A stretch of DNA of 64,000 nt from contig JBJETT010000012.1 in assembly GCA_051883455.1 (NCBI GenBank), positions 64,833-128,832 on the forward strand, in the 5' to 3' direction. The notes beneath the pieces are model-generated. The model did not search any database, was not told the DNA's origin, and worked only from the letters and a program-made list of their open reading frames with translations. Position 1 is the first letter of the stretch; every line of letters starts with the position of its first letter. This document shows positions 1 through 64,000 of this stretch, one piece after another. A program made the position numbers and the translations under genes. Source of the DNA: Christensenellales bacterium. GTDB taxonomy: Bacteria; Bacillota; Clostridia; Christensenellales; UBA3700.

Positions 1-1874
1 GTATAATTAGATTGTCTATCGCTAGCGTATTTTACGACGGCGTTCATCGTGTTTTGAGTCAATCCTATTACGGAGTGAAGACCGCTACTTAGCATGCTTT
101 CCAGCTCTTGAGAATTCAACATGTCCATCATTGTGTTGGCGGAACCGTTGGCTTCTGCCGAAGGCATATATTTGCTATACTTTTCGTTATGCACGAGATT
201 GGTGTCGAACAAGCCCACGATTTTGTAAGCGCACAACTCCAAAGAAGGCACCGTTACGGGCAGTCCCCAATCCGTTGGCAACAATACCAACTTGCCTTCC
301 ACGTCCTCGAAACTAGCTATATCGTCCTTGCCCAAAGACGTCGTTTTATTCTGGGTTGGGTCATAGCTATTTATACCCGCCAAGGCAAAATGTTCGAACA
401 CGTATTGACTTATTGCTATCTCATCGTCGTTTTGAGGCAGTCTGCCTTTAAGGCTGTACCCCATATTTTGCAACAAGTCTTGATTTAGACTAGCAAGCCC
501 GGACACCTTGCAGTTATAGTAATTTATACCCGTCTTAGAGTCTAGTTTGGCCACCTCGTACAAAGCACTGCTCAACGAAAAGCCGTTATCCCAACCAAGC
601 CCCGAAAATACGGGTATTACGTCAATTCCTGTGTCTTGTTTGATTTGTGCAATGTCGTTGTCGTTGAGTTTAAGAGAACGTTCGCCGTACATATTTTCTT
701 CGGGGACGTAGTATTTGACGAAGGAAGCGTGGTCGATATTCTCGTCCTTGATAGACTGCTTTATTACCACGTTGCTATCGTAGGCGCTTATCGTATCCAC
801 TAGACCGAACATGGTAAACGCAACAATGCACAGCAGTATGGTCAGTACCAATCTAAAAGGTTTGGACTTGAGAGAAGAGGCTCCGATTTTTAGAGAGTTT
901 TTGTATGGCAAACGCGAGCGAATAAGCTTGCTATCCTCTATGGAATATTGTTTGATTTTGATATTTTCCGCTTGCGTATTCTCAAACTTTTCTTTGCAGC
1001 CGTCCTCGCTTATTCCCGCTACTTGTTTTATGCCGTCGTTGGTCTTGCCGTCGGTGGAGATAAAGGTGTCGCTATCTGCTTTGCCGAGGTATTCGTTGAT
1101 GAGATTTAGGTCGTCCGTGGTGAGGGTATAACCCTTTTTGACACGTAGCAGCCCGTCGTCCAACACGCACACGCCCTCGTTGACTTGGGTAGGGGCAACG
1201 TTGGTCTTGGTGGTGTCGGCAATAATCTTGCCGTCTTTTAGCTCGATGATTCTGTCGCCGTACTGCTCGGCAAACTCCCTATCGTGCGAAACGATAAGTA
1301 CCAGCTTAGTTTTGGACAATTTTTTGAGAGTATCCATCACTTGAATACCCGTTTTGCTGTCCAGCGCGCCCGTAGGCTCGTCCGCCATGATTATCTCGGG
1401 CGACTTGATGAGGGCACGGGCAATGGCGACTCTTTGTTTTTGACCGCCCGACAATTCGTTAGGTTTTCTATTGCCGTAGCCCGTCAAATCAACCTCGTCC
1501 AACAGCGTATTTAGCGACTGATTGTCGGCTTTTTTGCCTTGCAATTCCATAGCCAGCGCAATATTTGCGCCCACTGTAAATTCCGGCAATATGTTGTACT
1601 CTTGGAATATAAATCCCACGAATGTATTGCGATAACTGTCAAAGTCGGCTTGAGTAAAGTCTTTGCTCGATTTTCCTTTGATGACGAACTCACCGCAATC
1701 GGCTTGGTCTAGTCCGCCCAACACGTTGAGCAGGGTAGACTTACCGCTACCCGATTTACCTAGTATAAAGACCATGCCCGTGTCCGCGAATTTTACGCTT
1801 ACGTCGTTTAGGGCCTTTACGGGCACGCCCTTTTTAGGTTTATACGTCTTGCTGACGTTTCTAATTTCTAGCAT
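1..1874 (-). CDS. ABC transporter, fused ATP-binding and FtsX/MacB-type permease protein (3' end runs off the window)
   Basis: Absent from the ORF track because it is open at coordinate 1. Reverse translation from ATG at 1874 (GAGGTG RBS just upstream) gives MLEIRNVSKTYKPKKG. Walker A is GKSGSGKST (about 1740-1765), the signature is LSGGQKQR (about 1445-1470) and Walker B is IIMADEPTGALD. A membrane/extracytoplasmic region follows. The + strand ORFs at 108-1947 are antisense artefacts. Confidence 0.85.
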   Translation of the reverse strand, partial: MLEIRNVSKTYKPKKGVPVKALNDVSVKFADTGMVFILGKSGSGKSTLLNVLGGLDQADCGEFVIKGKSSKDFTQADFDSYRNTFVGFIFQEYNILPEFTVGANIALAMELQGKKADNQSLNTLLDEVDLTGYGNRKPNELSGGQKQRVAIARALIKSPEIIMADEPTGALDSKTGIQVMDTLKKLSKTKLVLIVSHDREFAEQYGDRIIELKDGKIIADTTKTNVAPTQVNEGVCVLDDGLLRVKKGYTLTTDDLNLINEYLGKADSDTFISTDGKTNDGIKQVAGISEDGCKEKFENTQAENIKIKQYSIEDSKLIRSRLPYKNSLKIGASSLKSKPFRLVLTILLCIVAFTMFGLVDTISAYDSNVVIKQSIKDENIDHASFVKYYVPEENMYGERSLKLNDNDIAQIKQDTGIDVIPVFSGLGWDNGFSLSSALYEVAKLDSKTGINYYNCKVSGLASLNQDLLQNMGYSLKGRLPQNDDEIAISQYVFEHFALAGINSYDPTQNKTTSLGKDDIASFEDVEGKLVLLPTDWGLPVTVPSLELCAYKIVGLFDTNLVHNEKYSKYMPSAEANGSANTMMDMLNSQELESMLSSGLHSVIGLTQNTMNAVVKYASDRQSNY

Positions 1875-1909
1875 TTTCACCTCGCGATATAATAACGTGA
1901 TTTTACAAC

Positions 1910-1937
1910 ATTATACCATAGCAATATTATTTGTCAA
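1910..1937 (-). promoter_or_regulatory. sigma-A type promoter for the ABC transporter gene
   Basis: On the minus strand: TTGACA, a 16-nt spacer, then TGG-TATAAT (extended -10), about 35 nt upstream of the ATG at 1874. Confidence 0.5.
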
Positions 1938-1959
1938 TACTTTTTAATAACCCTAGGCT

Positions 1960-2345
1960 AACCGTGGCAATCTCAAGTGCTTTGTCATTGCGAAGCCGTT
2001 AGGCTGTGGCAATCTCAACCGTATATAAGCCTCCTTTGTGCAAAGGGAGGTGTCTCACGGCGTATATACTTCGCAATACAGTGTCGAGTTTGCGGTTTTG
2101 TATCGGTCACATACGTTTTGACGGCGAATATACTACGCAATACAGTGTCGAGTTTGCGGTAGCTTATCGGTCACATACGATATAGTATGCTCCCTCACGC
2201 TATCCTCACTCTCCTTGTCTTGCTTGTATCTACACCGTCAAAATAATATAGTATGCTCCCTCACGCCGTCCTCACTCTCCTTGTCTTGCTCGTATCTCCA
2301 CCGTGAGCGAGCCGCTTAAGCCGAGACGGAGGGAGTGCATACTAT
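1960..2345. repeat. intergenic repeat array A (host repeat family, mostly reverse orientation)
   Basis: Contains two GTGGCAATCTC / TTTGTCATTGCG hairpin units, the hairpin CCTCCTTTGTGCAAAGGGAGG (2030-2050), two MITE-like heads (CACGGCGTATATACTTCGCAATACAGTGTCGAGTTTGCGG) and two tail units (AGTATGCTCCCTCACGC...CTCCTTGTCTTGCT...CCACCGT). Confidence 0.9.
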
Positions 2346-2367
2346 TCTATCTTATTTCAAGTCGATA

Positions 2368-2396
2368 TTGACAATTTTTTTTGCATTATTTATAAT
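2368..2396 (+). promoter_or_regulatory. sigma-A type promoter upstream of the fucosidase gene
   Basis: TTGACA (2368-2373), a 17-nt spacer, then TATAAT (2391-2396), 33 nt before the ATG at 2429. Confidence 0.6.
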
Positions 2397-2428
2397 GAAA
2401 CCAAAGTAATCAACGAGGCAGGCGAATT

Positions 2429-3814
2429 ATGACAGAGCAAGAGAAATTAGAGTTTTACACTTCGATAGTGCCCAGACCCAACCAACTCATCGTTCAAGAT
2501 ATGAAGTTTTACGCTTTCGTACACTATACCGTCAACACCTTCACAGACAAAGAGTGGGGTGACGGCACCGAGAGTGAGCAAGTATTCAACCCTACGGCGC
2601 AAGACACCGACCAATGGTGCAAGGCTATTGCGGGCGCGGGCATGAAAGGACTCATTCTCACGTGCAAGCACCACGACGGTTTTTGCTTGTGGCGCACCAA
2701 GACGACGGAGCACTGCATCTCCAACAGCCCTTACAAGGACGGCAAGGGCGACGTGGTGGCGGAAGTTGCCGAGAGCTGTCGCAAGTACGGCCTAAAGTTC
2801 GGCGTCTATCTCTCGCCTTGGGATAGGAATAGCAAGTACTATTCCACCGATGCCTACAACGATTTTTACGTAGAGCAGCTCACGGAACTACTCACTAATT
2901 ACGGCGATATATTTATGCTGTGGCTCGACGGCGCATGCGCCAGCGACGCCGACGGCAAACCCAAGCAAATCTACGACTTCGAGCGTATTTACGCCACGGC
3001 GTACAAGTTGCAACCTAATATTTGCATATCCGTTACGGGACCCGATATCAGGTGGGTAGGCAATGAGTCGGGCAAATGTCGCAAGAGCGAGTGGAACGTA
3101 GTGCCTTATATCGACCACAACCAAAATCAAGACACCTCCGACCAACAGACCGATGCCGACTATAAGAAGTTCCAGAAAAAAGCCGTGAATGCAATGCAAG
3201 CCGACCTTGGTAGCAGAGCCGCTCTCGAGGGTTACGACAAGCTCATGTGGTATCCCGCCGAGGTGGACGTATCTATCCGCAAGGGCTGGTTTTGGCACAA
3301 GTCGGAGGATAGATTTGGAGTCAAATCGCTCCGTAGACTTATGACTATCTATTACAATTCCGTAGGTGCCAACGGCTTGTACTTGCTCAATATTCCGCCA
3401 ACAAGTGAGGGCAAAATTGCCGACAAAGACGTGCAAAGACTCGCCGAGATGGGCTATTGGATAGACAAGGAAAAGTCGCTCATGCTACCGCCTTCTTCCG
3501 TCCAAACTACCGAGATAAGCAAGACGGATAGGGGCTACGAATTCGATATAACTTTCCCTTGCGAAGTCGTGGATAGAATAAGAATGGAAGAAGACCTCTC
3601 CTTTAGCCAAAGGATAGAGAACTTTACGATATACGCCGTCAACGCCAAAGGCAAAGAAAAGAAGCTCTACCGAGGCACGGTGGTAGGCTTCGGTAGGATA
3701 GCAATATTCCGCAAGACTAAGTGCGACCGCCTACGCGTCGTAATCAACGAATGCCGTCTCGAGCCGCATATCGAGATAGTAGAAGCGTACAAAAAGGGCG
3801 GGTACAGACTTTGA
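2429..3814 (+). CDS. alpha-L-fucosidase, glycoside hydrolase family 29
   Basis: 461-aa ORF with GH29-type motifs: KHHDGFCLW, GVYLSPWDRN and MLWLDGA. No obvious signal peptide. Confidence 0.85.
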   Translation: MTEQEKLEFYTSIVPRPNQLIVQDMKFYAFVHYTVNTFTDKEWGDGTESEQVFNPTAQDTDQWCKAIAGAGMKGLILTCKHHDGFCLWRTKTTEHCISNSPYKDGKGDVVAEVAESCRKYGLKFGVYLSPWDRNSKYYSTDAYNDFYVEQLTELLTNYGDIFMLWLDGACASDADGKPKQIYDFERIYATAYKLQPNICISVTGPDIRWVGNESGKCRKSEWNVVPYIDHNQNQDTSDQQTDADYKKFQKKAVNAMQADLGSRAALEGYDKLMWYPAEVDVSIRKGWFWHKSEDRFGVKSLRRLMTIYYNSVGANGLYLLNIPPTSEGKIADKDVQRLAEMGYWIDKEKSLMLPPSSVQTTEISKTDRGYEFDITFPCEVVDRIRMEEDLSFSQRIENFTIYAVNAKGKEKKLYRGTVVGFGRIAIFRKTKCDRLRVVINECRLEPHIEIVEAYKKGGYRL

Positions 3815-4038
3815 TTAGTATCGCCAATCTATATCTACGTGCGGTTGCCCGATGAGACGAAGTTGCGGGCGGTAGCATTTATAATCAAAATAACTTGTAC
3901 AAAAGGTATAATTGTGCTAAACTAAAATACGATAGTATTTTGTCAAGGTGGCGAAGAGTTTGATAGACGCTTCCGCTTTTCCAAATATATCGGGCACGGC
4001 GAAATCAATAACGCCAAAGCAAGTGAGGTCAGCAATAT

Positions 4039-4791
4039 ATGGCAGAAAAATTAGTGTCAATAATTACCCCAACGTACAATTGCGGCAAGTTTATAGCGCG
4101 GACGATTGATTCCGTTCAAGCACAGACTTACGGCAACTGGGAAATGATTATCGTTGACGATTGTTCTCAAGACGACACCAAGGCGATCGTCGAAGAATAT
4201 ATCAAAAACGACTCTCGTATCAAGTATCATTTGCTCGAAGAAAATTCGGGAGCCGCCGTTGCAAGAACCACCGCAATGAATTTGGCGCAAGGCTCGTATA
4301 TGGCTTTTCTTGACAGCGACGATATTTGGCTTCCCAACAAACTCGAAGCCCAAATCAACTGGATGGAGCAAAACGGATATGCTTTTTCTTGCACAGCGTA
4401 CGAGCAGATAGACGAAGAAGACAAACCGCTTGGCAAGAAGATCAAAACAATCAAAAAGACCGACTACAATCGCTTGTTGCTCGACTGTCCCGTTGGCAAT
4501 TCTACGGTAGTATACGACGTAGAAAAGATGGGCAAATTCGAAGTTCCTAATATTCGAAAACGCAACGACGACGCCCTATGGCTTCAGATGCTCAAGAAGG
4601 AGAAGTATATTTGGGGGATGCCCGACGTCTTGATGAAGTATCGCATTAGAAAAAACTCCATATCGAGCAACAAACTCAAAGTTATCAAATATCATTGGAT
4701 ATTGTATCGAGAGATAGAACATCTAAGCGTAATACGTTCGGCGTTTCATATTTTTTGGTGGTGCGTAATCAAAGTATTGCACATCAAATAA
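4039..4791 (+). CDS. glycosyltransferase family 2
   Basis: N-terminal SIITPTYNCGKFIARTIDSVQAQTY...IIVDDCSQDDT and the FLDSDD (DxD) motif. Confidence 0.85.
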   Translation: MAEKLVSIITPTYNCGKFIARTIDSVQAQTYGNWEMIIVDDCSQDDTKAIVEEYIKNDSRIKYHLLEENSGAAVARTTAMNLAQGSYMAFLDSDDIWLPNKLEAQINWMEQNGYAFSCTAYEQIDEEDKPLGKKIKTIKKTDYNRLLLDCPVGNSTVVYDVEKMGKFEVPNIRKRNDDALWLQMLKKEKYIWGMPDVLMKYRIRKNSISSNKLKVIKYHWILYREIEHLSVIRSAFHIFWWCVIKVLHIK

Positions 4792-4841
4792 TATCTGATA
4801 TCCGGCGTGTCCGACGCCGACAAAAAATATAGGAGTAAACG

Positions 4842-6041
4842 ATGGCTCAAAAAAAATATAATATTGCGGTAGTGGGAACAGGCTACGTTGGTTTGTCTAT
4901 ATCAGTGCTTTTAGCGCAACGTAACAAGGTGACTGCAGTGGATATTATTCCACAAAAGGTCGAATTGATCAACAACAAAAAGTCTCCTATCGAAGACAAG
5001 GAGATAGAGCAATATTTAGCGACTAAGGAACTCGATCTTAAGGCAACCACAGACGACGAAAGCGCGTACAAAGAGGCGGATTTCGTCATTATTTCCACGC
5101 CGACCAACTACGACGACGTCAAAAATTATTTTGACACGTCGTCCGTCGAGAGCGTTATCCAACGAGTTATATCCGTCAATCCCAACGCCATAATGGTAGT
5201 CAAGTCAACCGTTCCGGTAGGTTTTACCGAATACGTAAGAGAAAAATACGACAGTCAAAACGTTATTTTCAGTCCCGAGTTTTTACGTGAGGGACGAGCA
5301 CTATACGACAATCTTTATCCAAGTCGCATAATAGTCGGCGTTCCTTCGGGGAACGAGAGATTGCAACGGGCTGCAACGACCTTTGCCAATCTTTTGCAAG
5401 AGGGGGCAATCAAGGAGAATATCGAAGTCCGCTTTATGAACCCGACTGAGGCGGAAGCGGTCAAATTGTTTGCCAACACCTATCTTGCGCTAAGAGTGTC
5501 GTATTTCAACGAACTTGACACCTATGCACAATTACGCGGACTTGACACCAAATCCATAATAGAGGGGGTTTGCCTCGATCCGCGTATAGGCGACCACTAC
5601 AACAATCCGTCGTTCGGTTACGGTGGATATTGCTTGCCCAAAGACACCAAGCAACTACTTGCCAATTACAGTCAAGTACCGCAAAACATTATTTCGGCAA
5701 TAGTAGCGGCCAACAGTACGAGAAAGGACTTCATTGCCGAGCAAATTTTAGAAAAAAATCCAAAGGTCGTCGGTGTCTATCGCTTGACGATGAAAGCGGG
5801 TAGCGACAATTTCCGCCAGTCTTCGATACAGGGAGTAATGAAGCGTATCAAGGCAAAGGGAATAGAGGTCGTAATTTACGAACCGACTATGACCGAAGAA
5901 AGATTTTTCAATAGTCGCGTTATTCGTGATTTGCAAGAATTCAAGAGCATTTCCGACGTCATAATAGCCAACCGCTTTAGTGACGAACTCCAAGACGTAC
6001 GAGACAAGGTATATACGAGAGATTTATATTTTAGAGATTAA
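4842..6041 (+). CDS. ugd: UDP-glucose 6-dehydrogenase
   Basis: Rossmann motif [10 protein letters not shown], catalytic [11 protein letters not shown] motif, 399 aa. Confidence 0.9.
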
Positions 6042-6080
6042 GAGTAGCAACTCACACTACGGTGTACAACGAGCAACACA

Positions 6081-6130
6081 CCTATCGTCGACTCCGACGA
6101 GCAATTTCGGAGCACGTCGATAGGTTTTTT
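6081..6130 (+). terminator. intrinsic terminator after ugd
   Basis: Compound hairpin: CCTATCG...CGATAGG enclosing CTCCGA...TCGGAG, followed by TTTTTT. Confidence 0.6.
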
Positions 6131-6290
6131 CTTTGCCACGATTTTATATGCGTTTTAGTTTTTAACGGCAAGCGTTTTTCCTAACAATTTTGCCGATGCA
6201 ACTCTATCTTTTTACGATTTTCCCTTACTAATTCGCGGTTTAGCATATATATGCGCGTTGCGCACATTATATAAGTATTATAATAAACTA

Positions 6291-6319
6291 TTGACTACCA
6301 AAATCTTAGATGGTATACT
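6291..6319 (+). promoter_or_regulatory. sigma-A type promoter with a ~155-nt leader before the GT4 genes
   Basis: TTGACT (6291-6296), a 17-nt spacer, then TGG-TATACT (6314-6319). Confidence 0.5.
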
Positions 6320-6473
6320 AAAAAATAATACCGACGTCTTATTTTATAGGGCGGAGGAACAAGGGTAACCCCAAAATACACGTTCAAAATCGCGGTACGA
6401 TTGTTTGTTTTTGGCGTCATTATGGCAACGACGATAGGCTTTGCGGGCGGTTTTGAACATTGATAGAGGCAAT

Positions 6474-7568
6474 ATGAAGATAGCATTTATTTCTGATGCA
6501 GGTTGCGTGCACACGGTAAGGTGGGCTAACGCTATGGCGAAGAGAGGCAACGAAGTGAGAGTATATAGTTGCTCTAATCACGCGCCCAAGTACAACTCGT
6601 TTGACGAAGGCGTCAAGGTTGTTTTACTCAAGTTTTCGGCGCCGCTCGGATATTATCTCAACGCTTGTCAATTACGCAAGTCAATCGAGGAGTATGCTCC
6701 CGACGTAGTCAACGTGCATTATGCCAGCGGATATGGCACGTTGGGTAGATGGGCAGGACAAAAGAAGGCTTTGCTCAACGTATGGGGTAGCGACGTGTAC
6801 GATTATCCTTATTACAATGCTTTCAATATGTACGTAATCACCAAAAACCTGTCTTATTATCGCTATTTGGCGTCTACCAGTCATTGCATGGCAAGACAAA
6901 GCAAAACTTTGGTAGATAGAGATTTTCACATCACACCTTTTGGTGTTGACACCAAGGCATTTGCGCCTAAACAAGCGGACAAGCAAGCAGGGTATTTGAT
7001 AGGCACTGTCAAGACGCTGGACGACAAGTACGGAATCGACGTATCTATCAAGGCTTTTGCCAAGTTGCTTGAGCTGCTCAAAGCCAACGGTCGCGATGAG
7101 ATAGCCGACAGTATTACCTACGAAATATACGGTAGGGGCAACCAGTTGCAACAACTACAAGACTTGACGCAACAACTCGGAGTTGCCGACAAAGTCAAAT
7201 TTATGGGTTACGTAGAAAATAAATCTTTGCCAGATGTGCTCAATCGCTTCGACGTATTTTGTTGCACCAGTCGTGAAGAATCGTTTGGAGTTGCTGTTGT
7301 CGAGGCAATGGCTTGCGGAGTTCCCGCGGTTACGAGTGACGCCGAGGGCTTTGCCGAAGTTATGGTTGACGGCGAGACGGGAAGAGTCATAGAGAGAGAA
7401 GACTATCAAGCCACTGCTCAAGCATTGTACGACCTTATCATCGACGAAGATTTGCGCAAGCGATACGGCGTGGCAGGCAGACGAAGAGTAGAAGAATTAT
7501 ACGATTGGGACGCCAACGTAGACTATATGCTAAGTATATACAAAAAGATTATCGAAGAAAACAAATGA
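6474..7568 (+). CDS. glycosyltransferase family 4
   Basis: EESFGVAVVEAMACGVPAVTSD motif. The start is moved to MKIAFISDAG at 6474 (AGAGG RBS) instead of the track start at 6441. Confidence 0.85.
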   Translation: MKIAFISDAGCVHTVRWANAMAKRGNEVRVYSCSNHAPKYNSFDEGVKVVLLKFSAPLGYYLNACQLRKSIEEYAPDVVNVHYASGYGTLGRWAGQKKALLNVWGSDVYDYPYYNAFNMYVITKNLSYYRYLASTSHCMARQSKTLVDRDFHITPFGVDTKAFAPKQADKQAGYLIGTVKTLDDKYGIDVSIKAFAKLLELLKANGRDEIADSITYEIYGRGNQLQQLQDLTQQLGVADKVKFMGYVENKSLPDVLNRFDVFCCTSREESFGVAVVEAMACGVPAVTSDAEGFAEVMVDGETGRVIEREDYQATAQALYDLIIDEDLRKRYGVAGRRRVEELYDWDANVDYMLSIYKKIIEENK

Positions 7569-8656
7569 AGCAAGTCGTTAGAATACTCAATATTATATCC
7601 GGACTCAACCATGCGGGTACCGAAGCGGTCGTGATGAACTATTATCGCCATATCGATAGGACTCGGGTTCAGTTTGATTTTTTGGTTTTAAGCGAGGGAG
7701 AGGGCTATTACGAAAAGGAGATTGAGGAATTGGGCGGCAAAATATACAAGATTTGCAATTTTACGTCCAATCCTATCAATTGCATCAAACAACGCAACGC
7801 CTTTTTCAAGACTCACCATTACGACGTAGTAGAGATACACTCTCCGTCGGTTTTGCGATACGCATACGCCAAGTTAGCCAAAAAACACGGTGCAAAAAAG
7901 ATAATATACCATATTCACAGTAGCGTGGACAAGGACAACTTGCTTATCAAGTTTGCCCGGCGCCAAGTCGTCAAATATTGCACGCAACTCGTGGCTTGTT
8001 CTCGATTGGCGGGCAAAACCGCCTATGGCGAGGGAGTGGGCTTTGAGGTTGTCGCCAACGCCATAGATTACAAGGAGTATATGTTTGACGGACAAGCAAG
8101 AGATAGAGTAAGGCAAAAGTATAATATTGCAGAACAAGACTTCGTAATCGGACAAGTCGGCAGATATAGCGAAGTCAAAAATCATCGATTTTCTTTACAC
8201 TTGTTGGAGGAACTAAGCAAAAAACACACCAACGTCAAGATGCTTTTCAAAGGTTTTGGAGAATTGGAGGAAAGCCTGCACGAGCAAGCCGAAGACCTCG
8301 GCATAGCAGACAAAGTGGTTTGGTGCAAGGACGGAGACGTGCCTACTCAAGATTGTTACAGCGCGATGGATATGCTTATAATGCCGTCGCTTTACGAGGG
8401 GCTTCCTATGGTGTTGGTAGAGGCACAAATCAACGGGCTCGTATGCCTAATATCCGACACCGTGACGCAAGAGAGCCAAATATTCGACCAAGCGACGTTC
8501 ATAGGCTTATCCGATACCGAGAGTTGGATAGATAATATAGAAAGGCTTATCGCCCATCCTATTCGCGTACAAGTAGACGACGAAACGGTACAAGCAAGCG
8601 GATATTCCATATATCAAGAGACAAAAAAGAGGGAAGAATTTTATCTTGATGAGTAA
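7565..8656 (+). CDS. glycosyltransferase family 4
   Basis: YEGLPMVLVEAQINGLVCLISD motif. The start at 7565 (MKQVVRILNIISG) forms an ATGA overlap with the upstream stop. The track start at 7505 is an in-frame extension. Confidence 0.85.
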   Translation: MKQVVRILNIISGLNHAGTEAVVMNYYRHIDRTRVQFDFLVLSEGEGYYEKEIEELGGKIYKICNFTSNPINCIKQRNAFFKTHHYDVVEIHSPSVLRYAYAKLAKKHGAKKIIYHIHSSVDKDNLLIKFARRQVVKYCTQLVACSRLAGKTAYGEGVGFEVVANAIDYKEYMFDGQARDRVRQKYNIAEQDFVIGQVGRYSEVKNHRFSLHLLEELSKKHTNVKMLFKGFGELEESLHEQAEDLGIADKVVWCKDGDVPTQDCYSAMDMLIMPSLYEGLPMVLVEAQINGLVCLISDTVTQESQIFDQATFIGLSDTESWIDNIERLIAHPIRVQVDDETVQASGYSIYQETKKREEFYLDE

Positions 8657-10130
8657 CACTATCAGACTAAAAACCGATATAGAAGAGATATTTAGTGCCA
8701 GACTTTTTGGATTGTTGGGTGCTATTTTGTCGTTTTTTAGTTTGATATTCATTGCTTTTAGTGGGGTAGAGAGTGAGTTTTTCGCCATCGTCGTTTTGCC
8801 GATAGCGATGCTTATCATCTCTTGTATGGTTTTTGAATTCCAATTATTTTTCGGCATAGGCAGTCTTTGCATTTTTGCGACGTACCTATTGAGATTTGCA
8901 GTGGGCCCGGTCATTTTGATATTGGGTGATTTTCGTTGTGATTTTGATAGATCTTTGTATTTGGACTACTTTTCCACGGCGTGTTATTTGATGGCGTACG
9001 AGGGGATAGCGGTCTATATTCTTTTGGCGTTGTTCACCAAGGGTTTCAAGAAAAAACTGTCTGCGCAACAAGTAAAGCCGCTATATAATTCTCCTGTGCA
9101 AAAGCAGAAACAATCGCTCAAATTCGGCAAGTTTTTCAATCTTTTACTTATATTATTTACTCTCATCGTCGCGGTATGCTTTATCGTTTATCCGCAGTTT
9201 GTCAAGTACTTCAAGATTATGTTTTTTGACGACGACATGGAGGCTTTCATAAGATATTCGGAACTTGTCGCGTCGGTTCCGGGAGTAGTATTCTATCCTT
9301 TCAAGCTATGCATCGAGTTCCTCAAGATGTTTTTACCTCTACGCATAGCGATGTGGATATTCAACCACAAGAGATTGGGCGAAGATATCAAGATTTTTTT
9401 AAATTTTGTGTTGATAGGACTGAGTTTCTTTATTATGACGCAAGAACAAATCAACTCGCTATTTTGTTGTGTAATACTGTTTTTGTATATGATTATCAAG
9501 TCTGTTAAGTTCAAGCAAATCTTGGTAGTAACGGGTGTGGGAGCGGTGGCTGTTGCGGGCGTACTGTTCGTATTTAAGATAGCCGACGTAGGCGACCTAA
9601 AGGGATTTGCCAGAATAATCAACAACTATTTTGCTGGTCCGCAAAACTTATCCGCCGCTTTGGCAATGAGGAACCTTTCTCCCGCTACGGCAGAGTTGTT
9701 TATGGGTGATATCATCAGCAACGTCATATATTTCGAATTGTTTATGGATACCGCACTCGACAATTCCAACCTTCTTTTCAATCAAATAATCGGCAATACG
9801 CACAGTTCCGCCATTATGCCGTTGTTGGGACAAGGTTGTTATTATTTAGGCGTAGTTTTCGGCATTTTGCCATCCCTTTTGGTTATGACTTATACGCTTT
9901 TATTCGATTATTTGTCGCAAAATAACAAAGGCAACGTATATCAGTTAGCGTTTGCATTGACGACGGTTTTTTCGGGTATGACGATAGGAATGTATAATAT
10001 CAATATATTCGTAGCCAATTTTTGCTATCAAGGTATAATAGTTGTGGCGGCGTATATTGTGGATAAATTTTTGAACAAGAGACGGCGTATAAGGCAAAGT
10101 GTTGCAACGGCGTCGCCAAGCGAGGGATAA
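8646..10130 (+). CDS. polytopic membrane protein, O-antigen/EPS polymerase (Wzy)-like
   Basis: 494 aa, more than 10 hydrophobic segments, located between glycosyltransferase genes in a polysaccharide locus. No diagnostic motif recognised. Confidence 0.55.
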   Translation: MMSNTIRLKTDIEEIFSARLFGLLGAILSFFSLIFIAFSGVESEFFAIVVLPIAMLIISCMVFEFQLFFGIGSLCIFATYLLRFAVGPVILILGDFRCDFDRSLYLDYFSTACYLMAYEGIAVYILLALFTKGFKKKLSAQQVKPLYNSPVQKQKQSLKFGKFFNLLLILFTLIVAVCFIVYPQFVKYFKIMFFDDDMEAFIRYSELVASVPGVVFYPFKLCIEFLKMFLPLRIAMWIFNHKRLGEDIKIFLNFVLIGLSFFIMTQEQINSLFCCVILFLYMIIKSVKFKQILVVTGVGAVAVAGVLFVFKIADVGDLKGFARIINNYFAGPQNLSAALAMRNLSPATAELFMGDIISNVIYFELFMDTALDNSNLLFNQIIGNTHSSAIMPLLGQGCYYLGVVFGILPSLLVMTYTLLFDYLSQNNKGNVYQLAFALTTVFSGMTIGMYNINIFVANFCYQGIIVVAAYIVDKFLNKRRRIRQSVATASPSEG

Positions 10131-10133
10131 GAT

Positions 10134-11126
10134 ATGCAAGTAATATTTTTCAAAGAGACGGCAATCGAAAATTTCAACGCGGGCTACAAGGCTCGCGCCG
10201 ATATCGATTATATTATGACTAAGCGAGGAAGCAAGAGTATAGACGTCAGTTTTGCCTACGCCGATATCGACAAAATTCGCAAGGCTTTTGGCTATTTGTC
10301 CCTTGCTTTCAAGTTGCTATTTATTCCCAAGGGTACCGCCCTTTTGGTGCAATATCCTTGTAGGCAAATCTCCACTTTGCTTAGCAAATTGGCGAGAGGC
10401 AAGAGGATAATCTATCTCATACATGACCTTGAGGGACTAAGACGCCAAGACGAGGAGCAGCAGCGTAGAGATATCGCAACTCTCGACAAGGCGTACAAAA
10501 TCATCGCTCACAATCGTGCGATGAAGGAATATTTGGTAGGCAAGGGCATAGGCGAGGACAAAATCGTTACGCTCGGCGTCTTCGACTATATCGCCGATAC
10601 CGATAGAGAGCCTAACACCGACTATAGCGCGCAACTATGTTTTGCGGGCAATCTCAACAAGAGCGTCTTTTTGGACAAACTGCCGCAAGATATCACCGTC
10701 AATCTATACGGACTCAAAGAAGACGATAGGGCGTTTGGCGACAATATGCGCTATATGGGCAGTTTCCCGTCGGACGAGATACCTTTCGTATTGGATGGTA
10801 AGTATGCGTTGGTATGGGACGGCGACTCGGCGGATACTTGCACGGGGCTTATGGGAGAATACACACGATACAACAATCCGCACAAACTGTCGCTATATAT
10901 ATGCGCGGGCAAACCCGTAATCGTATGGAGACAAGCGGCAATCGCCGAGTTCGTAATAGAGCAAGGTATAGGCGTAGCGGTAGAGGGGCTATCTGATTTA
11001 TCCTCCGTGATAGCGGGTATTGACGACGAGCAATACGTGGCTATGCAAGACAGAGTTATGGGGTTGAGAAGTCAAGTAATGCAAGGAGAGTTTTTCGGTA
11101 GGGCTTTGGACAAGGCGTTAGGATAA
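10134..11126 (+). CDS. WbbI-like beta-1,6-galactofuranosyltransferase
   Basis: 330 aa. GEYTRYNNPHKLSLYICAGKPVIVWRQAAIAEFVIEQGIGVAV parallels my recollection of E. coli WbbI (GEYLKFNNPHKTSLY...). glf lies in the same locus. Confidence 0.7.
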   Translation: MQVIFFKETAIENFNAGYKARADIDYIMTKRGSKSIDVSFAYADIDKIRKAFGYLSLAFKLLFIPKGTALLVQYPCRQISTLLSKLARGKRIIYLIHDLEGLRRQDEEQQRRDIATLDKAYKIIAHNRAMKEYLVGKGIGEDKIVTLGVFDYIADTDREPNTDYSAQLCFAGNLNKSVFLDKLPQDITVNLYGLKEDDRAFGDNMRYMGSFPSDEIPFVLDGKYALVWDGDSADTCTGLMGEYTRYNNPHKLSLYICAGKPVIVWRQAAIAEFVIEQGIGVAVEGLSDLSSVIAGIDDEQYVAMQDRVMGLRSQVMQGEFFGRALDKALG

Positions 11127-11130
11127 AGAT

Positions 11131-12765
11131 ATGCTCAAGACAAAATCGGTCAAACTAAATATGTTTCTCAACGTCGTTCTAACGATAACGTCGTTGATTT
11201 TTCCGCTCATAACCTTCCCTTACGTATCCAAAATTCTCATGCCGGAGGGCATAGGTAAGGTTTCTTTCGTACAGTCTTTCGTCAGTTATTTTTCTACTTT
11301 TGCAATGCTTGGCGTATCAACGTACGGAGTCAAGGCTTGCGCGCAAGTCAGGGACGACAAAGTGCAATTATCCAAGACGGTACACGAGATACTTACCATT
11401 TTGCTCGTCACGACGGCAATAGCGTACGTTGCGTTGGCTATTTGTATGTTTTCGATAGAAAAACTCAAGGCGGAGAAGGTGCTCGTATTGGTCGTGTCGA
11501 CATCGTTGATGCTGACCACCATAGGTATGAACTGGCTATTTTCGGCGGTAGAAGATTATCTATATATCACCGTAAGGAGCATATTATTCAACGTCGTATC
11601 TCTCGTATTGATGTTCGTACTTATCAAGGATTCAAGCGACTATGTGTATTACGGGGCAATCAGCGTAATAGCGTCGGGCGGTTCCAACGTACTCAACTTG
11701 TTTTATTCGAGGAAGTACGTTTCTTACAAGAGGCAAAAGGGATACAACTTTAGACGTCATATCAAACCTTTGATTATGTTGTTCGGGTTGGTTGCCATCA
11801 CTCAAATCTATACCAATCTCGACAAAACGATGCTCGGCTTTATGGTCAACGACCAAGACCACACCGTCGGCATATACGAGACGAGCGTCAAGATATACCG
11901 TATTTTGACGTCGGTATGCACTTCGGTCAGTGCGGTACTGCTGCCGAGACTGTCGTACTATATCCAAAACAAAGAAAATGAAAAATTCAACGAACTTCTA
12001 AGACAAATTATGTCGTTTATGTTGATATTTGCGATACCCGTCGCCACTTATTTTATAATAATGGCTAAGGACTGTATCTTATTTTTGGCAGACCAACAAT
12101 ATATCGCGTCAATCGTGCCGATGAAGATAATGATACCTGCGATAGTGTTCGTTTCTTTGACCAATATCATTGGTATACAAATGCTAATTCCGCTTGGCAA
12201 GGAGAACAAAGTGGTAATATCCGTGGCGGTAGGCGCGGCGGTGGATTTGTTACTCAACCTATTGCTCATCAATTATTTTGCTGCGAGGGGTAACGGTGCG
12301 ATAGCCACGGCAATATCGACGTTGTGCGCGGAGTTTTGCGTACTAGTTGCCCAAATAATCATAGCGCGTAAGTACCTCAAAGGTATTTTCAAGAGTCTCA
12401 AGTTGTGGCGAATTATCTTGATAGACGTATTGTTTTTCGGCGTAGTCTTCGGCACGAGTTTCATCGACTTTAATATCGAAGGCACGCGCACGTTGGCTTT
12501 TGTCCGATTGGCGGTGACGGCTGTAATATGCGCAGTGTCTTACGTCGTAATACTGTGGGTATGCAAAGAGCCAATGCTCAGAGATATAATATCGGCTATA
12601 GTGGGCAAATTTAAGAAAAAAACCGTTGCGCAAGACGTGGACGGTGACGGTGTGATTGACGGCAAAGACGTTGTCGTCGAAGAAATCAATCAAAATAGCT
12701 CGGCAGAGGACGACTTACAACGAGATACGACCGACGGCAACGATTTACAAAATCCACAAGACTAA
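11131..12765 (+). CDS. wzx: oligosaccharide flippase, MOP/Wzx family, with an acidic C-terminal tail
   Basis: Multi-TM protein with N-terminal FPLITFPYVSKILMPEGIGKVSF typical of polysaccharide flippases. The last ~55 aa are acidic and low complexity. Confidence 0.8.
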   Translation: MLKTKSVKLNMFLNVVLTITSLIFPLITFPYVSKILMPEGIGKVSFVQSFVSYFSTFAMLGVSTYGVKACAQVRDDKVQLSKTVHEILTILLVTTAIAYVALAICMFSIEKLKAEKVLVLVVSTSLMLTTIGMNWLFSAVEDYLYITVRSILFNVVSLVLMFVLIKDSSDYVYYGAISVIASGGSNVLNLFYSRKYVSYKRQKGYNFRRHIKPLIMLFGLVAITQIYTNLDKTMLGFMVNDQDHTVGIYETSVKIYRILTSVCTSVSAVLLPRLSYYIQNKENEKFNELLRQIMSFMLIFAIPVATYFIIMAKDCILFLADQQYIASIVPMKIMIPAIVFVSLTNIIGIQMLIPLGKENKVVISVAVGAAVDLLLNLLLINYFAARGNGAIATAISTLCAEFCVLVAQIIIARKYLKGIFKSLKLWRIILIDVLFFGVVFGTSFIDFNIEGTRTLAFVRLAVTAVICAVSYVVILWVCKEPMLRDIISAIVGKFKKKTVAQDVDGDGVIDGKDVVVEEINQNSSAEDDLQRDTTDGNDLQNPQD

Positions 12766-12781
12766 AGCGTAGGAGAGAGAG

Positions 12782-13879
12782 ATGAACAAGTATGATTATT
12801 TGATAGTAGGGGCAGGACTTTACGGAGCCGTCTTTGCTCACGAGATGACCAAGAGGGGCAAAAAGTGCTTGGTCGTAGACAAGCGTGACCATATCGCGGG
12901 CAATATTTATTGTGATAAGTGCGAGGGAATTACCGTGCACCGTTACGGCGCGCATATTTTCCATACTTCCAACAAGGCGGTGTGGGAGTGGGTAAATCAG
13001 TTTGCCGAGTTCAATCGCTACACCAACTGTCCTATAGCCAACTATAGGGGCAAACTATACCATTTGCCTTTCAATATGGACACCTTTTACGCTATGTGGG
13101 GAGTGGTTACTCCTCAACAAGCGAGGGCAATCGTCGACGAGCAAGTGGCTCGCGAAAATATTACCGACCCGCAAAACCTCGAAGAAAAGGCACTGTCTTT
13201 GGTTGGTAGAGATATTTACGAGACTCTCGTCAAGGGCTATACCGAGAAGCAGTGGGGCAAAAAGGCAACCCAACTTCCCGCCTTTATTATACAGAGATTG
13301 CCGCTTCGCTTCAACTACGACAACAACTACTTCAATGCCAAGTATCAGGGCATACCTATAGGCGGATATACCCAAATGGTAAGCAATATGTTGCAAGGTA
13401 TAGAGGTTAGGCTTAATTGCGACTACCTCGCTCATAGGGAACAACTCGATGCCCTCGCCGACAAAGTGTTGTACACGGGCGAGATAGACAGACTATTCGA
13501 CTATTGCTACGGCGCGCTCGAGTATCGCTCTCTCAATTTCGAGACGGAGGTCCTCGACCAAGACAACTATCAAGGCGTTGCCGTAATGAACTATACCGAC
13601 AGAGACGTGCCGTATACCCGTATCATCGAGCACAAGCACTTTGACAACGAGCAGTCCGCCAAAACCGTCGTTACGCGCGAGTACCCAGCCGATTGGGATG
13701 TCGACAAAGAGCCTTATTATCCAATCAACAATTCCCGCAACGACCAATTATATCGTAAGTACTACGATTTGGCTTGCCAAAATCCTCGCCTCATAGTCGG
13801 AGGACGGCTTGGCAATTATAAGTATTTTGATATGGATAGGACTATTGAGGAGGCGCTTGCTCTTGCCTCCACCCTTTGA
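12782..13879 (+). CDS. glf: UDP-galactopyranose mutase
   Basis: YDYLIVGAGLYGAVFA FAD motif, HRYGAHIFHT and YPINN motifs. The stop TGA lies inside the first TTTGAC of repeat array B. Confidence 0.9.
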   Translation: MNKYDYLIVGAGLYGAVFAHEMTKRGKKCLVVDKRDHIAGNIYCDKCEGITVHRYGAHIFHTSNKAVWEWVNQFAEFNRYTNCPIANYRGKLYHLPFNMDTFYAMWGVVTPQQARAIVDEQVARENITDPQNLEEKALSLVGRDIYETLVKGYTEKQWGKKATQLPAFIIQRLPLRFNYDNNYFNAKYQGIPIGGYTQMVSNMLQGIEVRLNCDYLAHREQLDALADKVLYTGEIDRLFDYCYGALEYRSLNFETEVLDQDNYQGVAVMNYTDRDVPYTRIIEHKHFDNEQSAKTVVTREYPADWDVDKEPYYPINNSRNDQLYRKYYDLACQNPRLIVGGRLGNYKYFDMDRTIEEALALASTL

Positions 13880-14555
13880 CTTTTGACGGCGGATATACTT
13901 CGTTATACTGTGTCGAGTTTGCGGGTGCGTTCAGTCACGTACGCCCTAGTACGCTCCCTCACGCCGTCCTCACTCTCCTTGTCTAACTCGCATCTCCACC
14001 GTCAAAAAATAGTATGCTCCTATCGCCCAATCCGCACTTTCCTTGTCTAACTCGCATCTCCACCGTCAAAAAATAGTATGCTCCTGTCGCAAAAACTCCG
14101 CTCTTCGCGTCTTACTCGCACCTATGCCGTCAAAGTATATAGCGGATATACTGTGTCGTGCTTAGTCACGTACGCTTAGTACGCTCCTATCGCCCAATCC
14201 GCACTTTCCTTGTCTTGCTTGCATCTACGCACCCAAAGAAAACTGCAAACTCGCACCTATGCCGTCAAAGTATATAGCGGATATACTTCGCAATACTGTG
14301 TCAAAGGGCAATTTTTCTTGCTCACGTACGCAATAGTATGCTCGCTTCGATAAAATCATCGCTTTCCTCGCCTAACTCGCACCTATGCCGCGAGAGGGTA
14401 GTAATATCAACTAATAACAAGAGGCAACGATAAAGTTGCCTTTTTCCTTGTCTTGCTCGCATCTACGCATCCAAAAGTGCTTTGTCATTGCGCTGTGCAC
14501 ATTTTGCGTTATCAAAGACGTAGGCACTTGTTGCCGAAGTGTGGCAATCTCAATC
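13874..14555. repeat. intergenic repeat array B (MITE-like units with tandemly amplified ~60-bp tail sub-units, one GAGATT unit)
   Basis: Begins TTTGACTTTTGACGGCGGATATACTTCGTTATACTGTGTCGAGTTTGCGG. The tail unit TAGTAYGCTCC...CCTTGTCTAACTCGCATCTCCACCGTCAAA recurs at about 13949, 14010, 14073, 14178 and 14334. It ends with a reversed long GAGATTGCCAC...CGCAATGACAAAG unit (14478-14551). Confidence 0.9.
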
Positions 14556-14560
14556 AATAA

Positions 14561-14587
14561 AAAAAACTCGATACGTATCGAGTTTTT
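14561..14587. terminator. recurrent palindrome, bidirectional terminator-like (AAAAAACTCGATACGTATCGAGTTTTT)
   Basis: Perfect hairpin flanked by A-run and T-run, 28 nt past the stop of the convergent DUF1846 gene. Confidence 0.65.
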
Positions 14588-14614
14588 GCTATTTTTAGTT
14601 ATCTTTTCAAGGTT

Positions 14615-16105
14615 TTAATATTTTGCCGTAGTCTTTTTGGTATTGTATACGGGGTCGCTCGTCACGTTGAGGCCAAACTTTCTAAAGGTCTTTTCGTCTA
14701 CCGGCGACAATATCGTGGTGGAGTGTACTTCGCAACCGAAGAGTTTCTTTATTTGTCTTATAGCCTTCTTGGACACGTCACTTGTCGCCGCAGATATGGA
14801 TAGGGCAATCAACACCTCGTCGGTATGCAAACGCGGATTGACTTCTCCCATAACTTCTCTTTTTAGTTTGAGTATAGGCTCTATGGCTATTGGAGAAATG
14901 AGGTTGATATCGTCGTCAATATGAGCCAACTCTTTGAGCACGTTGAGTAGCATCGAAGCAGCGCTTGACATTAGGTCGGAGTATTTGCCCGTTATCACTT
15001 TGCCGTCCTCCAGCTCTATTGCGCATATCGGAGTTTGCTTTTCCTCACTGATATTTTGGGCAACAACGGCGACCTTTCTATCTTTGGTCGTTATGCCCAG
15101 CTTATCCATCAACAGTTTGATTTTTTGTACTTCTTCGTCACTGCCGTTGCCTTGACGTTCCGCCACCATAGCCTTGTAATATCTTCTGATTACTTCTTGC
15201 TTAGAAGCCTCGCTACAAACCTCGTCGTCGCATATAGCGTAGCCCGCCATATTTACGCCCATATCGGTAGGCGACTTATAAGGCGACTCGCCCATAAGGT
15301 TTTCAAACAAGGTGTTGAGTACGGGGAATATGTCTATATCTCTATTGTAGTTGACGGCAATTTGGTTGTACGCGCTAAGGTGCCACGGGTCAATCATATT
15401 GTTGTCCTTGAGGTCGGCGGTTGCCGCTTCGTAAGCAATGTTGACGGGGTGGTTGAGAGGCAAGTTCCATATAGGGAAGGTCTCGTACTTGGCGTATCCC
15501 GCTTTGACGCCTCTCTTGTAGTCGTGGTAGAGTTGCGATAGACAAGTCGCCATCTTTCCGCTACCGGGACCGGGAGCCGTTACGACGACTAGTTGACGAC
15601 TCGTTTCGATATACTCGTTTTTGCCAAAGCCCTCGTCGCTGACGATGAGAGGAATATTGTTAGGATAGCCTTTGATATAGTAGTGACGATATACCTTGAT
15701 GCCCATCTTTTCGACCTTTTGTTGGAAGGTACGGGCAGGGGTGTTGTTCTCGTCGTATTGCGTCAGCACTATCGAACCTACGAGCAGTCCCTTGCTTCTA
15801 AATATATCTATAAGTCTGATGACGTCGGCGTCGTAGGTTATGCCAAGGTCGGCTCTCAGCTTGTTTTTAGCGATATCGAGAGCGTTGATGACGATGACGA
15901 TTTCCGCCTTGTCCTTGAGAGTTTGCAACATAACCAACTTGTTGTCGGGTGCAAATCCGGGCAATACTCTCGAAGCGTGGAAGTCGTCAAAGAGCTTTCC
16001 ACCAAACTCGAGATACAGCTTTCCGCCGAACATATCAATTCTTTCGCTAATCTTTTGCGATTGCATTTGCAAGTATTTTTGGCTGTCAAATCCTATTTTG
16101 TGCAT
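14615..16105 (-). CDS. DUF1846 / UPF0371 family protein
   Basis: 496 aa. N-terminus FDSQKYLQMQSQKISERI...GGKLYLEFGGKLFDDFHASRVLPGF is characteristic of UPF0371. Confidence 0.8.
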   Translation of the reverse strand: MHKIGFDSQKYLQMQSQKISERIDMFGGKLYLEFGGKLFDDFHASRVLPGFAPDNKLVMLQTLKDKAEIVIVINALDIAKNKLRADLGITYDADVIRLIDIFRSKGLLVGSIVLTQYDENNTPARTFQQKVEKMGIKVYRHYYIKGYPNNIPLIVSDEGFGKNEYIETSRQLVVVTAPGPGSGKMATCLSQLYHDYKRGVKAGYAKYETFPIWNLPLNHPVNIAYEAATADLKDNNMIDPWHLSAYNQIAVNYNRDIDIFPVLNTLFENLMGESPYKSPTDMGVNMAGYAICDDEVCSEASKQEVIRRYYKAMVAERQGNGSDEEVQKIKLLMDKLGITTKDRKVAVVAQNISEEKQTPICAIELEDGKVITGKYSDLMSSAASMLLNVLKELAHIDDDINLISPIAIEPILKLKREVMGEVNPRLHTDEVLIALSISAATSDVSKKAIRQIKKLFGCEVHSTTILSPVDEKTFRKFGLNVTSDPVYNTKKTTAKY

Positions 16106-16554
16106 ATAGACCTCATCCGTCGTTTACTCAATTTCATATTATATCATAACGCTTAGATTTTTTTCAATACAAAAACGAAAATTATGGCGGCAATTTTTAC
16201 AATTTTTGTCTTACGTAGATTGCGTTGCTTTTCTTTTATATACGCGTGCAAGTATTATCAAATATTTTGTTTTGTTTTTTTATCATTATAATATAGCCCG
16301 CTACGTAAGACCGCGATTTGCATATACCCGTTTTACGCGTTGCACTCGCGTACGTTATAATCGACAAAAGTATTGCCAAAGACGTCGTTCGATGTTACAA
16401 TATTTATGTATATCGTGCGTAACTAAGGGCGAGTAGACAGCATAAAATGCTTATGCCGTCGTTGCCCCCGACCGTTCGCCGAGTCCAATCGCAATCCGAT
16501 AGGCTTCGGCGTGAGAAGTATCGCTCAACGGTGCACGACGAATTTGGAGAAGAT

Positions 16555-17388
16555 ATGAAGTTAATCAAATGGCAAGACTTACCGTCGCAGATGCAGACCG
16601 ACGAGGTAAAAAAGTATTACGATATTTTGCGTCAAAAAAGAGTGAGTTTGTTTTTCAAAAGGCTCTTTGACGTCGTCGTATCGTTTATAATGCTCGTATT
16701 GTTGTCACCAGTCTTTTTGGTATTGGCGATTGCAATCAAAGCCGATTCCAAAGGGCCCGTTTTTTATAGGCAAGTCAGAGTTACTCAGTACGGCAGAGAG
16801 TTTAGGATACACAAATTTCGCACGATGGTGCAAGACGCGGACAAAGGCTCTCAAGTGACTGTTGGAGCAGATAGCAGAATCACCCGTGTGGGACGGCGTA
16901 TAAGGGACCTTCGTCTTGACGAGATAAGCCAACTTATCGACGTACTCAAGGGCGATATGACTTTCGTCGGTACGAGACCCGAAGTGCCTAAGTACGTGCA
17001 ACGATACACGCCCGAGATGATGGCGACGCTACTCTTGCCGGCAGGAGTTACGAGTCTTGCAAGTATATGCTTCAAGGACGAAGCAAAACTTTTGGACGGG
17101 GCGGAGGACAGTGACCAAGTGTACGTAGAGCAAGTTTTGCCTGCCAAGATGAAGTACAATCTTTACTCTATCGCACGTTTTGGCTTTTGGAAAGATATCA
17201 AGACGATGTTTATGACGGTATTTGCGGTACTCGGCAAAAAGTACGTCATTGACCTCGACCAACCCGACGAGCAACGAGAGGAAAGAGAGGAAGACAATCA
17301 ATACCGAGAGTCAACGGAATTAACCAACGATTATATTGACAATCGAGACACTATTGTCGAGCAAGAGCCAAACGACCAAGACCAATAG
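16555..17388 (+). CDS. undecaprenyl-phosphate sugar phosphotransferase (bacterial sugar transferase family, priming enzyme)
   Basis: LFDVVVSFIMLVLLSPVFLVLAIAIKADSKGPVFYRQVRV...HKFRTM...MTFVGTRPE. The start is moved to MKLIKW at 16555 (GGAGA RBS). The C-terminal ~45 aa form an acidic tail. Confidence 0.85.
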   Translation: MKLIKWQDLPSQMQTDEVKKYYDILRQKRVSLFFKRLFDVVVSFIMLVLLSPVFLVLAIAIKADSKGPVFYRQVRVTQYGREFRIHKFRTMVQDADKGSQVTVGADSRITRVGRRIRDLRLDEISQLIDVLKGDMTFVGTRPEVPKYVQRYTPEMMATLLLPAGVTSLASICFKDEAKLLDGAEDSDQVYVEQVLPAKMKYNLYSIARFGFWKDIKTMFMTVFAVLGKKYVIDLDQPDEQREEREEDNQYRESTELTNDYIDNRDTIVEQEPNDQDQ

Positions 17389-17459
17389 CACCCCAAATAT
17401 CAAAGCAAGGTGTCGACAATGATACTATTGCGAGTAAAAGCGAGACCAACGAGGAATTT

Positions 17460-17951
17460 ATGCAGAGAATAGCGCAGTTTTACAAGGTAGATTATGAAGA
17501 ATTTTCTAAGGCGGTGATCACGCCCGATGCAATGCAAATTTGGCAAGATATCAAGTTGCCGTGTCGTGCCACCACGGGTTCGGCGGGGTATGATTTTTTT
17601 GCGCCGTACGATATAGACTTGCAAGTGGGCGAGAGCGTCAATATCCCTACGGGAGTCAGAGTCAAGATAGAGGAGGGATGGGTGTTGACAATATACCCTC
17701 GCAGCGGACTCGGCTTCAAGTATAGGGTGCAACTAGACAATACCGTCGGTATAATCGACTCCGACTACTTTTATTCCGACAACGAGGGACATATTTTTTG
17801 CAAAATCACCAACTGCGGATTGCAAGGTAAGGCGGTGCACATAGCCAAAGGCACGGGGTTTGCTCAAGGCATTTTCGTACAATACGGCATAACTCTCGAC
17901 GACCAAGTGACGACTGTACGCAACGGCGGGTTCGGTTCTACCACCAAATAA
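17460..17951 (+). CDS. dut: dUTP diphosphatase (dUTPase family)
   Basis: GSAGYDFFAP, PRSGLG, GIIDSDY and GGFGSTTK motifs. Confidence 0.8.
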   Translation: MQRIAQFYKVDYEEFSKAVITPDAMQIWQDIKLPCRATTGSAGYDFFAPYDIDLQVGESVNIPTGVRVKIEEGWVLTIYPRSGLGFKYRVQLDNTVGIIDSDYFYSDNEGHIFCKITNCGLQGKAVHIAKGTGFAQGIFVQYGITLDDQVTTVRNGGFGSTTK

Positions 17952-17968
17952 GACCAAAGAGGAAAATT

Positions 17969-18553
17969 ATGGATAGCAAACAACAATTTATAGAGATTTA
18001 CAACAAGTATATCAAGAGAGAAGGAGCGGACAAGCTTCTCGATTGGCTTATAAGGTCGGACTTTTTCGAAGCGCCCGCGTCAAGCAAATTCCACAATGCA
18101 AGACCGCAAGGACTCGTAGACCACAGCATCAACGTCTACTATAGATTGCGCGATTTAGTCGAGAGGGAAAAGCAGTTGCACCCCGAGCTTATCACGGCAA
18201 GCGACGAGAGCGTGGCAATAGTGGGACTATTGCACGACCTATGCAAAGTCAACACCTACAAAGTCGAGATGCGCAACGTCAAGGTGGACGGCAATTGGGA
18301 AAAAGTGCCTTATTACGCGCTTGACGACAATATGCCTTACGGACACGGCGAAAAGTCGGTGTACATTATCAACGGCTTTATAAGGTTGACGAGAGAGGAG
18401 GCAATGTGTATCAATTGGCACATGGGTGGCTTTGACAAGAGAGTAGTGGGCGGAGATTACGGTTTGTCCAAAGCCTACGAACAATATCCGCTTGCATGCC
18501 TCACCAACGTTGCCGATATGCAAGCAAGCTATCTGGACGAAGCTAGAGAATAG
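17969..18553 (+). CDS. HD-domain phosphohydrolase
   Basis: FHNARPQGLVDHS...GLLHDLCK (H...HD motif). Confidence 0.7.
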   Translation: MDSKQQFIEIYNKYIKREGADKLLDWLIRSDFFEAPASSKFHNARPQGLVDHSINVYYRLRDLVEREKQLHPELITASDESVAIVGLLHDLCKVNTYKVEMRNVKVDGNWEKVPYYALDDNMPYGHGEKSVYIINGFIRLTREEAMCINWHMGGFDKRVVGGDYGLSKAYEQYPLACLTNVADMQASYLDEARE

Positions 18554-18595
18554 AGCCTCAAGTCGACTTTTAGCCAAATAGCGCACGTATTTAGA

Positions 18596-18636
18596 CGCAA
18601 ACTCAGCAATTGTTGCAAGGAGAGTTTGCGTTTTTG
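18596..18636 (+). terminator. intrinsic terminator after the HD gene
   Basis: CGCAAACTC...GAGTTTGCG stem followed by TTTTT. Confidence 0.7.
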
Positions 18637-18885
18637 TATGTTCACTTACTAACAATGCAAGGCGCTATTATAAATTGTGCGTTCACTTTCAAACTATGCA
18701 AGGTGGTATTTTTTTGTTGGCTTACCAAACAACGTAAAGCGATTTTTTTGGCGTGCAAACTACCGAAAACACTGACTTTGCAATGCTAAGCAAAAAAATA
18801 TGTGTCCATAAAATCCCAAAAACACTTTACAGCCGTGGTATAATATAAGTGTCACCTCTGCTCTTTTTCCCCAAACGGAGAGACG

Positions 18886-20979
18886 ATGATTATCAATCTA
18901 AAATTCAATAGCCAGACGGGTATGTTGACGCCTATGTCCAACTACACGCTGGCGCAACACAATCATTTGGCGGACCAAATTGTAATCGTAAGCAATGCGC
19001 CTAATTGCAAGGACTACAATTATTGTCTGGAGTTTGTGTGTTACAACACCAAAAACGTGCCAAAAGCTCAATACGTATCGGAAATTTTGAATTATACGGA
19101 CGAAGGAATTACGTTTGACGTTCCCAATAATCTCACTCAATACGCAGGCTTCGTGGACGTACAGCTTACGGGATATTCCAAGGACAGCAACAACGTTATT
19201 TTTAAGTCAATCAGCAAAAATACCAAAGCATTTTCCGTAGAAGGCTCGTTGTCGGTTTTAGACAACGCGCTCAGCGATACGCCCAACATTCTGACGCTTT
19301 TGCAACAAGAGCTCGACTACGTGCGAGAGGTCAAAGAGACTATTGCCAACGACTTTGAAAACCTCATCAAAAACGACCTTGGACAAGTGCTCGAAGACTT
19401 TGAATATTGTAGCGTAGAGTTCGTGTTTTACGACAAGACCTTTTGCAAGAGCTATAAAAACAACAGCATCATAACCCCGCCCGTGCTCAATCTATCCGAT
19501 GACGTAACGATGCTAGGTTGGGTGGAGCAGAATAGCGGTAGACAGTGGAATTTTGACCAAGATAGAGTGCAAGGAAAATTGACGCTCGTTGCCAACGTGC
19601 AGAGCGTGGGCGTTGAGGTGCAAAACGGCAATCTGATTGGCTACGTCGGCAATAGCGACGATATATACGTGCCATACTGCGTGGACGAAATCATTACCTC
19701 GGCTATTGGCGATAGCTGGCAAGTTGCTACGCCAAAAAACGCCGTTTATTTGCCTATCGGTATGAGCGATTGTGCCAAAGTCAATGCAAGATTTTTTAAC
19801 CAAGTAGTGGGTGGAAAAGATACCGTAGAAAAGGACGGTATTTTTTATGACCAACAAGGTCAAAGACTCGTAGGCATGACGGCTAAGAGATTGGCTAGTC
19901 AACAAGACGTTTTGGTATTGGACGGCGTGCAAAGTATACAAGCTTACGCCTTTTTTGGAGCAAGTGCCACCAAGATAATTTTGCCTAACTCGCTAGAGAA
20001 AGTGGGAGAGTATGCTTTTGGCAATTGCCGAAATTTGCAACAAGTGACCATACCGAGCAACGTAGTAGAGATAGGCGCACGTGCGTTCTTTGGGTGTGAT
20101 AGCAATCTAGAGGTCACGCTAACCTCCGCCAAACCGCCTACTATAAGCGCGTCGACTTTTGAAGTTAATAGTGGGGCATACGCCAAAATTACGGTGTACG
20201 ATTGGGCGTACGAAGGTTATCAAGCCGACGTCAATTTTGCAACTATTACGTCACCGCTTGGCGGAGTGGATTGTATAGGCGAAATACGTAGTTTGCAACA
20301 AACGGTGGCGGAGAACCGACAAGCTATGCAGACGCGTATAGACGGTGTGGAGCAAACCGTAAGCAACAACCATCAAGCTATGCTCACTCGTATAGACGGC
20401 GTGGAGCAGACCGTAAGCAACAACCATCAAACTACACAGACACGTATAGACGGCGTGGAGCGGACCGTAAGCAACAACCATCAAACTACACAGACACGTA
20501 TAGACGGCGTAGAGCAAACCGTAAGCAACAACCATCAGACTACGCAGTCACGTATAGACGGCGTAGAACAAACAGTTAGCACCAACAAGCAGTCGGCGCA
20601 ATCGCAAATAGACGTGTTGAAAAAACTATACAGCGTGGGCAGTATATATATGTCGGTGAGTTCTACCAGCCCCGCAAGTTTGTTTGGCGGAACTTGGGAG
20701 AGAATAAAAGACAGATTTTTGCTTGGCGCAGGCGATAACTATAGTGCTGGTGCAACGGGTGGTAGTGCAACGCATACTTTGACGATTGACGAAATGCCGA
20801 GCCATACGCACAAACAATCGGGTGGTTCGAGCGGTGTAAATAACGACGGAAGCGTTTTCCAAAGAGGTTATTCGGCTACGCTAAAGGCGGCGGCGGACGC
20901 AAGCGTGACCGGCGGCGGACAAGCGCATAACAATATGCCGCCTTACTTAGCAATTTATATTTGGAAACGCACGGCGTAA
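18886..20979 (+). CDS. phage tail-fibre-like protein (N-terminal domain, BspA-type leucine-rich repeats, 18-aa repeat stalk, tail-collar-like C-terminus)
   Basis: 697 aa. LRR segment LPNSLEKVGEYAFGNCRNLQQVTIPSNVVEIGARAFFGC. About six copies of RIDGVEQTVSNNHQTTQT. C-terminus SVGSIYMS...LFGGTWERIKDRFLLGAG...HTLTIDEMPSHTH...GGGQAHNNMPPYLAIYIWKRTA is typical of Firmicute phage fibre tips. Confidence 0.75.
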   Translation: MIINLKFNSQTGMLTPMSNYTLAQHNHLADQIVIVSNAPNCKDYNYCLEFVCYNTKNVPKAQYVSEILNYTDEGITFDVPNNLTQYAGFVDVQLTGYSKDSNNVIFKSISKNTKAFSVEGSLSVLDNALSDTPNILTLLQQELDYVREVKETIANDFENLIKNDLGQVLEDFEYCSVEFVFYDKTFCKSYKNNSIITPPVLNLSDDVTMLGWVEQNSGRQWNFDQDRVQGKLTLVANVQSVGVEVQNGNLIGYVGNSDDIYVPYCVDEIITSAIGDSWQVATPKNAVYLPIGMSDCAKVNARFFNQVVGGKDTVEKDGIFYDQQGQRLVGMTAKRLASQQDVLVLDGVQSIQAYAFFGASATKIILPNSLEKVGEYAFGNCRNLQQVTIPSNVVEIGARAFFGCDSNLEVTLTSAKPPTISASTFEVNSGAYAKITVYDWAYEGYQADVNFATITSPLGGVDCIGEIRSLQQTVAENRQAMQTRIDGVEQTVSNNHQAMLTRIDGVEQTVSNNHQTTQTRIDGVERTVSNNHQTTQTRIDGVEQTVSNNHQTTQSRIDGVEQTVSTNKQSAQSQIDVLKKLYSVGSIYMSVSSTSPASLFGGTWERIKDRFLLGAGDNYSAGATGGSATHTLTIDEMPSHTHKQSGGSSGVNNDGSVFQRGYSATLKAAADASVTGGGQAHNNMPPYLAIYIWKRTA
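20281..20610 (+). repeat. 54-bp in-frame tandem repeat (about 6 copies) inside the tail-fibre-like CDS
   Basis: CGTATAGACGG starts at 20335, 20389, 20443, 20497 and 20551 (period 54), with a degenerate copy before. Confidence 0.95.
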
Positions 20980-20989
20980 AGGAGAGAAA

Positions 20990-21427
20990 ATGAGAGTATT
21001 CAATGAAGATAAAACGCAACAATTGACGACCTATGACCTTAGCAAGGGTAGACTCGTAGGCGATACGATAAAGACTATTATCCCCGCTATCGAGGGACAA
21101 GACGAAGTAGGACATTACGAAACGGTTGCCGAGTATCCTAACGGCGGTAAGGACGTCAAGTGGGTAATCGACCAACCTTATATCGCACCTCAAACCGAGC
21201 GGGAAGAGGAGGAACAAATACAAGTCTATATACCTTTTACCGCCGAGGAACAAGCAGGATACGACCAAGCATTGTACGAAAATTCGGTGGAGAGTAAGAT
21301 AAGACAAAGATACAGTCTTAGCCAAGAACTCGCCATTCTTAGACAAAGAGAAAGCAAAAAAGACGAATATCAAGCATATTACGACTATTGTGAGGCTTGC
21401 AAAGCCGAGGCTAAGAGCCAATTATAA
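20990..21427 (+). CDS. hypothetical protein, possibly a phage XkdW-like fibre-associated protein
   Basis: 145-aa ORF 10 nt after the fibre gene, with a GGAGAG RBS. The family assignment rests only on position and general resemblance. Confidence 0.5.
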   Translation: MRVFNEDKTQQLTTYDLSKGRLVGDTIKTIIPAIEGQDEVGHYETVAEYPNGGKDVKWVIDQPYIAPQTEREEEEQIQVYIPFTAEEQAGYDQALYENSVESKIRQRYSLSQELAILRQRESKKDEYQAYYDYCEACKAEAKSQL

Positions 21428-21430
21428 TGC

Positions 21431-21454
21431 AACGCCCGACCTGAGTCGGGCGTT
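21431..21454. terminator. hairpin between convergent genes
   Basis: AACGCCCGAC-CTGA-GTCGGGCGTT, a 10-bp perfect stem with a weak T tract. Confidence 0.55.
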
Positions 21455-21573
21455 GTTATAGCACTTTGACAACTTAATTAGGGACTATTCAACGATAGAG
21501 TATTGGTCACTTACGTAACTAATGCGCAATGCAATAGTTGCGCCCGCTTTTGTGTATCAAAACGACCGATATC

Positions 21574-22155
21574 TTATCGCCGAGGGATATACCAATAAGA
21601 GTTGAACTCGTAGAGATAGGTTCTCGCCCTCTTAGGCATTTGGGTGAGCGCGTTGAAAACGTTATAATAATCCCCCGCGCCCATGCTTGTAGTCATCACG
21701 CCAAAGGTGAGCAAAAACACGTTGGGGATTATCATGCCGACGACGTATGGGACTATGCCGAGGACGATATTGGGCAGTAGCGACATTATCACAAAGCGCG
21801 CCTTGCTCATCGTCTCGGGACCTACCACGAAGAGCATACCTTGCGACCAATTAGTGTATAGATAGACGTCGCCTTTGAAGCATATTGCGTGCAACAACTC
21901 GTGAGGGAATAGCGTAAGAATAGATACCCACAGTGCGAGCAACGCTTGCAAAAAGTGCTCCTTGAATACCGTTGTGCTACGTAAAAGAGCGGCTATGCCA
22001 AGCACTAAAATGATTACTACGCTGACGATGGTCGCAATCTTAGATAACTTTTTGCTATCCGTCGCCTCTTTGAATTGGACGGCGCCCTCTTGGTGCTCCC
22101 CGTGTGGCAAAGATTGCGGGTCGAGATTGTATTTGCCCATATAGTGTAACTTCAT
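21574..22155 (-). CDS. DUF3267-like membrane protein (putative zincin metallopeptidase)
   Basis: 193 aa, four hydrophobic segments and an HELLH motif. Confidence 0.65.
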   Translation of the reverse strand: MKLHYMGKYNLDPQSLPHGEHQEGAVQFKEATDSKKLSKIATIVSVVIILVLGIAALLRSTTVFKEHFLQALLALWVSILTLFPHELLHAICFKGDVYLYTNWSQGMLFVVGPETMSKARFVIMSLLPNIVLGIVPYVVGMIIPNVFLLTFGVMTTSMGAGDYYNVFNALTQMPKRARTYLYEFNSYWYIPRR

Positions 22156-22264
22156 ACGCGATACCTCTAATAGCCTATATACTTATTATATTGACTATTA
22201 GAAATGCTTGTCAAGGACAAGGCGCGCGTTACATATATGCGGGGGAGGAGATAGATTAGTTAGG

Positions 22265-22770
22265 TAGGTTTAGTCGTACTCTCAAAGGGTAAGATTAGAA
22301 GCAATCCCTCCGTCTTGCCTTTCGGCGAGCCACCTCCCTTTGCACAAAGGAGGCAGGCAGTCCCCCACTGGACAAAGTCGGGAGTCCCCTTTACACAAAG
22401 GGGCTTTTAAGCGGTTGAGATTCCCACGGCTTGCAAGCAAGCCTCTGAATGACAACATTATTTGGTCTGCGCTCCACCGCAATGACAAAGAGTTCAATCC
22501 CCCAGTCCGCAATGCGGATAGCCCCCTTTACACAAAGGGGCTTTTAAGCGGTTGAGATTCCCACGGCTTGCAAGCAAGCCTCTGAATGACAACATTATTT
22601 GGTCTGCGCTCCACCGCAATGACAAAGAGTTCAATCCCCCAGTCCGCAATGCGGATAGCCCCCTTTACACAAAGGGGCTTTTAAGCGGTTGAGATTCCCA
22701 CGGCTTGCAAGCAAGCCTCGGAATGACAAAACTATTTGGTCTACGCTTTACCGCAAAGACGAAATACTCA
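22265..22770. repeat. intergenic repeat array C, including a 3 x 137-bp tandem repeat (22358-22768)
   Basis: CAATCCCTCCGTCTTGCC double-hairpin module at 22302. CAATCCCCC units start at 22358 (variant), 22495 and 22632. Each unit holds two hairpins plus one GAGATTCCCACGGCTTGCAAGCAAGCCTCTGAATGACAA unit. Confidence 0.95.
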
Positions 22771-22850
22771 AAAAGTCGATACGTGTCCATAAAAATACAA
22801 AAACTGTATAAAATATGCCGTCTTTCTTATACTAAAACGGGAGGAAAATT

Positions 22851-23363
22851 ATGAGAAATACAGGTATAGTGAGAAGGCTCGACGAGCTAGGCAGAGTAGT
22901 AATTCCTAAGGAGATACGCAGTATTTTGCGTTTGAGAGAGGGAGAACAAATAGAGATTTTTATGCAAAACGAAACTCTCACTTTGCGCAAATATTCTAGA
23001 CTGGGCGAGGGGTTTGAAGAAGTGGAAAAACTGTGTCAAACGCTAAAGAAGTCGGCAAAATGCCAAGTCTTTGCCGTGGATAGTCTAAGATACGTTTTTT
23101 CTACCGTAGAGGGATTGGTGGGAGAGGAGACTTCGGAAAGCATACTCGAAGCTATGGAGAAAAGAAAGGCGACTATCGTCGAAGATATTAAGATGAGCGA
23201 TAGCAAAAGCGTCACTGTACCTTGGTTGTATATCGTGCCTATAGTTGCTTGTGGCGATCTTTATGGCGCGCTGATGATTGGAGGAAAAGAGATAGAGGAA
23301 GAACAAAAGAAGTTGTGTGATTTTGCCGTGGGCTTTTTGGCGGGGTGCATAGAGAACAAATGA
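22851..23363 (+). CDS. spoVT: stage V sporulation protein T (AbrB/SpoVT family regulator)
   Basis: N-terminus MRNTGIVRRLDELGRVVIPKEIRSILRLREGEQIEIF (SpoVT-AbrB swapped-hairpin domain) plus a GAF-like C-terminal part. Confidence 0.85.
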   Translation: MRNTGIVRRLDELGRVVIPKEIRSILRLREGEQIEIFMQNETLTLRKYSRLGEGFEEVEKLCQTLKKSAKCQVFAVDSLRYVFSTVEGLVGEETSESILEAMEKRKATIVEDIKMSDSKSVTVPWLYIVPIVACGDLYGALMIGGKEIEEEQKKLCDFAVGFLAGCIENK

Positions 23364-24922
23364 AGTCGACGAGTTTTGCCAAAGGCGCGTTGATATTGGC
23401 TGTGGGCGGAATGATAGCCAAATTGTTGGGGGCAGTCTACCGTATACCGCTCACCAATATTTTGGGAGCGGAAGGAATAGGTAAATACCAACTAGTCTTT
23501 CCGCTCTTTGCTTTGTTGTTGACACTCTCGTGCAATGCCTTGCCCGTCGCCGTATCGAGAATGGTGGCTAGCGATAGAGCGCGAGGAATAGACCACGGTA
23601 TAAAAAACACTATGGGGTCAAGCCTGTTGTTTGCGCTACTTGCGGGTGTGATTAGCATGGCGTTGATGATAGGGCTCGCTCCGTTTCTTGCCAAGGTACA
23701 AGGCGTAGAGGGGCTGGAGATATGTTATCGAATTTTAGCTCCGACTATCCTAGTGGTGGGGCTTAGCGGTGTGCTAAAAGGGTGGTTTTTGGGTATGTCA
23801 TATACTATCCCTTGCGCAGCCGTGCAACCTATAGAACAAATAGTCAAGCTTGCCGTGGGAATAATTGCGGCAAAATTGCTACTGCCTCGCGGTGTGATTT
23901 GGGGTGTTGCGGGCGCTCTCATGGGCGTGGGCGTGAGCGAATTGGTAGGGTTAATTACTTTGGCAACGTGGTATGCCGCCAGTCGTATGCCCGCTAAAGG
24001 AATTTCGCTCGTCGACCCTGCCTTTGGCTTGTATAGACTGTCCAAGACGGCTATGCCTATTACGCTCGGCGCGTTGATATTTCCTATAGTGACCTTTGTG
24101 GATAGTATCTTGATAGTCAAAGTGCTTACCTATAGCGGTGTAGACGGGGCGATGTCGGTGACCCAATACGGTCTACTCACGGGTCCCGTGTCGACGCTTA
24201 TCAATATGCCAGTGGTGGTTGCGTTGTCACTCGCCGTGGCAATAGTGCCCGCGGTGAGTAGCCATCTTGCCACCTACGACGTGGAGGCTATCAAACAAAA
24301 GACGGCTCTTTCTATCAAGTTGTCCTATCTAATCGGCGTGCCGTGTATGATAGGCTTGTGGATTTTGGCGTCGCCCATACTCAAGCTGTTGTACCCTACG
24401 ATGAGCCCGCTGGAGAGCGCGTTGTCGGCAAGACTATTGAGGGTGCAAAGCCCCACTATCGTATTGCTGTCGCAGCTCGAGGTCTTCAACGCAACCCTGC
24501 AAGGGCTGGACAAGTCGTCCAAGGTCGTGCTAAACGTGGCTATTGGCGGAATAGTAAAAATCGCGTTGGAGATATTGTTGATATACCGCCTAGGCATAGT
24601 GGGCGCGAGCCTGTCACTCGTGGTCTTTTACGCATTGTCGGGGGTGCTCGATATGGTCTTGTATCAAAAATTGGTGGGCAAAAACACTCAACTAGTCAAA
24701 AGTATTGGCAAAATACTGCTGAGTAGTGCTATAATGACGGTGGCAATCGTGTATTTGCCAAAAATCATCTCTTCGCCACTAGTGGCTACAGTAGTTGTGA
24801 CGGTGGTAGGTATGGTCGTGTATTTCGTTGCCGTAGCCATACTGAGAGTGTTGAGTAGAGAAGAGGTCAAATGTTTGCCGTTGCCGTCAAAGAAAACTAA
24901 AAGGAAGATTGAAAAGATATGA
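23360..24922 (+). CDS. SpoVB/YabM-like MOP-superfamily flippase (polysaccharide biosynthesis / MurJ-like)
   Basis: Polytopic. FAKGALILAVGGMIAKLLGAVYRIPLTNILGAEGIGKYQ. Its ATGA overlaps the spoVT stop. It occupies the same position as yabM in B. subtilis. Confidence 0.75.
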   Translation: MKSTSFAKGALILAVGGMIAKLLGAVYRIPLTNILGAEGIGKYQLVFPLFALLLTLSCNALPVAVSRMVASDRARGIDHGIKNTMGSSLLFALLAGVISMALMIGLAPFLAKVQGVEGLEICYRILAPTILVVGLSGVLKGWFLGMSYTIPCAAVQPIEQIVKLAVGIIAAKLLLPRGVIWGVAGALMGVGVSELVGLITLATWYAASRMPAKGISLVDPAFGLYRLSKTAMPITLGALIFPIVTFVDSILIVKVLTYSGVDGAMSVTQYGLLTGPVSTLINMPVVVALSLAVAIVPAVSSHLATYDVEAIKQKTALSIKLSYLIGVPCMIGLWILASPILKLLYPTMSPLESALSARLLRVQSPTIVLLSQLEVFNATLQGLDKSSKVVLNVAIGGIVKIALEILLIYRLGIVGASLSLVVFYALSGVLDMVLYQKLVGKNTQLVKSIGKILLSSAIMTVAIVYLPKIISSPLVATVVVTVVGMVVYFVAVAILRVLSREEVKCLPLPSKKTKRKIEKI

Positions 24923-26292
24923 TTACCGTCGTAGGAATGGGAATTAGACAAGGACAACTGACCCTTGCGGGAGATAGCGCTATAAAAAGTGCGAGTAAGG
25001 TCGTAGTCAAAACTGCTTTGACTGCCACCTATACATACTTCGTCGACAACGATATCGAGCATATTACGTTAGACGAGATTTTCGACAATGCACCCAACTT
25101 CGACGACTTAGATAGAGCCGTAGCCGATACCTTGTTAAAATATAACGAGCAAGGCGACGTTTGCTTTTGCGTGGACGGCAGCGGATACGAGGATAGGTCG
25201 GTGGCACTTTTGCGACAAACCACAAGCGATATCAAAATAATTGTCGGTGTGTCGCGTGCGCAAAACTACGCCGAGCCTTCTATTCCGCTTACGGCAATCA
25301 GCTGTTACGACCTCGTGTCGACGGTGGGTTGGGATTACGACACTCGCTCGACTCTTGTGGTGAGCGATATCGACGACGAATATATGGCGTCGCAAGTCAA
25401 GCTGATACTCGGCAATCTGATAGGGGAAGAAACGCAGGTCGAATGGAACGGCAAGACGATTGCGCTATATGAGTTGGATAGACAAAAAGAGTATAACTAC
25501 GACAGTTACGTCAAAGTTAAGCCAATGACGACTTTGGACAAGTCTAGGTTCAATTTTGGCGACCTGTATTGGATTATGCGCAGATTGAGGGCTAAGGACG
25601 GCTGTCCTTGGGATAAGGTGCAGACCCACCAAAGTATACGCTCCAATTTGATAGAAGAGGCATACGAATTGGTGGAGGCTATCAACAACGACGACCTCGA
25701 CAATATGATTGAGGAGACGGGCGATATCTTTTTGCAAGCCATATTCCATTGCGTGATAGGCGAGGATACGGGCGAATATAACGTGCAAGACGCCTTGAGC
25801 GGATTGTGTAAAAAACTCATCAGTAGACACACGCATATTTTTGGCGAGGTCAAGGCTAACAACGCCGAGGAAGCACTCAAAGCGTGGGAAGACGCCAAGG
25901 CAAAGGAGAAAAATACCGATACGCTGACGAGCAAGATGAAGAAAGTCGTTTTACCGTCTTTGATAAGGGCGTACAAGATACAAAAGATTGCCAGAAAGGG
26001 TGGAATGGAATTTGAAAGTCTAGCTCAAGTCGAGGACAAAATCCAAGAAGAATTGAGAGAGGTGGCTATCGCAAAGCCCGACGATTTGGAGAAGGAATTG
26101 GGCGATAGTTTGTTTGCGCTAGTCAACCTCTGTCGTTGGAAGGGCGTTGAACCAGAAGTGGCTTTGGCTAGGGCTACGGACAAGTTTGTCAAGCGCTTTG
26201 AGTACGTAGAAAAGCATAGCAAAAAACCTATGCAAGAGTGTTCGGCAGAGGAATTGGATAAGTTGTGGGAGGAAGCCAAGAGTGAAGATTGA
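24919..26292 (+). CDS. mazG: YabN-like protein: tetrapyrrole-methylase-like N-domain fused to MazG NTP pyrophosphohydrolase
   Basis: The C-terminal half carries two MazG repeats (CPWDKVQTHQSIRSNLIEEAYELVEAI and ELGDSLFALVNLCRWKG). Confidence 0.8.
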   Translation: MITVVGMGIRQGQLTLAGDSAIKSASKVVVKTALTATYTYFVDNDIEHITLDEIFDNAPNFDDLDRAVADTLLKYNEQGDVCFCVDGSGYEDRSVALLRQTTSDIKIIVGVSRAQNYAEPSIPLTAISCYDLVSTVGWDYDTRSTLVVSDIDDEYMASQVKLILGNLIGEETQVEWNGKTIALYELDRQKEYNYDSYVKVKPMTTLDKSRFNFGDLYWIMRRLRAKDGCPWDKVQTHQSIRSNLIEEAYELVEAINNDDLDNMIEETGDIFLQAIFHCVIGEDTGEYNVQDALSGLCKKLISRHTHIFGEVKANNAEEALKAWEDAKAKEKNTDTLTSKMKKVVLPSLIRAYKIQKIARKGGMEFESLAQVEDKIQEELREVAIAKPDDLEKELGDSLFALVNLCRWKGVEPEVALARATDKFVKRFEYVEKHSKKPMQECSAEELDKLWEEAKSED

Positions 26293-27211
26293 CGGTATAG
26301 TTTTGCCGAGCGACGCACTGCTTGCGCCTATTGCGGGCTATAGCGACGTGGGATTTAGAAAGGTGTGCGCCGATATGGGCGCAGGCTTGACTTATACCGA
26401 GATGATTAGCGCCAAAGGCTTGGCGTACGGCAGCGAAAAGACGGAAGAACTGCTGTACACTACCGACAGCGAAAAGCTCAAAGCAGTGCAAATCTTTGGC
26501 AGCGAGCCACAATATATAGAAAAGGCTTGCTTGCATCCCGCTCTCGCCAAGTTTGACATCATAGATATCAATATGGGCTGTCCTATGCCCAAGATAGTGT
26601 GCAACAACGAGGGTAGTGCGTTGCTGGAAAATCCTCGCCTTGCAAGCGAGTTGGTGAGGGCGGCGAAGAAGTCGGGCAAACCCGTCACAGTCAAGATAAG
26701 ACTCGGTATCAAAAACGGCGAGTACGTGGCAAGGGACTTTGCTAGGTATATGCAAGACGCAGGGGCGAGCGCTATCACGGTACACGGCAGAACTCGTCAG
26801 CAAATGTATAGCGGAGTAGCTGATTGGGAAGAGATTGCCAAGGTGAGAGAGGTGGTGGAAATACCACTCATTGCCAACGGCGACGTCTTTAGCTTGGACG
26901 ACTACAAAAGAATAAAAGAGGTGACTGGTGCCGACGGTGTTATGTTGGCAAGAGGCGCGCTCGGCAACCCGATGATTTTTGCCGAGATTGCAGGCAGGGA
27001 TACGAGTGGTATATCCTTGCTAAATCTCGTCTATGACCACCTCGATACGATGAAAAAGTTTCACGAGGAACGCTATATAGTAGCCAACTTCAAAAAGCAC
27101 GCGACCTACTATCTCAAGGGCATACAAGGCTCTAAAGAGGCGAGGTTGGAAGCCTATAGCGCAAGTAGCGTCGAAGAAGTTAAAAAAGTGATGTCAAAAT
27201 ACCTAAGATAG
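26282..27211 (+). CDS. dusB: tRNA-dihydrouridine synthase
   Basis: LAPIAGYSDVGFRKVCADMGAGLTYTEMISAKGL, DINMGCP and TVHGRTR motifs. GTG start. Confidence 0.85.
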   Translation: MKIDGIVLPSDALLAPIAGYSDVGFRKVCADMGAGLTYTEMISAKGLAYGSEKTEELLYTTDSEKLKAVQIFGSEPQYIEKACLHPALAKFDIIDINMGCPMPKIVCNNEGSALLENPRLASELVRAAKKSGKPVTVKIRLGIKNGEYVARDFARYMQDAGASAITVHGRTRQQMYSGVADWEEIAKVREVVEIPLIANGDVFSLDDYKRIKEVTGADGVMLARGALGNPMIFAEIAGRDTSGISLLNLVYDHLDTMKKFHEERYIVANFKKHATYYLKGIQGSKEARLEAYSASSVEEVKKVMSKYLR

Positions 27212-27220
27212 GAGAAAAAT

Positions 27221-27772
27221 ATGATAAACGTGGTGTTGGTATATCCCGAAATCCCTAATAATACGGGCAATATCGTAAGGACTTGCGCCGTGACGGGTGC
27301 TAAATTGCACGTCATCGAGCCGTGCGGATTTAGTTGGGAAGACAAATATCTCAAAAGAAGCGGGCTTGACTATTGGGAACTGAGCGACGTCAAGAGATAT
27401 CCCGATATGCAAACCTTTCTAAAGCAAAACTTTGGTGACGGCGCGTGCGTGAGCGGGAATATAGCCAACGACTTGTTCGATACGGCGAAAGCAAGCGGAA
27501 AGCAAATGCTCTTTGCCTCAACTAAAGCCGACCACAACCACGTGGACGTCAAGTACGACGACGATTGCTACGTCTTCTTCGGCAGAGAGACCAAAGGACT
27601 CGACGAAGAGTGGCTCAAGGTCAACTACACCCAAGCCGTCCGCATACCGATGAGAGCCCAAGCTCGTTCTCTCAACCTCGCCAACTCGGTGGCAATCATA
27701 ATATACGAATACCTTAGACAGCATGACTTTGAGGGGCTGAGTGAAGAGGGAAAATTGACAAAATATGACTAA
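27221..27772 (+). CDS. trmL: tRNA (cytidine/uridine-2'-O)-methyltransferase TrmL (SpoU/TrmH family)
   Basis: VVLVYPEIPNNTGNIVRTCAVTGAKLHVIEP...GLDYWE and SLNLANSVAIIIYE motifs. Confidence 0.8.
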   Translation: MINVVLVYPEIPNNTGNIVRTCAVTGAKLHVIEPCGFSWEDKYLKRSGLDYWELSDVKRYPDMQTFLKQNFGDGACVSGNIANDLFDTAKASGKQMLFASTKADHNHVDVKYDDDCYVFFGRETKGLDEEWLKVNYTQAVRIPMRAQARSLNLANSVAIIIYEYLRQHDFEGLSEEGKLTKYD

Positions 27773-27864
27773 AAAGTCGATACATATCGACAAAAAAGAT
27801 TCCTTTTGAAATATAAGGGAGTCTTTTTTTTACAAAGAGTGTAAACGTTTTTATTATATTTAGA

Positions 27865-28392
27865 CAACCCTTCCACCACCTACGGTGGTCCCCCTTCCCT
27901 TGCACAGGGGCGGCTTTTTGTATGGATAGAGATTCCCACGGACGTAAACGTCCTCTGAATGACAGACTACTTGGTCGATGCATGCAACGAAATGACATAT
28001 TTATCAATCCCTCCGTCTTGGCATAGGCGGCTTGCGCACGGTGGAGATACGAGCAAGGCAAGGAGAGTGAGGACGGCATGAGGTAGCATACTAAATTGTA
28101 TATGACCGAACGCACCCACAAACTCGACACCGCATTGCGAAGTATATGCCGTGAGACACCCTTCCCGTACACAGGAGGGCGGCAGGCAATCCCCCAGTCC
28201 GCAAGGCGGACAGCCCCCTTTACACAAAGGGGCTTTTTTTATGGAGTAAGATTGCCAAGTTACGCTACGCTCCACCGCAATGACATAAAGCGGTTGAGAT
28301 TGCCGCACTTCGTCTTTGCTAGCGCAAAATGCAGTGGGCGCAATGACAAAAATACGAGATTGCCACGCCAGAGGCTCGCAATGACAAAACTG
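27865..28392. repeat. intergenic repeat array D
   Basis: Double-hairpin variant (CCACC-ACCTAC-GGTGG, then CCCCTTCCCTTGCACAGGGGCGG). Four GAGATT units. A reversed MITE-like unit (28030-28150). A second double hairpin, TCCGCAAGGCGGA + CCCCTTTACACAAAGGGG (28198-28232). Confidence 0.9.
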
Positions 28393-28415
28393 CACCCAAA
28401 AGAATACTATAAACT

Positions 28416-29078
28416 ATGGTATATAGTTTGGCGGATATGGACCTCGAGGAGTTTTGGCTTGGGTATTGCGCGGTGTTCGGCGCGGGCGATATGGTGGTGC
28501 TAGATAGGCGAATAGTGGGAAGACTCGATTTGGATAAGGAAAGGGACGCCGAGATTGCGAGCAGACTCGCACTGCTTTCCAAAGAAAAGCAATTAGTTTT
28601 GCTAGTGCCCGTCAGGCTGTCGTGGCAGGGCGAAAATTGCAATAGCGTGATTGTGTGGGATAGAGGCAAGGTTGTGGGAGTCGTTGACGAAATCTCACCC
28701 GTGGGCAAGTACGACTGCGGTGAGGGAGTGACAGTGCTATCAACAAGCAAAGGAAATCTTGCCGTGGTGGTGGAAAACGATTTGTACTACGCGCAAGTGG
28801 CGGAATTGCTCAGCAGGGTGGAAGTTAGATACGTGGTGTACTCTTCCGCCAAGCCTTGTACTAGCAACGCCGTGGGGGTGTTGAGGGCGTTGAGTATATA
28901 TCTCGACTGTAAGTGCTACGGGTGTATGAGCGACCTCAGCGTAGAGGTGGGCGGCGGAGAAGTGATAGACGTGGAAGTAGGAAAACTGCGACCCTTGAGC
29001 GACCTCACAACGCTAGGCAAACCCAATAGAATGCCAAAGCCGATAAGCCTATACGTGGTGGACAAAAAACCGACATAA
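28416..29078 (+). CDS. hypothetical protein (faint carbon-nitrogen-hydrolase-like pattern)
   Basis: 220-aa ORF with host-like codon usage and no firm motif. Confidence 0.45.
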   Translation: MVYSLADMDLEEFWLGYCAVFGAGDMVVLDRRIVGRLDLDKERDAEIASRLALLSKEKQLVLLVPVRLSWQGENCNSVIVWDRGKVVGVVDEISPVGKYDCGEGVTVLSTSKGNLAVVVENDLYYAQVAELLSRVEVRYVVYSSAKPCTSNAVGVLRALSIYLDCKCYGCMSDLSVEVGGGEVIDVEVGKLRPLSDLTTLGKPNRMPKPISLYVVDKKPT

Positions 29079-29139
29079 CAAGTCATAAATTTTCAACAAG
29101 TTTTATCTTGCGACAAGTCAAAAGCCTTATGCTAATGGC

Positions 29140-31407
29140 ATGAAAAAATCTGCAAGAATAGTGGGCGTTTCTAAATATCTTTTGTGCCTCGTGCTCTTCT
29201 ATTTGCTGTCTATGGCAAAGCCCGTCGACGGTACTTTTGGCGTGGCGATAAGCTTGTACGCCACATTGGTGACGTGCGAACTCAACGTGTGGGCGTTGTC
29301 GCCTACCTATATAGCCGGGTGTATGCTTGCCGACCCGACTTTGGCGGGTATAGTGTATGCTCTGTCGCCCGTGGCGGTGATGATAGTCGGGCATTTGATA
29401 AGCAAAAAACTCAAAAAAAAGATGGGGATACTTGCTTGCAATATTTGCGCTTTCGTGGCGCTAGTGCCGATGATTATCGTAGACGCTTATAGACTCAATC
29501 CCTTTGCTCCGATAGTGGCGTTGGTGGTGACACAGACGGTGACTTACTTCGTAGCAGACTTTTTGAGAGCCTATCTATTGAGGGGAAGTAGCCACAAATT
29601 TTCTATCAGCGAAAGCGTTGGATGCGTAGTGCTGGCGGTGATGCTGTCGTGGGGACTATCGACTATCAACCTTTGGGGGTTTAGACCCTACTACGCCGTG
29701 ATGGGTTTGGCGCTAGGGTATGCAGTGAACAAAACTAATCCCGTGGGTGCGGTGACGTGTGGCTTTGCCGTGGCTATGGGCGGAGCTCTCAGCGGACAAG
29801 GACTAGAATTGGTCGGCTCGGTGCTAGCGGTGGTTTTAGTGGGAGAAATATTCGTCAGATACAATAAGTGGCTATCTTGTGCAAGTATGATTATGGTCTT
29901 CGTTGCCACAAATATTTACTTCAACTATTACGGCGAAATGGAATATCTAGCGCTTATTGGCTTTGGCGTTGGAATGGGTTTGTGGACGATTTTACCGACT
30001 AAACTCACCGATAGGTTGCCCGACTACAAGCGCGACGACGCAAGCGAAAGCGCAAAAAATATGTTGGTGCAAGCAAGGTGCGATTTGGCAGAGAGAGTGG
30101 GACAAATATCAAGCGTGTTTTTTTGTATGGCGGACGCATACTGTAAGTTTTCCGCTACCTTGCCCGACCCGGATAAAGCCGAAGTCGTCATCGCTACGGA
30201 ATTGATGAACACCACCTGCAAAAATTGCACGAAAAGGGAAGAGTGCGTCAAGGCGTTGGGCAAAGAGCCGTCGGCTATGTTTCAAGGTTTGGTGGCAAGT
30301 TGCTTGTCGACGGGCAAGGCTTCGCTGGTAGATTTGCCTAATTTTATTAATTCGCGCTGTATCAAAATTCCGCAACTATTGTCGGGGTGCAATTATTTGG
30401 CGGGAAGCTATCTAAGTAGACTAAAAGCCAAAGAGAGTTATAGCAAAGACCAACAACTTATGGCTACGCAACTTGCAGGCGTGGGTAGCGCACTGAGCGA
30501 GATTGGCGAAGAACTAAAAGACGTGCGTTGCATGGACGGGGTAACCGAAAAAACTCTTATAGAAGAACTCGGATATCAAAATATAATTTGCACCCAAGCG
30601 TTGGCTGTGGGTGGAAAAAACGGCGTGGGTTGGTCGCTCGTCGTGCGAAAAGAAGACGTGGAAAACCCTCGACTAATAGACGTGGCTAGCAAGGTGGCGG
30701 GCAATAAGTTGACGGTGGTGGGCGAGGTGAATTATACCGAAAATAATAAGGCGCACGTCAATCTTGCACCTCAATCTAAGTACGAGCTTTCGTACGGATA
30801 TTGCGGGCAAGTCAAAGAAAATTCGGGAGCTTCCGGCGATATAGTCAAGGTGATAAAAATTCGTAACAACAAGGCGCTGATTGCGCTATGCGACGGCATG
30901 GGTAGCGGCAAAGACGCTCAAACTGCAAGCGCAAGAGCCATAGATATGGTGGGAGGATATTATCAAGCGGGCTTTGACAATCCCCGTGCTTTGACTCTCA
31001 TCAACAAGCTACTCGCCGTCACTTCAGAGGACAACTTTTGCGCTTTGGATATGTGCGTGGTGGATTTGGACAGCGGGGTCAGCGACTTTATAAAGCTTGG
31101 CGGAGTTGAGAGCTATATTAGACGTGACATGGGCGTGCAAGTCATCTCCGCCGCGGCTTTGCCACTAGGAATAGTCGAAGAAGCCACCCCGAAAATCGAC
31201 AGACAAATGCTCGCCGTGGGCGATATGGCAGTGCTGGTGTCCGACGGAATAAGCGACGCTCTGGGTGTAGCCGGTCTAAAACTCATCCTCGACAAAATCG
31301 GTTCTCTCAATCCTCAAACCGTGTGCAACGAGGTGATGGCACAAGCCAAAAATATAGGACTGAAGGATGATGCGAGTGTGGTGGCGTTTAGATTATTCGT
31401 TGCGTAA
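29140..31407 (+). CDS. spoIIE: stage II sporulation protein E (membrane PP2C phosphatase)
   Basis: 755 aa. About 10 N-terminal TM segments, a central domain, and a C-terminal PP2C part (SGDIVKV...ALCDGMGSGKDA...VLVSDGISD). Confidence 0.85.
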   Translation: MKKSARIVGVSKYLLCLVLFYLLSMAKPVDGTFGVAISLYATLVTCELNVWALSPTYIAGCMLADPTLAGIVYALSPVAVMIVGHLISKKLKKKMGILACNICAFVALVPMIIVDAYRLNPFAPIVALVVTQTVTYFVADFLRAYLLRGSSHKFSISESVGCVVLAVMLSWGLSTINLWGFRPYYAVMGLALGYAVNKTNPVGAVTCGFAVAMGGALSGQGLELVGSVLAVVLVGEIFVRYNKWLSCASMIMVFVATNIYFNYYGEMEYLALIGFGVGMGLWTILPTKLTDRLPDYKRDDASESAKNMLVQARCDLAERVGQISSVFFCMADAYCKFSATLPDPDKAEVVIATELMNTTCKNCTKREECVKALGKEPSAMFQGLVASCLSTGKASLVDLPNFINSRCIKIPQLLSGCNYLAGSYLSRLKAKESYSKDQQLMATQLAGVGSALSEIGEELKDVRCMDGVTEKTLIEELGYQNIICTQALAVGGKNGVGWSLVVRKEDVENPRLIDVASKVAGNKLTVVGEVNYTENNKAHVNLAPQSKYELSYGYCGQVKENSGASGDIVKVIKIRNNKALIALCDGMGSGKDAQTASARAIDMVGGYYQAGFDNPRALTLINKLLAVTSEDNFCALDMCVVDLDSGVSDFIKLGGVESYIRRDMGVQVISAAALPLGIVEEATPKIDRQMLAVGDMAVLVSDGISDALGVAGLKLILDKIGSLNPQTVCNEVMAQAKNIGLKDDASVVAFRLFVA

Positions 31408-31975
31408 TTTGACTTTTGACGGCGGATATGCGTCGTTATACTGTGTCGAGTTTGTGGGTGCGTTCGGTCACGTACGCCTAAGTACGCTCCCTCACGCCGT
31501 CCTCACTTTCCTTGTCTAACTCGCATCTCCACCGTCAAATAGAGGTTAGCGGATATGTTTCGTTATGCATTGTCGACTTTGTAAGTGAAAACAATAAAAA
31601 CTCGATACGTGTCGATATTTTTAGTAAAATTGTGAAGCAAACCGTCAAAAGAAAAGAGTAATTGCTTATAAGATTTAGTCTTACTCTCAAAGGATAGAAC
31701 GGAATACAATCCCTCCGTCTTGCCATTCGGCAAGCCACCTCCCTTTACACAAAGGAGGCTAGAAAAGGATTGAGATTCCCACGTTTCACTCGGAATGACA
31801 AGGATATTATCGCAATGACATAGGAGGCTTTTTAAGCGGTGGAGATTGCCACGTCACTCCGTTCCTCGCAATGACATTAGGGTAGAGATTCCTACGCTCG
31901 CTTTGCTCGCTCTGAATGACAACACTACTTGGTCTACGCTCCACCGCAATGACATCGATATCATCGTAATGACGA
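31408..31975. repeat. intergenic repeat array E
   Basis: Starts immediately after the spoIIE stop with TTTGACTTTTGACGGCGGATATGCG (a complete MITE-like unit to 31535). Then a palindrome at 31596-31622, a double hairpin at 31707-31758 and at least three GAGATT units. Confidence 0.9.
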
Positions 31976-32075
31976 TAGAGCGTAATCGTCCGCCACTTTT
32001 AGTCGAGATAGGTCGGGAAAAAGTCGGGAGAAAATTGTTGTTGATTTATAAGTCTACTTATATTATAATTTATTT

Positions 32076-33377
32076 GTGATAGACCCTACGATTGTAAAAA
32101 AACTCCAAAAATTCAACTGTTTGGCATTGGCAGTAAGCGGGGGCAAGGACTCTACCTTCTTGCTCAACTATTGGGTGGAAAACCGTGCAATTTTGCCCGA
32201 CTTTTTCGTGGTCAACGTCGACCACAACCTTAGAGGCGAGGAGAGCAAGGCCGATAGCGATTTCGTTAGGAAACTTTGCAAAGAACTTGGCGTAGAGTGC
32301 AAGTGCTACGACGAGGATATCAAGGGCTATTGCAATAGGGGCGGATATGGCTTGGAGCAAGGGGCAAGGCTTAGACGGCGAGAGATTTTTGCCGAGGTAG
32401 TCACGACCACTAGAGCCGAGAGAGTGGTGACGGCGCATCACAAGGACGACCAATGCGAAAGCGTGCTTATGCACGTCTTTAGAGGTAGCGGAATCAACGG
32501 CTTGAAGGGTATGCCTTTTGACGACGGACTTATCTTAAGACCGCTGTTGAATATATCTAGCGACGAGATTGAGAGAGAGATGAAAAGACGGGGTTGGGAA
32601 TACAGAGTGGATAGTTCCAACCTCTCTACCGACTACACTCGCAACAAGTTGAGGGGTGAGATAATACCTACGATAAAACAAGTCTATCCGAGCGTGGTGG
32701 ACAACGTATTGAGATTGGCGAGCATTGCCGAAGATACGCAAAGTTTTATTGATAAGTTTTTGGTGCGCGCCGAGTGGAACGGCGAAGAATTGTCGTTGCC
32801 CGAAAACCTCGCAGAGTGCGACGACGCGGTGGCAACGGCTTCGATTTTCGATGGATTGCAACGAGCGGGTTGGCGTGTGGATATAGAGAAAAAGCACGTG
32901 CAAGCAATAAGGCGGTTGTATGATAAAAAACCACCTTCAAGAGTATCTTTGCCTAGCTCACTTGTGGCTTGGAGAGAGAGAAACGGCGTGGTGATTGCCA
33001 AAGAGCACCGGCAAAAAGACCAAAGATACGAGGTGGACTACGGCTCATACGTTATGGGAGATTGGATAGTCACATTGTCTAAAGAGTATAGTGAGGGCGC
33101 GCTTAGAGCCGATATGGACGAATTGAAAAAAGGCGTATTGAGATATCGTCAAAAGGGCGACAAAATATGCAAGTTTGGCGGTGGAAGCAAGAGTTTGGGA
33201 GACTATCTAACAGACAAAAAAGTGCCTCTCAGATTACGTGACGGGTTAGCCGTAATAGCGAGAGATAGCGACGTGCTGGCAGTGATAGGAGTGGATATAT
33301 CGTCTAAAGTGGCGGTAAGAGAAGATACGAAAGAAATATGTTATCTTAGCGTAAGCAAAAATACGGGAGAAAAATAA
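32076..33377 (+). CDS. tilS: tRNA(Ile)-lysidine synthase
   Basis: PP-loop LAVSGGKDSTFLL, HHKDDQ, GTG start. Sits directly upstream of hpt as in Bacillus. Confidence 0.85.
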   Translation: MIDPTIVKKLQKFNCLALAVSGGKDSTFLLNYWVENRAILPDFFVVNVDHNLRGEESKADSDFVRKLCKELGVECKCYDEDIKGYCNRGGYGLEQGARLRRREIFAEVVTTTRAERVVTAHHKDDQCESVLMHVFRGSGINGLKGMPFDDGLILRPLLNISSDEIEREMKRRGWEYRVDSSNLSTDYTRNKLRGEIIPTIKQVYPSVVDNVLRLASIAEDTQSFIDKFLVRAEWNGEELSLPENLAECDDAVATASIFDGLQRAGWRVDIEKKHVQAIRRLYDKKPPSRVSLPSSLVAWRERNGVVIAKEHRQKDQRYEVDYGSYVMGDWIVTLSKEYSEGALRADMDELKKGVLRYRQKGDKICKFGGGSKSLGDYLTDKKVPLRLRDGLAVIARDSDVLAVIGVDISSKVAVREDTKEICYLSVSKNTGEK

Positions 33378-33901
33378 TGGAAAGAATAGAAAAAGTGCTG
33401 ATTACCAAAGAGCAAATACAAGAAAGAGTCAAACAAATGGGCGAGCAAATTACCAAGGACTACGAGGGCAAAGCGCCTTATATGGTGTGCATACTCAAGG
33501 GCTCGATAGTCTTTTTTGCCGACCTTATACGAAACGTCGATTTGCCCGTGGTGGTGGACACAATGGTGGTGTCGAGCTATGGCAATTCTACCATATCGAG
33601 CGGTAACGTGAGAGTTAAAAAAGACCTTGCCGAGGATATAGCGGGCAGGGACGTCATAGTCGTGGAAGATATTATCGACAGCGGTCATACTTTGAACGCT
33701 CTGACCAAACTGCTGAGAGATAGAAACCCTGCCTCGCTCAAGGTAGTGACTTTCCTAGACAAGCCAAGCAGACGAAAAGTGGAATTCCAAGGCGACTACG
33801 TTGGCTTTGAAGTGCCTGACGAATTCGTCATAGGATACGGATTGGACTACAACGAAAGATACCGCAACTTGCCTTACGTGGGCGTGTTGAGCCTAGACTG
33901 A
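33377..33901 (+). CDS. hpt: hypoxanthine phosphoribosyltransferase
   Basis: VCILKGSIVFFADLIR and VIVVEDIIDSGHTL (PRPP-binding motif). Confidence 0.9.
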   Translation: MERIEKVLITKEQIQERVKQMGEQITKDYEGKAPYMVCILKGSIVFFADLIRNVDLPVVVDTMVVSSYGNSTISSGNVRVKKDLAEDIAGRDVIVVEDIIDSGHTLNALTKLLRDRNPASLKVVTFLDKPSRRKVEFQGDYVGFEVPDEFVIGYGLDYNERYRNLPYVGVLSLD

Positions 33902-33908
33902 GGACAGC

Positions 33909-35285
33909 GTGAAAAGGGTCGTCGAAGAAGAACTTAAGGCTTTGGCAAGTCTATTCCCGCCCACAAGGCCGTTGTATCTCGTGGGAGGTAGAGTGCGTGA
34001 CTGTATCGTGCGAGATATGGAATTGAGTCAAACCGACGCCGATATTTGTTCGGCTATTGCTTACGACGACTTTATAAAACTAGTGCAAACGGCGGGACTG
34101 CAGATTGAGAGCTGTAGCGAAAAGCTTGGTACGGCGTGGGTCAAAGGAAGAGAGGGCAGATACGAATACGCCACCTTTCGCAAGGACAGTTACCCCGTAT
34201 CAAAGGGCGACCACCTACCCGACAAGGTAGAATTTGTCTACGAGATAGAGCAAGACTGTCTTAGACGCGACTTTAGATGCAACGCCTTGTATTACGATAT
34301 AGTGGCGGGCAAAGTGATAGATCCGTTGAACGGCAAAAAGGACATAGACGAAGGGATTTTGTCCACCGTGCGTGATCCGAATTTGGTTTTTTGCGAGGAC
34401 GGACTCAGAATCCTCAGACTTTTCCGCTTTTGCTCGACGCTGGGATTTGGGATACAAGAGGACACTTTGCAAGGTGCGATAAGGCACGCTAGCAACCTCA
34501 AGGATATCAAGTCGGAGAGAATTGCCGTCGAGATAAAGAGATTGTTGGAGGGAAACAACGCGGGGCGTGCCTTGATAGGCACGGTAGAGTCGGGCGCAAT
34601 GAGATACGTCCTACAAAGAGTGGATGAGAGTTGTCAAATAAAAGACGGCGGAAGACTGTCAGTAGGCATAGATTATACGCCTAAGAGATTGAGAATAGTA
34701 ACTATGCTCGAAAATCTTGTTGAGATAGAAGAGGGGTGGACGAGCAAGGATACAAGCAACTTGATAGAAACGTGCGAAAGCTCAAAGATAGAGCAAAACG
34801 AGTCGGGAAGGACAGGAAAGTTTAGCCTTATCAAAAAGGCGGAACAGCTGGCAACCAAATGGAAAGAAACCTATCCGCAGAGTATGGAAAAGGGCTTGAG
34901 ATTGACGGCTTTGACCCGAGGCGTAGCGGCGTGCAAGCACGCAAGCAACGAAAATGAGGTCAAAAAAGTGTCCGTAGAGTATGCGAGCGAGATAGAGGAT
35001 ATATCGAGCGTTTTGCTCGCAATGGGCAACGACGGCGACGAGCGCGCGCAACTTGCCTACGAAAGACAAAGCGTATGGTTGAATAGAGTAAAAGAAAAAG
35101 AAATTCCGCTATCGGTTAAGAGCCTTGCCGTGAGCGGCGAGGATATGAAAGAATGCGGATATAGGGGCGCGGAAATAAGAGCCGTGCTCGAGAGATTGAG
35201 AGACCTATGCGTAGAAGAAGAAATATCGGGAGCAAGAGAAATCTTGCTATCAAAAGCTAAGGAGTGGAGAAGAAACGATGGATAA
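33909..35285 (+). CDS. CCA tRNA nucleotidyltransferase / poly(A) polymerase family protein
   Basis: LYLVGGRVRDCIV head-domain motif and RRDFRCNALYYD. GTG start. Confidence 0.75.
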   Translation: MKRVVEEELKALASLFPPTRPLYLVGGRVRDCIVRDMELSQTDADICSAIAYDDFIKLVQTAGLQIESCSEKLGTAWVKGREGRYEYATFRKDSYPVSKGDHLPDKVEFVYEIEQDCLRRDFRCNALYYDIVAGKVIDPLNGKKDIDEGILSTVRDPNLVFCEDGLRILRLFRFCSTLGFGIQEDTLQGAIRHASNLKDIKSERIAVEIKRLLEGNNAGRALIGTVESGAMRYVLQRVDESCQIKDGGRLSVGIDYTPKRLRIVTMLENLVEIEEGWTSKDTSNLIETCESSKIEQNESGRTGKFSLIKKAEQLATKWKETYPQSMEKGLRLTALTRGVAACKHASNENEVKKVSVEYASEIEDISSVLLAMGNDGDERAQLAYERQSVWLNRVKEKEIPLSVKSLAVSGEDMKECGYRGAEIRAVLERLRDLCVEEEISGAREILLSKAKEWRRNDG

Positions 35286-36633
35286 AGTGATTTTGGTATT
35301 GTCGATATTGTGCGCCTTGCTGTCGGCGGGCGTGTTGATATTCGTCATAGTGACGAGCGTCAAAGACAAAAAGAAAGAGCAAGACAGTAGCGGATACGAC
35401 GACGTGATAGACGCGTTGGGCGAAGCCGTGGGTATGGTCAAGGAAAATCAAGAAAACACCGCCAAAAACAGTAGAGAACATATCGTCAGCAATATCAATA
35501 CCGCCAACAACACCCTCAACGCTTTGCTCAAGACGTATATGGATAACTTTGCAAGGCAGATTGACGATATCAATATCAATCTAAGAAATTCGCTGAGCGA
35601 GATGAAGACGGAACTCAAGGCCTCTCTCGCCGAGATGAAGACGGAACTCAAACAGAGTATCGGCGAACTCAAAACCGAAGTGGGCGAGAGTATGACGGGG
35701 CTTAGAAAGGATAACGAAACTCAACTGGAAAAGATGAGAGAGACGGTGGACGAAAAGCTCTCCAGTACCTTGGAAAAGAGAGTCAACGCCGCCTTTGAAA
35801 TGGTCAATAGCCGTCTTGATGCAGTGCAAAAGGGCTTTGGCGAGATGCAAAGTCTATCGGAGAAGGTGACCAACCTCAACAAGTCGTTTAGCAATATCAA
35901 GACGAGAGGAAGCTGGGGTGAGGTGGCTCTTAATAGTTTGCTAGAACAAATGCTCGCTCCCGAACAGTACAAGTCGCAGTTTAATATCAAAGGAAAAAAC
36001 ATGGTGGACTTTGCTATCGTTATGCCGGGACAAGCGGGGGATAAGGTGTATTTGCCCGTGGACGCCAAGTTCCCGGTTGAAGACTATAACCGCCTTGTAG
36101 ACGCTACCGAAAGGGGCGATATGGTCGAGATAGAAAAGGAGCGTAAGCAACTCAAATTGCGTATAAAAGAAGAGGCAAAATCCGTAAAAGAAAAGTATAT
36201 CGTTCCACCAACGACGACCAACTTCGCCATAATCTATCTGCCAAGCGAGGGACTCTACGCCGAAGTCGTTAAGGACAGCGAACTTTGCAACGAGTTGCAA
36301 GTCAAGTACAATATCACCGTATGCGGTCCTAGCACTATTGCGGCGCTTCTCAATAGTTTACAAATGGGCTTTACCACACTCAAAATCCAAAAGAAGAGTG
36401 CGGAAGTGGTAAAACTTATGCTTGGATTTAAGAAGGACTTTGGCAAGTTTACCGAAGCAGTCGTCAAAGCGAGAGATAAGGCAAATAGTACCGTCAAAGA
36501 GCTGGACGGCATAGACAAGAGAACGGAGATTATCCAAAGAAAACTCGACAAAGTGGACGACATTGCGGGAGAATATCTGGATAAGAGTGAAGAAGCGCCT
36601 GCGATAGAGGGAGATACGATAGATGAAGTATGA
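35278..36633 (+). CDS. rmuC: DNA recombination protein RmuC
   Basis: N-terminal TM segment, long coiled coil, and an RmuC nuclease-like core (RGSWGEVALNSLLEQ...VDFAIVMPG...LPVDAKFP). Confidence 0.85.
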   Translation: MDKVILVLSILCALLSAGVLIFVIVTSVKDKKKEQDSSGYDDVIDALGEAVGMVKENQENTAKNSREHIVSNINTANNTLNALLKTYMDNFARQIDDININLRNSLSEMKTELKASLAEMKTELKQSIGELKTEVGESMTGLRKDNETQLEKMRETVDEKLSSTLEKRVNAAFEMVNSRLDAVQKGFGEMQSLSEKVTNLNKSFSNIKTRGSWGEVALNSLLEQMLAPEQYKSQFNIKGKNMVDFAIVMPGQAGDKVYLPVDAKFPVEDYNRLVDATERGDMVEIEKERKQLKLRIKEEAKSVKEKYIVPPTTTNFAIIYLPSEGLYAEVVKDSELCNELQVKYNITVCGPSTIAALLNSLQMGFTTLKIQKKSAEVVKLMLGFKKDFGKFTEAVVKARDKANSTVKELDGIDKRTEIIQRKLDKVDDIAGEYLDKSEEAPAIEGDTIDEV

Positions 36634-37438
36634 TTTGCATATACATTCCGTGTACAGCGACGGAACCGATACCCCTACACAAATCGTGCAAAAAGCCAAA
36701 GAAAAGGGCTTGAACGCTATTGCTTTGACCGACCACGATACCTTGGACGGCTTGGCGGAATTGAAGAAAGTTGCCAAAGTAGAGGGTATTCAGACGGTGG
36801 ACGGAGTGGAGTTGTCCACCTATTCTACCTCCGAAGTGCATATCCTCGGCTACAACGTCGACGTCGAAAGCGACGTTTTGTTGACGGCACTTGCCGATTT
36901 TGCAGAGCGTAGAGAGGAAAGGATAAAGAATATCTTGGTCAAGCTATCTAAGTACAATATCAACCTCGACTACGATAGCGTGGCTAGCGTTGCAGTGGGT
37001 GCTATCGGTCGAATGCACGTGGCTAAAGAGTTGATAAATAAAGGATACTGCGCCTCGGTGTACGAAGCCTTTGAAAGATATCTGGGCGCAAACGGCGTGG
37101 CGTATATTCCGTCCAAGAGAATTACTCCTATGGAAGGGGTAAAACTCATCAAACGCAGTAAGGGCTTGGCTGTGCTTGCGCACCCGTTGAGATTTATATC
37201 GGCAGGTAGATTTAACGACTTCGTGTACGGACTAAAGCCTTTTGGACTAGACGGCGTAGAGGGATATTATCCTACCCACGACGAAAAGACGATAAGGACG
37301 ATAGTGGACATAGCTAAGCAAAATCGCTTGATAGTGACGGGAGGAACCGACTACCACGGCGAAAATAAAAACGTGGAGCTAGGAAGCGTGGACGTCAAGC
37401 TCGACGAAAAAACTAAGAGAGCCTTGAAAATAAAATAA
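36623..37438 (+). CDS. PHP-domain phosphoesterase (TrpH/YciV-like)
   Basis: YDLHIHSVYSDGTDTP...ALTDHDT...GGTDYHG. Confidence 0.8.
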   Translation: MKYDLHIHSVYSDGTDTPTQIVQKAKEKGLNAIALTDHDTLDGLAELKKVAKVEGIQTVDGVELSTYSTSEVHILGYNVDVESDVLLTALADFAERREERIKNILVKLSKYNINLDYDSVASVAVGAIGRMHVAKELINKGYCASVYEAFERYLGANGVAYIPSKRITPMEGVKLIKRSKGLAVLAHPLRFISAGRFNDFVYGLKPFGLDGVEGYYPTHDEKTIRTIVDIAKQNRLIVTGGTDYHGENKNVELGSVDVKLDEKTKRALKIK

Positions 37439-37459
37439 ATAATTACTCATAATAGACTT

Positions 37460-38503
37460 GTGAGGCAAATAAATAAGTCGACAAGTCTAATAAAGATTAC
37501 GGCAGTCCTATTGACGATAGGTCTGCTTTTTGTATTGCTTTCGGTGGATTTTGGTCGGACGGTAACACCTACCTTGGCAACGGACATACAAGTCGTCGAT
37601 AGTAGCGCGACGGGAAAAACAGAGCAAGTCAAGGAAGACAAAACCTGCCGCCTACGTCAACGAAACCTATCGGACGTAGACGTCCAACGGGTGAGCAAAG
37701 ATGAAAAATATATTAGCAAAAAACTCGTCAAAATTGACTTGGAGCAAGACGGAGAAATTGAGAGGTTGGTGGGCAATTTTAGCCCAAAAACTCAAAACAT
37801 ATCGACATTTTCTACTTCTTTCGCTACTTCTTCCGCGGGACGAATACACAATATAACTTTGGCTACGGGCAACTTTAGTTGGTTGGTGGTCAAGGCGGGC
37901 GAAAAACTAAGCTTTAACACTATCGTGGGAGCAAGAACCGAAGAACGAGGTTACGCCAACGCCAAGGTAATATTGTGGGGTGAATACGTGGACGGCGTGG
38001 GCGGCGGCGTGTGTCAAGTGTCTACTACGCTATACAACGCTTGGATAAGAGCGGGTTTGGGCACGGAACAAGTCGTCAATCACTCGCTGCCGTCGTCGTA
38101 TTGCGAATTGAGTCAAGACGCCACCGTAAGCGAATATACCGATATGATACTTGTCAACGATAGCGGTTACGACGTGGTGGTCAACGGCAAAGTAATAGAC
38201 AAGACGGTAACCTTTTGGATATACGGCGCTCCTACCGAATATACCTATAAGATAGAGAGTACTCTCTTGGAAGTTTTGCCTCCCACCGCCCCCGAAGTGG
38301 TGTACAGCGCAACACTCGAGGGTATGGGCGAGATTAGAGAGGACGGAGAAGGGCAATACGTGGTGCTAAGACAAGAGAAAAACGGATTTCGCTCGCAGGC
38401 CGTTCGCAAAAAGTTCAAAGACGGCGTGGAAGTGGAAAGCAGATTGTTGAGGGTAGACACTTACAAGCCGAGCCGTGGAAAAATATGCGTCAAACGCCCG
38501 TAA
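37460..38503 (+). CDS. VanW-family protein
   Basis: N-terminal TM segment and the GGGVCQVSTTLYNA VanW motif. GTG start. Confidence 0.8.
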   Translation: MRQINKSTSLIKITAVLLTIGLLFVLLSVDFGRTVTPTLATDIQVVDSSATGKTEQVKEDKTCRLRQRNLSDVDVQRVSKDEKYISKKLVKIDLEQDGEIERLVGNFSPKTQNISTFSTSFATSSAGRIHNITLATGNFSWLVVKAGEKLSFNTIVGARTEERGYANAKVILWGEYVDGVGGGVCQVSTTLYNAWIRAGLGTEQVVNHSLPSSYCELSQDATVSEYTDMILVNDSGYDVVVNGKVIDKTVTFWIYGAPTEYTYKIESTLLEVLPPTAPEVVYSATLEGMGEIREDGEGQYVVLRQEKNGFRSQAVRKKFKDGVEVESRLLRVDTYKPSRGKICVKRP

Positions 38504-38558
38504 ATGTATTGAAAAAACATCGCGGGCATGTTATAATCTTGATATTGAGGTGAAGGAT

Positions 38559-40301
38559 ATGAACTATCAAGAAAATTACAATTATTGGAAAAACAACGTT
38601 GAAGAAAAGTATCAAGCCGAGATGATATCTATCGGCGGTGACGAAAAGGAAACCAAGGAGAGATTTACTCTGCCACTCGCCTTTGGTACTGCCGGCATGC
38701 GCGGTACTATCGGCATGGGTATAAGCAATATGAACGTCTATACCGTGGCAAGAGCAAGCCTCGGACTTGCCAAGTACATACTCAGTCTTGGCAAAAAGCA
38801 AGCCGAGATGGGTGTCATCGTATCTTACGATACTCGTAGAATGTCCTTTGAGTTTGCTTTGACGACTGCAAGAGTGCTGGCTAAGTGCGGCGTAAAGGTT
38901 AGACTGTTTGAGAACGTTAGACCTGTGCCAATGTGCTCATTTGCAGTAAGACACCTCGGTTGTATCGCGGGCGTTATGATTACCGCCAGCCACAACCCGA
39001 AAGAGTACAACGGATATAAAGTTTACGGCGACGACGGCGCGCAAATGTCGCCTGAGGCCACCAAAAAAGTGGTGGAATATATCGACCAAGCAGACTACTT
39101 CGGCATAGATTTGCAAGACGTCAAGACGACAAACCACGACGATATCAAGGGCAAGGACAACTACGAACTCGGCGAAAATATCACCGTGGTGGGAGCAAGC
39201 GCGGACAACGCTTATTACGATACTATCGAGAAGTTGGGACTATCTCCCGACTCGGTAAAGAGAGTGGGCAAGGATATAAAAATCGTGTATAGCCCTATCC
39301 ACGGCTCGGGTTGGATACCCGTGACTACGATACTTGCAAGAATGGGTATCGAGGTCAACGTGGTAGAAGAACAAAAATACCCCGATACCGAATTTAGAAC
39401 GGTGAGCGTGCCTAACCCCGAGCAAAGCGAGGCGCTTAGTATGGGTATACAACTCGCCGACAAGCTGGGTAGCGATATCGTCATCGGTACAGACCCCGAC
39501 TGCGACAGAATGGGCGCGGCAGTGAGGGACGACCAAGGAAAGTTCGTACTGCTCAACGGCAACCAAATAGGCGCAATGCTGATGAATTACATTTTGTCAA
39601 GACGAGAGGAGGAGGGCAATATGCCGTCCAATCCTGCCGTAGTCAAGACTATCGTAACCACTAGCCTTGCCGATAGAATTGCTCGCAGCTACGGCGTGAG
39701 AGTGTACGACGTGTTGACGGGATTTAAGTTTATAGGCGAAAAGATTAAGGAGTGGGAAACGAGTGGAGAGAGCACTTTCTTGTTCGGCTACGAGGAGAGC
39801 TACGGTTATCTCTCGGGCACTCACGCAAGAGATAAGGACGCCGTGGTGGCAAGTATGCTCTTTGCCGAGATGGTGTGCTACTACACCGACAAGGGCGTAA
39901 AAGTGTATGACAAACTGATAGAGTTGTTTGAAAAATACGGTTACTTCGTAGAGAACAGTAAGTCGATTTTCTTCAAGGGTCTCGACGGTATGCAAAAGAT
40001 GGCGGATATTATGACTAAGTTCCGTCAAAGTGAATTGAAAGAGATCGCCGGCACAAAGGTTGTCAGTAAGACAGACCTCAACGTGGGCAAGAAGTATAAC
40101 TGCGACGGCACCGTCGACGACGTTGACCTACCTAAGACCAACGTGGTCAAGTGGGATTTGGGAAACGACGAGTGGGCGTGCGTAAGACCGAGCGGAACCG
40201 AGCCGAAACTCAAGATTTACGTGTCCACCAACGCGGGCGATAAGCAGACCGCTAGCGAGAAAAATCAAAAGATTATGACGGCAATATCAGAGATGATTTG
40301 A
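38559..40301 (+). CDS. phosphoglucomutase / phosphomannomutase (alpha-D-phosphohexomutase)
   Basis: Active-site TASHNPKEYNGYKVY and GTDPDCDR motifs. The start is moved to MNYQENY at 38559 (GAGGTG RBS) instead of 38475. Confidence 0.9.
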   Translation: MNYQENYNYWKNNVEEKYQAEMISIGGDEKETKERFTLPLAFGTAGMRGTIGMGISNMNVYTVARASLGLAKYILSLGKKQAEMGVIVSYDTRRMSFEFALTTARVLAKCGVKVRLFENVRPVPMCSFAVRHLGCIAGVMITASHNPKEYNGYKVYGDDGAQMSPEATKKVVEYIDQADYFGIDLQDVKTTNHDDIKGKDNYELGENITVVGASADNAYYDTIEKLGLSPDSVKRVGKDIKIVYSPIHGSGWIPVTTILARMGIEVNVVEEQKYPDTEFRTVSVPNPEQSEALSMGIQLADKLGSDIVIGTDPDCDRMGAAVRDDQGKFVLLNGNQIGAMLMNYILSRREEEGNMPSNPAVVKTIVTTSLADRIARSYGVRVYDVLTGFKFIGEKIKEWETSGESTFLFGYEESYGYLSGTHARDKDAVVASMLFAEMVCYYTDKGVKVYDKLIELFEKYGYFVENSKSIFFKGLDGMQKMADIMTKFRQSELKEIAGTKVVSKTDLNVGKKYNCDGTVDDVDLPKTNVVKWDLGNDEWACVRPSGTEPKLKIYVSTNAGDKQTASEKNQKIMTAISEMI

Positions 40302-40307
40302 TGAAAA

Positions 40308-40332
40308 AGACCGAACGACGTTCGGTCTTTTT
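40308..40332 (+). terminator. intrinsic terminator after the phosphoglucomutase gene
   Basis: GACCGAA-CGACG-TTCGGTC followed by TTTTTG. Confidence 0.8.
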
Positions 40333-40384
40333 GTTGGGGAAGGGAAAAGATATCCGTCTTTGCCCTATTATGGGAGTTGGGTCT

Positions 40385-40410
40385 AAAAAGTCGATACGTA
40401 TCGACTTTTT
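40385..40410. terminator. recurrent palindrome AAAAAGTCGATACGTATCGACTTTTT (consensus copy)
   Basis: Perfect 26-nt palindrome overlapping the stop codon of the convergent ferritin-like gene. Confidence 0.7.
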
Positions 40411-40918
40411 AGTATTGCGTTGGCTCTTGCGCGAGTGTGGAGAGCAAGTCTTGGAATATGGAGATATGCAACTCTTCGTCCATTATTATACGGGAGATGA
40501 GGTCTTTGAGCGAAGGGTTGGATACGCACTCGATAGTGCGACGATATTTGGCGATGGCTTGCCGTTCCGCCTCGATATTGGCACGAAGAATAGCGACGGG
40601 ATTTTTGATATAATTGACGTTGCTACCCGACCAAAAACACGTGCTTCCCGCAATGATAGGGTCGCCACCTGCCATTACGATTGCTTCACCGAGAAGTTCG
40701 TGATGGTGCATCTCCGTAATAGCAATGCCCATGAGAGCGTCACCTATCTCGGGATATTCCGTGTCCAATATGTAATGTTGGTATACGTATTGCATAACTG
40801 CCGTGGTTTCGCTCTTACGACCGCCGTAGTCGTCAACAAGACAGCGGACTTCTTTGGGAGATAGATAGCCCGTAAGCTCGGGATAAGGTAGTGATAATGC
40901 GTATTGTTGGGTATTCAT
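40409..40918 (-). CDS. ferritin-like / manganese-catalase-family (CotJC-like) protein
   Basis: 169 aa. ETTAVMQYVYQHY, EMHHHELLGE and ERQAIAKY...DEELH resemble a di-iron four-helix bundle. Confidence 0.6.
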   Translation of the reverse strand: MNTQQYALSLPYPELTGYLSPKEVRCLVDDYGGRKSETTAVMQYVYQHYILDTEYPEIGDALMGIAITEMHHHELLGEAIVMAGGDPIIAGSTCFWSGSNVNYIKNPVAILRANIEAERQAIAKYRRTIECVSNPSLKDLISRIIMDEELHISIFQDLLSTLAQEPTQY

Positions 40919-40977
40919 AATATGCTCCTTAGATTGGTCTAGAGTATTGTATTCGGGTGGGGCGTTTTCTGTTACTC

Positions 40978-41212
40978 TTTGACGGCATAGCTACGTCGCA
41001 ATACTATGTCGAGTTTGTGAAGTATATGTGCCGTGAGGCACCTCCTTTACACAAAGGCTAACAATCCCCCACCCGACTTTCGTCGGGAGCCCCCTTTGCA
41101 CAAAGGGGCCTTTTTATAAGGATGATATTCCCACGCCTTACGGCTCGGAATGACATAACTACTTGAGATTGCCAAAGCATCGGGCGCAATGGCAAACATA
41201 GGAATTGCGGGC
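40978..41212. repeat. intergenic repeat array F
   Basis: A MITE-like head followed by its own inverted copy (40981-41037). A double hairpin with CCCGAC-TTTC-GTCGGG then CCCCCTTTGCACAAAGGGG (41071-41108). Two GAGATT-type units. Confidence 0.85.
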
Positions 41213-41304
41213 AAAGTTACCTCTATGTAAGGATTTGAAAGCACTCAAAACTACGATTTGGGGGATATAATGCTATAAAAAAGCCAAAAATTGATAAAAA
41301 ACAG

Positions 41305-41333
41305 TTGAAATTTGATAATCGGTATGTTATCAT
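41305..41333 (+). promoter_or_regulatory. sigma-A type promoter upstream of secG
   Basis: TTGAAA, a 17-nt spacer, then TATCAT. Confidence 0.45.
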
Positions 41334-41367
41334 ATGTTAGCAATCAAAAAATGGAGGATTGTTATTG

Positions 41368-41664
41368 ATGAACTTTATGTACATGCTCTCGGCTGCATTG
41401 ATACCGGCAGAAGTAACCAACTGGTTGCGTCCAACGCTTCAAATTCTTATGACTTTGGTGAGTGTGGCTGCTATCGTAATAGTTTTGATGCAAAAGGGTA
41501 CTAACGACAATATTGGCGTAATTGGCGGTCAGGAAACCGAAACTTATGCGGGCAAGAATAAGGCAAAATCTAAAGAAAGCGTGTTGAAAAAACTTACCAT
41601 TGTTATGGGCGTTTTGTTCTTGGTGCTTTCGGTATTGTTCTTTATCACTTATCTCGAAGCATAA
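41368..41664 (+). CDS. secG: preprotein translocase subunit SecG
   Basis: Two TM helices flanking LMQKGTNDNIGVIGG. Located upstream of smpB and ssrA. The ATG at 41368 is preferred (GGAGG 10 nt upstream) over the TTG at 41359. Confidence 0.7.
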   Translation: MNFMYMLSAALIPAEVTNWLRPTLQILMTLVSVAAIVIVLMQKGTNDNIGVIGGQETETYAGKNKAKSKESVLKKLTIVMGVLFLVLSVLFFITYLEA

Positions 41665-41753
41665 CGAAATCTAGAAATCGAGTTCCCTTGCTGCAATAGG
41701 CAAGGGAATTTTTTTGACCTAATTGGAAGGTAATATTGCAATGGGGCGGCAAG

Positions 41754-42045
41754 CAATCCCTCCGTCTTGCCTTTCGGCAAGCCACCTCCCTTTGCACAAA
41801 GGAGGCTAAAAGTAGAGATTGCCGCGGCTAAAGCCTTTGCTAACGCAAAATGTACACAGCGCAATGACATAAAGCGGTTGAGATTGCCACACTTCGTTCG
41901 CAATGACATATAGCTTAGATTCCCACGCTTAACGGCTTTACTAACGCAAAATGCACTGGGCGGAATGACAGAAAACACGAGATTCCCATGCCTGACGGCT
42001 CGGAATGACACATTACTTGGTTTAGGCGCCACCGCAATGAAAACA
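41754..42045. repeat. intergenic repeat array G
   Basis: A double hairpin (CTTGCC-TTTC-GGCAAG then CCTCCCTTTGCACAAAGGAGG, 41754-41805) followed by four GAGATT(G/C)CC...AATGACA units, two of them the long CTTTGCTAACGCAAAATG variant. Confidence 0.9.
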
Positions 42046-42173
42046 CCCTTGAGTCACGGCAAGAGTGTAGAATGTAATCGCTTGCGCTAACAAGATAGGC
42101 GTCAAATTGGACGGCGCTATACAAATAAAAATAACTATATACAAAATAAAAGAAAGAGTGTATAATAATAAAG

Positions 42174-42635
42174 ATGGACAATATCAAGATTGTTGAAAAT
42201 AACAAAAAAGCCTATTTCGATTATTTTATTGAGGACACCTTGGAGGCGGGCATAGTGCTCGTGGGTAGCGAGGTCAAGTCGATAAGACAGGGGCATATCA
42301 ATATCAAAGACAGTTTTTGCACTATCGTGGAAGGAGAAATGTGGCTAATCAACGCACACATCGCGCCTTACGAAAAGGGCAGTTTCTTTAACGTGGATAG
42401 TAGAAGAAAACGCAAACTGCTGATGAACAAAAGAGAGATAAACAAGCTGAGAGGCTACGTCACCCAAAAGGGTTACACCCTAGTGCCGACCAAGGTTTAC
42501 TTTAAGCAAGGCTTGGTCAAGGTGGAAGTGGGACTTGCCAAAGGTAAAGAGCTCCACGATAAGAGGCGCTCTCTGGCTGAAAAGCAGACTAAACGCGACG
42601 TGGAAAGACAAATCAAACAATATAATGCAAAATAA
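42174..42635 (+). CDS. smpB: SsrA-binding protein
   Basis: [29 protein letters not shown] and a basic C-terminal tail. Confidence 0.9.
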
Positions 42636-42645
42636 GGAGATGCAT

Positions 42646-43914
42646 ATGAAGATAGATACCAATTGCGTACAAGGCGGATATAGCCCAAAGAACGGCGAAG
42701 CGAGAGTTTTGCCTATTTATCAAAGCACGACCTTTGCTTACGACACGCCCGAGCAACTCGCAGACGTGTTTGACCTCAAAGACCCGGGATTTATGTACAC
42801 CCGTCTTGGCAATCCAACCGTCAATTATTTTGAAGACAAAATCGCATTGCTCGAAGGCGGTGTGGGCGCGCTTGCTACCTCGTCGGGACAAGCTGCCGCA
42901 CTGCTTGCAATTCTCAACGTGTGCAACGCAGGCGACAATATAGTAGCCGTCAACAAAATCTACGGCGGAACCTTCAACCTGCTCAACGTTACGTTGAGAA
43001 GGTCGGGCATAGAAACGCGTTTCGTAGATCCCGACGCCGACGCGGACGAGATAGAAAAACTCATTGACGATAAGACCAAGGTCATCTTTGGCGAAACCGT
43101 TGCCAACCCTGCAATGACGATTTTTGACTTTGACAAGTTTGCCGCAATCGCCAAGAAGTACGGCATTTTGCTCTACGTCGACAATACCCTTGCCACGCCT
43201 ATCTTGTGTAGACCTTTGGAACTAGGCGCCAACGTCGTGCTTCACTCTACCACTAAGTATATTGACGGACACGCTTGTTGTGTGGGCGGTATTATCGTAG
43301 ACGGAGGCAACTTTGACTTCGTGGGCAATCCTCGCTATCCGATGTTCAACGAGCCCGACGCAAGTTATCACGGAATGGTGTACACCAGAGATTGCGGTAA
43401 CAAGGCTTTCGTAGTCAAGGCGAGAGTGCAACTATTGAGAGACCTCGGCACGACTATGAGTCCGTTCAACGCCTTTTTGACCAATATGGGAGCGGAAACT
43501 CTGCACCTCAGAATGGAAAAACACAGCGCCAACGCGCTCGCCGTTGCCAAGGCTCTTGTGAACAACCCTAAGATAGAAGAGGTGAGATACAACGGATTGG
43601 AGAGCGATCCGAGCTATGAGCGTAGTTGCAAATACTACCTCGGAAGAGGCTTCGGCGGAATGATGACCTTTTGCGTCAAGGGCGGTAGGGAAGCCGCAAA
43701 TAAGGTGATGAAAAACCTCAAACTTGCCAAAATCGTCACCCACGTTGCCGATGCAAGAACTTGCGTGCTTCACCCAGCAAGTACCACACATAGACAACTC
43801 ACCGACGAACAGTTGGTGGCTTGCGGTATCAAGGACAACCTAATCAGACTCTCGGTGGGTATCGAGGACGCCGAGGACATCATTGCCGACCTCGAACAAG
43901 CACTCAACGCTTAA
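42646..43914 (+). CDS. metY: O-acetylhomoserine aminocarboxypropyltransferase (sulfhydrylase), PLP-dependent
   Basis: PIYQSTTF, the HSTTKYIDGH PLP-lysine motif and LSVGIED. The start is moved to MKIDTNCVQGG at 42646 (AAGGAGA RBS). Confidence 0.85.
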   Translation: MKIDTNCVQGGYSPKNGEARVLPIYQSTTFAYDTPEQLADVFDLKDPGFMYTRLGNPTVNYFEDKIALLEGGVGALATSSGQAAALLAILNVCNAGDNIVAVNKIYGGTFNLLNVTLRRSGIETRFVDPDADADEIEKLIDDKTKVIFGETVANPAMTIFDFDKFAAIAKKYGILLYVDNTLATPILCRPLELGANVVLHSTTKYIDGHACCVGGIIVDGGNFDFVGNPRYPMFNEPDASYHGMVYTRDCGNKAFVVKARVQLLRDLGTTMSPFNAFLTNMGAETLHLRMEKHSANALAVAKALVNNPKIEEVRYNGLESDPSYERSCKYYLGRGFGGMMTFCVKGGREAANKVMKNLKLAKIVTHVADARTCVLHPASTTHRQLTDEQLVACGIKDNLIRLSVGIEDAEDIIADLEQALNA

Positions 43915-43938
43915 AATACGACCACAAAGGAGAAAAAT

Positions 43939-44874
43939 ATGCCGATAGTTATTCCTAAATCACTGCCTGCGTTTCAAATACTGACCAAGGAAAGGATTTT
44001 CGTTATGCCTCAAGCGAGGGCAATCAAACAGGATATCAGACCTATCCGTATTGCCATCGTCAATTTGATGCCGACCAAAATCGATACCGAAACGCAACTT
44101 ATGCGATTGCTAGGCAATTCTCCTCTGCAAATAGAAGTCACTTTGGTGGCTATGGATAGCTATACCTCGCGCCATACCCCTCTCGAGCATATGGAAAAGT
44201 TCTATAAGACCTTCGACCAAATCAAGGATACCAAGTTCGACGGCATGATTATCACCGGCGCGCCCGTGGAACAAATGGCATTCGAAGAAGTGGCGTATTG
44301 GAAAGAGTTGACGAGAATAATGGATTTTTGCGAGAGCAACGTTACCTCGACTATTTATATTTGTTGGGGCGCACAAGCGGGCTTGTACTACCACTATGGC
44401 ATCAACAAGCACAACCTCGACAAAAAGCTATTTGGCGTGTGCAGTAACGTCAGTTGCGACACTAAGGAACTTTTGCTCAAAGGTATGGACGATACTATAT
44501 ATATCCCAATGTCAAGGCATACCGCCGTGGACGACCAAGCCATTGCCGCCAACCCCGACCTCGTGCCTCTCGCTTACGGCGACGACTGCGGTTATAGCAT
44601 CATCAAGTCTAAGGATAACCGCAAGTTTTTCTTGATGGGACACAGCGAGTACGATAGAGAAACCTTGCGCAACGAGTACCTCAGAGATAAAGAAAAGGGC
44701 TTGGATATCGAGCAACCTTTCAACTACTTCGTCGGCAGAGATATCAACAAAATCGACATGAAATGGAAGTCTACCGCCAACCTGTTGTTCTATAATTGGC
44801 TTAATTATTACGTATATCAAGTTACGCCATACGATTTGACGGCGGATATGCGTCGCGATACTGTGTCGAACTAG
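43939..44874 (+). CDS. metA: homoserine O-acyltransferase (MetA family). The last 13 codons are encoded by a repeat element.
   Basis: IRIAIVNLMPTKIDTETQ and GAPVE...ICWGAQA motifs. The conserved NYYVYQVTPYDL end runs into the TTGACGGCGGATATGCG repeat head at 44836. Confidence 0.85.
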   Translation: MPIVIPKSLPAFQILTKERIFVMPQARAIKQDIRPIRIAIVNLMPTKIDTETQLMRLLGNSPLQIEVTLVAMDSYTSRHTPLEHMEKFYKTFDQIKDTKFDGMIITGAPVEQMAFEEVAYWKELTRIMDFCESNVTSTIYICWGAQAGLYYHYGINKHNLDKKLFGVCSNVSCDTKELLLKGMDDTIYIPMSRHTAVDDQAIAANPDLVPLAYGDDCGYSIIKSKDNRKFFLMGHSEYDRETLRNEYLRDKEKGLDIEQPFNYFVGRDINKIDMKWKSTANLLFYNWLNYYVYQVTPYDLTADMRRDTVSN

Positions 44875-45088
44875 CATTTTTGTTTGGTCACATACAAGGA
44901 GTATGCTCCCTGCACAAAAGCCGCGTTCTCCTTGTCTCGCTCGCATCTCCACCGTCAAATGTGGAGGATAGCGGATATGCGACGTTAGGCTTTGTCAAGC
45001 GGCAATTTTTCTTGCTCACGTACGCCTAGTACGCTCGCTTCGATAAAATCACCGCTTTTCGCGCCTAACTCGCATCTTCACCGTAAAA
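44836..45088. repeat. intergenic repeat array H (two MITE-like units)
   Basis: Head-plus-tail units at 44836-44960 and 44968-45088, matching arrays B and E. Confidence 0.9.
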
Positions 45089-45356
45089 TGGGGGATAAGA
45101 TAAACTAAACTAGGGCAAAACACGTTGTGGTGTAAACAACTTTCCGCTCCCTTAAGACGGCAAATCCATTTGACATAAGTTCGTAATTTTGGAAGAATTT
45201 GTGTGGCGAAATAGGTTGTAAATTAATATAAAGTTATGTAAAATATAGTTGCTGAGCAATTAGATTGGGGATAATTTACTTGTAATCCAATTGCTTTGAG
45301 ACAATTAGCGTTGCTAAGTAAAAAAATCAAAAAAGTCGACACGTATCGACTTATTT

Positions 45357-45699
45357 GGGGGTGTTACGGATTCGACAGGAGAAATGAGGACTGTGTAAGC
45401 ACGGCGAAGGCTCGGCTTCGTAAAAACGGAAATTAAATTTAAACGCTAATAATAACAAACAAATTGCCGTAGCTGCTTAATCGCTCGGCTGTCGTCCAAG
45501 GGCTCCACGACTTTGGAACGGCATCAGTCAGTGGAAAGTGCCTAAGGGAAGCACCCGTGCCCATAGGCGAGATTAGGGCTTGTTCGACGACGACTTGGTA
45601 GCGTTGGCGCCGTCGAAGACCAATCAACGCATACTAACCGTGTAGAAAGCCCAGTAAGAATTCTTTTGGACGCGGGTTCAACTCCCGCCATCTCCACCA
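45357..45699 (+). ncRNA. ssrA: tmRNA (transfer-messenger RNA)
   Basis: 5' GGGGGUGUUACGGAUUCGAC. 3' GGACGCGGGUUCAACUCCCGCCAUCUCCACCA, whose acceptor stem pairs with the 5' end. Tag ORF GCT AAT AAT AAC AAA CAA ATT GCC GTA GCT GCT TAA (45445-45480) encodes ANNNKQIAVAA. smpB lies upstream. Confidence 0.95.
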
Positions 45700-45703
45700 C
45701 TCT

Positions 45704-45748
45704 AAACCTAACTTGAACCATTGATATGGGTGAGAGTTAGGTTTTTTA
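45704..45748 (+). terminator. intrinsic terminator after ssrA
   Basis: AAACCTAACT...AGTTAGGTTT stem followed by TTTTAT. Confidence 0.7.
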
Positions 45749-45775
45749 TTGTCCAGTTATTTGGCTCTTGCAGGT

Positions 45776-46912
45776 TTAGCATATAAACATTTCGATAAGC
45801 ATCTTTTTGGTATTAAGTTTTGGGGCGTTGGGCTTTTTATAATGCAAATGACCGATAATTGAACAAAAAGAAAAACCCTGACTGTCGTCAAGGTTTAATC
45901 GTGTTGGGTTGTTGAATATGATTTTTACTTTGTCTTCGTATAAGATTATTTCTTTCACCAGATGCTCAATCAGCATTTTTGGTTCGAGTTTTAGGGCTTC
46001 TATATAGAACTTACGCATTTCGCTTTCTGATATTTTTGTCTGTTGTCGACTTTTTTCTATTATGATTTCCTTTTCTAGACTATCTTGTTGTTGCTCAAGT
46101 TCCTTTAATCTTTGGATAGTGGTTCTTGTGGAAGCGCCGTTTTCGATTGCTTTTACGATATTGTTTAATGCTTTATCAACTTTACTTTTTTCTTTAGTTA
46201 GCATTGATAGGGTTTGATTCATCATTGTGTTTTCTTGCATTTTTAGCAAGGTTGGCACGATTTTGTTGATGATTTCAGGTTTGCTCATTTCTTTAATTAT
46301 GGCATTTATAATTAGTTCTTCCAAATACTCTTTGCGAACTTGCGATTTTAGACAACCGTTGTGGTCAATTTTTCTACCTTTACACTTGTAGTATCTAATT
46401 ACGCTACCGTTTTTTGCAGTTCCTGTTTCCGCAACAATCGGTCTGCCACAATATCCACAAGTTACTTTACTTCTCAATAAGTATTCGGTTTTTACGCTCC
46501 GTTTGCCATATCTATTTTTGTCTATCTTTGAACGGACGATAGAGTATATTTCCGTTGAGATAATTTGTGGATAAGTATTGTAGAAGACTTCGTCTTTATA
46601 TCGGTATACACCCGAATATTTTTCGTTTTTTAATATTCCGTATATGGTGTTTTGAGCAAACGGTTTTCCTTTGTGGTAAATACATTTATTGTTTAAGTTG
46701 TCGATAATTTCTCTAACGTAAGTGCCTTTTGCATATTCTTGGAAGATGTATCTAACGATTTCCGCTTCATTTTCGTCGATTATGATTTTTTGTTGGTTTA
46801 GTTTGTAGCCATAGGGTAGACCTCCACCGTGATAAAGTTCTTTCAATCTTGTTTCTCTCATTCCACGTCTAATCTTTTGCGAGAGTTCTGCCGAATAATA
46901 TTCTGCGTATCC
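45776..46912 (-). pseudogene. large serine recombinase, C-terminal 378 codons (recombinase domain and zinc ribbon), severed from its catalytic domain
   Basis: The frame stays open upstream of the track Met (46861) to 46939 and reads ...FDLLEGYAEYYSAELSQKIRRGMRETRL. There is no resolvase catalytic domain. The missing N-terminus is at 57866-58246. Confidence 0.8.
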
Positions 46913-46962
46913 TTCAAGTAGGTCAAATGGACATAATGCCTATTTTGAGGGTAGTTGGTTTG

Positions 46963-48588
46963 TTAAGTCGATAGAACCGAGTCAATATCAATCTTATAGT
47001 AGATATGAATCTCCTGCGGTTTTCCCGTAACCGTTTCTTTACCGCCGATGACAAGGTGATCGAATAACGCCAAACACATTTCACGGGTGAGCGTAGGAGA
47101 ATTAAAATACATTTTCAGCCTTAGGATAAATTCGTCCACGTCCGTCTTTACTTGCGTCAATTCTTCGATTCCCTGCGTAAGAGTGGTTACTTTCTCTTTC
47201 AGTTCCGTCTGTTCGGCGGTGTACTTTTCGATTAACTTCACGCACACGCTTTCGGGAATTATGCCTGCAACTTTTTCTTCAAACGCAGCTTCAATTAGCT
47301 TGTCAAGTTCGGTTAATCGCTTGTCGGCTCTTTTAAGATCTTTCTTGACGTCGGCTTGATTTCTGTCCGCAAGCGTCGCTTGCCGTTCCAGATACTGCCG
47401 TTTGAATTCCGCTTCGTGCCCTATAATCATTTTGGCTTTTGCGGCAATATCGTTTTTGACAATCTGTTCCAAAACGGGTACCGTAATGAAATGACTGAAA
47501 CAAGCAGACGATCCTAACCGTGATTTACTTCCGCAGTTGAAGTTGAAATACGGAATATCTTTCGGCATATTCCAACCAAGCCGCATTTTAGCGCCGCAGT
47601 CCGCGCAGAACATCAGTCCCGATAACGGGTGCATAAAACCTCTTGCAGTATGCTTTCCGTGTCCTATGGCTTTTTCGACCTCCTTGACTTTATCCCAGAG
47701 TTCTTTCGAGATAATGGCTGGGTGTGCGTTTTCGACGATAATCCATTCTTCTTCAGGACGGCGTTGCCACTTATGGTTCTTGTATGAAATTGTAGTTGAT
47801 TTGTGTTGAACTAAATTGCCGATATACGCCTGATTGTTCAGTAGAGTACGGAGAGCGGAAGTACTCCATAGGTGAGCAGAATTTCTGACGCCGTTTATGC
47901 CCGTCTTTGCAATGCGGTAATCGTTGGGCGTTAATACCTTTTCGACGTTGAGAATATCCGCTATCTTTCTCGGCGTTAAGTCGCTTGCCCGCATTTCAAA
48001 AATGCGTTTTACAATAGGTGCGGTTTCTTCGTTTATTTGCAGGGTACGTTTTTCGTCCGTTCCAAGTATGTAACCGTACGGCGGGTGGGACATTCCGTTT
48101 TTGCCTTCCTTTGCGTTCTTGATACGCACGGCGCGCAACTTCTTGCTTGTGGTTGCCGCCCACCATTCGTTAAACACGTTGGTAATCGGCATCATATCCA
48201 TAGCGGGAGTGTCTTTTTTCTCCGTGTCGATATTGTCCGATAGCGCCACAAACCGTATTCCGAACGTAGGGAAGACGTAATCGAGATACTGTCCTACCAT
48301 AATGTAGTTTCTTCCGAAACGGCTCATATCCTTTACGAGAATAGTATTGATAACCCCTTGCTTAGCGTCTTCGAGTAATCTCTTTACTCCCGGTCTTTCA
48401 AACGTGGTTCCCGAAATTCCGTCGTCCACATAAATATTATGGAGGGTCCAGCCCTGTTCTTCGATATACTCTGAAAGGATAGCCTTTTGGTTTTCGATAG
48501 ATAGCGATTCGCCAGCACGTTCGTCGTCTCGGCTTAATCTTACGTACATTCCGACAATGTAGTCTTTGTTGTTTTGCTTTGATTTCAT
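46963..48588 (-). CDS. large serine recombinase (TnpX/TndX-like)
   Basis: Catalytic domain YVRLSRDDERAGESLSIENQ...VKDMSRFGRN, a recombinase domain, a Cys-rich zinc ribbon (CADCGAKM...CGSK) and a C-terminal coiled coil. The start is moved to MKSKQNN at 48588 (AGGAGT RBS). Confidence 0.9.
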   Translation of the reverse strand: MKSKQNNKDYIVGMYVRLSRDDERAGESLSIENQKAILSEYIEEQGWTLHNIYVDDGISGTTFERPGVKRLLEDAKQGVINTILVKDMSRFGRNYIMVGQYLDYVFPTFGIRFVALSDNIDTEKKDTPAMDMMPITNVFNEWWAATTSKKLRAVRIKNAKEGKNGMSHPPYGYILGTDEKRTLQINEETAPIVKRIFEMRASDLTPRKIADILNVEKVLTPNDYRIAKTGINGVRNSAHLWSTSALRTLLNNQAYIGNLVQHKSTTISYKNHKWQRRPEEEWIIVENAHPAIISKELWDKVKEVEKAIGHGKHTARGFMHPLSGLMFCADCGAKMRLGWNMPKDIPYFNFNCGSKSRLGSSACFSHFITVPVLEQIVKNDIAAKAKMIIGHEAEFKRQYLERQATLADRNQADVKKDLKRADKRLTELDKLIEAAFEEKVAGIIPESVCVKLIEKYTAEQTELKEKVTTLTQGIEELTQVKTDVDEFILRLKMYFNSPTLTREMCLALFDHLVIGGKETVTGKPQEIHIYYKIDIDSVLST

Positions 48589-49194
48589 TCTTTTACTCCT
48601 TTGAATCAAAGCAGCCTGAATTTTCAATGTGCTATGATTATACCACGACACACCAAAAAATTCAAGCTACCCGATAATATATTTAGTTTGCAGAATTTTT
48701 CATTTCCGCAAGTACTTGTCTGAAAGCCAAATCGCCGAATACCTTTTTGAAGTCTTTGCCTCCGACGTAATGACTTACGACTACGTACTTTTTTCCGTTT
48801 ATGATCTCGGTATGAGAAGTAGTAGGAACGCTGTCTCTCCCGTTGATCAGCTGTGTTGATGCTCTGTTCGTAATTTTCCCTCCTATATCTTGTTAATTTG
48901 TCATTCATATTCAGTTTTCATATTTAATTCCTCCGTGTCGTCGCCGCAAACTTTGCTTTGAGCCGCCCTTTGGCACAGACGGCAACATTGCGTCGTTGCG
49001 GCTCCTCTTCCCACAAAAATATTTCATCTTTTTGCGGAAACCCTTTTGCACGATTCCTTAATGCGGTTTATCCGCATAACCGTTCAAACGGCATTTTTTC
49101 GTATAAAAAAGCCGTGATTACTCTTTCAATCCTTTTACCTTTTCACATTCATTAGGACGTATTCTTCACGGTCATTTTTTGTCTTATTCAGTTG

Positions 49195-50166
49195 TTACTT
49201 TCCGCCTTTACCGTTTGCGTTACTATGTACGTTAAAGGAAGAAGACGGGGTTTTCTTTTCTCTTGACTTCTTTAATAGTTCGTCGAATTCTTTGGGGTAT
49301 GCGCTCATCATATCCGCTACCATTCCGAACGCTGCGTCGTTTGCCTTGGCTTTGCGTTCCGCTTTTTGCAGTTGCGCAAACAGAGAATCGGTATCTCTGT
49401 TTTTGATAGCGATATACTCTTTGTAGGCGGCGTTTTGCGTTCGCAGACTTTCTATTTCCGCCTCAACAGCCTTCCGCATTTTGGGGATAGGCTTGTTTTT
49501 CGCATCTTCAACTACTTGAACAGTCTGCGTTAATTCGTCCAGCTCGGCTCTCTTTTTCTCGGTCTGTTCGTCGATTTCTCTTTCACGCTGTTCTGCACTC
49601 TCGATTATCTTCTTTGCCTTAAATTCTGCCGTGGAGAGGTGCTTTGCCTGACTGCCTTCCTTGCCTCGTTGTAATCCCCATTTCTTGCCGATTCTCTCGT
49701 GCAATTCGGTTTGGAGTTCGGCAAGTTTCTGCCTGTCAAAAAGACTTTTACTGCTCAACCGTCCTTGGTTGACAGGAATGAAATTGAGGTGCATATGCGG
49801 CGTGGTTTCATCCATATGTACGACTGCGGAAATCATATTTTCTTCCCCGTACTTGTCCGAAAAGAACTGCACACAGTCCTTGAAAAATTCCTGCTGTTCC
49901 CACGGGTATAGCCCCTTAAAAAACTCGCCGTCCGACGTTACTATAAACGAATTCATAAGAATAGCGTCCGAACGGATTTTGCGTTTTAAATCCAACTCCG
50001 ATAGCCTCTCGTTGATTATCTCCATATAGCTTTTCCTCGGCAATATAAGGTGATAATTGAGGTGCGTTCTCGAACTGTCTATCTGCGGATTGCTCGCCTG
50101 ATAGGTCTCGTCTCTTTCATTTTCCTCCTCGACAGGGCTGACTTCCTGCCGTTTATATTTTTCCAT
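49195..50166 (-). CDS. MobV-family relaxase (Mob/Pre plasmid recombination enzyme) with an atypical N-terminus
   Basis: NPQIDSSRTHLNYHL and the HMDETTPHMHLNFIP (HxDExxPHxH) motif, then a coiled-coil C-terminal half. The usual MSY...HNxR N-terminal segment is replaced (ENER). Confidence 0.8.
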   Translation of the reverse strand: MEKYKRQEVSPVEEENERDETYQASNPQIDSSRTHLNYHLILPRKSYMEIINERLSELDLKRKIRSDAILMNSFIVTSDGEFFKGLYPWEQQEFFKDCVQFFSDKYGEENMISAVVHMDETTPHMHLNFIPVNQGRLSSKSLFDRQKLAELQTELHERIGKKWGLQRGKEGSQAKHLSTAEFKAKKIIESAEQREREIDEQTEKKRAELDELTQTVQVVEDAKNKPIPKMRKAVEAEIESLRTQNAAYKEYIAIKNRDTDSLFAQLQKAERKAKANDAAFGMVADMMSAYPKEFDELLKKSREKKTPSSSFNVHSNANGKGGK

Positions 50167-50206
50167 ATGACATACTAAATAACTGATAATTTTTTCCTCC
50201 TACACC

Positions 50207-50271
50207 GCTTGCGCCTTGCACTATGCGCAAGCTCATCTCGGCTTGCCCAAACAGCGCACTGTGCTGTTTGG
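50207..50271 (-). other. candidate oriT (two inverted repeats immediately upstream of the relaxase gene)
   Basis: GCTTGCGC-N10-GCGCAAGC (50207-50232) and CCAAACAGC-GCACTGT-GCTGTTTGG (50247-50271). Confidence 0.4.
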
Positions 50272-50388
50272 AAAACTGCAAGCCTCGTCTCACAGAGCGA
50301 ACGGAACTTATGAAATAAGTGTAGTGAGTTACACCTATGATAAGGACATAGGTTTTGCTTCCCGTTTGCTTCCAAGTTGCTTGACATA

Positions 50389-51063
50389 TTAACCGCTTGC
50401 TCCTTTGCGACTGCGGAAGGTTTCAACTGCCTTATACAAAGACATTGAATGAGTATCTTCGTTTTCCTTTACAAACTCGTAAAGCTCGTTTACATCCACA
50501 CCGTCTAATATCGGATTCTGAAAACTTAAATTCCCCGTACAGCCGAACACTTTTAATTCATCTATCGTGTGTAAAGTAGTAGGAGTTTCCTGCTTAGGTT
50601 TCTTTGCTGTACCGCCTTTGCTTCCTGCCTTTCTCCGTTTAATGGAAGTGTTTAGAGTTAGCAACGTTAACTCGTAATACTTCTTGACTGTAGCAGATAA
50701 TTCCTTGGGTTGTCTGCCGTTGAACGCTAACTCGCATATTGCCTGCAAGTATTCCTTCGCTTTGTCATCTTCAAGGGATAGCATTTTGTTGTAATAGTTC
50801 CTGCGGAAAGTGAAGTGCTTCCATTTGGCGTTGTATGCCTTGGGCGTTTTGACTTGCAGTTCCTTTTCCCGTTGCGGAGCCAATACTTCCACAAGATCTT
50901 CCCAGATAAGTGCCTGAGTTTTGTCTGTAGGTGTTTCCTCGTTTCCGTCCAGCATATAGCGGCATATATGCCCGATAATGCTCTTTACGGTTGCCCCGTC
51001 CTCGTCCTTCACCAAATCCCAATATGGCTGGTAAAAAGTAAATTTGTCTTGTTTGTTTTCCAT
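50389..51063 (-). CDS. hypothetical protein of the mobile element
   Basis: 224-aa ORF in the same orientation as the mob gene. No motif recognised. Confidence 0.55.
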   Translation of the reverse strand: MENKQDKFTFYQPYWDLVKDEDGATVKSIIGHICRYMLDGNEETPTDKTQALIWEDLVEVLAPQREKELQVKTPKAYNAKWKHFTFRRNYYNKMLSLEDDKAKEYLQAICELAFNGRQPKELSATVKKYYELTLLTLNTSIKRRKAGSKGGTAKKPKQETPTTLHTIDELKVFGCTGNLSFQNPILDGVDVNELYEFVKENEDTHSMSLYKAVETFRSRKGASG

Positions 51064-51330
51064 TTCATTCTCCTTTTAATGTTTGATTTAATTACAAAAG
51101 CGGAACTGTTAATTACAGCTCCGCTTTTAGGTTGGTGTTATTCAGTTGTCTTTCAATTTGGTGGTGCTCGTGCCATGTCTTTCTCCTTTTTCGGTATAAG
51201 AAAAACCTGCAACAGACTTGTTACAGGTTTTATACCGTTTATTTTGTTGAAGGGGTCTTATCTACCCTCTCACTTATATAAGGACAACTACTGCCCGAAA
51301 TTATGCAAGTAATTTAAATAATTAAAAGTT

Positions 51331-52536
51331 TTATGCTTTCAACGTCTGCCAACGCTTTTTCTCCTTTGCCGGTAGACGGCTTATTATCTTTTCTATCTGT
51401 TCCGAAATGGGAGTAGTCTCGTCATCTGCCATAAAACGGACGTTTAACTGTTTCTTTGCAAAATCAATAAACTGATTTGTATTTCGTTCTTCAAGGTATG
51501 GCACAAATTTGGTTTCAAAATATTCCATAGGCTTCATTTTTGCCGCCTTAGCGACTTTTACAAGTTCCGTAATAAACTCTTTATATCTGTAATCTTTGGG
51601 TTTGGTAAAGCGTTCTTCACGCCGTTCAATCTCCTCTTGCAAGTGCAGGTACAGCCATTGATATTCAATGGGTAAATCGGTCATATAAGTCCAAAAATAA
51701 CCACGTATTGTCAGGTCCTTTAAGGTAAACATTTCCCGATATACGTTTCCCTGCGACAGGTCGTCCAACCGATAATATAGCAAGTTCTTAATGCCGTAAC
51801 GGTAGAGTTCAGTCTGCGTATAAAACCAACAGCGCAAACGTTCTTCTTCCTGCGGGAGTAGGCAGGAGAGGAAGTCGGTCATAACCACGTTTTCATTGTG
51901 CTCTAACTTACCAGTCTTGCGGTAGCGGTTGTAGAGGTAGTCTACCTCAATATCGATTGAGCCACGACTGCCGTCGTCTAAGGATTGCTTATCAAACGCC
52001 TCGGTAAGTTGTTGTAATAACCTCGATACCTGATATTGTTTTAACTTTAAATGCTTGGCTATTTCCTCTTGAGTGCAGTCGTATTTGTAGTATAAATCAT
52101 ACAACCTTTTACCGAATTTAGTCAGTTTAGAGTACAGACTATTCCTGTCAATATTATCGCAATTGTCCCTCTCGCAGGTTAGGCTTTTCTCGTCCGCTTG
52201 ATGTTCCATAGGGTCGTCTTCTTCGCCGTCCTCGTCCTCGTAAACAGGGAATCGGGCAAAGTAGCGGTCATCATAAAACTTTAAGTCGTGCCTTAATGCT
52301 TTCTTATTAAAGGCGTATAATGCCGTCCATTGTTCCTTGGTAACTTCGGTTTTAATTGTTATGCCGTCAACCTTTTGGAAGTAATAATACATACCTTCCG
52401 TCTTAGCCTTTTTCGGGTAACGGTTTAGATAATATTCCTCATTCTCCTGCCAGCAAAGCGGATCCTTTGCATGCAACGGCTCTCTTTTCTTCGCCTTAAT
52501 CTTCCTTTTCTCGTCCATTCCCGTCTTTTTACGCAA
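51331..52536 (-). CDS. hypothetical protein with a sigma-70 region-4-like helix-turn-helix
   Basis: 401 aa. The segment CTQEEIAKHLKLKQYQVSRLLQQL looks like an HTH. Confidence 0.55.
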   Translation of the reverse strand: MRKKTGMDEKRKIKAKKREPLHAKDPLCWQENEEYYLNRYPKKAKTEGMYYYFQKVDGITIKTEVTKEQWTALYAFNKKALRHDLKFYDDRYFARFPVYEDEDGEEDDPMEHQADEKSLTCERDNCDNIDRNSLYSKLTKFGKRLYDLYYKYDCTQEEIAKHLKLKQYQVSRLLQQLTEAFDKQSLDDGSRGSIDIEVDYLYNRYRKTGKLEHNENVVMTDFLSCLLPQEEERLRCWFYTQTELYRYGIKNLLYYRLDDLSQGNVYREMFTLKDLTIRGYFWTYMTDLPIEYQWLYLHLQEEIERREERFTKPKDYRYKEFITELVKVAKAAKMKPMEYFETKFVPYLEERNTNQFIDFAKKQLNVRFMADDETTPISEQIEKIISRLPAKEKKRWQTLKA

Positions 52537-52589
52537 ACATACGTTTATAATTTTTCTTGTATTATAAACCTATCTTCACAAAAAGTCAA

Positions 52590-52623
52590 CAGCCAAATGT
52601 CCACGTTCATGGACATTTGGCTG
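52590..52623. promoter_or_regulatory. perfect 14-bp inverted repeat in a divergent promoter region (candidate TetR operator)
   Basis: CAGCCAAATGTCCA-CGTTCA-TGGACATTTGGCTG, between the divergent 401-aa gene and the TetR gene. Confidence 0.4.
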
Positions 52624-52749
52624 TTTGTGGTGAGTTTTTTATGATTTTGTATAAGTAATAAGTGAGAAGTTAAGCGGAATCACTTGACATACGACCGTTC
52701 GGTAGGTATAATTATATTATGATATGATAGCAGATAAGGAGTATGCGCA

Positions 52750-53364
52750 ATGGATAAAGGAAATACAAAGCGTGAAATTCTGAATGTGGCGCTTGATTTA
52801 TTTTCAACGCAGGGATTCGAGGCGACTTCGATTTCACAGATAGCAGAAGCCGTCGGGATTCGCAAGGCGTCGCTTTACAGTCATTTCGAGAGCAAGCAGG
52901 CTGTTTTGGACGCTTTGATGCTTCAGGTGTTGGAAGGATATGCAAAGCAATCACTCTTTGCCAAGCCGAAACGGCAAGTTGGCGACGGCGCTTGTCCTAT
53001 AACCTGCGACGAGGTTGTAAGTCTGGTAAAAAGCCAGATAAATTATATTCTTCACGACCCCTTTATCCGTAAAGCCAGAAAGATGCTTACTATCGAACAG
53101 TTCAGGAATCAGGAACTTGCTGACCTTCAAACCAAGCAGAACTATACCGACGTAATGCATTATTTTACCAACCTTGTGATTTGTCTGCAAGAGCAAGGCG
53201 TTATAGACGGCGACGACCCCGAAATCATGGCGGCACAGTTCTGTCTGCCGATTACCGTATGGATAAACCTATGCGACCGTGAACCGGACCGAGAGACGGA
53301 AGTTATGGAATTGGTGGATAAGCATATTCGGCAGTTTTTTAAACTCTATCAGCCAAAGGCTTAG
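52750..53364 (+). CDS. TetR/AcrR family transcriptional regulator
   Basis: N-terminal KREILNVALDLFSTQGFEATSISQIAEAVGIRKASLYSHF. Confidence 0.85.
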   Translation: MDKGNTKREILNVALDLFSTQGFEATSISQIAEAVGIRKASLYSHFESKQAVLDALMLQVLEGYAKQSLFAKPKRQVGDGACPITCDEVVSLVKSQINYILHDPFIRKARKMLTIEQFRNQELADLQTKQNYTDVMHYFTNLVICLQEQGVIDGDDPEIMAAQFCLPITVWINLCDREPDRETEVMELVDKHIRQFFKLYQPKA

Positions 53365-53411
53365 TGAATTTATGAGTAAATACGATGCTTTGTGGGTGCG
53401 GAGGGGTTATT

Positions 53412-53615
53412 ATGACAATGTGGAATCCGTGGAGAGGCTGTAAAAAATGCAGTGACGGGTGTCTGCATTGCTATATTCATAAAGACGATGCCAAGCGCAA
53501 TATAAACACAAACGACATTTTAAGAACCAAAGATTTTTCTAAACCCACAGAGAAATTGAAAAACGGCAATTACAAAATGAAAAGCGGAATGGAGAGGTTC
53601 TGGCGGCGGCACTGA
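53412..53615 (+). pseudogene. 5' remnant of a DUF5131 (phage Gp37/Gp68-like) gene
   Basis: MWNPWRGCKKCSDGCLHCYIH matches the family N-terminus, but the ORF stops after about 67 aa (the family is about 250 aa by my recollection). Confidence 0.5.
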
Positions 53616-53725
53616 GAATATGAATACGTTATGCAACTCGGTCGAATAATTATCACGTCTAAACAACTCTACACTATAACACCAAGGTTGACTGTTATGT
53701 TATAATTATTTAAAAGGTGTGGATT

Positions 53726-54460
53726 ATGACGACGTATAGAACAGCCGAGGTTGCCGAAATAATCGGAATACACCCGAACACGGTACGGCTATATGAAAAA
53801 TTAAAACTCATTTCAAAGCCCGAAAGGCTACAAAACGGCTATCGGGTATTTACAGACCTTCATATTCAGCAATGCCGACTAGTGCGAATTGCATATCAGG
53901 TAGAAATATTGCAAAACGGTTTACGAAAGAAAATTACTGCAATAATAAAGACCTGCGCTACGGGAGATTTTGACACTGCCGTTTTACTGACGGACGAATA
54001 CCTTAATCAGATAGAAAGAGAACGTATCAACGCCGAAGAAGCCGTTGAAATCGTTAAACAACTGCTATCTTGCCCAAAAGTAACCAACACGCAATTTTTA
54101 AAGCTGAAAGAAGTATCGAAAGTCGTTGGCGTTTCTACGGACTCTATACGGAATTGGGAAATGAACGGGTTGCTCACCGCCAAGAGAAAAGAGAACGGGT
54201 ATCGCATTTACACGGACGACGACGTGCAACGGCTTAAAGTAATTCGCACATTGCGGTGCGCTAACTATTCCTTGGAAGCGATTTTACGACTATTGAATCA
54301 GTTGTCCAAAAACCCTGATACGGATATATTAACCACGCTGAATACCCCGAAGCAGTCGGACGATATCGTTTCCGTTTGCGACAGGCTGATTGTTTCTCTG
54401 TCTGCGGCTGAGAAAAACGCTAATAGAATGAGAGATATGCTGACAAATATGAAAAATTAA
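53726..54460 (+). CDS. MerR family transcriptional regulator with two MerR HTH domains
   Basis: YRTAEVAEIIGIHPNTVRLYEKLKLI...NGYRVFT and LKEVSKVVGVSTDSIRNWEMNGLL...NGYRIYTDDDV. Confidence 0.8.
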   Translation: MTTYRTAEVAEIIGIHPNTVRLYEKLKLISKPERLQNGYRVFTDLHIQQCRLVRIAYQVEILQNGLRKKITAIIKTCATGDFDTAVLLTDEYLNQIERERINAEEAVEIVKQLLSCPKVTNTQFLKLKEVSKVVGVSTDSIRNWEMNGLLTAKRKENGYRIYTDDDVQRLKVIRTLRCANYSLEAILRLLNQLSKNPDTDILTTLNTPKQSDDIVSVCDRLIVSLSAAEKNANRMRDMLTNMKN

Positions 54461-54472
54461 GGAGAATTTAAA

Positions 54473-55188
54473 ATGAAATACATAAAAAGCGAAAAATACA
54501 ATACCCCTGCATTGCAGGCTAAAATAATGGGTCCCAACCCTATTAAATTAGAGGAAGAATTATTAATTAATCACCAAATACCGGAAGGCGCCGTTGTCTG
54601 CGATTTAGGAAGCGGACAGGGCTTAACAAGCGTATTCCTTGCTAAAGAATACGGCTTTACCGTATATGCAGCAGACTTATGGAGCAATCCTGAAGATAAC
54701 CGTAGGTTTTTTGACGAAATGGGGCTGGATAAAATCAAATTATCCCCGTCAAGGCAGACGCTACGGATTTACCGTTTGAAAAGGAATTTTTCGATGCGGT
54801 TGTCAGTATAGATTCTTATAACTATTTTGGAAGAGACGAACGCTATCTTGACGATAACCTTTTACCGTTTATTAAAAAAGGCGGATATATCTACGTTGCT
54901 ATTCCGGGGATGAAGAAAGACTGTCACGATAATTTACCGCAGGAGCTTTTATTGTCCTGGACGCGAGAACAGCTTGAGTATATGCACGATATTGACTATT
55001 GGACTAATATATTTAAAAAAAGTAAGGGAGCTGAAATAATTTCAATTAAAGAAATGGAAAGCAACGATGAAGCGTGGGCAGATTGGTTGAAGCAAGACAA
55101 TGAATACGCTATTGGCGATAGAAAAGCAATGGAAGCAGGCGGCGGCAAATATTTAAATTCTATTGCGATTGTAATGAGAAAAAAATAA
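54473..55188 (+). pseudogene. class I SAM-dependent methyltransferase, frameshifted
   Basis: VCDLGSGQGLTSVFLA (motif I) in the first frame. After GATAAAATCAAATTATCCCC (about 54729-54748) the protein continues in another frame as IIPVKADATDLPFEKEFFDAVVSIDSYNYFG...IPGMKKD, joining ORF 54910-55188. Confidence 0.75.
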
Positions 55189-55232
55189 TTCGGTGTAGTG
55201 TGAATAACACTCAATCCGAGAGATGATAACGT

Positions 55233-55991
55233 ATGGTTGGAATATATTTAAGCGGTACGGGAAATACAAAGCACTGTATTGAAAAACTAATAAACTTATT
55301 GGATGTCTCTGCAAGGACAATACCCTTAGAGAGCGAAGACGTTATTGAAGAAATAGAAAATAATACCACCGTAATTTTGGGATATCCGATACAGTATTCT
55401 AACGCACCTTATATGGTTAGAGAGTTTATAAAGAAAAATAAGGCGTTATGGAACGGTAAAAAGGTATTCTGTGTGGCAACAATGGGGTTATTCAGCGGAG
55501 ACGGTGCCGGCTGCAGCGCAAGATTGCTGAAAAAATACGGCGCAACGATTTTGGGCGGGCTACATATCAAAATGCCTGATTCTGTCTGCGACAACAAAGC
55601 TCTAAAAAAGACGATTGAACAGAATAAGTCTATCGTAATGCAGGCTGATGCAAAAATAGAACTCGCCGCACGGCAAATCGGGGAAGGTAACTACCCCAAA
55701 GACGGATTATCTTTCTTCTCTCACTTTGCAGGACTATTTGGGCAAAGACTTTGGTTTTACAGGAAAACAGCCGGATATACGGATAAATTAAAAATTAGCG
55801 AAAAGTGTATCGGTTGCGGACTATGTGCTTCTCAATGCCCGATGAAAAATATATCGATTATAGACGGGAAAGCGGTAGCTAATAATAAGTGTACGATGTG
55901 TTATAGGTGTATAAGTCGGTGTCCCGAAAAAGCCATTACTCTGATTGGTGACGAAGTAATAGAACAATGCCGATATGAGAAATACTGTTAA
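55233..55991 (+). CDS. EFR1-like flavodoxin-fold protein with a 2x[4Fe-4S] ferredoxin domain
   Basis: N-terminal IYLSGTGNTKHC, and C-terminal CIGCGLCASQCP...CTMCYRCISRCP. Confidence 0.65.
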   Translation: MVGIYLSGTGNTKHCIEKLINLLDVSARTIPLESEDVIEEIENNTTVILGYPIQYSNAPYMVREFIKKNKALWNGKKVFCVATMGLFSGDGAGCSARLLKKYGATILGGLHIKMPDSVCDNKALKKTIEQNKSIVMQADAKIELAARQIGEGNYPKDGLSFFSHFAGLFGQRLWFYRKTAGYTDKLKISEKCIGCGLCASQCPMKNISIIDGKAVANNKCTMCYRCISRCPEKAITLIGDEVIEQCRYEKYC

Positions 55992-56184
55992 CCAAACCAC
56001 AATTTAGGTACTTCATAATAAATAATGCAGAGCTGACAAACCAACGATTTATCATGGTTTTTCGGCTCTGTTTTAAGTTTTTAATATTACGAGACAATAA
56101 AAAGAAACTTTTTTACCCTCCACTTTACCACCAACGTTCTCGTCGGTGGTATTCTTTTTACAAATAAAAAAAGGAGACGATATT

Positions 56185-56907
56185 ATGCAAACTGTAATCA
56201 AAGTGGAGAGGTTGTCAAAGACATACGGCAATCTGCTTGCGATAGACAATCTTAGTTTGTCTGTAGAACGCGGTACTGTTTACGGGCTGCTCGGCGCAAA
56301 CGGTGCAGGAAAGAGCACTACCATAGAGTGCATTTTAGGGACAAAAACAGCGGACAGCGGTACGGTAAGCGTTTTAGGGCATAGTCCCAAAAAGGACAGA
56401 AAAAAGCTTTTTCAAAAGGTAGGCGTACAATTTCAGGAGTGTGACTACCAGCCTGAAATCAAGGTTTACGAACTGTGCGAGGAGATTGCCTGCCTTTACA
56501 AAAATCCGTCCGATTGGAAGGAGCTGTGTGTTAAGTTCGGTATAGGGGACAAGTTAAAAAGCACGGTAAAAAATCTTTCAGGCGGTCAAAGACAACGGCT
56601 GTTTATCGTCCTTGCACTTATTCCCAATCCACAACTTGTATTTCTTGACGAGCTGACGACAGGGCTTGACGCAAAGGCACGAAGAGAAGTCTGGAAAATT
56701 TTATCCGACTTAAAAAACAAGGGTTTAACTATCTTTCTGACTTCACATTTTATGGATGAGGTCGAAGCGCTCTGCGACGAGATTTGTATTTTGAAACAAG
56801 GGAAATCCGTATTTCAAGGTACGGTCGAACAGGCAAAAAGTATATGCGATTGCAATAGTTTTGAAGATGCTTACCTTATTCTTTCAGGAGAGGAGGAAGA
56901 AAGATGA
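56185..56907 (+). CDS. ABC transporter ATP-binding protein
   Basis: Walker A GANGAGKSTT, signature LSGGQRQR, Walker B LVFLDELTTGLD. The start is moved to MQTVIKVERL (AAGGAGA RBS). Confidence 0.9.
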   Translation: MQTVIKVERLSKTYGNLLAIDNLSLSVERGTVYGLLGANGAGKSTTIECILGTKTADSGTVSVLGHSPKKDRKKLFQKVGVQFQECDYQPEIKVYELCEEIACLYKNPSDWKELCVKFGIGDKLKSTVKNLSGGQRQRLFIVLALIPNPQLVFLDELTTGLDAKARREVWKILSDLKNKGLTIFLTSHFMDEVEALCDEICILKQGKSVFQGTVEQAKSICDCNSFEDAYLILSGEEEER

Positions 56908-57644
56908 AATCATTTATTATGCTATTTAAAAATGAATTTAAACTTAATATCCGTAACATGAATATGGTCATCTTTGCGGTGATTATACCTATAGTCGTTC
57001 TGGTTATTCTCGGTTTGATATACGGAACGACGCCTGTAACCGACGGTGTGACATATACGTTTATGGAACAGTCGTTCGGCGCACTTTGTACTATAAGTAT
57101 GTGTGCAGGGGGCTTGATGGGATTGCCCCTTGTCGTATCGGAATACAGAGAACGTAAAATATTAAAACGGTTTAAGGTCACGCCCGTCAGTCCTTTAAAA
57201 CTACTTGCCGTTGAAGTCTTGATTTACGTTGTATATTGTATCGTGTCCGTTATTACGCTCGCTCTCGTTTCGCTTATATGGAAGGTAAGAATAAGCGGTT
57301 CCTGGTTGGCATTTTTGGGAAGCTGGATATTGACGATGGTTTCTACTTTAAGTGTCGGTATGATGGTCGGCGGCGTGGCTAAAAACACAAAGAGTGCAAG
57401 CGTAATTGCCTGTACTCTATACTTCCCGACTTTGATATTTTCGGGTGCGACGCTTCCGCTTGAGGTGATGCCAAACGTTATGCAAAGTATAGTAAAATTC
57501 TTTCCGTTGACGCAGGGTATTCAGTTGATGAAGTCGACTTTTCTTGGTTTGCCGATTGACAATATTTGGCTCCCTATCGTGGTTATGTCAGCCGTTACGA
57601 TTATCTGCACAGGTATAGCAGTAAAATTTTTCAGGTGGGAATAA
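56904..57644 (+). CDS. ABC-2 type transporter permease
   Basis: Six hydrophobic segments, with an ATGA overlap onto the ATPase gene. Confidence 0.8.
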   Translation: MKSFIMLFKNEFKLNIRNMNMVIFAVIIPIVVLVILGLIYGTTPVTDGVTYTFMEQSFGALCTISMCAGGLMGLPLVVSEYRERKILKRFKVTPVSPLKLLAVEVLIYVVYCIVSVITLALVSLIWKVRISGSWLAFLGSWILTMVSTLSVGMMVGGVAKNTKSASVIACTLYFPTLIFSGATLPLEVMPNVMQSIVKFFPLTQGIQLMKSTFLGLPIDNIWLPIVVMSAVTIICTGIAVKFFRWE

Positions 57645-57778
57645 ATGAAAAAAATACGCAAAAATCCGACCGTACCTTAACAGATTGACTTTTTTGCACA
57701 TATTATTTCTCGCACATAATTAATTAAATTAATGCTTATGTAAAGATATCCATTTTTCAAGTGGAAGGATTAAGAAAA

Positions 57779-57805
57779 GGTCGGACAAAACGTCCGACCT
57801 TTTAT
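57779..57805. terminator. hairpin terminator near the right end of the nested element
   Basis: GGTCGGAC-AAAAC-GTCCGACC flanked by an A-run and TTTTA. Confidence 0.6.
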
Positions 57806-57865
57806 ACATTGATTTGGCTGCTTAAATTCTGATTTTAAATTATTGTGTCCATTTGAATGCTTGAA

Positions 57866-58246
57866 CCCCTCAAACATGCTTTCTAAAATGATTGCCTCGG
57901 GAGTATCGGGTATATACTCGGTAGCGGATACAACCCTTACGCCGTTGTCTTTGAGCGTTTTCTTATGTTTTGTGGCTTCATATTTGTTTCGGCTGAAACG
58001 GTCAAATTTGTAAACGAGGACCATATTGAAATCGTGTCTTTTACTATCCTCAATCATTTGGCGAAAGTCGGGGCGATTGTCGTTGGTGCCCGTCATCGCT
58101 CTATCTATGTAGGTTTTGAGGACGAGTATATCGTTGTTTTTGGCATACTCGTTGCAAACACGGAGTTGTCCTTCTATGGATTGCTCCGATTGGCTGTCGC
58201 TCGAATAGCGAGCATATATTACTGCTGTTTTGGTTTTGTTTTCCAT
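57866..58246 (-). pseudogene. large serine recombinase, N-terminal 127 codons (resolvase catalytic domain), severed by the nested element
   Basis: AVIYARYSSDSQSEQSIEGQ...VYKFDRFSRN...PEAIILESMFEG, after which the track ORF (to 57770) reads into element DNA. It continues logically at 46912. Confidence 0.8.
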
Positions 58247-58283
58247 AATTTATTTTCTCCTTATATTTAGTTTTTGTTAGTTT

Positions 58284-58427
58284 GTCTTTCGACGGGAACG
58301 AGATAAACGGAAACGGTCTAAGTTGTTTTCTTTAGTTGCTAAACTCTTGTTCGTCAAGGGTTGTGGAACAATGCACTTTACCCTTGACGGACAAGCCGTT
58401 TTCGTTTACGCTCCCGTAGCGAAAGAC
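58284..58427. repeat. ~144-bp imperfect palindrome between the rep stop and the recombinase start (candidate single-strand origin or recombination site)
   Basis: Outer arms GTCTTTCGACGGGAACGAGATAAACGGAAACGG and CCGTTTTCGTTTACGCTCCCGTAGCGAAAGAC. Inner hairpin CGTCAAGGG-N20-CCCTTGACG (58352-58389). Confidence 0.6.
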
Positions 58428-58435
58428 TATTTGTT

Positions 58436-59350
58436 TTAGTTGCTCTTAGGCAACTTATCTATGACTTCTTTGCTCACTTTGCCAAGTATTTCGCCTTCGT
58501 TCATACAGGTGAAGTTGTCAAATAGCAATACTTTTCTATCGTCCACTCCGTAAGGACAAGCCACGTCTTCGTCCAATACGTCCGAAAGAAAATAGGTCGG
58601 CAATTTACCGCCATAGACTAAACGTTCGCCAGATTTTTCCATATACTTGGTTATGTATTTTGCCGCATTGGCAATGTCATCTTGCGTGGCAATATCTTTG
58701 AAGTCGTTTCTTCCAAAGTGTTTGAGAAAATGACTGTTTTGGCAGGTGGTTTGCATACGGTGGTTGCGTGTGTCGTAATCTCGCATCTTTTCCAACTCTC
58801 CAATCATCTTTGGGATATGGAATATTCCATGGAAATGTAACCTGTTGGTGTCGTTGCCACGCTCCCACACTCCTACGTACTTCCAACCGTTTCTTGCCAC
58901 AAGGTGTTTGAGTGTGTTGGATAGCTTCTTCCTAAACGATGCTTCCGTATGAAGTTCGTCCGAGTAGGTAAACGTACAAAAGAAATCCCAATCTTGTAGT
59001 CGCAGTTTTCGCATTAGCCGTACTTTGCGTTTTATGGCGTTGGTTTTTGCTCTTTCTACGCTTTCATCCACATAAGCGTTCAATTCTTCTTTGCTATCAA
59101 AATGTTCTTTTAATTCTTGTTTTATATGAGCCTTACGTTCTCTCTTTGGCAAAGATTGACTTTCCTTGTATGCCTTTTCAAAGCGTTCTTTTGTGGTGTT
59201 GGTTGAAGTATCAACCATCTGTTCTTTTTGCGTTTGTTGCATTGGTTTGACGACACGTCTTTTGCGTCCTTTCTTGCTTGGGAACGCTCCTTTAGGTATA
59301 CCTATGTAGTGACTGCCGTCAAAGTAGATTTTCATATCTCGGTTATTCAT
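58436..59350 (-). CDS. rolling-circle replication initiator (HUH endonuclease, two-tyrosine phiX-A-like type)
   Basis: Motif 1 FFCTFTY, motif 2 LHFHGIFHIP, motif 3 AKYITKYMEK (YxxKYxxK). Confidence 0.75.
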   Translation of the reverse strand: MNNRDMKIYFDGSHYIGIPKGAFPSKKGRKRRVVKPMQQTQKEQMVDTSTNTTKERFEKAYKESQSLPKRERKAHIKQELKEHFDSKEELNAYVDESVERAKTNAIKRKVRLMRKLRLQDWDFFCTFTYSDELHTEASFRKKLSNTLKHLVARNGWKYVGVWERGNDTNRLHFHGIFHIPKMIGELEKMRDYDTRNHRMQTTCQNSHFLKHFGRNDFKDIATQDDIANAAKYITKYMEKSGERLVYGGKLPTYFLSDVLDEDVACPYGVDDRKVLLFDNFTCMNEGEILGKVSKEVIDKLPKSN

Positions 59351-59583
59351 TGTTTTCCTCCTTTTTTGTGTATTTTGTATATCTATTTATTCGCTATTCA
59401 GCGTTATTTACAACTTTATTTTGCGTTTCTTTATGCAGTTCAACTATCTTTGAAAACAATGTTTCAAAGAACGCGTGTTTTTGGCTGTCGGAAATGGTTT
59501 CTATGTCAGGTTCGCCAACTGCGATCACGTTTAAGTTTGTCTGTAGCATTTTTTACATCCTTGTGTTTTTTTTGAGTGTAAAC

Positions 59584-59820
59584 TTCAAACTCGCAACTTT
59601 TTTGCGACTTTGAAAAATATTTTTCCTATTGCTTTTAATTTACACATCTCACGTTGCAGATTTTGAAACGTGATAAAACCTTTATGTTGAATTTTTTCTT
59701 CAAACAATTTGTGTTTGAGAAAATAATACCCACCAACTGTTGCAGGTTTTGCGACAGTTAAAATCTTTTTGTGTTTACTTTTAATCTACATTGCTCACTG
59801 TGCAGGTTTTGCACGAATTA
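59584..59820. repeat. origin-like repeats upstream of rep: three hairpins with a conserved TGCAG(A/G)TTTTG loop, plus a 13-bp-arm palindrome
   Basis: TTCAAACTCGCAA/TTGCGACTTTGAA (59584-59616). TCACGTT-GCAGATTTTGA-AACGTGA (59649-59673). AACTGT-TGCAGGTTTTGCG-ACAGTT (59735-59759). GTGC-AGGTTTT-GCAC (59800-59814). Copies 1 and 3 share about 40 nt (CTTTTAATYTACA...). Confidence 0.6.
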
Positions 59821-60213
59821 AAAACATTTATTGCCTATAGATTAACTTTTAACTAGGACACCTTTTGTCGTAATTAAAAAAATATTTTAACTTTTTTCAC
59901 CTATTTCAACTCGCTAACTTGGAAAGGGTATCAACTGATTGAAAAGCAACATAAAAATATCATTTTGAAGTAACGGAAACCAGAACGTCCGTGTGACAAA
60001 AAAGGACCAATTTGTGATGCGAGGAAGAAAAAAAGAACGACGTCAAAAACGCCGCATGAAAACACAACTAAAAACAAATACTTGTTGGAAAAAGGAAAAC
60101 AACTCAAAAATGCCGACAACGGAAAAACGGGCGCGGTTCGCAGCGGTGTAGCGAGAACGCCCCGTTCCGTTCGGCTTTGAGTTGTCCTTTCCCAAAGTGT
60201 TATTTAGTTGTTT

Positions 60214-60269
60214 CACGGGTGCTTGACCGCGGAGCTTTGCTCCGCGCTTGTATATGTCAAGCACCCGTG
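60214..60269. repeat. nested inverted repeat
   Basis: CACGGGTGCTTGAC...GTCAAGCACCCGTG (14-bp perfect arms) enclosing CGCGGAGC-TTTG-CTCCGCG. Confidence 0.7.
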
Positions 60270-60394
60270 AGAGTGCCATTTGATTATTTCTATATTATTA
60301 TTTTAGTTTTTTAATTGTAGGCTTCTATTGGTATTGACTTTTATCACCAAAAAATGCTAAAATAATGCTAATCTGATGATAACGGAGACATACA

Positions 60395-60583
60395 ATGACT
60401 TATGCCGAAAAAATTAAACAATCGAGAGAATCGCTTTTAATGACTCAAAGCGAATTTGCTGCCGAAATAGGTGTTAATTCTATTACCGTTTGCAGGTGGG
60501 AAACAGGGAAAACCGAACCAAGCATAAAGGCTAAAAAGGCATTTAGAGCCTTGTGTGAGCGTAAAGGCATCGATTTCAAATAA
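60395..60583 (+). CDS. XRE-family helix-turn-helix protein (possible R-M controller)
   Basis: 62 aa. LLMTQSEFAAEIGVNSITVCRWETGKTEP. Confidence 0.7.
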   Translation: MTYAEKIKQSRESLLMTQSEFAAEIGVNSITVCRWETGKTEPSIKAKKAFRALCERKGIDFK

Positions 60584-60587
60584 AACA

Positions 60588-61010
60588 ATGGCTAAAACAC
60601 AAGAGGAAATCACAAAAAATATGCGAAGCAACAAAAGCAAGGACACAAAACCCGAGTTCATGTTGCGTAAGGAATTGTGGAAACGCGGTTTACGTTACAG
60701 GAAAAATTACAAGAAGGTAATCGGGAAACCGGATATTGTATTTGTAAGCCGAAAGATAGCAATATTCGTAGACGGCAAAATGTGGCACGGCTACGATTGG
60801 GAAAAACAGAAAAACGACTTCAAATCTCATTGCGACTTTTGGATTCCGAAAATCGAACGGAATATTGAGCGAGACAAAGAAGTAACGGAACAACTGCAAA
60901 ACGAAGGTTGGACTGTGTTGCGATTTTGGGATTTCGAGATAAAGAAAAACCTTTCCGATTGCGCGGACAAAATCGAGAAGGTTTACAACGAACGGAGAAA
61001 CGGAGATTAA
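60588..61010 (+). CDS. vsr: very short patch repair endonuclease
   Basis: TKPEFMLRKELWKRGLRYRKN...GKPDIVF...IAIFVDG..WHG...VLRFWDFEI. The start is moved to MAKTQEE at 60588. Confidence 0.85.
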   Translation: MAKTQEEITKNMRSNKSKDTKPEFMLRKELWKRGLRYRKNYKKVIGKPDIVFVSRKIAIFVDGKMWHGYDWEKQKNDFKSHCDFWIPKIERNIERDKEVTEQLQNEGWTVLRFWDFEIKKNLSDCADKIEKVYNERRNGD

Positions 61011-61012
61011 AA

Positions 61013-62014
61013 ATGTTAAAAAGTATTGATTTATTCGCAGGTATCGGTGGAATTCGACTCGGCTTCGAAAACGCTTTCGGCGACGAACTGAAAACGGTAT
61101 TCGTCAGCGAATGGGACGAATACGCCCAAAAAACATATAAGGCGAATTTTCATGATGATTTCGAAATAGCCGGCGATATAACAAAAATAAAGGAAACGGA
61201 TATTCCCGATTTCGATATTTGTCTTGCAGGATTTCCTTGCCAGGCGTTCAGTCTTGCGGGGCAGCGCAAAGGATTTAAGGACGATTATAAAGGAATGTCG
61301 CGCGGCACGTTGTTTTTCGACGTGGCGAGAATTTGCGCCGAAAAGAAACCGAAAGTAATCTTTTGTGAAAACGTAAAGGGCTTGACTATCCACGACAAAG
61401 GCAGAACTTTTGAAATTATCACCGAAACGCTTAAAGAAATCGGCTACACTCCGTTCGAACAAATATTAAACAGCCGTAATTTCGGCGTTCCGCAAAACAG
61501 AGAGCGTATTTATATCGTGGCTTTCAGAAACGATATCGCGCCGAAAGAATTTGTCTTTCCGACTAAGACCGACGACACGAAACGTATTCGCGATATTTTG
61601 GAAGAAAATCCCGTTCCCGCCAAGTATTATCTCAGCACTTGCTATATGGATACGCTTATTCGTCATAAAGAGCGCCACGCCGCGAAAGGACACGGTTTCG
61701 GGTATGAAATCCGAGATCTCGACGACGTATCGGGCGCAATCGTATGCGGCGGTATGGGTAGAGAAAGAAACTTGATTGTCGATAAGCGACAAACGAATTT
61801 AACCCCCACCACCCACATCAAAGGCGAAATAAATAAAGACGGCATTCGTAAAATGACTCCGAGAGAATGGGCAAGATTGCAAGGCTTCCCCGACGACTAC
61901 AAATTCGTGTTGGCTGACGTGCATTTGTATAAACAATTCGGAAACAGCGTAACAGTTCCCGTAATACAGGCAATAGCGGAAAAAATCAAAGAGGTGCTCG
62001 ACAAAAATGACTGA
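61013..62014 (+). CDS. DNA (cytosine-5)-methyltransferase, M.HpaII-like
   Basis: DLFAGIGG (I), GFPCQAFS (IV), ENVKGL (VI), QNRERIYIV (VIII), GNSVTVPV (X). The variable region KYYLSTCYMDTLIRHKERHAAKGHGFGYEI and GIRKMTPREWARLQGFPDDY parallels my recollection of M.HpaII. The start is at 61013, not 60908. Confidence 0.85.
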   Translation: MLKSIDLFAGIGGIRLGFENAFGDELKTVFVSEWDEYAQKTYKANFHDDFEIAGDITKIKETDIPDFDICLAGFPCQAFSLAGQRKGFKDDYKGMSRGTLFFDVARICAEKKPKVIFCENVKGLTIHDKGRTFEIITETLKEIGYTPFEQILNSRNFGVPQNRERIYIVAFRNDIAPKEFVFPTKTDDTKRIRDILEENPVPAKYYLSTCYMDTLIRHKERHAAKGHGFGYEIRDLDDVSGAIVCGGMGRERNLIVDKRQTNLTPTTHIKGEINKDGIRKMTPREWARLQGFPDDYKFVLADVHLYKQFGNSVTVPVIQAIAEKIKEVLDKND

Positions 62015-63158
62015 ATCGATAAAAGGAAAGAAACTTAATAAAGGCGAATGGGCGGAGTTTTACGTTATGTTAAAACTGCTCGGAGAAGGCAAGTTGTACA
62101 CTGCGGACAATTTGTTGCAGAAAAATTACAAAAGTTATCTTGATATTTTGAAAATCATTCGCCAAGAATGCGAAAGCCAGGTTTTGGAATACGTTATCGA
62201 CGAAGAAAAATCAACGGTTACGATTAAACCTCAAGATTCCGAAACCGTTTTTGCCGTTATTCCGACAAGCGAGTTCAACAAGAACGCAAGCGCGCTGTTT
62301 AACGATATTAAAAACGCACGAGGTGCTTCCGTTCCGGCACCGGATTCGGTGTGCGATTTTGCAAGCGTAATTTACGTAAGCAAACCGAAAGCTCCCGCCG
62401 TAAAGGCATTGAAAAAGCAGTTCGGCGGCAAAAACGATATTTTTATCGAAGTAAGGGACGGTCAAACGGCAATCGTTTCGATAATGGGCTTTTCGATTAA
62501 GTCGAAATTCGGACAAAACCCCACTTTGTTCAATGCAGGTTCTTCTTCGCAATATTTGTACAAATTGTCCGGTTGCGACGACACGATGATGGCGGAATTC
62601 AACGATATATCGGAAAACGGCGGTCGCGGCTGGGCAAAATGCAAAGAGTATTTGAAAAATCACTCCGTTACGATGGAATTTGCAAGGACTCAAAACCCGA
62701 TTTACGAAAATAACTTGTTTCTCATAAGAGAATCGATGGCTAAAATAATGGCTTGGTGCGTTAAAGACAGGTTGATTTCGGGTACGGACAATCATAACGT
62801 CAAAGAAACAGTGGAAAGAATGGCGGTCGAAAATCCTCTTAACGTTCCGAATCCGCAAGTTTATTACGAAAAGGCGTTAAAAGACTTTTTGATTGCGGGA
62901 TTTACAGGAATGACGGCAGGAAACGTTTGGGACGGCAAAGAACAAGTCAACGGCGGTTACATAGTCGTAACGGACGACGGTGATATTCTCTGCTATCATT
63001 CCAACGATAGAGAAGGTTTTAGAGATTATTTGTATAGGAATACGTTCTTCGAATATGTAAGCGCGGAAAAATATTGTTGGAGTCGTATCAAAAAAATCGA
63101 CGGGGAATATTATTTGCCGCTTAACGTATCCGTCAGATTTAATTCGAGAACGAGATAA
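62007..63158 (+). CDS. type II restriction endonuclease, HpaII family
   Basis: NKGEWAEFYVMLKLLGEGKLY, GFSIKSKFGQNPTLFNAG and GGYIVVTDDGDILCYHSNDREGFRDYLYRNT...LNVSVRF parallel my recollection of R.HpaII. Confidence 0.8.
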   Translation: MTESIKGKKLNKGEWAEFYVMLKLLGEGKLYTADNLLQKNYKSYLDILKIIRQECESQVLEYVIDEEKSTVTIKPQDSETVFAVIPTSEFNKNASALFNDIKNARGASVPAPDSVCDFASVIYVSKPKAPAVKALKKQFGGKNDIFIEVRDGQTAIVSIMGFSIKSKFGQNPTLFNAGSSSQYLYKLSGCDDTMMAEFNDISENGGRGWAKCKEYLKNHSVTMEFARTQNPIYENNLFLIRESMAKIMAWCVKDRLISGTDNHNVKETVERMAVENPLNVPNPQVYYEKALKDFLIAGFTGMTAGNVWDGKEQVNGGYIVVTDDGDILCYHSNDREGFRDYLYRNTFFEYVSAEKYCWSRIKKIDGEYYLPLNVSVRFNSRTR

Positions 63159-64000
63159 TGCGAGTATGCAGTTTGTTTTGCGGAATCGGCGGAATAGACC
63201 TTGCCTTTACACAAGCGGGGCATAAAATCGTATGGGCTAACGATATCGATAAATACGCGTGTATGACCTATCGGCACAATTTCCCCGAGACGGTTTTGGT
63301 CGAAGGCGATATTCGCGCAATCGATAAACGCGATATTCCCGATTTCGATATACTTGCGGCAGGCTTTCCTTGCCAACCGTTTTCGGTTTGCGGAAAACAA
63401 AAAGGCTTTTCGGACGAACGAGGAAATTTATTCTTCGAAATCGGAAAAGTAATCGATGCGAAACATCCCTCTATTGTATTTTTAGAGAATGTCGCAAATC
63501 TTACGGAACACGACCACGGTAAAACGTTCAACGTTATTCATAACGAACTTGCGGGACGCGGATATTTTATTCGTTATTTGGTTGCGGATGCTTGCAATTA
63601 CGGCATCCCGCAACATAGAACGAGAATGTATATCGTCGCATTTTCGGACAGAACCGCCTGTGAAATTTTTACGTTTCCGGAAAAAGTTCCGCTCGAAAAA
63701 CGAATAACAGATCTTATCGACGTAACCGTAAAAGCTGACGACAAATATTATTATTCGCCAGATTCGGCAAAGTATCAACGATTAAGTCGATATATTGCCG
63801 ACAAAAAGCAGTTGTATCGATTTGCGGATTACGGTATTCAATCGAGTAAAGACGGCATATCGTTTACGCTCAAAGCGAATATGGGGACATATTACGATCG
63901 TGTGCCGATAATAAAAGATAATTTCGGCATACGAAATATCACACCGACGGAATGTCTTGCTTTGCAAGGTTTTCCGAAAAACTTCTCTTTTCCTCTTGCC
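63158..64000 (+). CDS. second DNA (cytosine-5)-methyltransferase (3' end runs off the window)
   Basis: Absent from the track because it is open at the window end. The ATG at 63158 overlaps the REase stop (TAATG). It reads MRVCSLFCGIGGIDLAF, GFPCQPFS, FLENVANL, QHRTRMYIV...TPTECLALQGFP. Confidence 0.85.
   Translation, partial: MRVCSLFCGIGGIDLAFTQAGHKIVWANDIDKYACMTYRHNFPETVLVEGDIRAIDKRDIPDFDILAAGFPCQPFSVCGKQKGFSDERGNLFFEIGKVIDAKHPSIVFLENVANLTEHDHGKTFNVIHNELAGRGYFIRYLVADACNYGIPQHRTRMYIVAFSDRTACEIFTFPEKVPLEKRITDLIDVTVKADDKYYYSPDSAKYQRLSRYIADKKQLYRFADYGIQSSKDGISFTLKANMGTYYDRVPIIKDNFGIRNITPTECLALQGFPKNFSFPLA

Follow-up and report, generated by a model that had tools for sequence, protein, structure and literature searches.

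A 10,956-bp mobile element was found to interrupt codon 127 of a 504-aa large serine recombinase (LSR) gene in the window, i.e. the whole stretch of 64,000 nucleotides that was analysed. The interruption is best read as a site-specific insertion by a Tn4451-like element at a GG core, in a clade whose natural attB is a conserved motif of LSR genes, and the probability of this reading is estimated at roughly 85%. Altogether 74 of approximately 86 ends of related elements, taken from genomes and metagenomes, adjoined the equivalent codon in a different LSR gene (..EG^xAEYYS, the caret marking the junction).

The interrupted recombinase gene and its empty site

The N-terminal fragment of the outer LSR gene includes most of the catalytic domain with Ser15. 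Its minus-strand ORF reads MENK...PEAIILESMFEG from position 58246 and then runs into foreign sequence, continuing for 31 foreign codons and ending at 57770. The C-terminal fragment comprises the remaining catalytic domain, the Recombinase domain, the zinc ribbon and a coiled-coil; the minus-strand frame from 46933 to 45776 reads ..CPFDLLEGYAEYYSAELSQKIRRGM... and stays open until the stop codon. This fragment matched residues 124-504 of the repaired protein with 99.5% identity in tblastn. Both fragments are without stops or frameshifts. With the gene split and its C-terminal fragment without an in-frame start, the outer recombinase is inactivated by the insertion.

Joining the two fragments in silico produced a 504-aa ORF. 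In Pfam a single Resolvase match (residues 8-150) is unbroken across the joint and is followed by Recombinase (173-259) and Zn_ribbon_recom (271-331). The motif YARYS with Ser15 is present, and the repaired protein thus combines a Resolvase domain with the serine nucleophile, a Recombinase domain and a zinc beta-ribbon in one polypeptide, as is characteristic of LSRs. The original prediction had stated that the gene is split into two fragments and inactivated, and that excision would rebuild a 504-aa gene; the translations of both frames and the joined ORF agree with it. Also the colinearity with full-length LSRs, on which that prediction had been staked, was found, as the alignment of the repaired protein with 11 full-length homologues ran across the joint without a gap.

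A natural uninterrupted allele (L001) was 98.5% identical to the repaired gene over 1515 nt with no gaps, and its attB, ..ATGTTTGAGGGATACGCAGAA.., is identical to the empty site that had been predicted. The same attB is present in three other alleles (L002-L004), which are 89% identical. The natural empty site (L001 and L002; TTTGAGGGATAC), attL (TTTGAGGGGTTC) and attR (CTTGAAGGATAC) together leave one 2-bp crossover, GG at 57867-57868 and, in the C-terminal fragment, at 46911-46912 (CC on the plus strand). GG is also the sole sequence common to attL and attR in the window and in two further loci (L011 and L018). A GA crossover, as in Tn4451, is excluded because attR reads GAAGGATAC and not GAGGGATAC. 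The crossover had earlier been placed anywhere in TTGA-GG; joining at any point of this core does give the 504-aa ORF, but the natural empty site allows only GG. The insert measures 10,954 bp between the cores and 10,956 bp with one core copy included, in accordance with the nested insert of 10.95 kb that had been proposed.

Table 1. Features of the nested elements and their surroundings in the window.
Feature	Position	Strand	Description and basis
tmRNA (ssrA) gene	45357..45699	+	ARAGORN; Rfam RF00023, 167 bits
Outer LSR, C-terminal fragment	45776..46912	-	Last base of codon 127 to codon 504 and stop; translation, Pfam, tblastn
Inner element end by its LSR (P arm of attP)	46913..46945	.	Minus strand TTATGTCCATTTGACCTACTTGAA, then GG core; conserved in 37 genome loci
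Inner LSR, 541 aa, TnpX/TndX type	46963..48588	-	Pfam Resolvase, Recombinase, Zn ribbon, DUF4368; motif YVRLS intact
94-aa ORF upstream of inner LSR	48624..48908	-	No family match
MobV (Mob/Pre) relaxase	49195..50166	-	Pfam Mob_Pre 2.7e-52; NCBIfam MobV 4e-54
Two inner backbone genes (224-aa DUF6291 protein, 401-aa protein)	50389..52536	-	Pfam, NCBIfam, blastn
Inner cargo	52750..57644	+	Pfam, NCBIfam, blastn coverage profile
Inner element far end (P' arm)	57836..57866	.	Minus strand GTTCAAGCATTCAAATGGACACAATAA after GG core; conserved in 10 loci
Outer LSR, N-terminal fragment	57867..58246	-	Codons 1-126 and GG core (first two bases of codon 127); translation
Outer replication-initiator-like gene (REP_ORF2-G2P)	58436..59350	-	Pfam, blastp
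Outer cargo	60395..64000	+	Pfam; translation with FCGIGG, PCQPFS and ENV motifs

The inserted element

Judged from its sequence, the inner element (46913-57866) is a Tn4451-like integrative mobilisable element. Both the imperfect terminal inverted repeats and the 541-aa serine recombinase abutting the left end, which had been part of the original prediction, were recovered. The sequence TGTCCATTTGA is present in exactly two copies in the window, inverted and each 11 nt from the junction, while the chance expectation is approximately 0.03 exact matches. The two ends agree at 21 of about 25 positions and both fit the family consensus, and the deduced attP arms are symmetric at 17 of 30 positions, including an 11-bp perfect block.

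The ORF of the inner LSR is full length. Its best match among solved structures (PDB) was the TnpX N-domain (2mhc, E = 1e-28), with the YxRLSRDD motif conserved, and it is 24% identical to the outer LSR. The target motif is absent from the inner LSR, whose gene is spared as a target because the equivalent position is NVFNEWWAATTSKK. As no other recombinase is present inside the inner element, the inner LSR is probably its sole integration and excision enzyme. The 94-aa ORF is located where an accessory or directionality protein might be encoded; neither this ORF nor the one at 50175-50426 had a match in Pfam or NCBIfam, distant homology being possible for such short proteins.

The relaxase scored 183 bits against the NCBIfam MobV cutoff of 100. 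Its gene is kept in related elements, and it may allow transfer through the conjugation pore of another element. The two backbone genes have approximately 89% nucleotide identity with the closest relatives (L006, L007 and L033), and the 401-aa protein includes a sigma-70 region-4 / winged-helix-like segment. The cargo consists of a TetR regulator, a DUF5131 fragment, a MerR regulator, two small ORFs, an EFR1-family flavodoxin/ferredoxin, an ABC ATPase and an ABC-2 permease; in the blastn coverage profile it was absent from all the related loci examined.

The copy of the inner element in the window can probably still excise. The nesting could also be real but fossil, the inner element no longer excising and the outer LSR gene being a permanent pseudogene, and this is unlikely rather than implausible. 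Elements of the Tn4451/Tn4453 type excise as circles that do not replicate. Searches of metagenome and viral contigs with a degenerate attP pattern of the excised circular joint gave no matches, and the activity of the element is therefore only inferred. The DUF5131 gene of the cargo is truncated. None of the uninterrupted alleles of the outer LSR was intact (a nonsense codon at K95 in L001, the first codons missing in L002-L004), which suggests a decaying island. Against a fossil nesting speak the full-length inner LSR with its catalytic motif, the agreement of both ends with the family consensus, and the recent movement of near-identical relatives. Also the outer fragments, free of stops and frameshifts, have remained so close to L001 that only 23 differences were found, 17 of them synonymous.

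Targeting of recombinase genes in related elements

For the genome loci, homology to the inner LSR was the sole criterion of retrieval, and the metagenome scan was queried with the element end only. At 36 of the 40 assessable genome loci, the flank after ..ATGTCCATTTG-N8-GAAGG encoded x(A/N)(E/Q)YYS..EL..K..RG of another LSR, and in the metagenome scan LSR flanks were found at 38 of approximately 46 genuine ends. With the window included, the LSR-flanked loci numbered 75 and had 61 distinct 30-nt flanks. The target fragments of at least 100 aa (n = 32) formed 29 clusters at 90% identity, and the pairwise identity of the target proteins was 27-97% (median 38%). The insertions were always in the same orientation and reading register of the target LSR genes. 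Both element ends were recovered in 10 loci, and in-silico excision at seven other loci restored ORFs of 469-654 aa; the five restored ORFs tested all had a single complete Resolvase domain, with Recombinase and Zn ribbon after it. The hosts are uncultured gut Clostridia, and their records were mostly titled Christensenellaceae, Coproplasma or Borkfalkia. The nested insertion first proposed is thus real, but its reading was too narrow, as the 74 further loci make it a family-wide target preference instead of a chance nesting.

It is very improbable that the insertion was a one-off chance landing by a low-specificity Tn4451-like transposon with a relaxed target around a dinucleotide. Tn4451-type LSRs have been described as having low specificity, the DUF4368 clade has been classed as 'multi-targeting', and approximately 12 of the 86 genuine ends had non-LSR flanks, most of them unlike the consensus target, so that off-target events, later rearrangements or assembly breaks do occur. 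A chance landing is contradicted, however, by the independently retrieved ends (74 of about 86) lying at one codon, in one frame and one orientation of LSR genes down to 27% identity. Random 30-mers also came almost never near the flank profile (99.9th percentile of the score -12, median of the real flanks +37). In a more distant clade (53-58% identity) the end was different and the flanks were non-LSR, and the specificity therefore belongs to the clade of the inner LSR.

A single ancient insertion, inherited vertically with element and target diverging jointly, would account for the position and orientation common to all the cases, but is hardly credible, being refuted by the incongruence of element and target. 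With element ends 100% or at least 90% identical over the terminal 900 bp, 82 of the 91 locus pairs had unrelated target flanks that were unalignable at the nucleotide level, and some elements with 100% identical ends sit in different LSR genes. Furthermore, empty alleles of the target in the window exist, and related elements differ in cargo and in size (6.0 to 11.7 kb).

All the data are assemblies, mostly metagenome-assembled genomes, as probably are the window and most of the comparison loci, and the junction is within a conserved motif of a multi-copy gene family; nevertheless, a misjoining of contigs at sequence common to recombinase genes can practically be discounted, as element and targets have only GG to GAAGG in common at the junctions (much too short to lead an assembler astray), the ends bear element-specific inverted repeats, the halves fit a perfect ORF with a base-for-base match to the natural allele at the joint, the same architecture is present in dozens of unrelated assemblies, and the same attR junction is found in the Logan assembly of SRR30616779 (L125), a run possibly not independent of the source of the window.

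The outer element

The tmRNA gene is the chromosomal landmark of the outer element, which is integrated just beyond its 3' end: the stop codon of the outer LSR is 77 nt downstream of this gene, the terminator of which is at approximately 45704-45748. The G+C content is 0.38-0.42 in the cargo region of the outer element and 0.45-0.50 in the chromosome on the left. The Rep protein has 51-54% identity with its counterparts in Rep+LSR elements at other integration sites (L127 and L128). The cargo includes an HTH regulator, a Vsr endonuclease, a C5 cytosine methylase, an HpaII-type restriction enzyme and a second C5 methylase; as the window ends within the last of these, the outer element extends past 64000.

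The outer element, whose right part lies beyond the window, may be locked in place by the insertion. No conjugation genes were found in its visible part (58.2-64 kb), which has only Rep, HTH and restriction-modification genes, and a hitch-hiking rationale is therefore unsupported in the window. The outer element may already be in decay, since no uninterrupted allele of its LSR is intact, and in that case the immobilisation may have little practical consequence.

Proposed mechanism and implications

The inner element has very probably integrated by conservative serine-recombinase recombination at the 2-bp GG core inside codon 127. In the clade at least approximately 66% identical to the inner LSR, the natural attB is the DNA for ..(L/F)EG^(M/Y)(A/N)(E/Q)YYS(A/E)EL.. 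in the catalytic domains of non-DUF4368 LSRs. The motif, which we take to lie within the alpha-E helix region of the serine recombinase, is under strong protein-level constraint, and the site is therefore available in very divergent LSR genes. The insertion splits and silences the recombinase gene of the host element, and the inner LSR would excise its element precisely and give the 504-aa ORF back. TnpX-type enzymes are reportedly independent of any directionality factor.

A further and more tentative reading, to which slightly less than even odds are given, is that this TnpX-like clade consists of dedicated 'recombinase-gene homers', with an attB in a catalytic-domain motif that nearly all non-DUF4368 LSRs have to retain. 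They would thereby be able to colonise prophages, islands and ICEs in widely divergent lineages and to silence their mobility reversibly, in hyperparasitism or inter-element conflict. If this is true, the outer element is licensed to move by the excision of the inner one. The literature yielded no report in which the recombinase gene itself is the target of such elements.

The insertions show that mobile elements strike at the gene on which the movement of another mobile element depends, a simple route to locking prophages and islands in place or to tying their movement to the excision of the parasite, with relevance for the fixation of islands in gut bacteria. They also account for one class of recombinase genes that look split or 'pseudogenised' in metagenome-assembled genomes, and such genes can be recognised by the rule ..GAAGG^xATGxxGARTAYTAYTC... 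The natural functional target sequences, of which there are at least 61 different ones, form a ready data set on how one LSR recognises DNA, and the specificity of DUF4368 recombinases is relevant to choosing and engineering LSRs for genome integration.

Comparison with known systems

The Tn4451/Tn4453 and Tn6104-type mobilisable transposons of Clostridia share with the inner element a TnpX-type LSR with DUF4368, a MobV/Pre (TnpZ-like) relaxase, an outward-facing recombinase gene at one end, a 2-bp crossover and imperfect inverted ends. The regulators and ABC transporter in the cargo of Tn6104 also resemble those of the inner element, and Tn6104-6106 have been documented nested inside Tn6103, another integrative element. 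In contrast, the core of Tn4451 is GA and its target choice is relaxed, whereas the inner element has a GG core and selects a coding motif of LSR genes with high specificity. Homologues of the Tn4451 accessory genes tnpV, tnpY and tnpW, which encode short proteins, were not detected in the inner element with Pfam and NCBIfam.

Genes are split by LSR-carrying elements, and restored by their precise excision, also in the case of skin (SpoIVCA) in sigK, SPbeta (SprA) in spsM and the fdxN element (XisF). Similarity to XisF was found in the NCBIfam profile search, and precise excision recreates an ORF as with the inner element, for which this was seen in silico (504 aa, and 469-654 aa elsewhere). 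These elements interrupt developmental host genes and are excised on a developmental cue in a terminal cell, whereas the inner element interrupts the gene of a mobile element beside a tmRNA gene. The res-site hunters of the Tn5053/Tn402 family also aim their insertion at the serine-recombinase systems of other mobile elements. They are, however, DDE transposons, which need the resident resolvase and insert close to res sites, while the inner LSR recombines with the recombinase coding sequence itself.

In streptococci, elements with a serine integrase are already known to use conserved genes of other mobile elements as their targets; there, IMEs target the conserved traG, maff2 and snf2 of Tn5252-superfamily ICEs (Coluzzi et al. 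2017, PMC5357655). As in the inner element, the integration is site-specific and disrupts a conserved gene of another integrative element, and the authors propose that IME excision restores the function of the host element. The inner element, however, hits not a conjugation gene but the recombinase gene of a host element with no conjugation genes in its visible part. As its motif is common to LSR genes down to 27% identity, its potential host range covers many unrelated elements.

The domain architecture of the inner LSR is the same as in the 'multi-targeting' DUF4368 LSRs of Durrant et al. 2022 (PMC10083194), in which closely related recombinases were found in many target-gene clusters sharing less than 50% identity, and which were left out of the target-gene enrichment analysis of that study. 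In the clade of the inner LSR the many targets all belong to one gene family and are hit at one conserved motif, and the inner LSR is therefore better regarded as specific for a dispersed conserved site than as relaxed. A part of the multi-targeting clade can be reinterpreted accordingly, at least the lineage of the inner LSR being site-specific instead of promiscuous.

Split recombinase gene and its in silico repair

Translation of both minus-strand frames bore out the two outer LSR fragments expected on either side of the insert. The ORF starting at 58246 encodes the N-terminal part of a serine-recombinase catalytic domain (MENKTKTAVIYARYSSDSQ...PEAIILESMFEG), then continues into unrelated sequence and stops at 57770. 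The other frame, 46933 to 45776, reads CPFDLLEG-YAEYYSAELSQKIRRGM... and is open through the recombinase and zinc-ribbon parts to its stop. This C-terminal fragment has no in-frame start, and the outer gene is therefore disrupted, in agreement with the inactivation assumed in the original prediction. The insert's own 541-aa LSR gene was found between the fragments, abutting the left end of the insert as expected.

When the fragments were joined anywhere in their shared core, a single 504-aa ORF was obtained, the intact gene that excision had been predicted to rebuild. Pfam detected one unbroken Resolvase domain (8–150) in it, followed by Recombinase and Zn_ribbon_recom. The protein search found thousands of full-length relatives, and the repaired protein was colinear with full-length serine recombinases, the alignment crossing the joint without a gap.

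An uninterrupted homologous copy with the predicted junction was also found. The protein P0002, 99% identical to the repaired protein, is encoded on the contig L001 by a continuous gene (L001:139-1653), which aligns with the repaired gene along its full 1515 nt at 98.5% nucleotide identity and with 0 gaps. Its joint sequence, GAAAGCATGTTTGAGGGATACGCAGAATATTAT, is exactly the predicted attB. Three further alleles (contigs L002–L004), 89% identical to the outer gene and present in the same chromosomal neighbourhood, have an identical attB. Since L001 is continuous with the predicted attB and the other three alleles share it, the empty site is real.

Positions of the features in the window
Feature	Positions	Strand
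697-aa BspA/Gp10 protein	18886-20979	
tmRNA gene	45357-45699	
tmRNA-side region compared with L002:3585-4760	45700-45776	
30-bp stretch, part of ssrA terminator	45721-45750	
Outer LSR, C-terminal fragment	45776-46912	-
GG core, left junction	46911-46912	
Inner element	46913-57866	
Element end read in target frame	46913-46933	-
Inner LSR gene (541 aa)	46963-48588	-
76-aa DUF5131 ORF	53385-53615	
GG core, right junction	57867-57868	
Outer LSR, N-terminal fragment	57867-58246	-
Region compared with L002–L004 upstream junction	58200-58440	
Defence block	60555-64000	

Crossover and attachment sites

The sites read TTTGAG-GG-ATAC (attB), TTTGAG-GG-GTTC (attL) and CTTGAA-GG-ATAC (attR), and GG is the sole 2-bp overlap fitting all three. 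At two other loci, L011 and L018, GG alone is common to both junctions. The insert measures 10,954 bp between the cores. The crossover had been placed anywhere in a shared TTGA-GG core; the core stood in the form of GG, and the free position within it was excluded by the natural attB. The natural attB also excluded a GA crossover of the Tn4451 type, which would leave attR as GAGGGATAC, a sequence not observed.

The predicted terminal inverted repeats were recovered as the 11-mer TGTCCATTTGA, present in exactly two copies in the 64-kb window, inverted and each 11 nt from a junction. The two arms of the deduced attP agree at 17 of 30 positions, the perfect 11-mer among them, and the attB arms lack nucleotide dyad symmetry (5–10 of 30 positions). 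A 5-bp-shifted copy of the outer attP motif, sought by eye in the attB arms following the prediction of a structural model of LSR att sites, gave no convincing match. The circular joint predicted from the window junctions is ..TGTCCATTTGACCTACTTGAA-GG-GTTCAAGCATTCAAATGGACA.. and the repaired site ..GAAAGCATGTTTGAGGGATACGCAGAATA..; a degenerate attP pattern for the excised joint had 0 matches in the assembled data of metagenome_contigs and viral_contigs.

The element end reads ..TGT CCA TTT GAC CTA CTT GAA GG in the target frame, so that the element itself supplies the target's displaced L-L-E-G codons. The corresponding sequence among the loci is (D/G/E)L(L/F/S)EG, and no in-frame start codon precedes the end in the window. 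These codons reflect attP mimicking the B arm of attB.

Insertion at the same codon of other recombinase genes

Retrieval by inner LSR homology only, with one genome per species, produced 61 loci, every one of them from gut Clostridia that are uncultured or were cultured only recently, most records being labelled Christensenellaceae, Coproplasma, Borkfalkia or Pumilibacter. One cultured carrier, Pumilibacter intestinalis CLA-AA-M10, has two related copies (L023, L025). Of the loci with an LSR at least approximately 66% identical to the inner LSR, 40 could be assessed. The end ..TTATGTCCATTTG-N8-GAAGG was in 36 of them directly followed by the codons (M/Y/L/I/C)(A/N)(E/Q)YYS(A/E/V)EL..K..RG, and the flanks belonged to the same position of another LSR gene, in identical frame and orientation. 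The metagenome scan by the element end alone found LSR flanks in 38 of about 46 genuine ends. The total was 75 loci with 61 different 30-nt flanks. Among the target fragments of at least 100 aa (n = 32), 29 clusters remained at 90% identity; pairwise identity had a median of 38% and fell as low as 27%. Both element ends were found in ten loci, the elements ranging from 6.0 to 11.7 kb. In silico removal at GG gave restored ORFs of 469–654 aa in seven other loci; five of these ORFs were tested, and in each the Resolvase domain is complete across the joint and DUF4368 is absent.

Co-inheritance of element and target was excluded by near-identical elements in unrelated targets: the terminal 900 bp were at least 90% identical in 91 locus pairs, and in 82 of these the target flanks either could not be aligned or shared less than 80% identity. 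Several elements whose ends are 100% identical were located in different LSR genes. The flanks themselves played no part in retrieval, the loci being found through the inner LSR or the element end only. Chance was excluded by scoring random genomic 30-mers against the flank profile, where they came out far lower than the real flanks.

The preference for LSR genes is confined to the clade of the inner element. In a sister clade of DUF4368 LSRs (L037–L047, L052), 53–58% identical to the inner LSR, the conserved end just downstream of the LSR stop is ..GTCCATTT..GCCACCGCAAGGGA(A/G)AA, unlike the inner-type end. The flanks there are variable and encode no recombinase; the sister clade has a different target specificity. 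The inner element's own LSR gene is not a target, reading NVFNEWWAATTSKK where the targets read SMFEGYAEYYSAELSQK.

About a dozen genuine inner-type ends had other flanks, most of them unlike the consensus target (L016, L036, L049, L058, L074/L081, L101, L105, L110, L118 and L119/L123). In L016 the flank codes for an IS3-like transposase; a weak resemblance to the consensus was seen only in L074/L081 and L101. Such flanks may stem from insertion at secondary sites, from rearrangement after insertion or from breaks in the assembly.

The insertion site is thus chosen, and the window is one instance of a family-level targeting rule rather than a single curiosity. The original observation was confirmed and its interpretation supported, refined by the GG core and the element class. 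The probability that the structural claims hold (nesting, site, core and family-wide target) is put at roughly 85%.

Inner element

The inner LSR has a DUF4368 C-terminal domain in Pfam, and the best match of its catalytic domain was the solved TnpX domain (E = 1e-28). The element also carries a MobV/Pre relaxase, two backbone genes (one for a DUF6291 protein, the other for a 401-aa protein whose helix-turn-helix resembles sigma region 4) and a cargo block of TetR, MerR, EFR1-type flavodoxin/ferredoxin and ABC transporter genes. The LSR and relaxase backbone is common to many related loci, and the cargo half was found only in the window copy. Megablast of the whole element against PLSDB plasmids gave no match. 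A 76-aa ORF within the cargo matches only positions 9–49 of the 243-position DUF5131 profile (phage Gp37/Gp68-like) and is a gene remnant.

Outer island and its recombinase alleles

The outer LSR stop is located 77 nt downstream of the tmRNA gene. The genes to the right of the LSR encode a REP_ORF2-G2P replication protein and an HTH regulator, then Vsr endonuclease and two C5 methylases, with an HpaII-type restriction enzyme between the methylases; G+C drops from about 0.47 to about 0.40 across the element boundary. Rep+LSR elements integrated elsewhere in the chromosomes of other genomes encode Rep proteins 51–54% identical to that of the outer element. The tmRNA adjacency, gene content, G+C drop and Rep relatives identify the outer gene as the integrase of an island that occupies ssrA, a classic hotspot. 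The part of the island within the window shows no conjugation genes, and its right end lies beyond the window. When MetA and the inner LSR of the window were looked up by exact match, neither an empty tmRNA site nor a second context came up, only short contigs of run SRR30616779 with the same arrangement.

The Vsr, methylase and endonuclease genes form a compact defence block, in which the ATG of the second C5 methylase overlaps the endonuclease stop (TAATG) and the gene is cut by the window end. L002 has two copies of the 30-bp stretch in the ssrA terminator, and between them a 1.1-kb segment with a DUF3825 gene that is absent from the window, which suggests another small insertion or deletion in the att region on the tmRNA side. 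Elsewhere the window consists of ordinary Firmicutes chromosomal DNA, with a cluster for polysaccharide biosynthesis and the genes for SpoIIE, TilS, SmpB and MetA. Between the polysaccharide-synthesis genes sits a 697-aa protein with BspA-type leucine-rich repeats and a phage baseplate Gp10 C-terminal domain.

L001, the only uninterrupted close allele, has an AAA to TAA nonsense change at codon 95 (K95 stop), and 17 of its 23 nucleotide differences from the repaired gene are synonymous; the stop may be a real pseudogene mutation or a read error. In L002–L004 the first few codons are replaced, the LSR-proximal end of another element, ..AGTGTCCATAAA, abutting approximately codon 4. This was first read as a 1.9-kb "LSR-only" insertion at the start codon, a reading dropped because L002 1-2095 shares 85% identity with the LSR-proximal part of complete Rep-sORF-DUF4368-LSR elements in the loci L127–L131, none of which lies inside an LSR gene. 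The same recombinase gene, preceded here by the end of a different element, has thus been disrupted in a second, independent way. A scan of viral_contigs for the LSR of this upstream element yielded nothing useful. With these alleles defective, the island may be decaying irrespective of the inner insertion. In L130/L131:5626-7800, an outer-type LSR gene about 0.8 kb downstream of the Rep-sORF-DUF4368-LSR element is called as two pieces (173-aa Resolvase and 215-aa Zn-ribbon part), and is thus another broken LSR beside a DUF4368 element.

Proposed mechanism

The inner element is a conservative site-specific insertion at the GG core inside codon 127 of an LSR gene, and insertions at the same motif in divergent LSR genes have been recurrent, recent and independent. 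The inner LSR probably recognises the DNA encoding the conserved motif, and protein-level constraint on that motif would keep the target available in many elements. TnpX has been reported to excise without a directionality factor; by analogy, the inner LSR may excise its element in the same manner, restoring the host gene. The outer island would be unable to excise while the inner element is inserted, and the MobV relaxase could let the excised circle use a co-resident conjugative pore. Such a reversible lock is proposed tentatively, at slightly less than even odds.

Comparison with known systems

The inner element has the same architecture as the Tn4451/Tn6104 mobilisable transposons of Clostridia, and nested TnpX-type mobilisable transposons in an ICE are documented, namely Tn6104–6106 in Tn6103 (PMC3158075). 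Streptococcal serine-integrase IMEs specifically disrupt the conserved genes traG, maff2 and snf2 of Tn5252-type ICEs, and their excision has been proposed to restore the host element (PMC5357655), the same idea as is put forward here for the inner element. Neither the element type nor the principle that one mobile element targets another is therefore new. Durrant et al. classed the DUF4368 clade as multi-targeting and omitted it from their target-gene enrichment analysis (PMC10083194). No report of LSR genes as a dedicated target was found in the literature, the coverage of which was incomplete, so that this is absence of evidence only. The novelty lies in the target: the element inserts at a catalytic-domain motif of the integrase gene itself, and does so in LSRs down to 27% identity.
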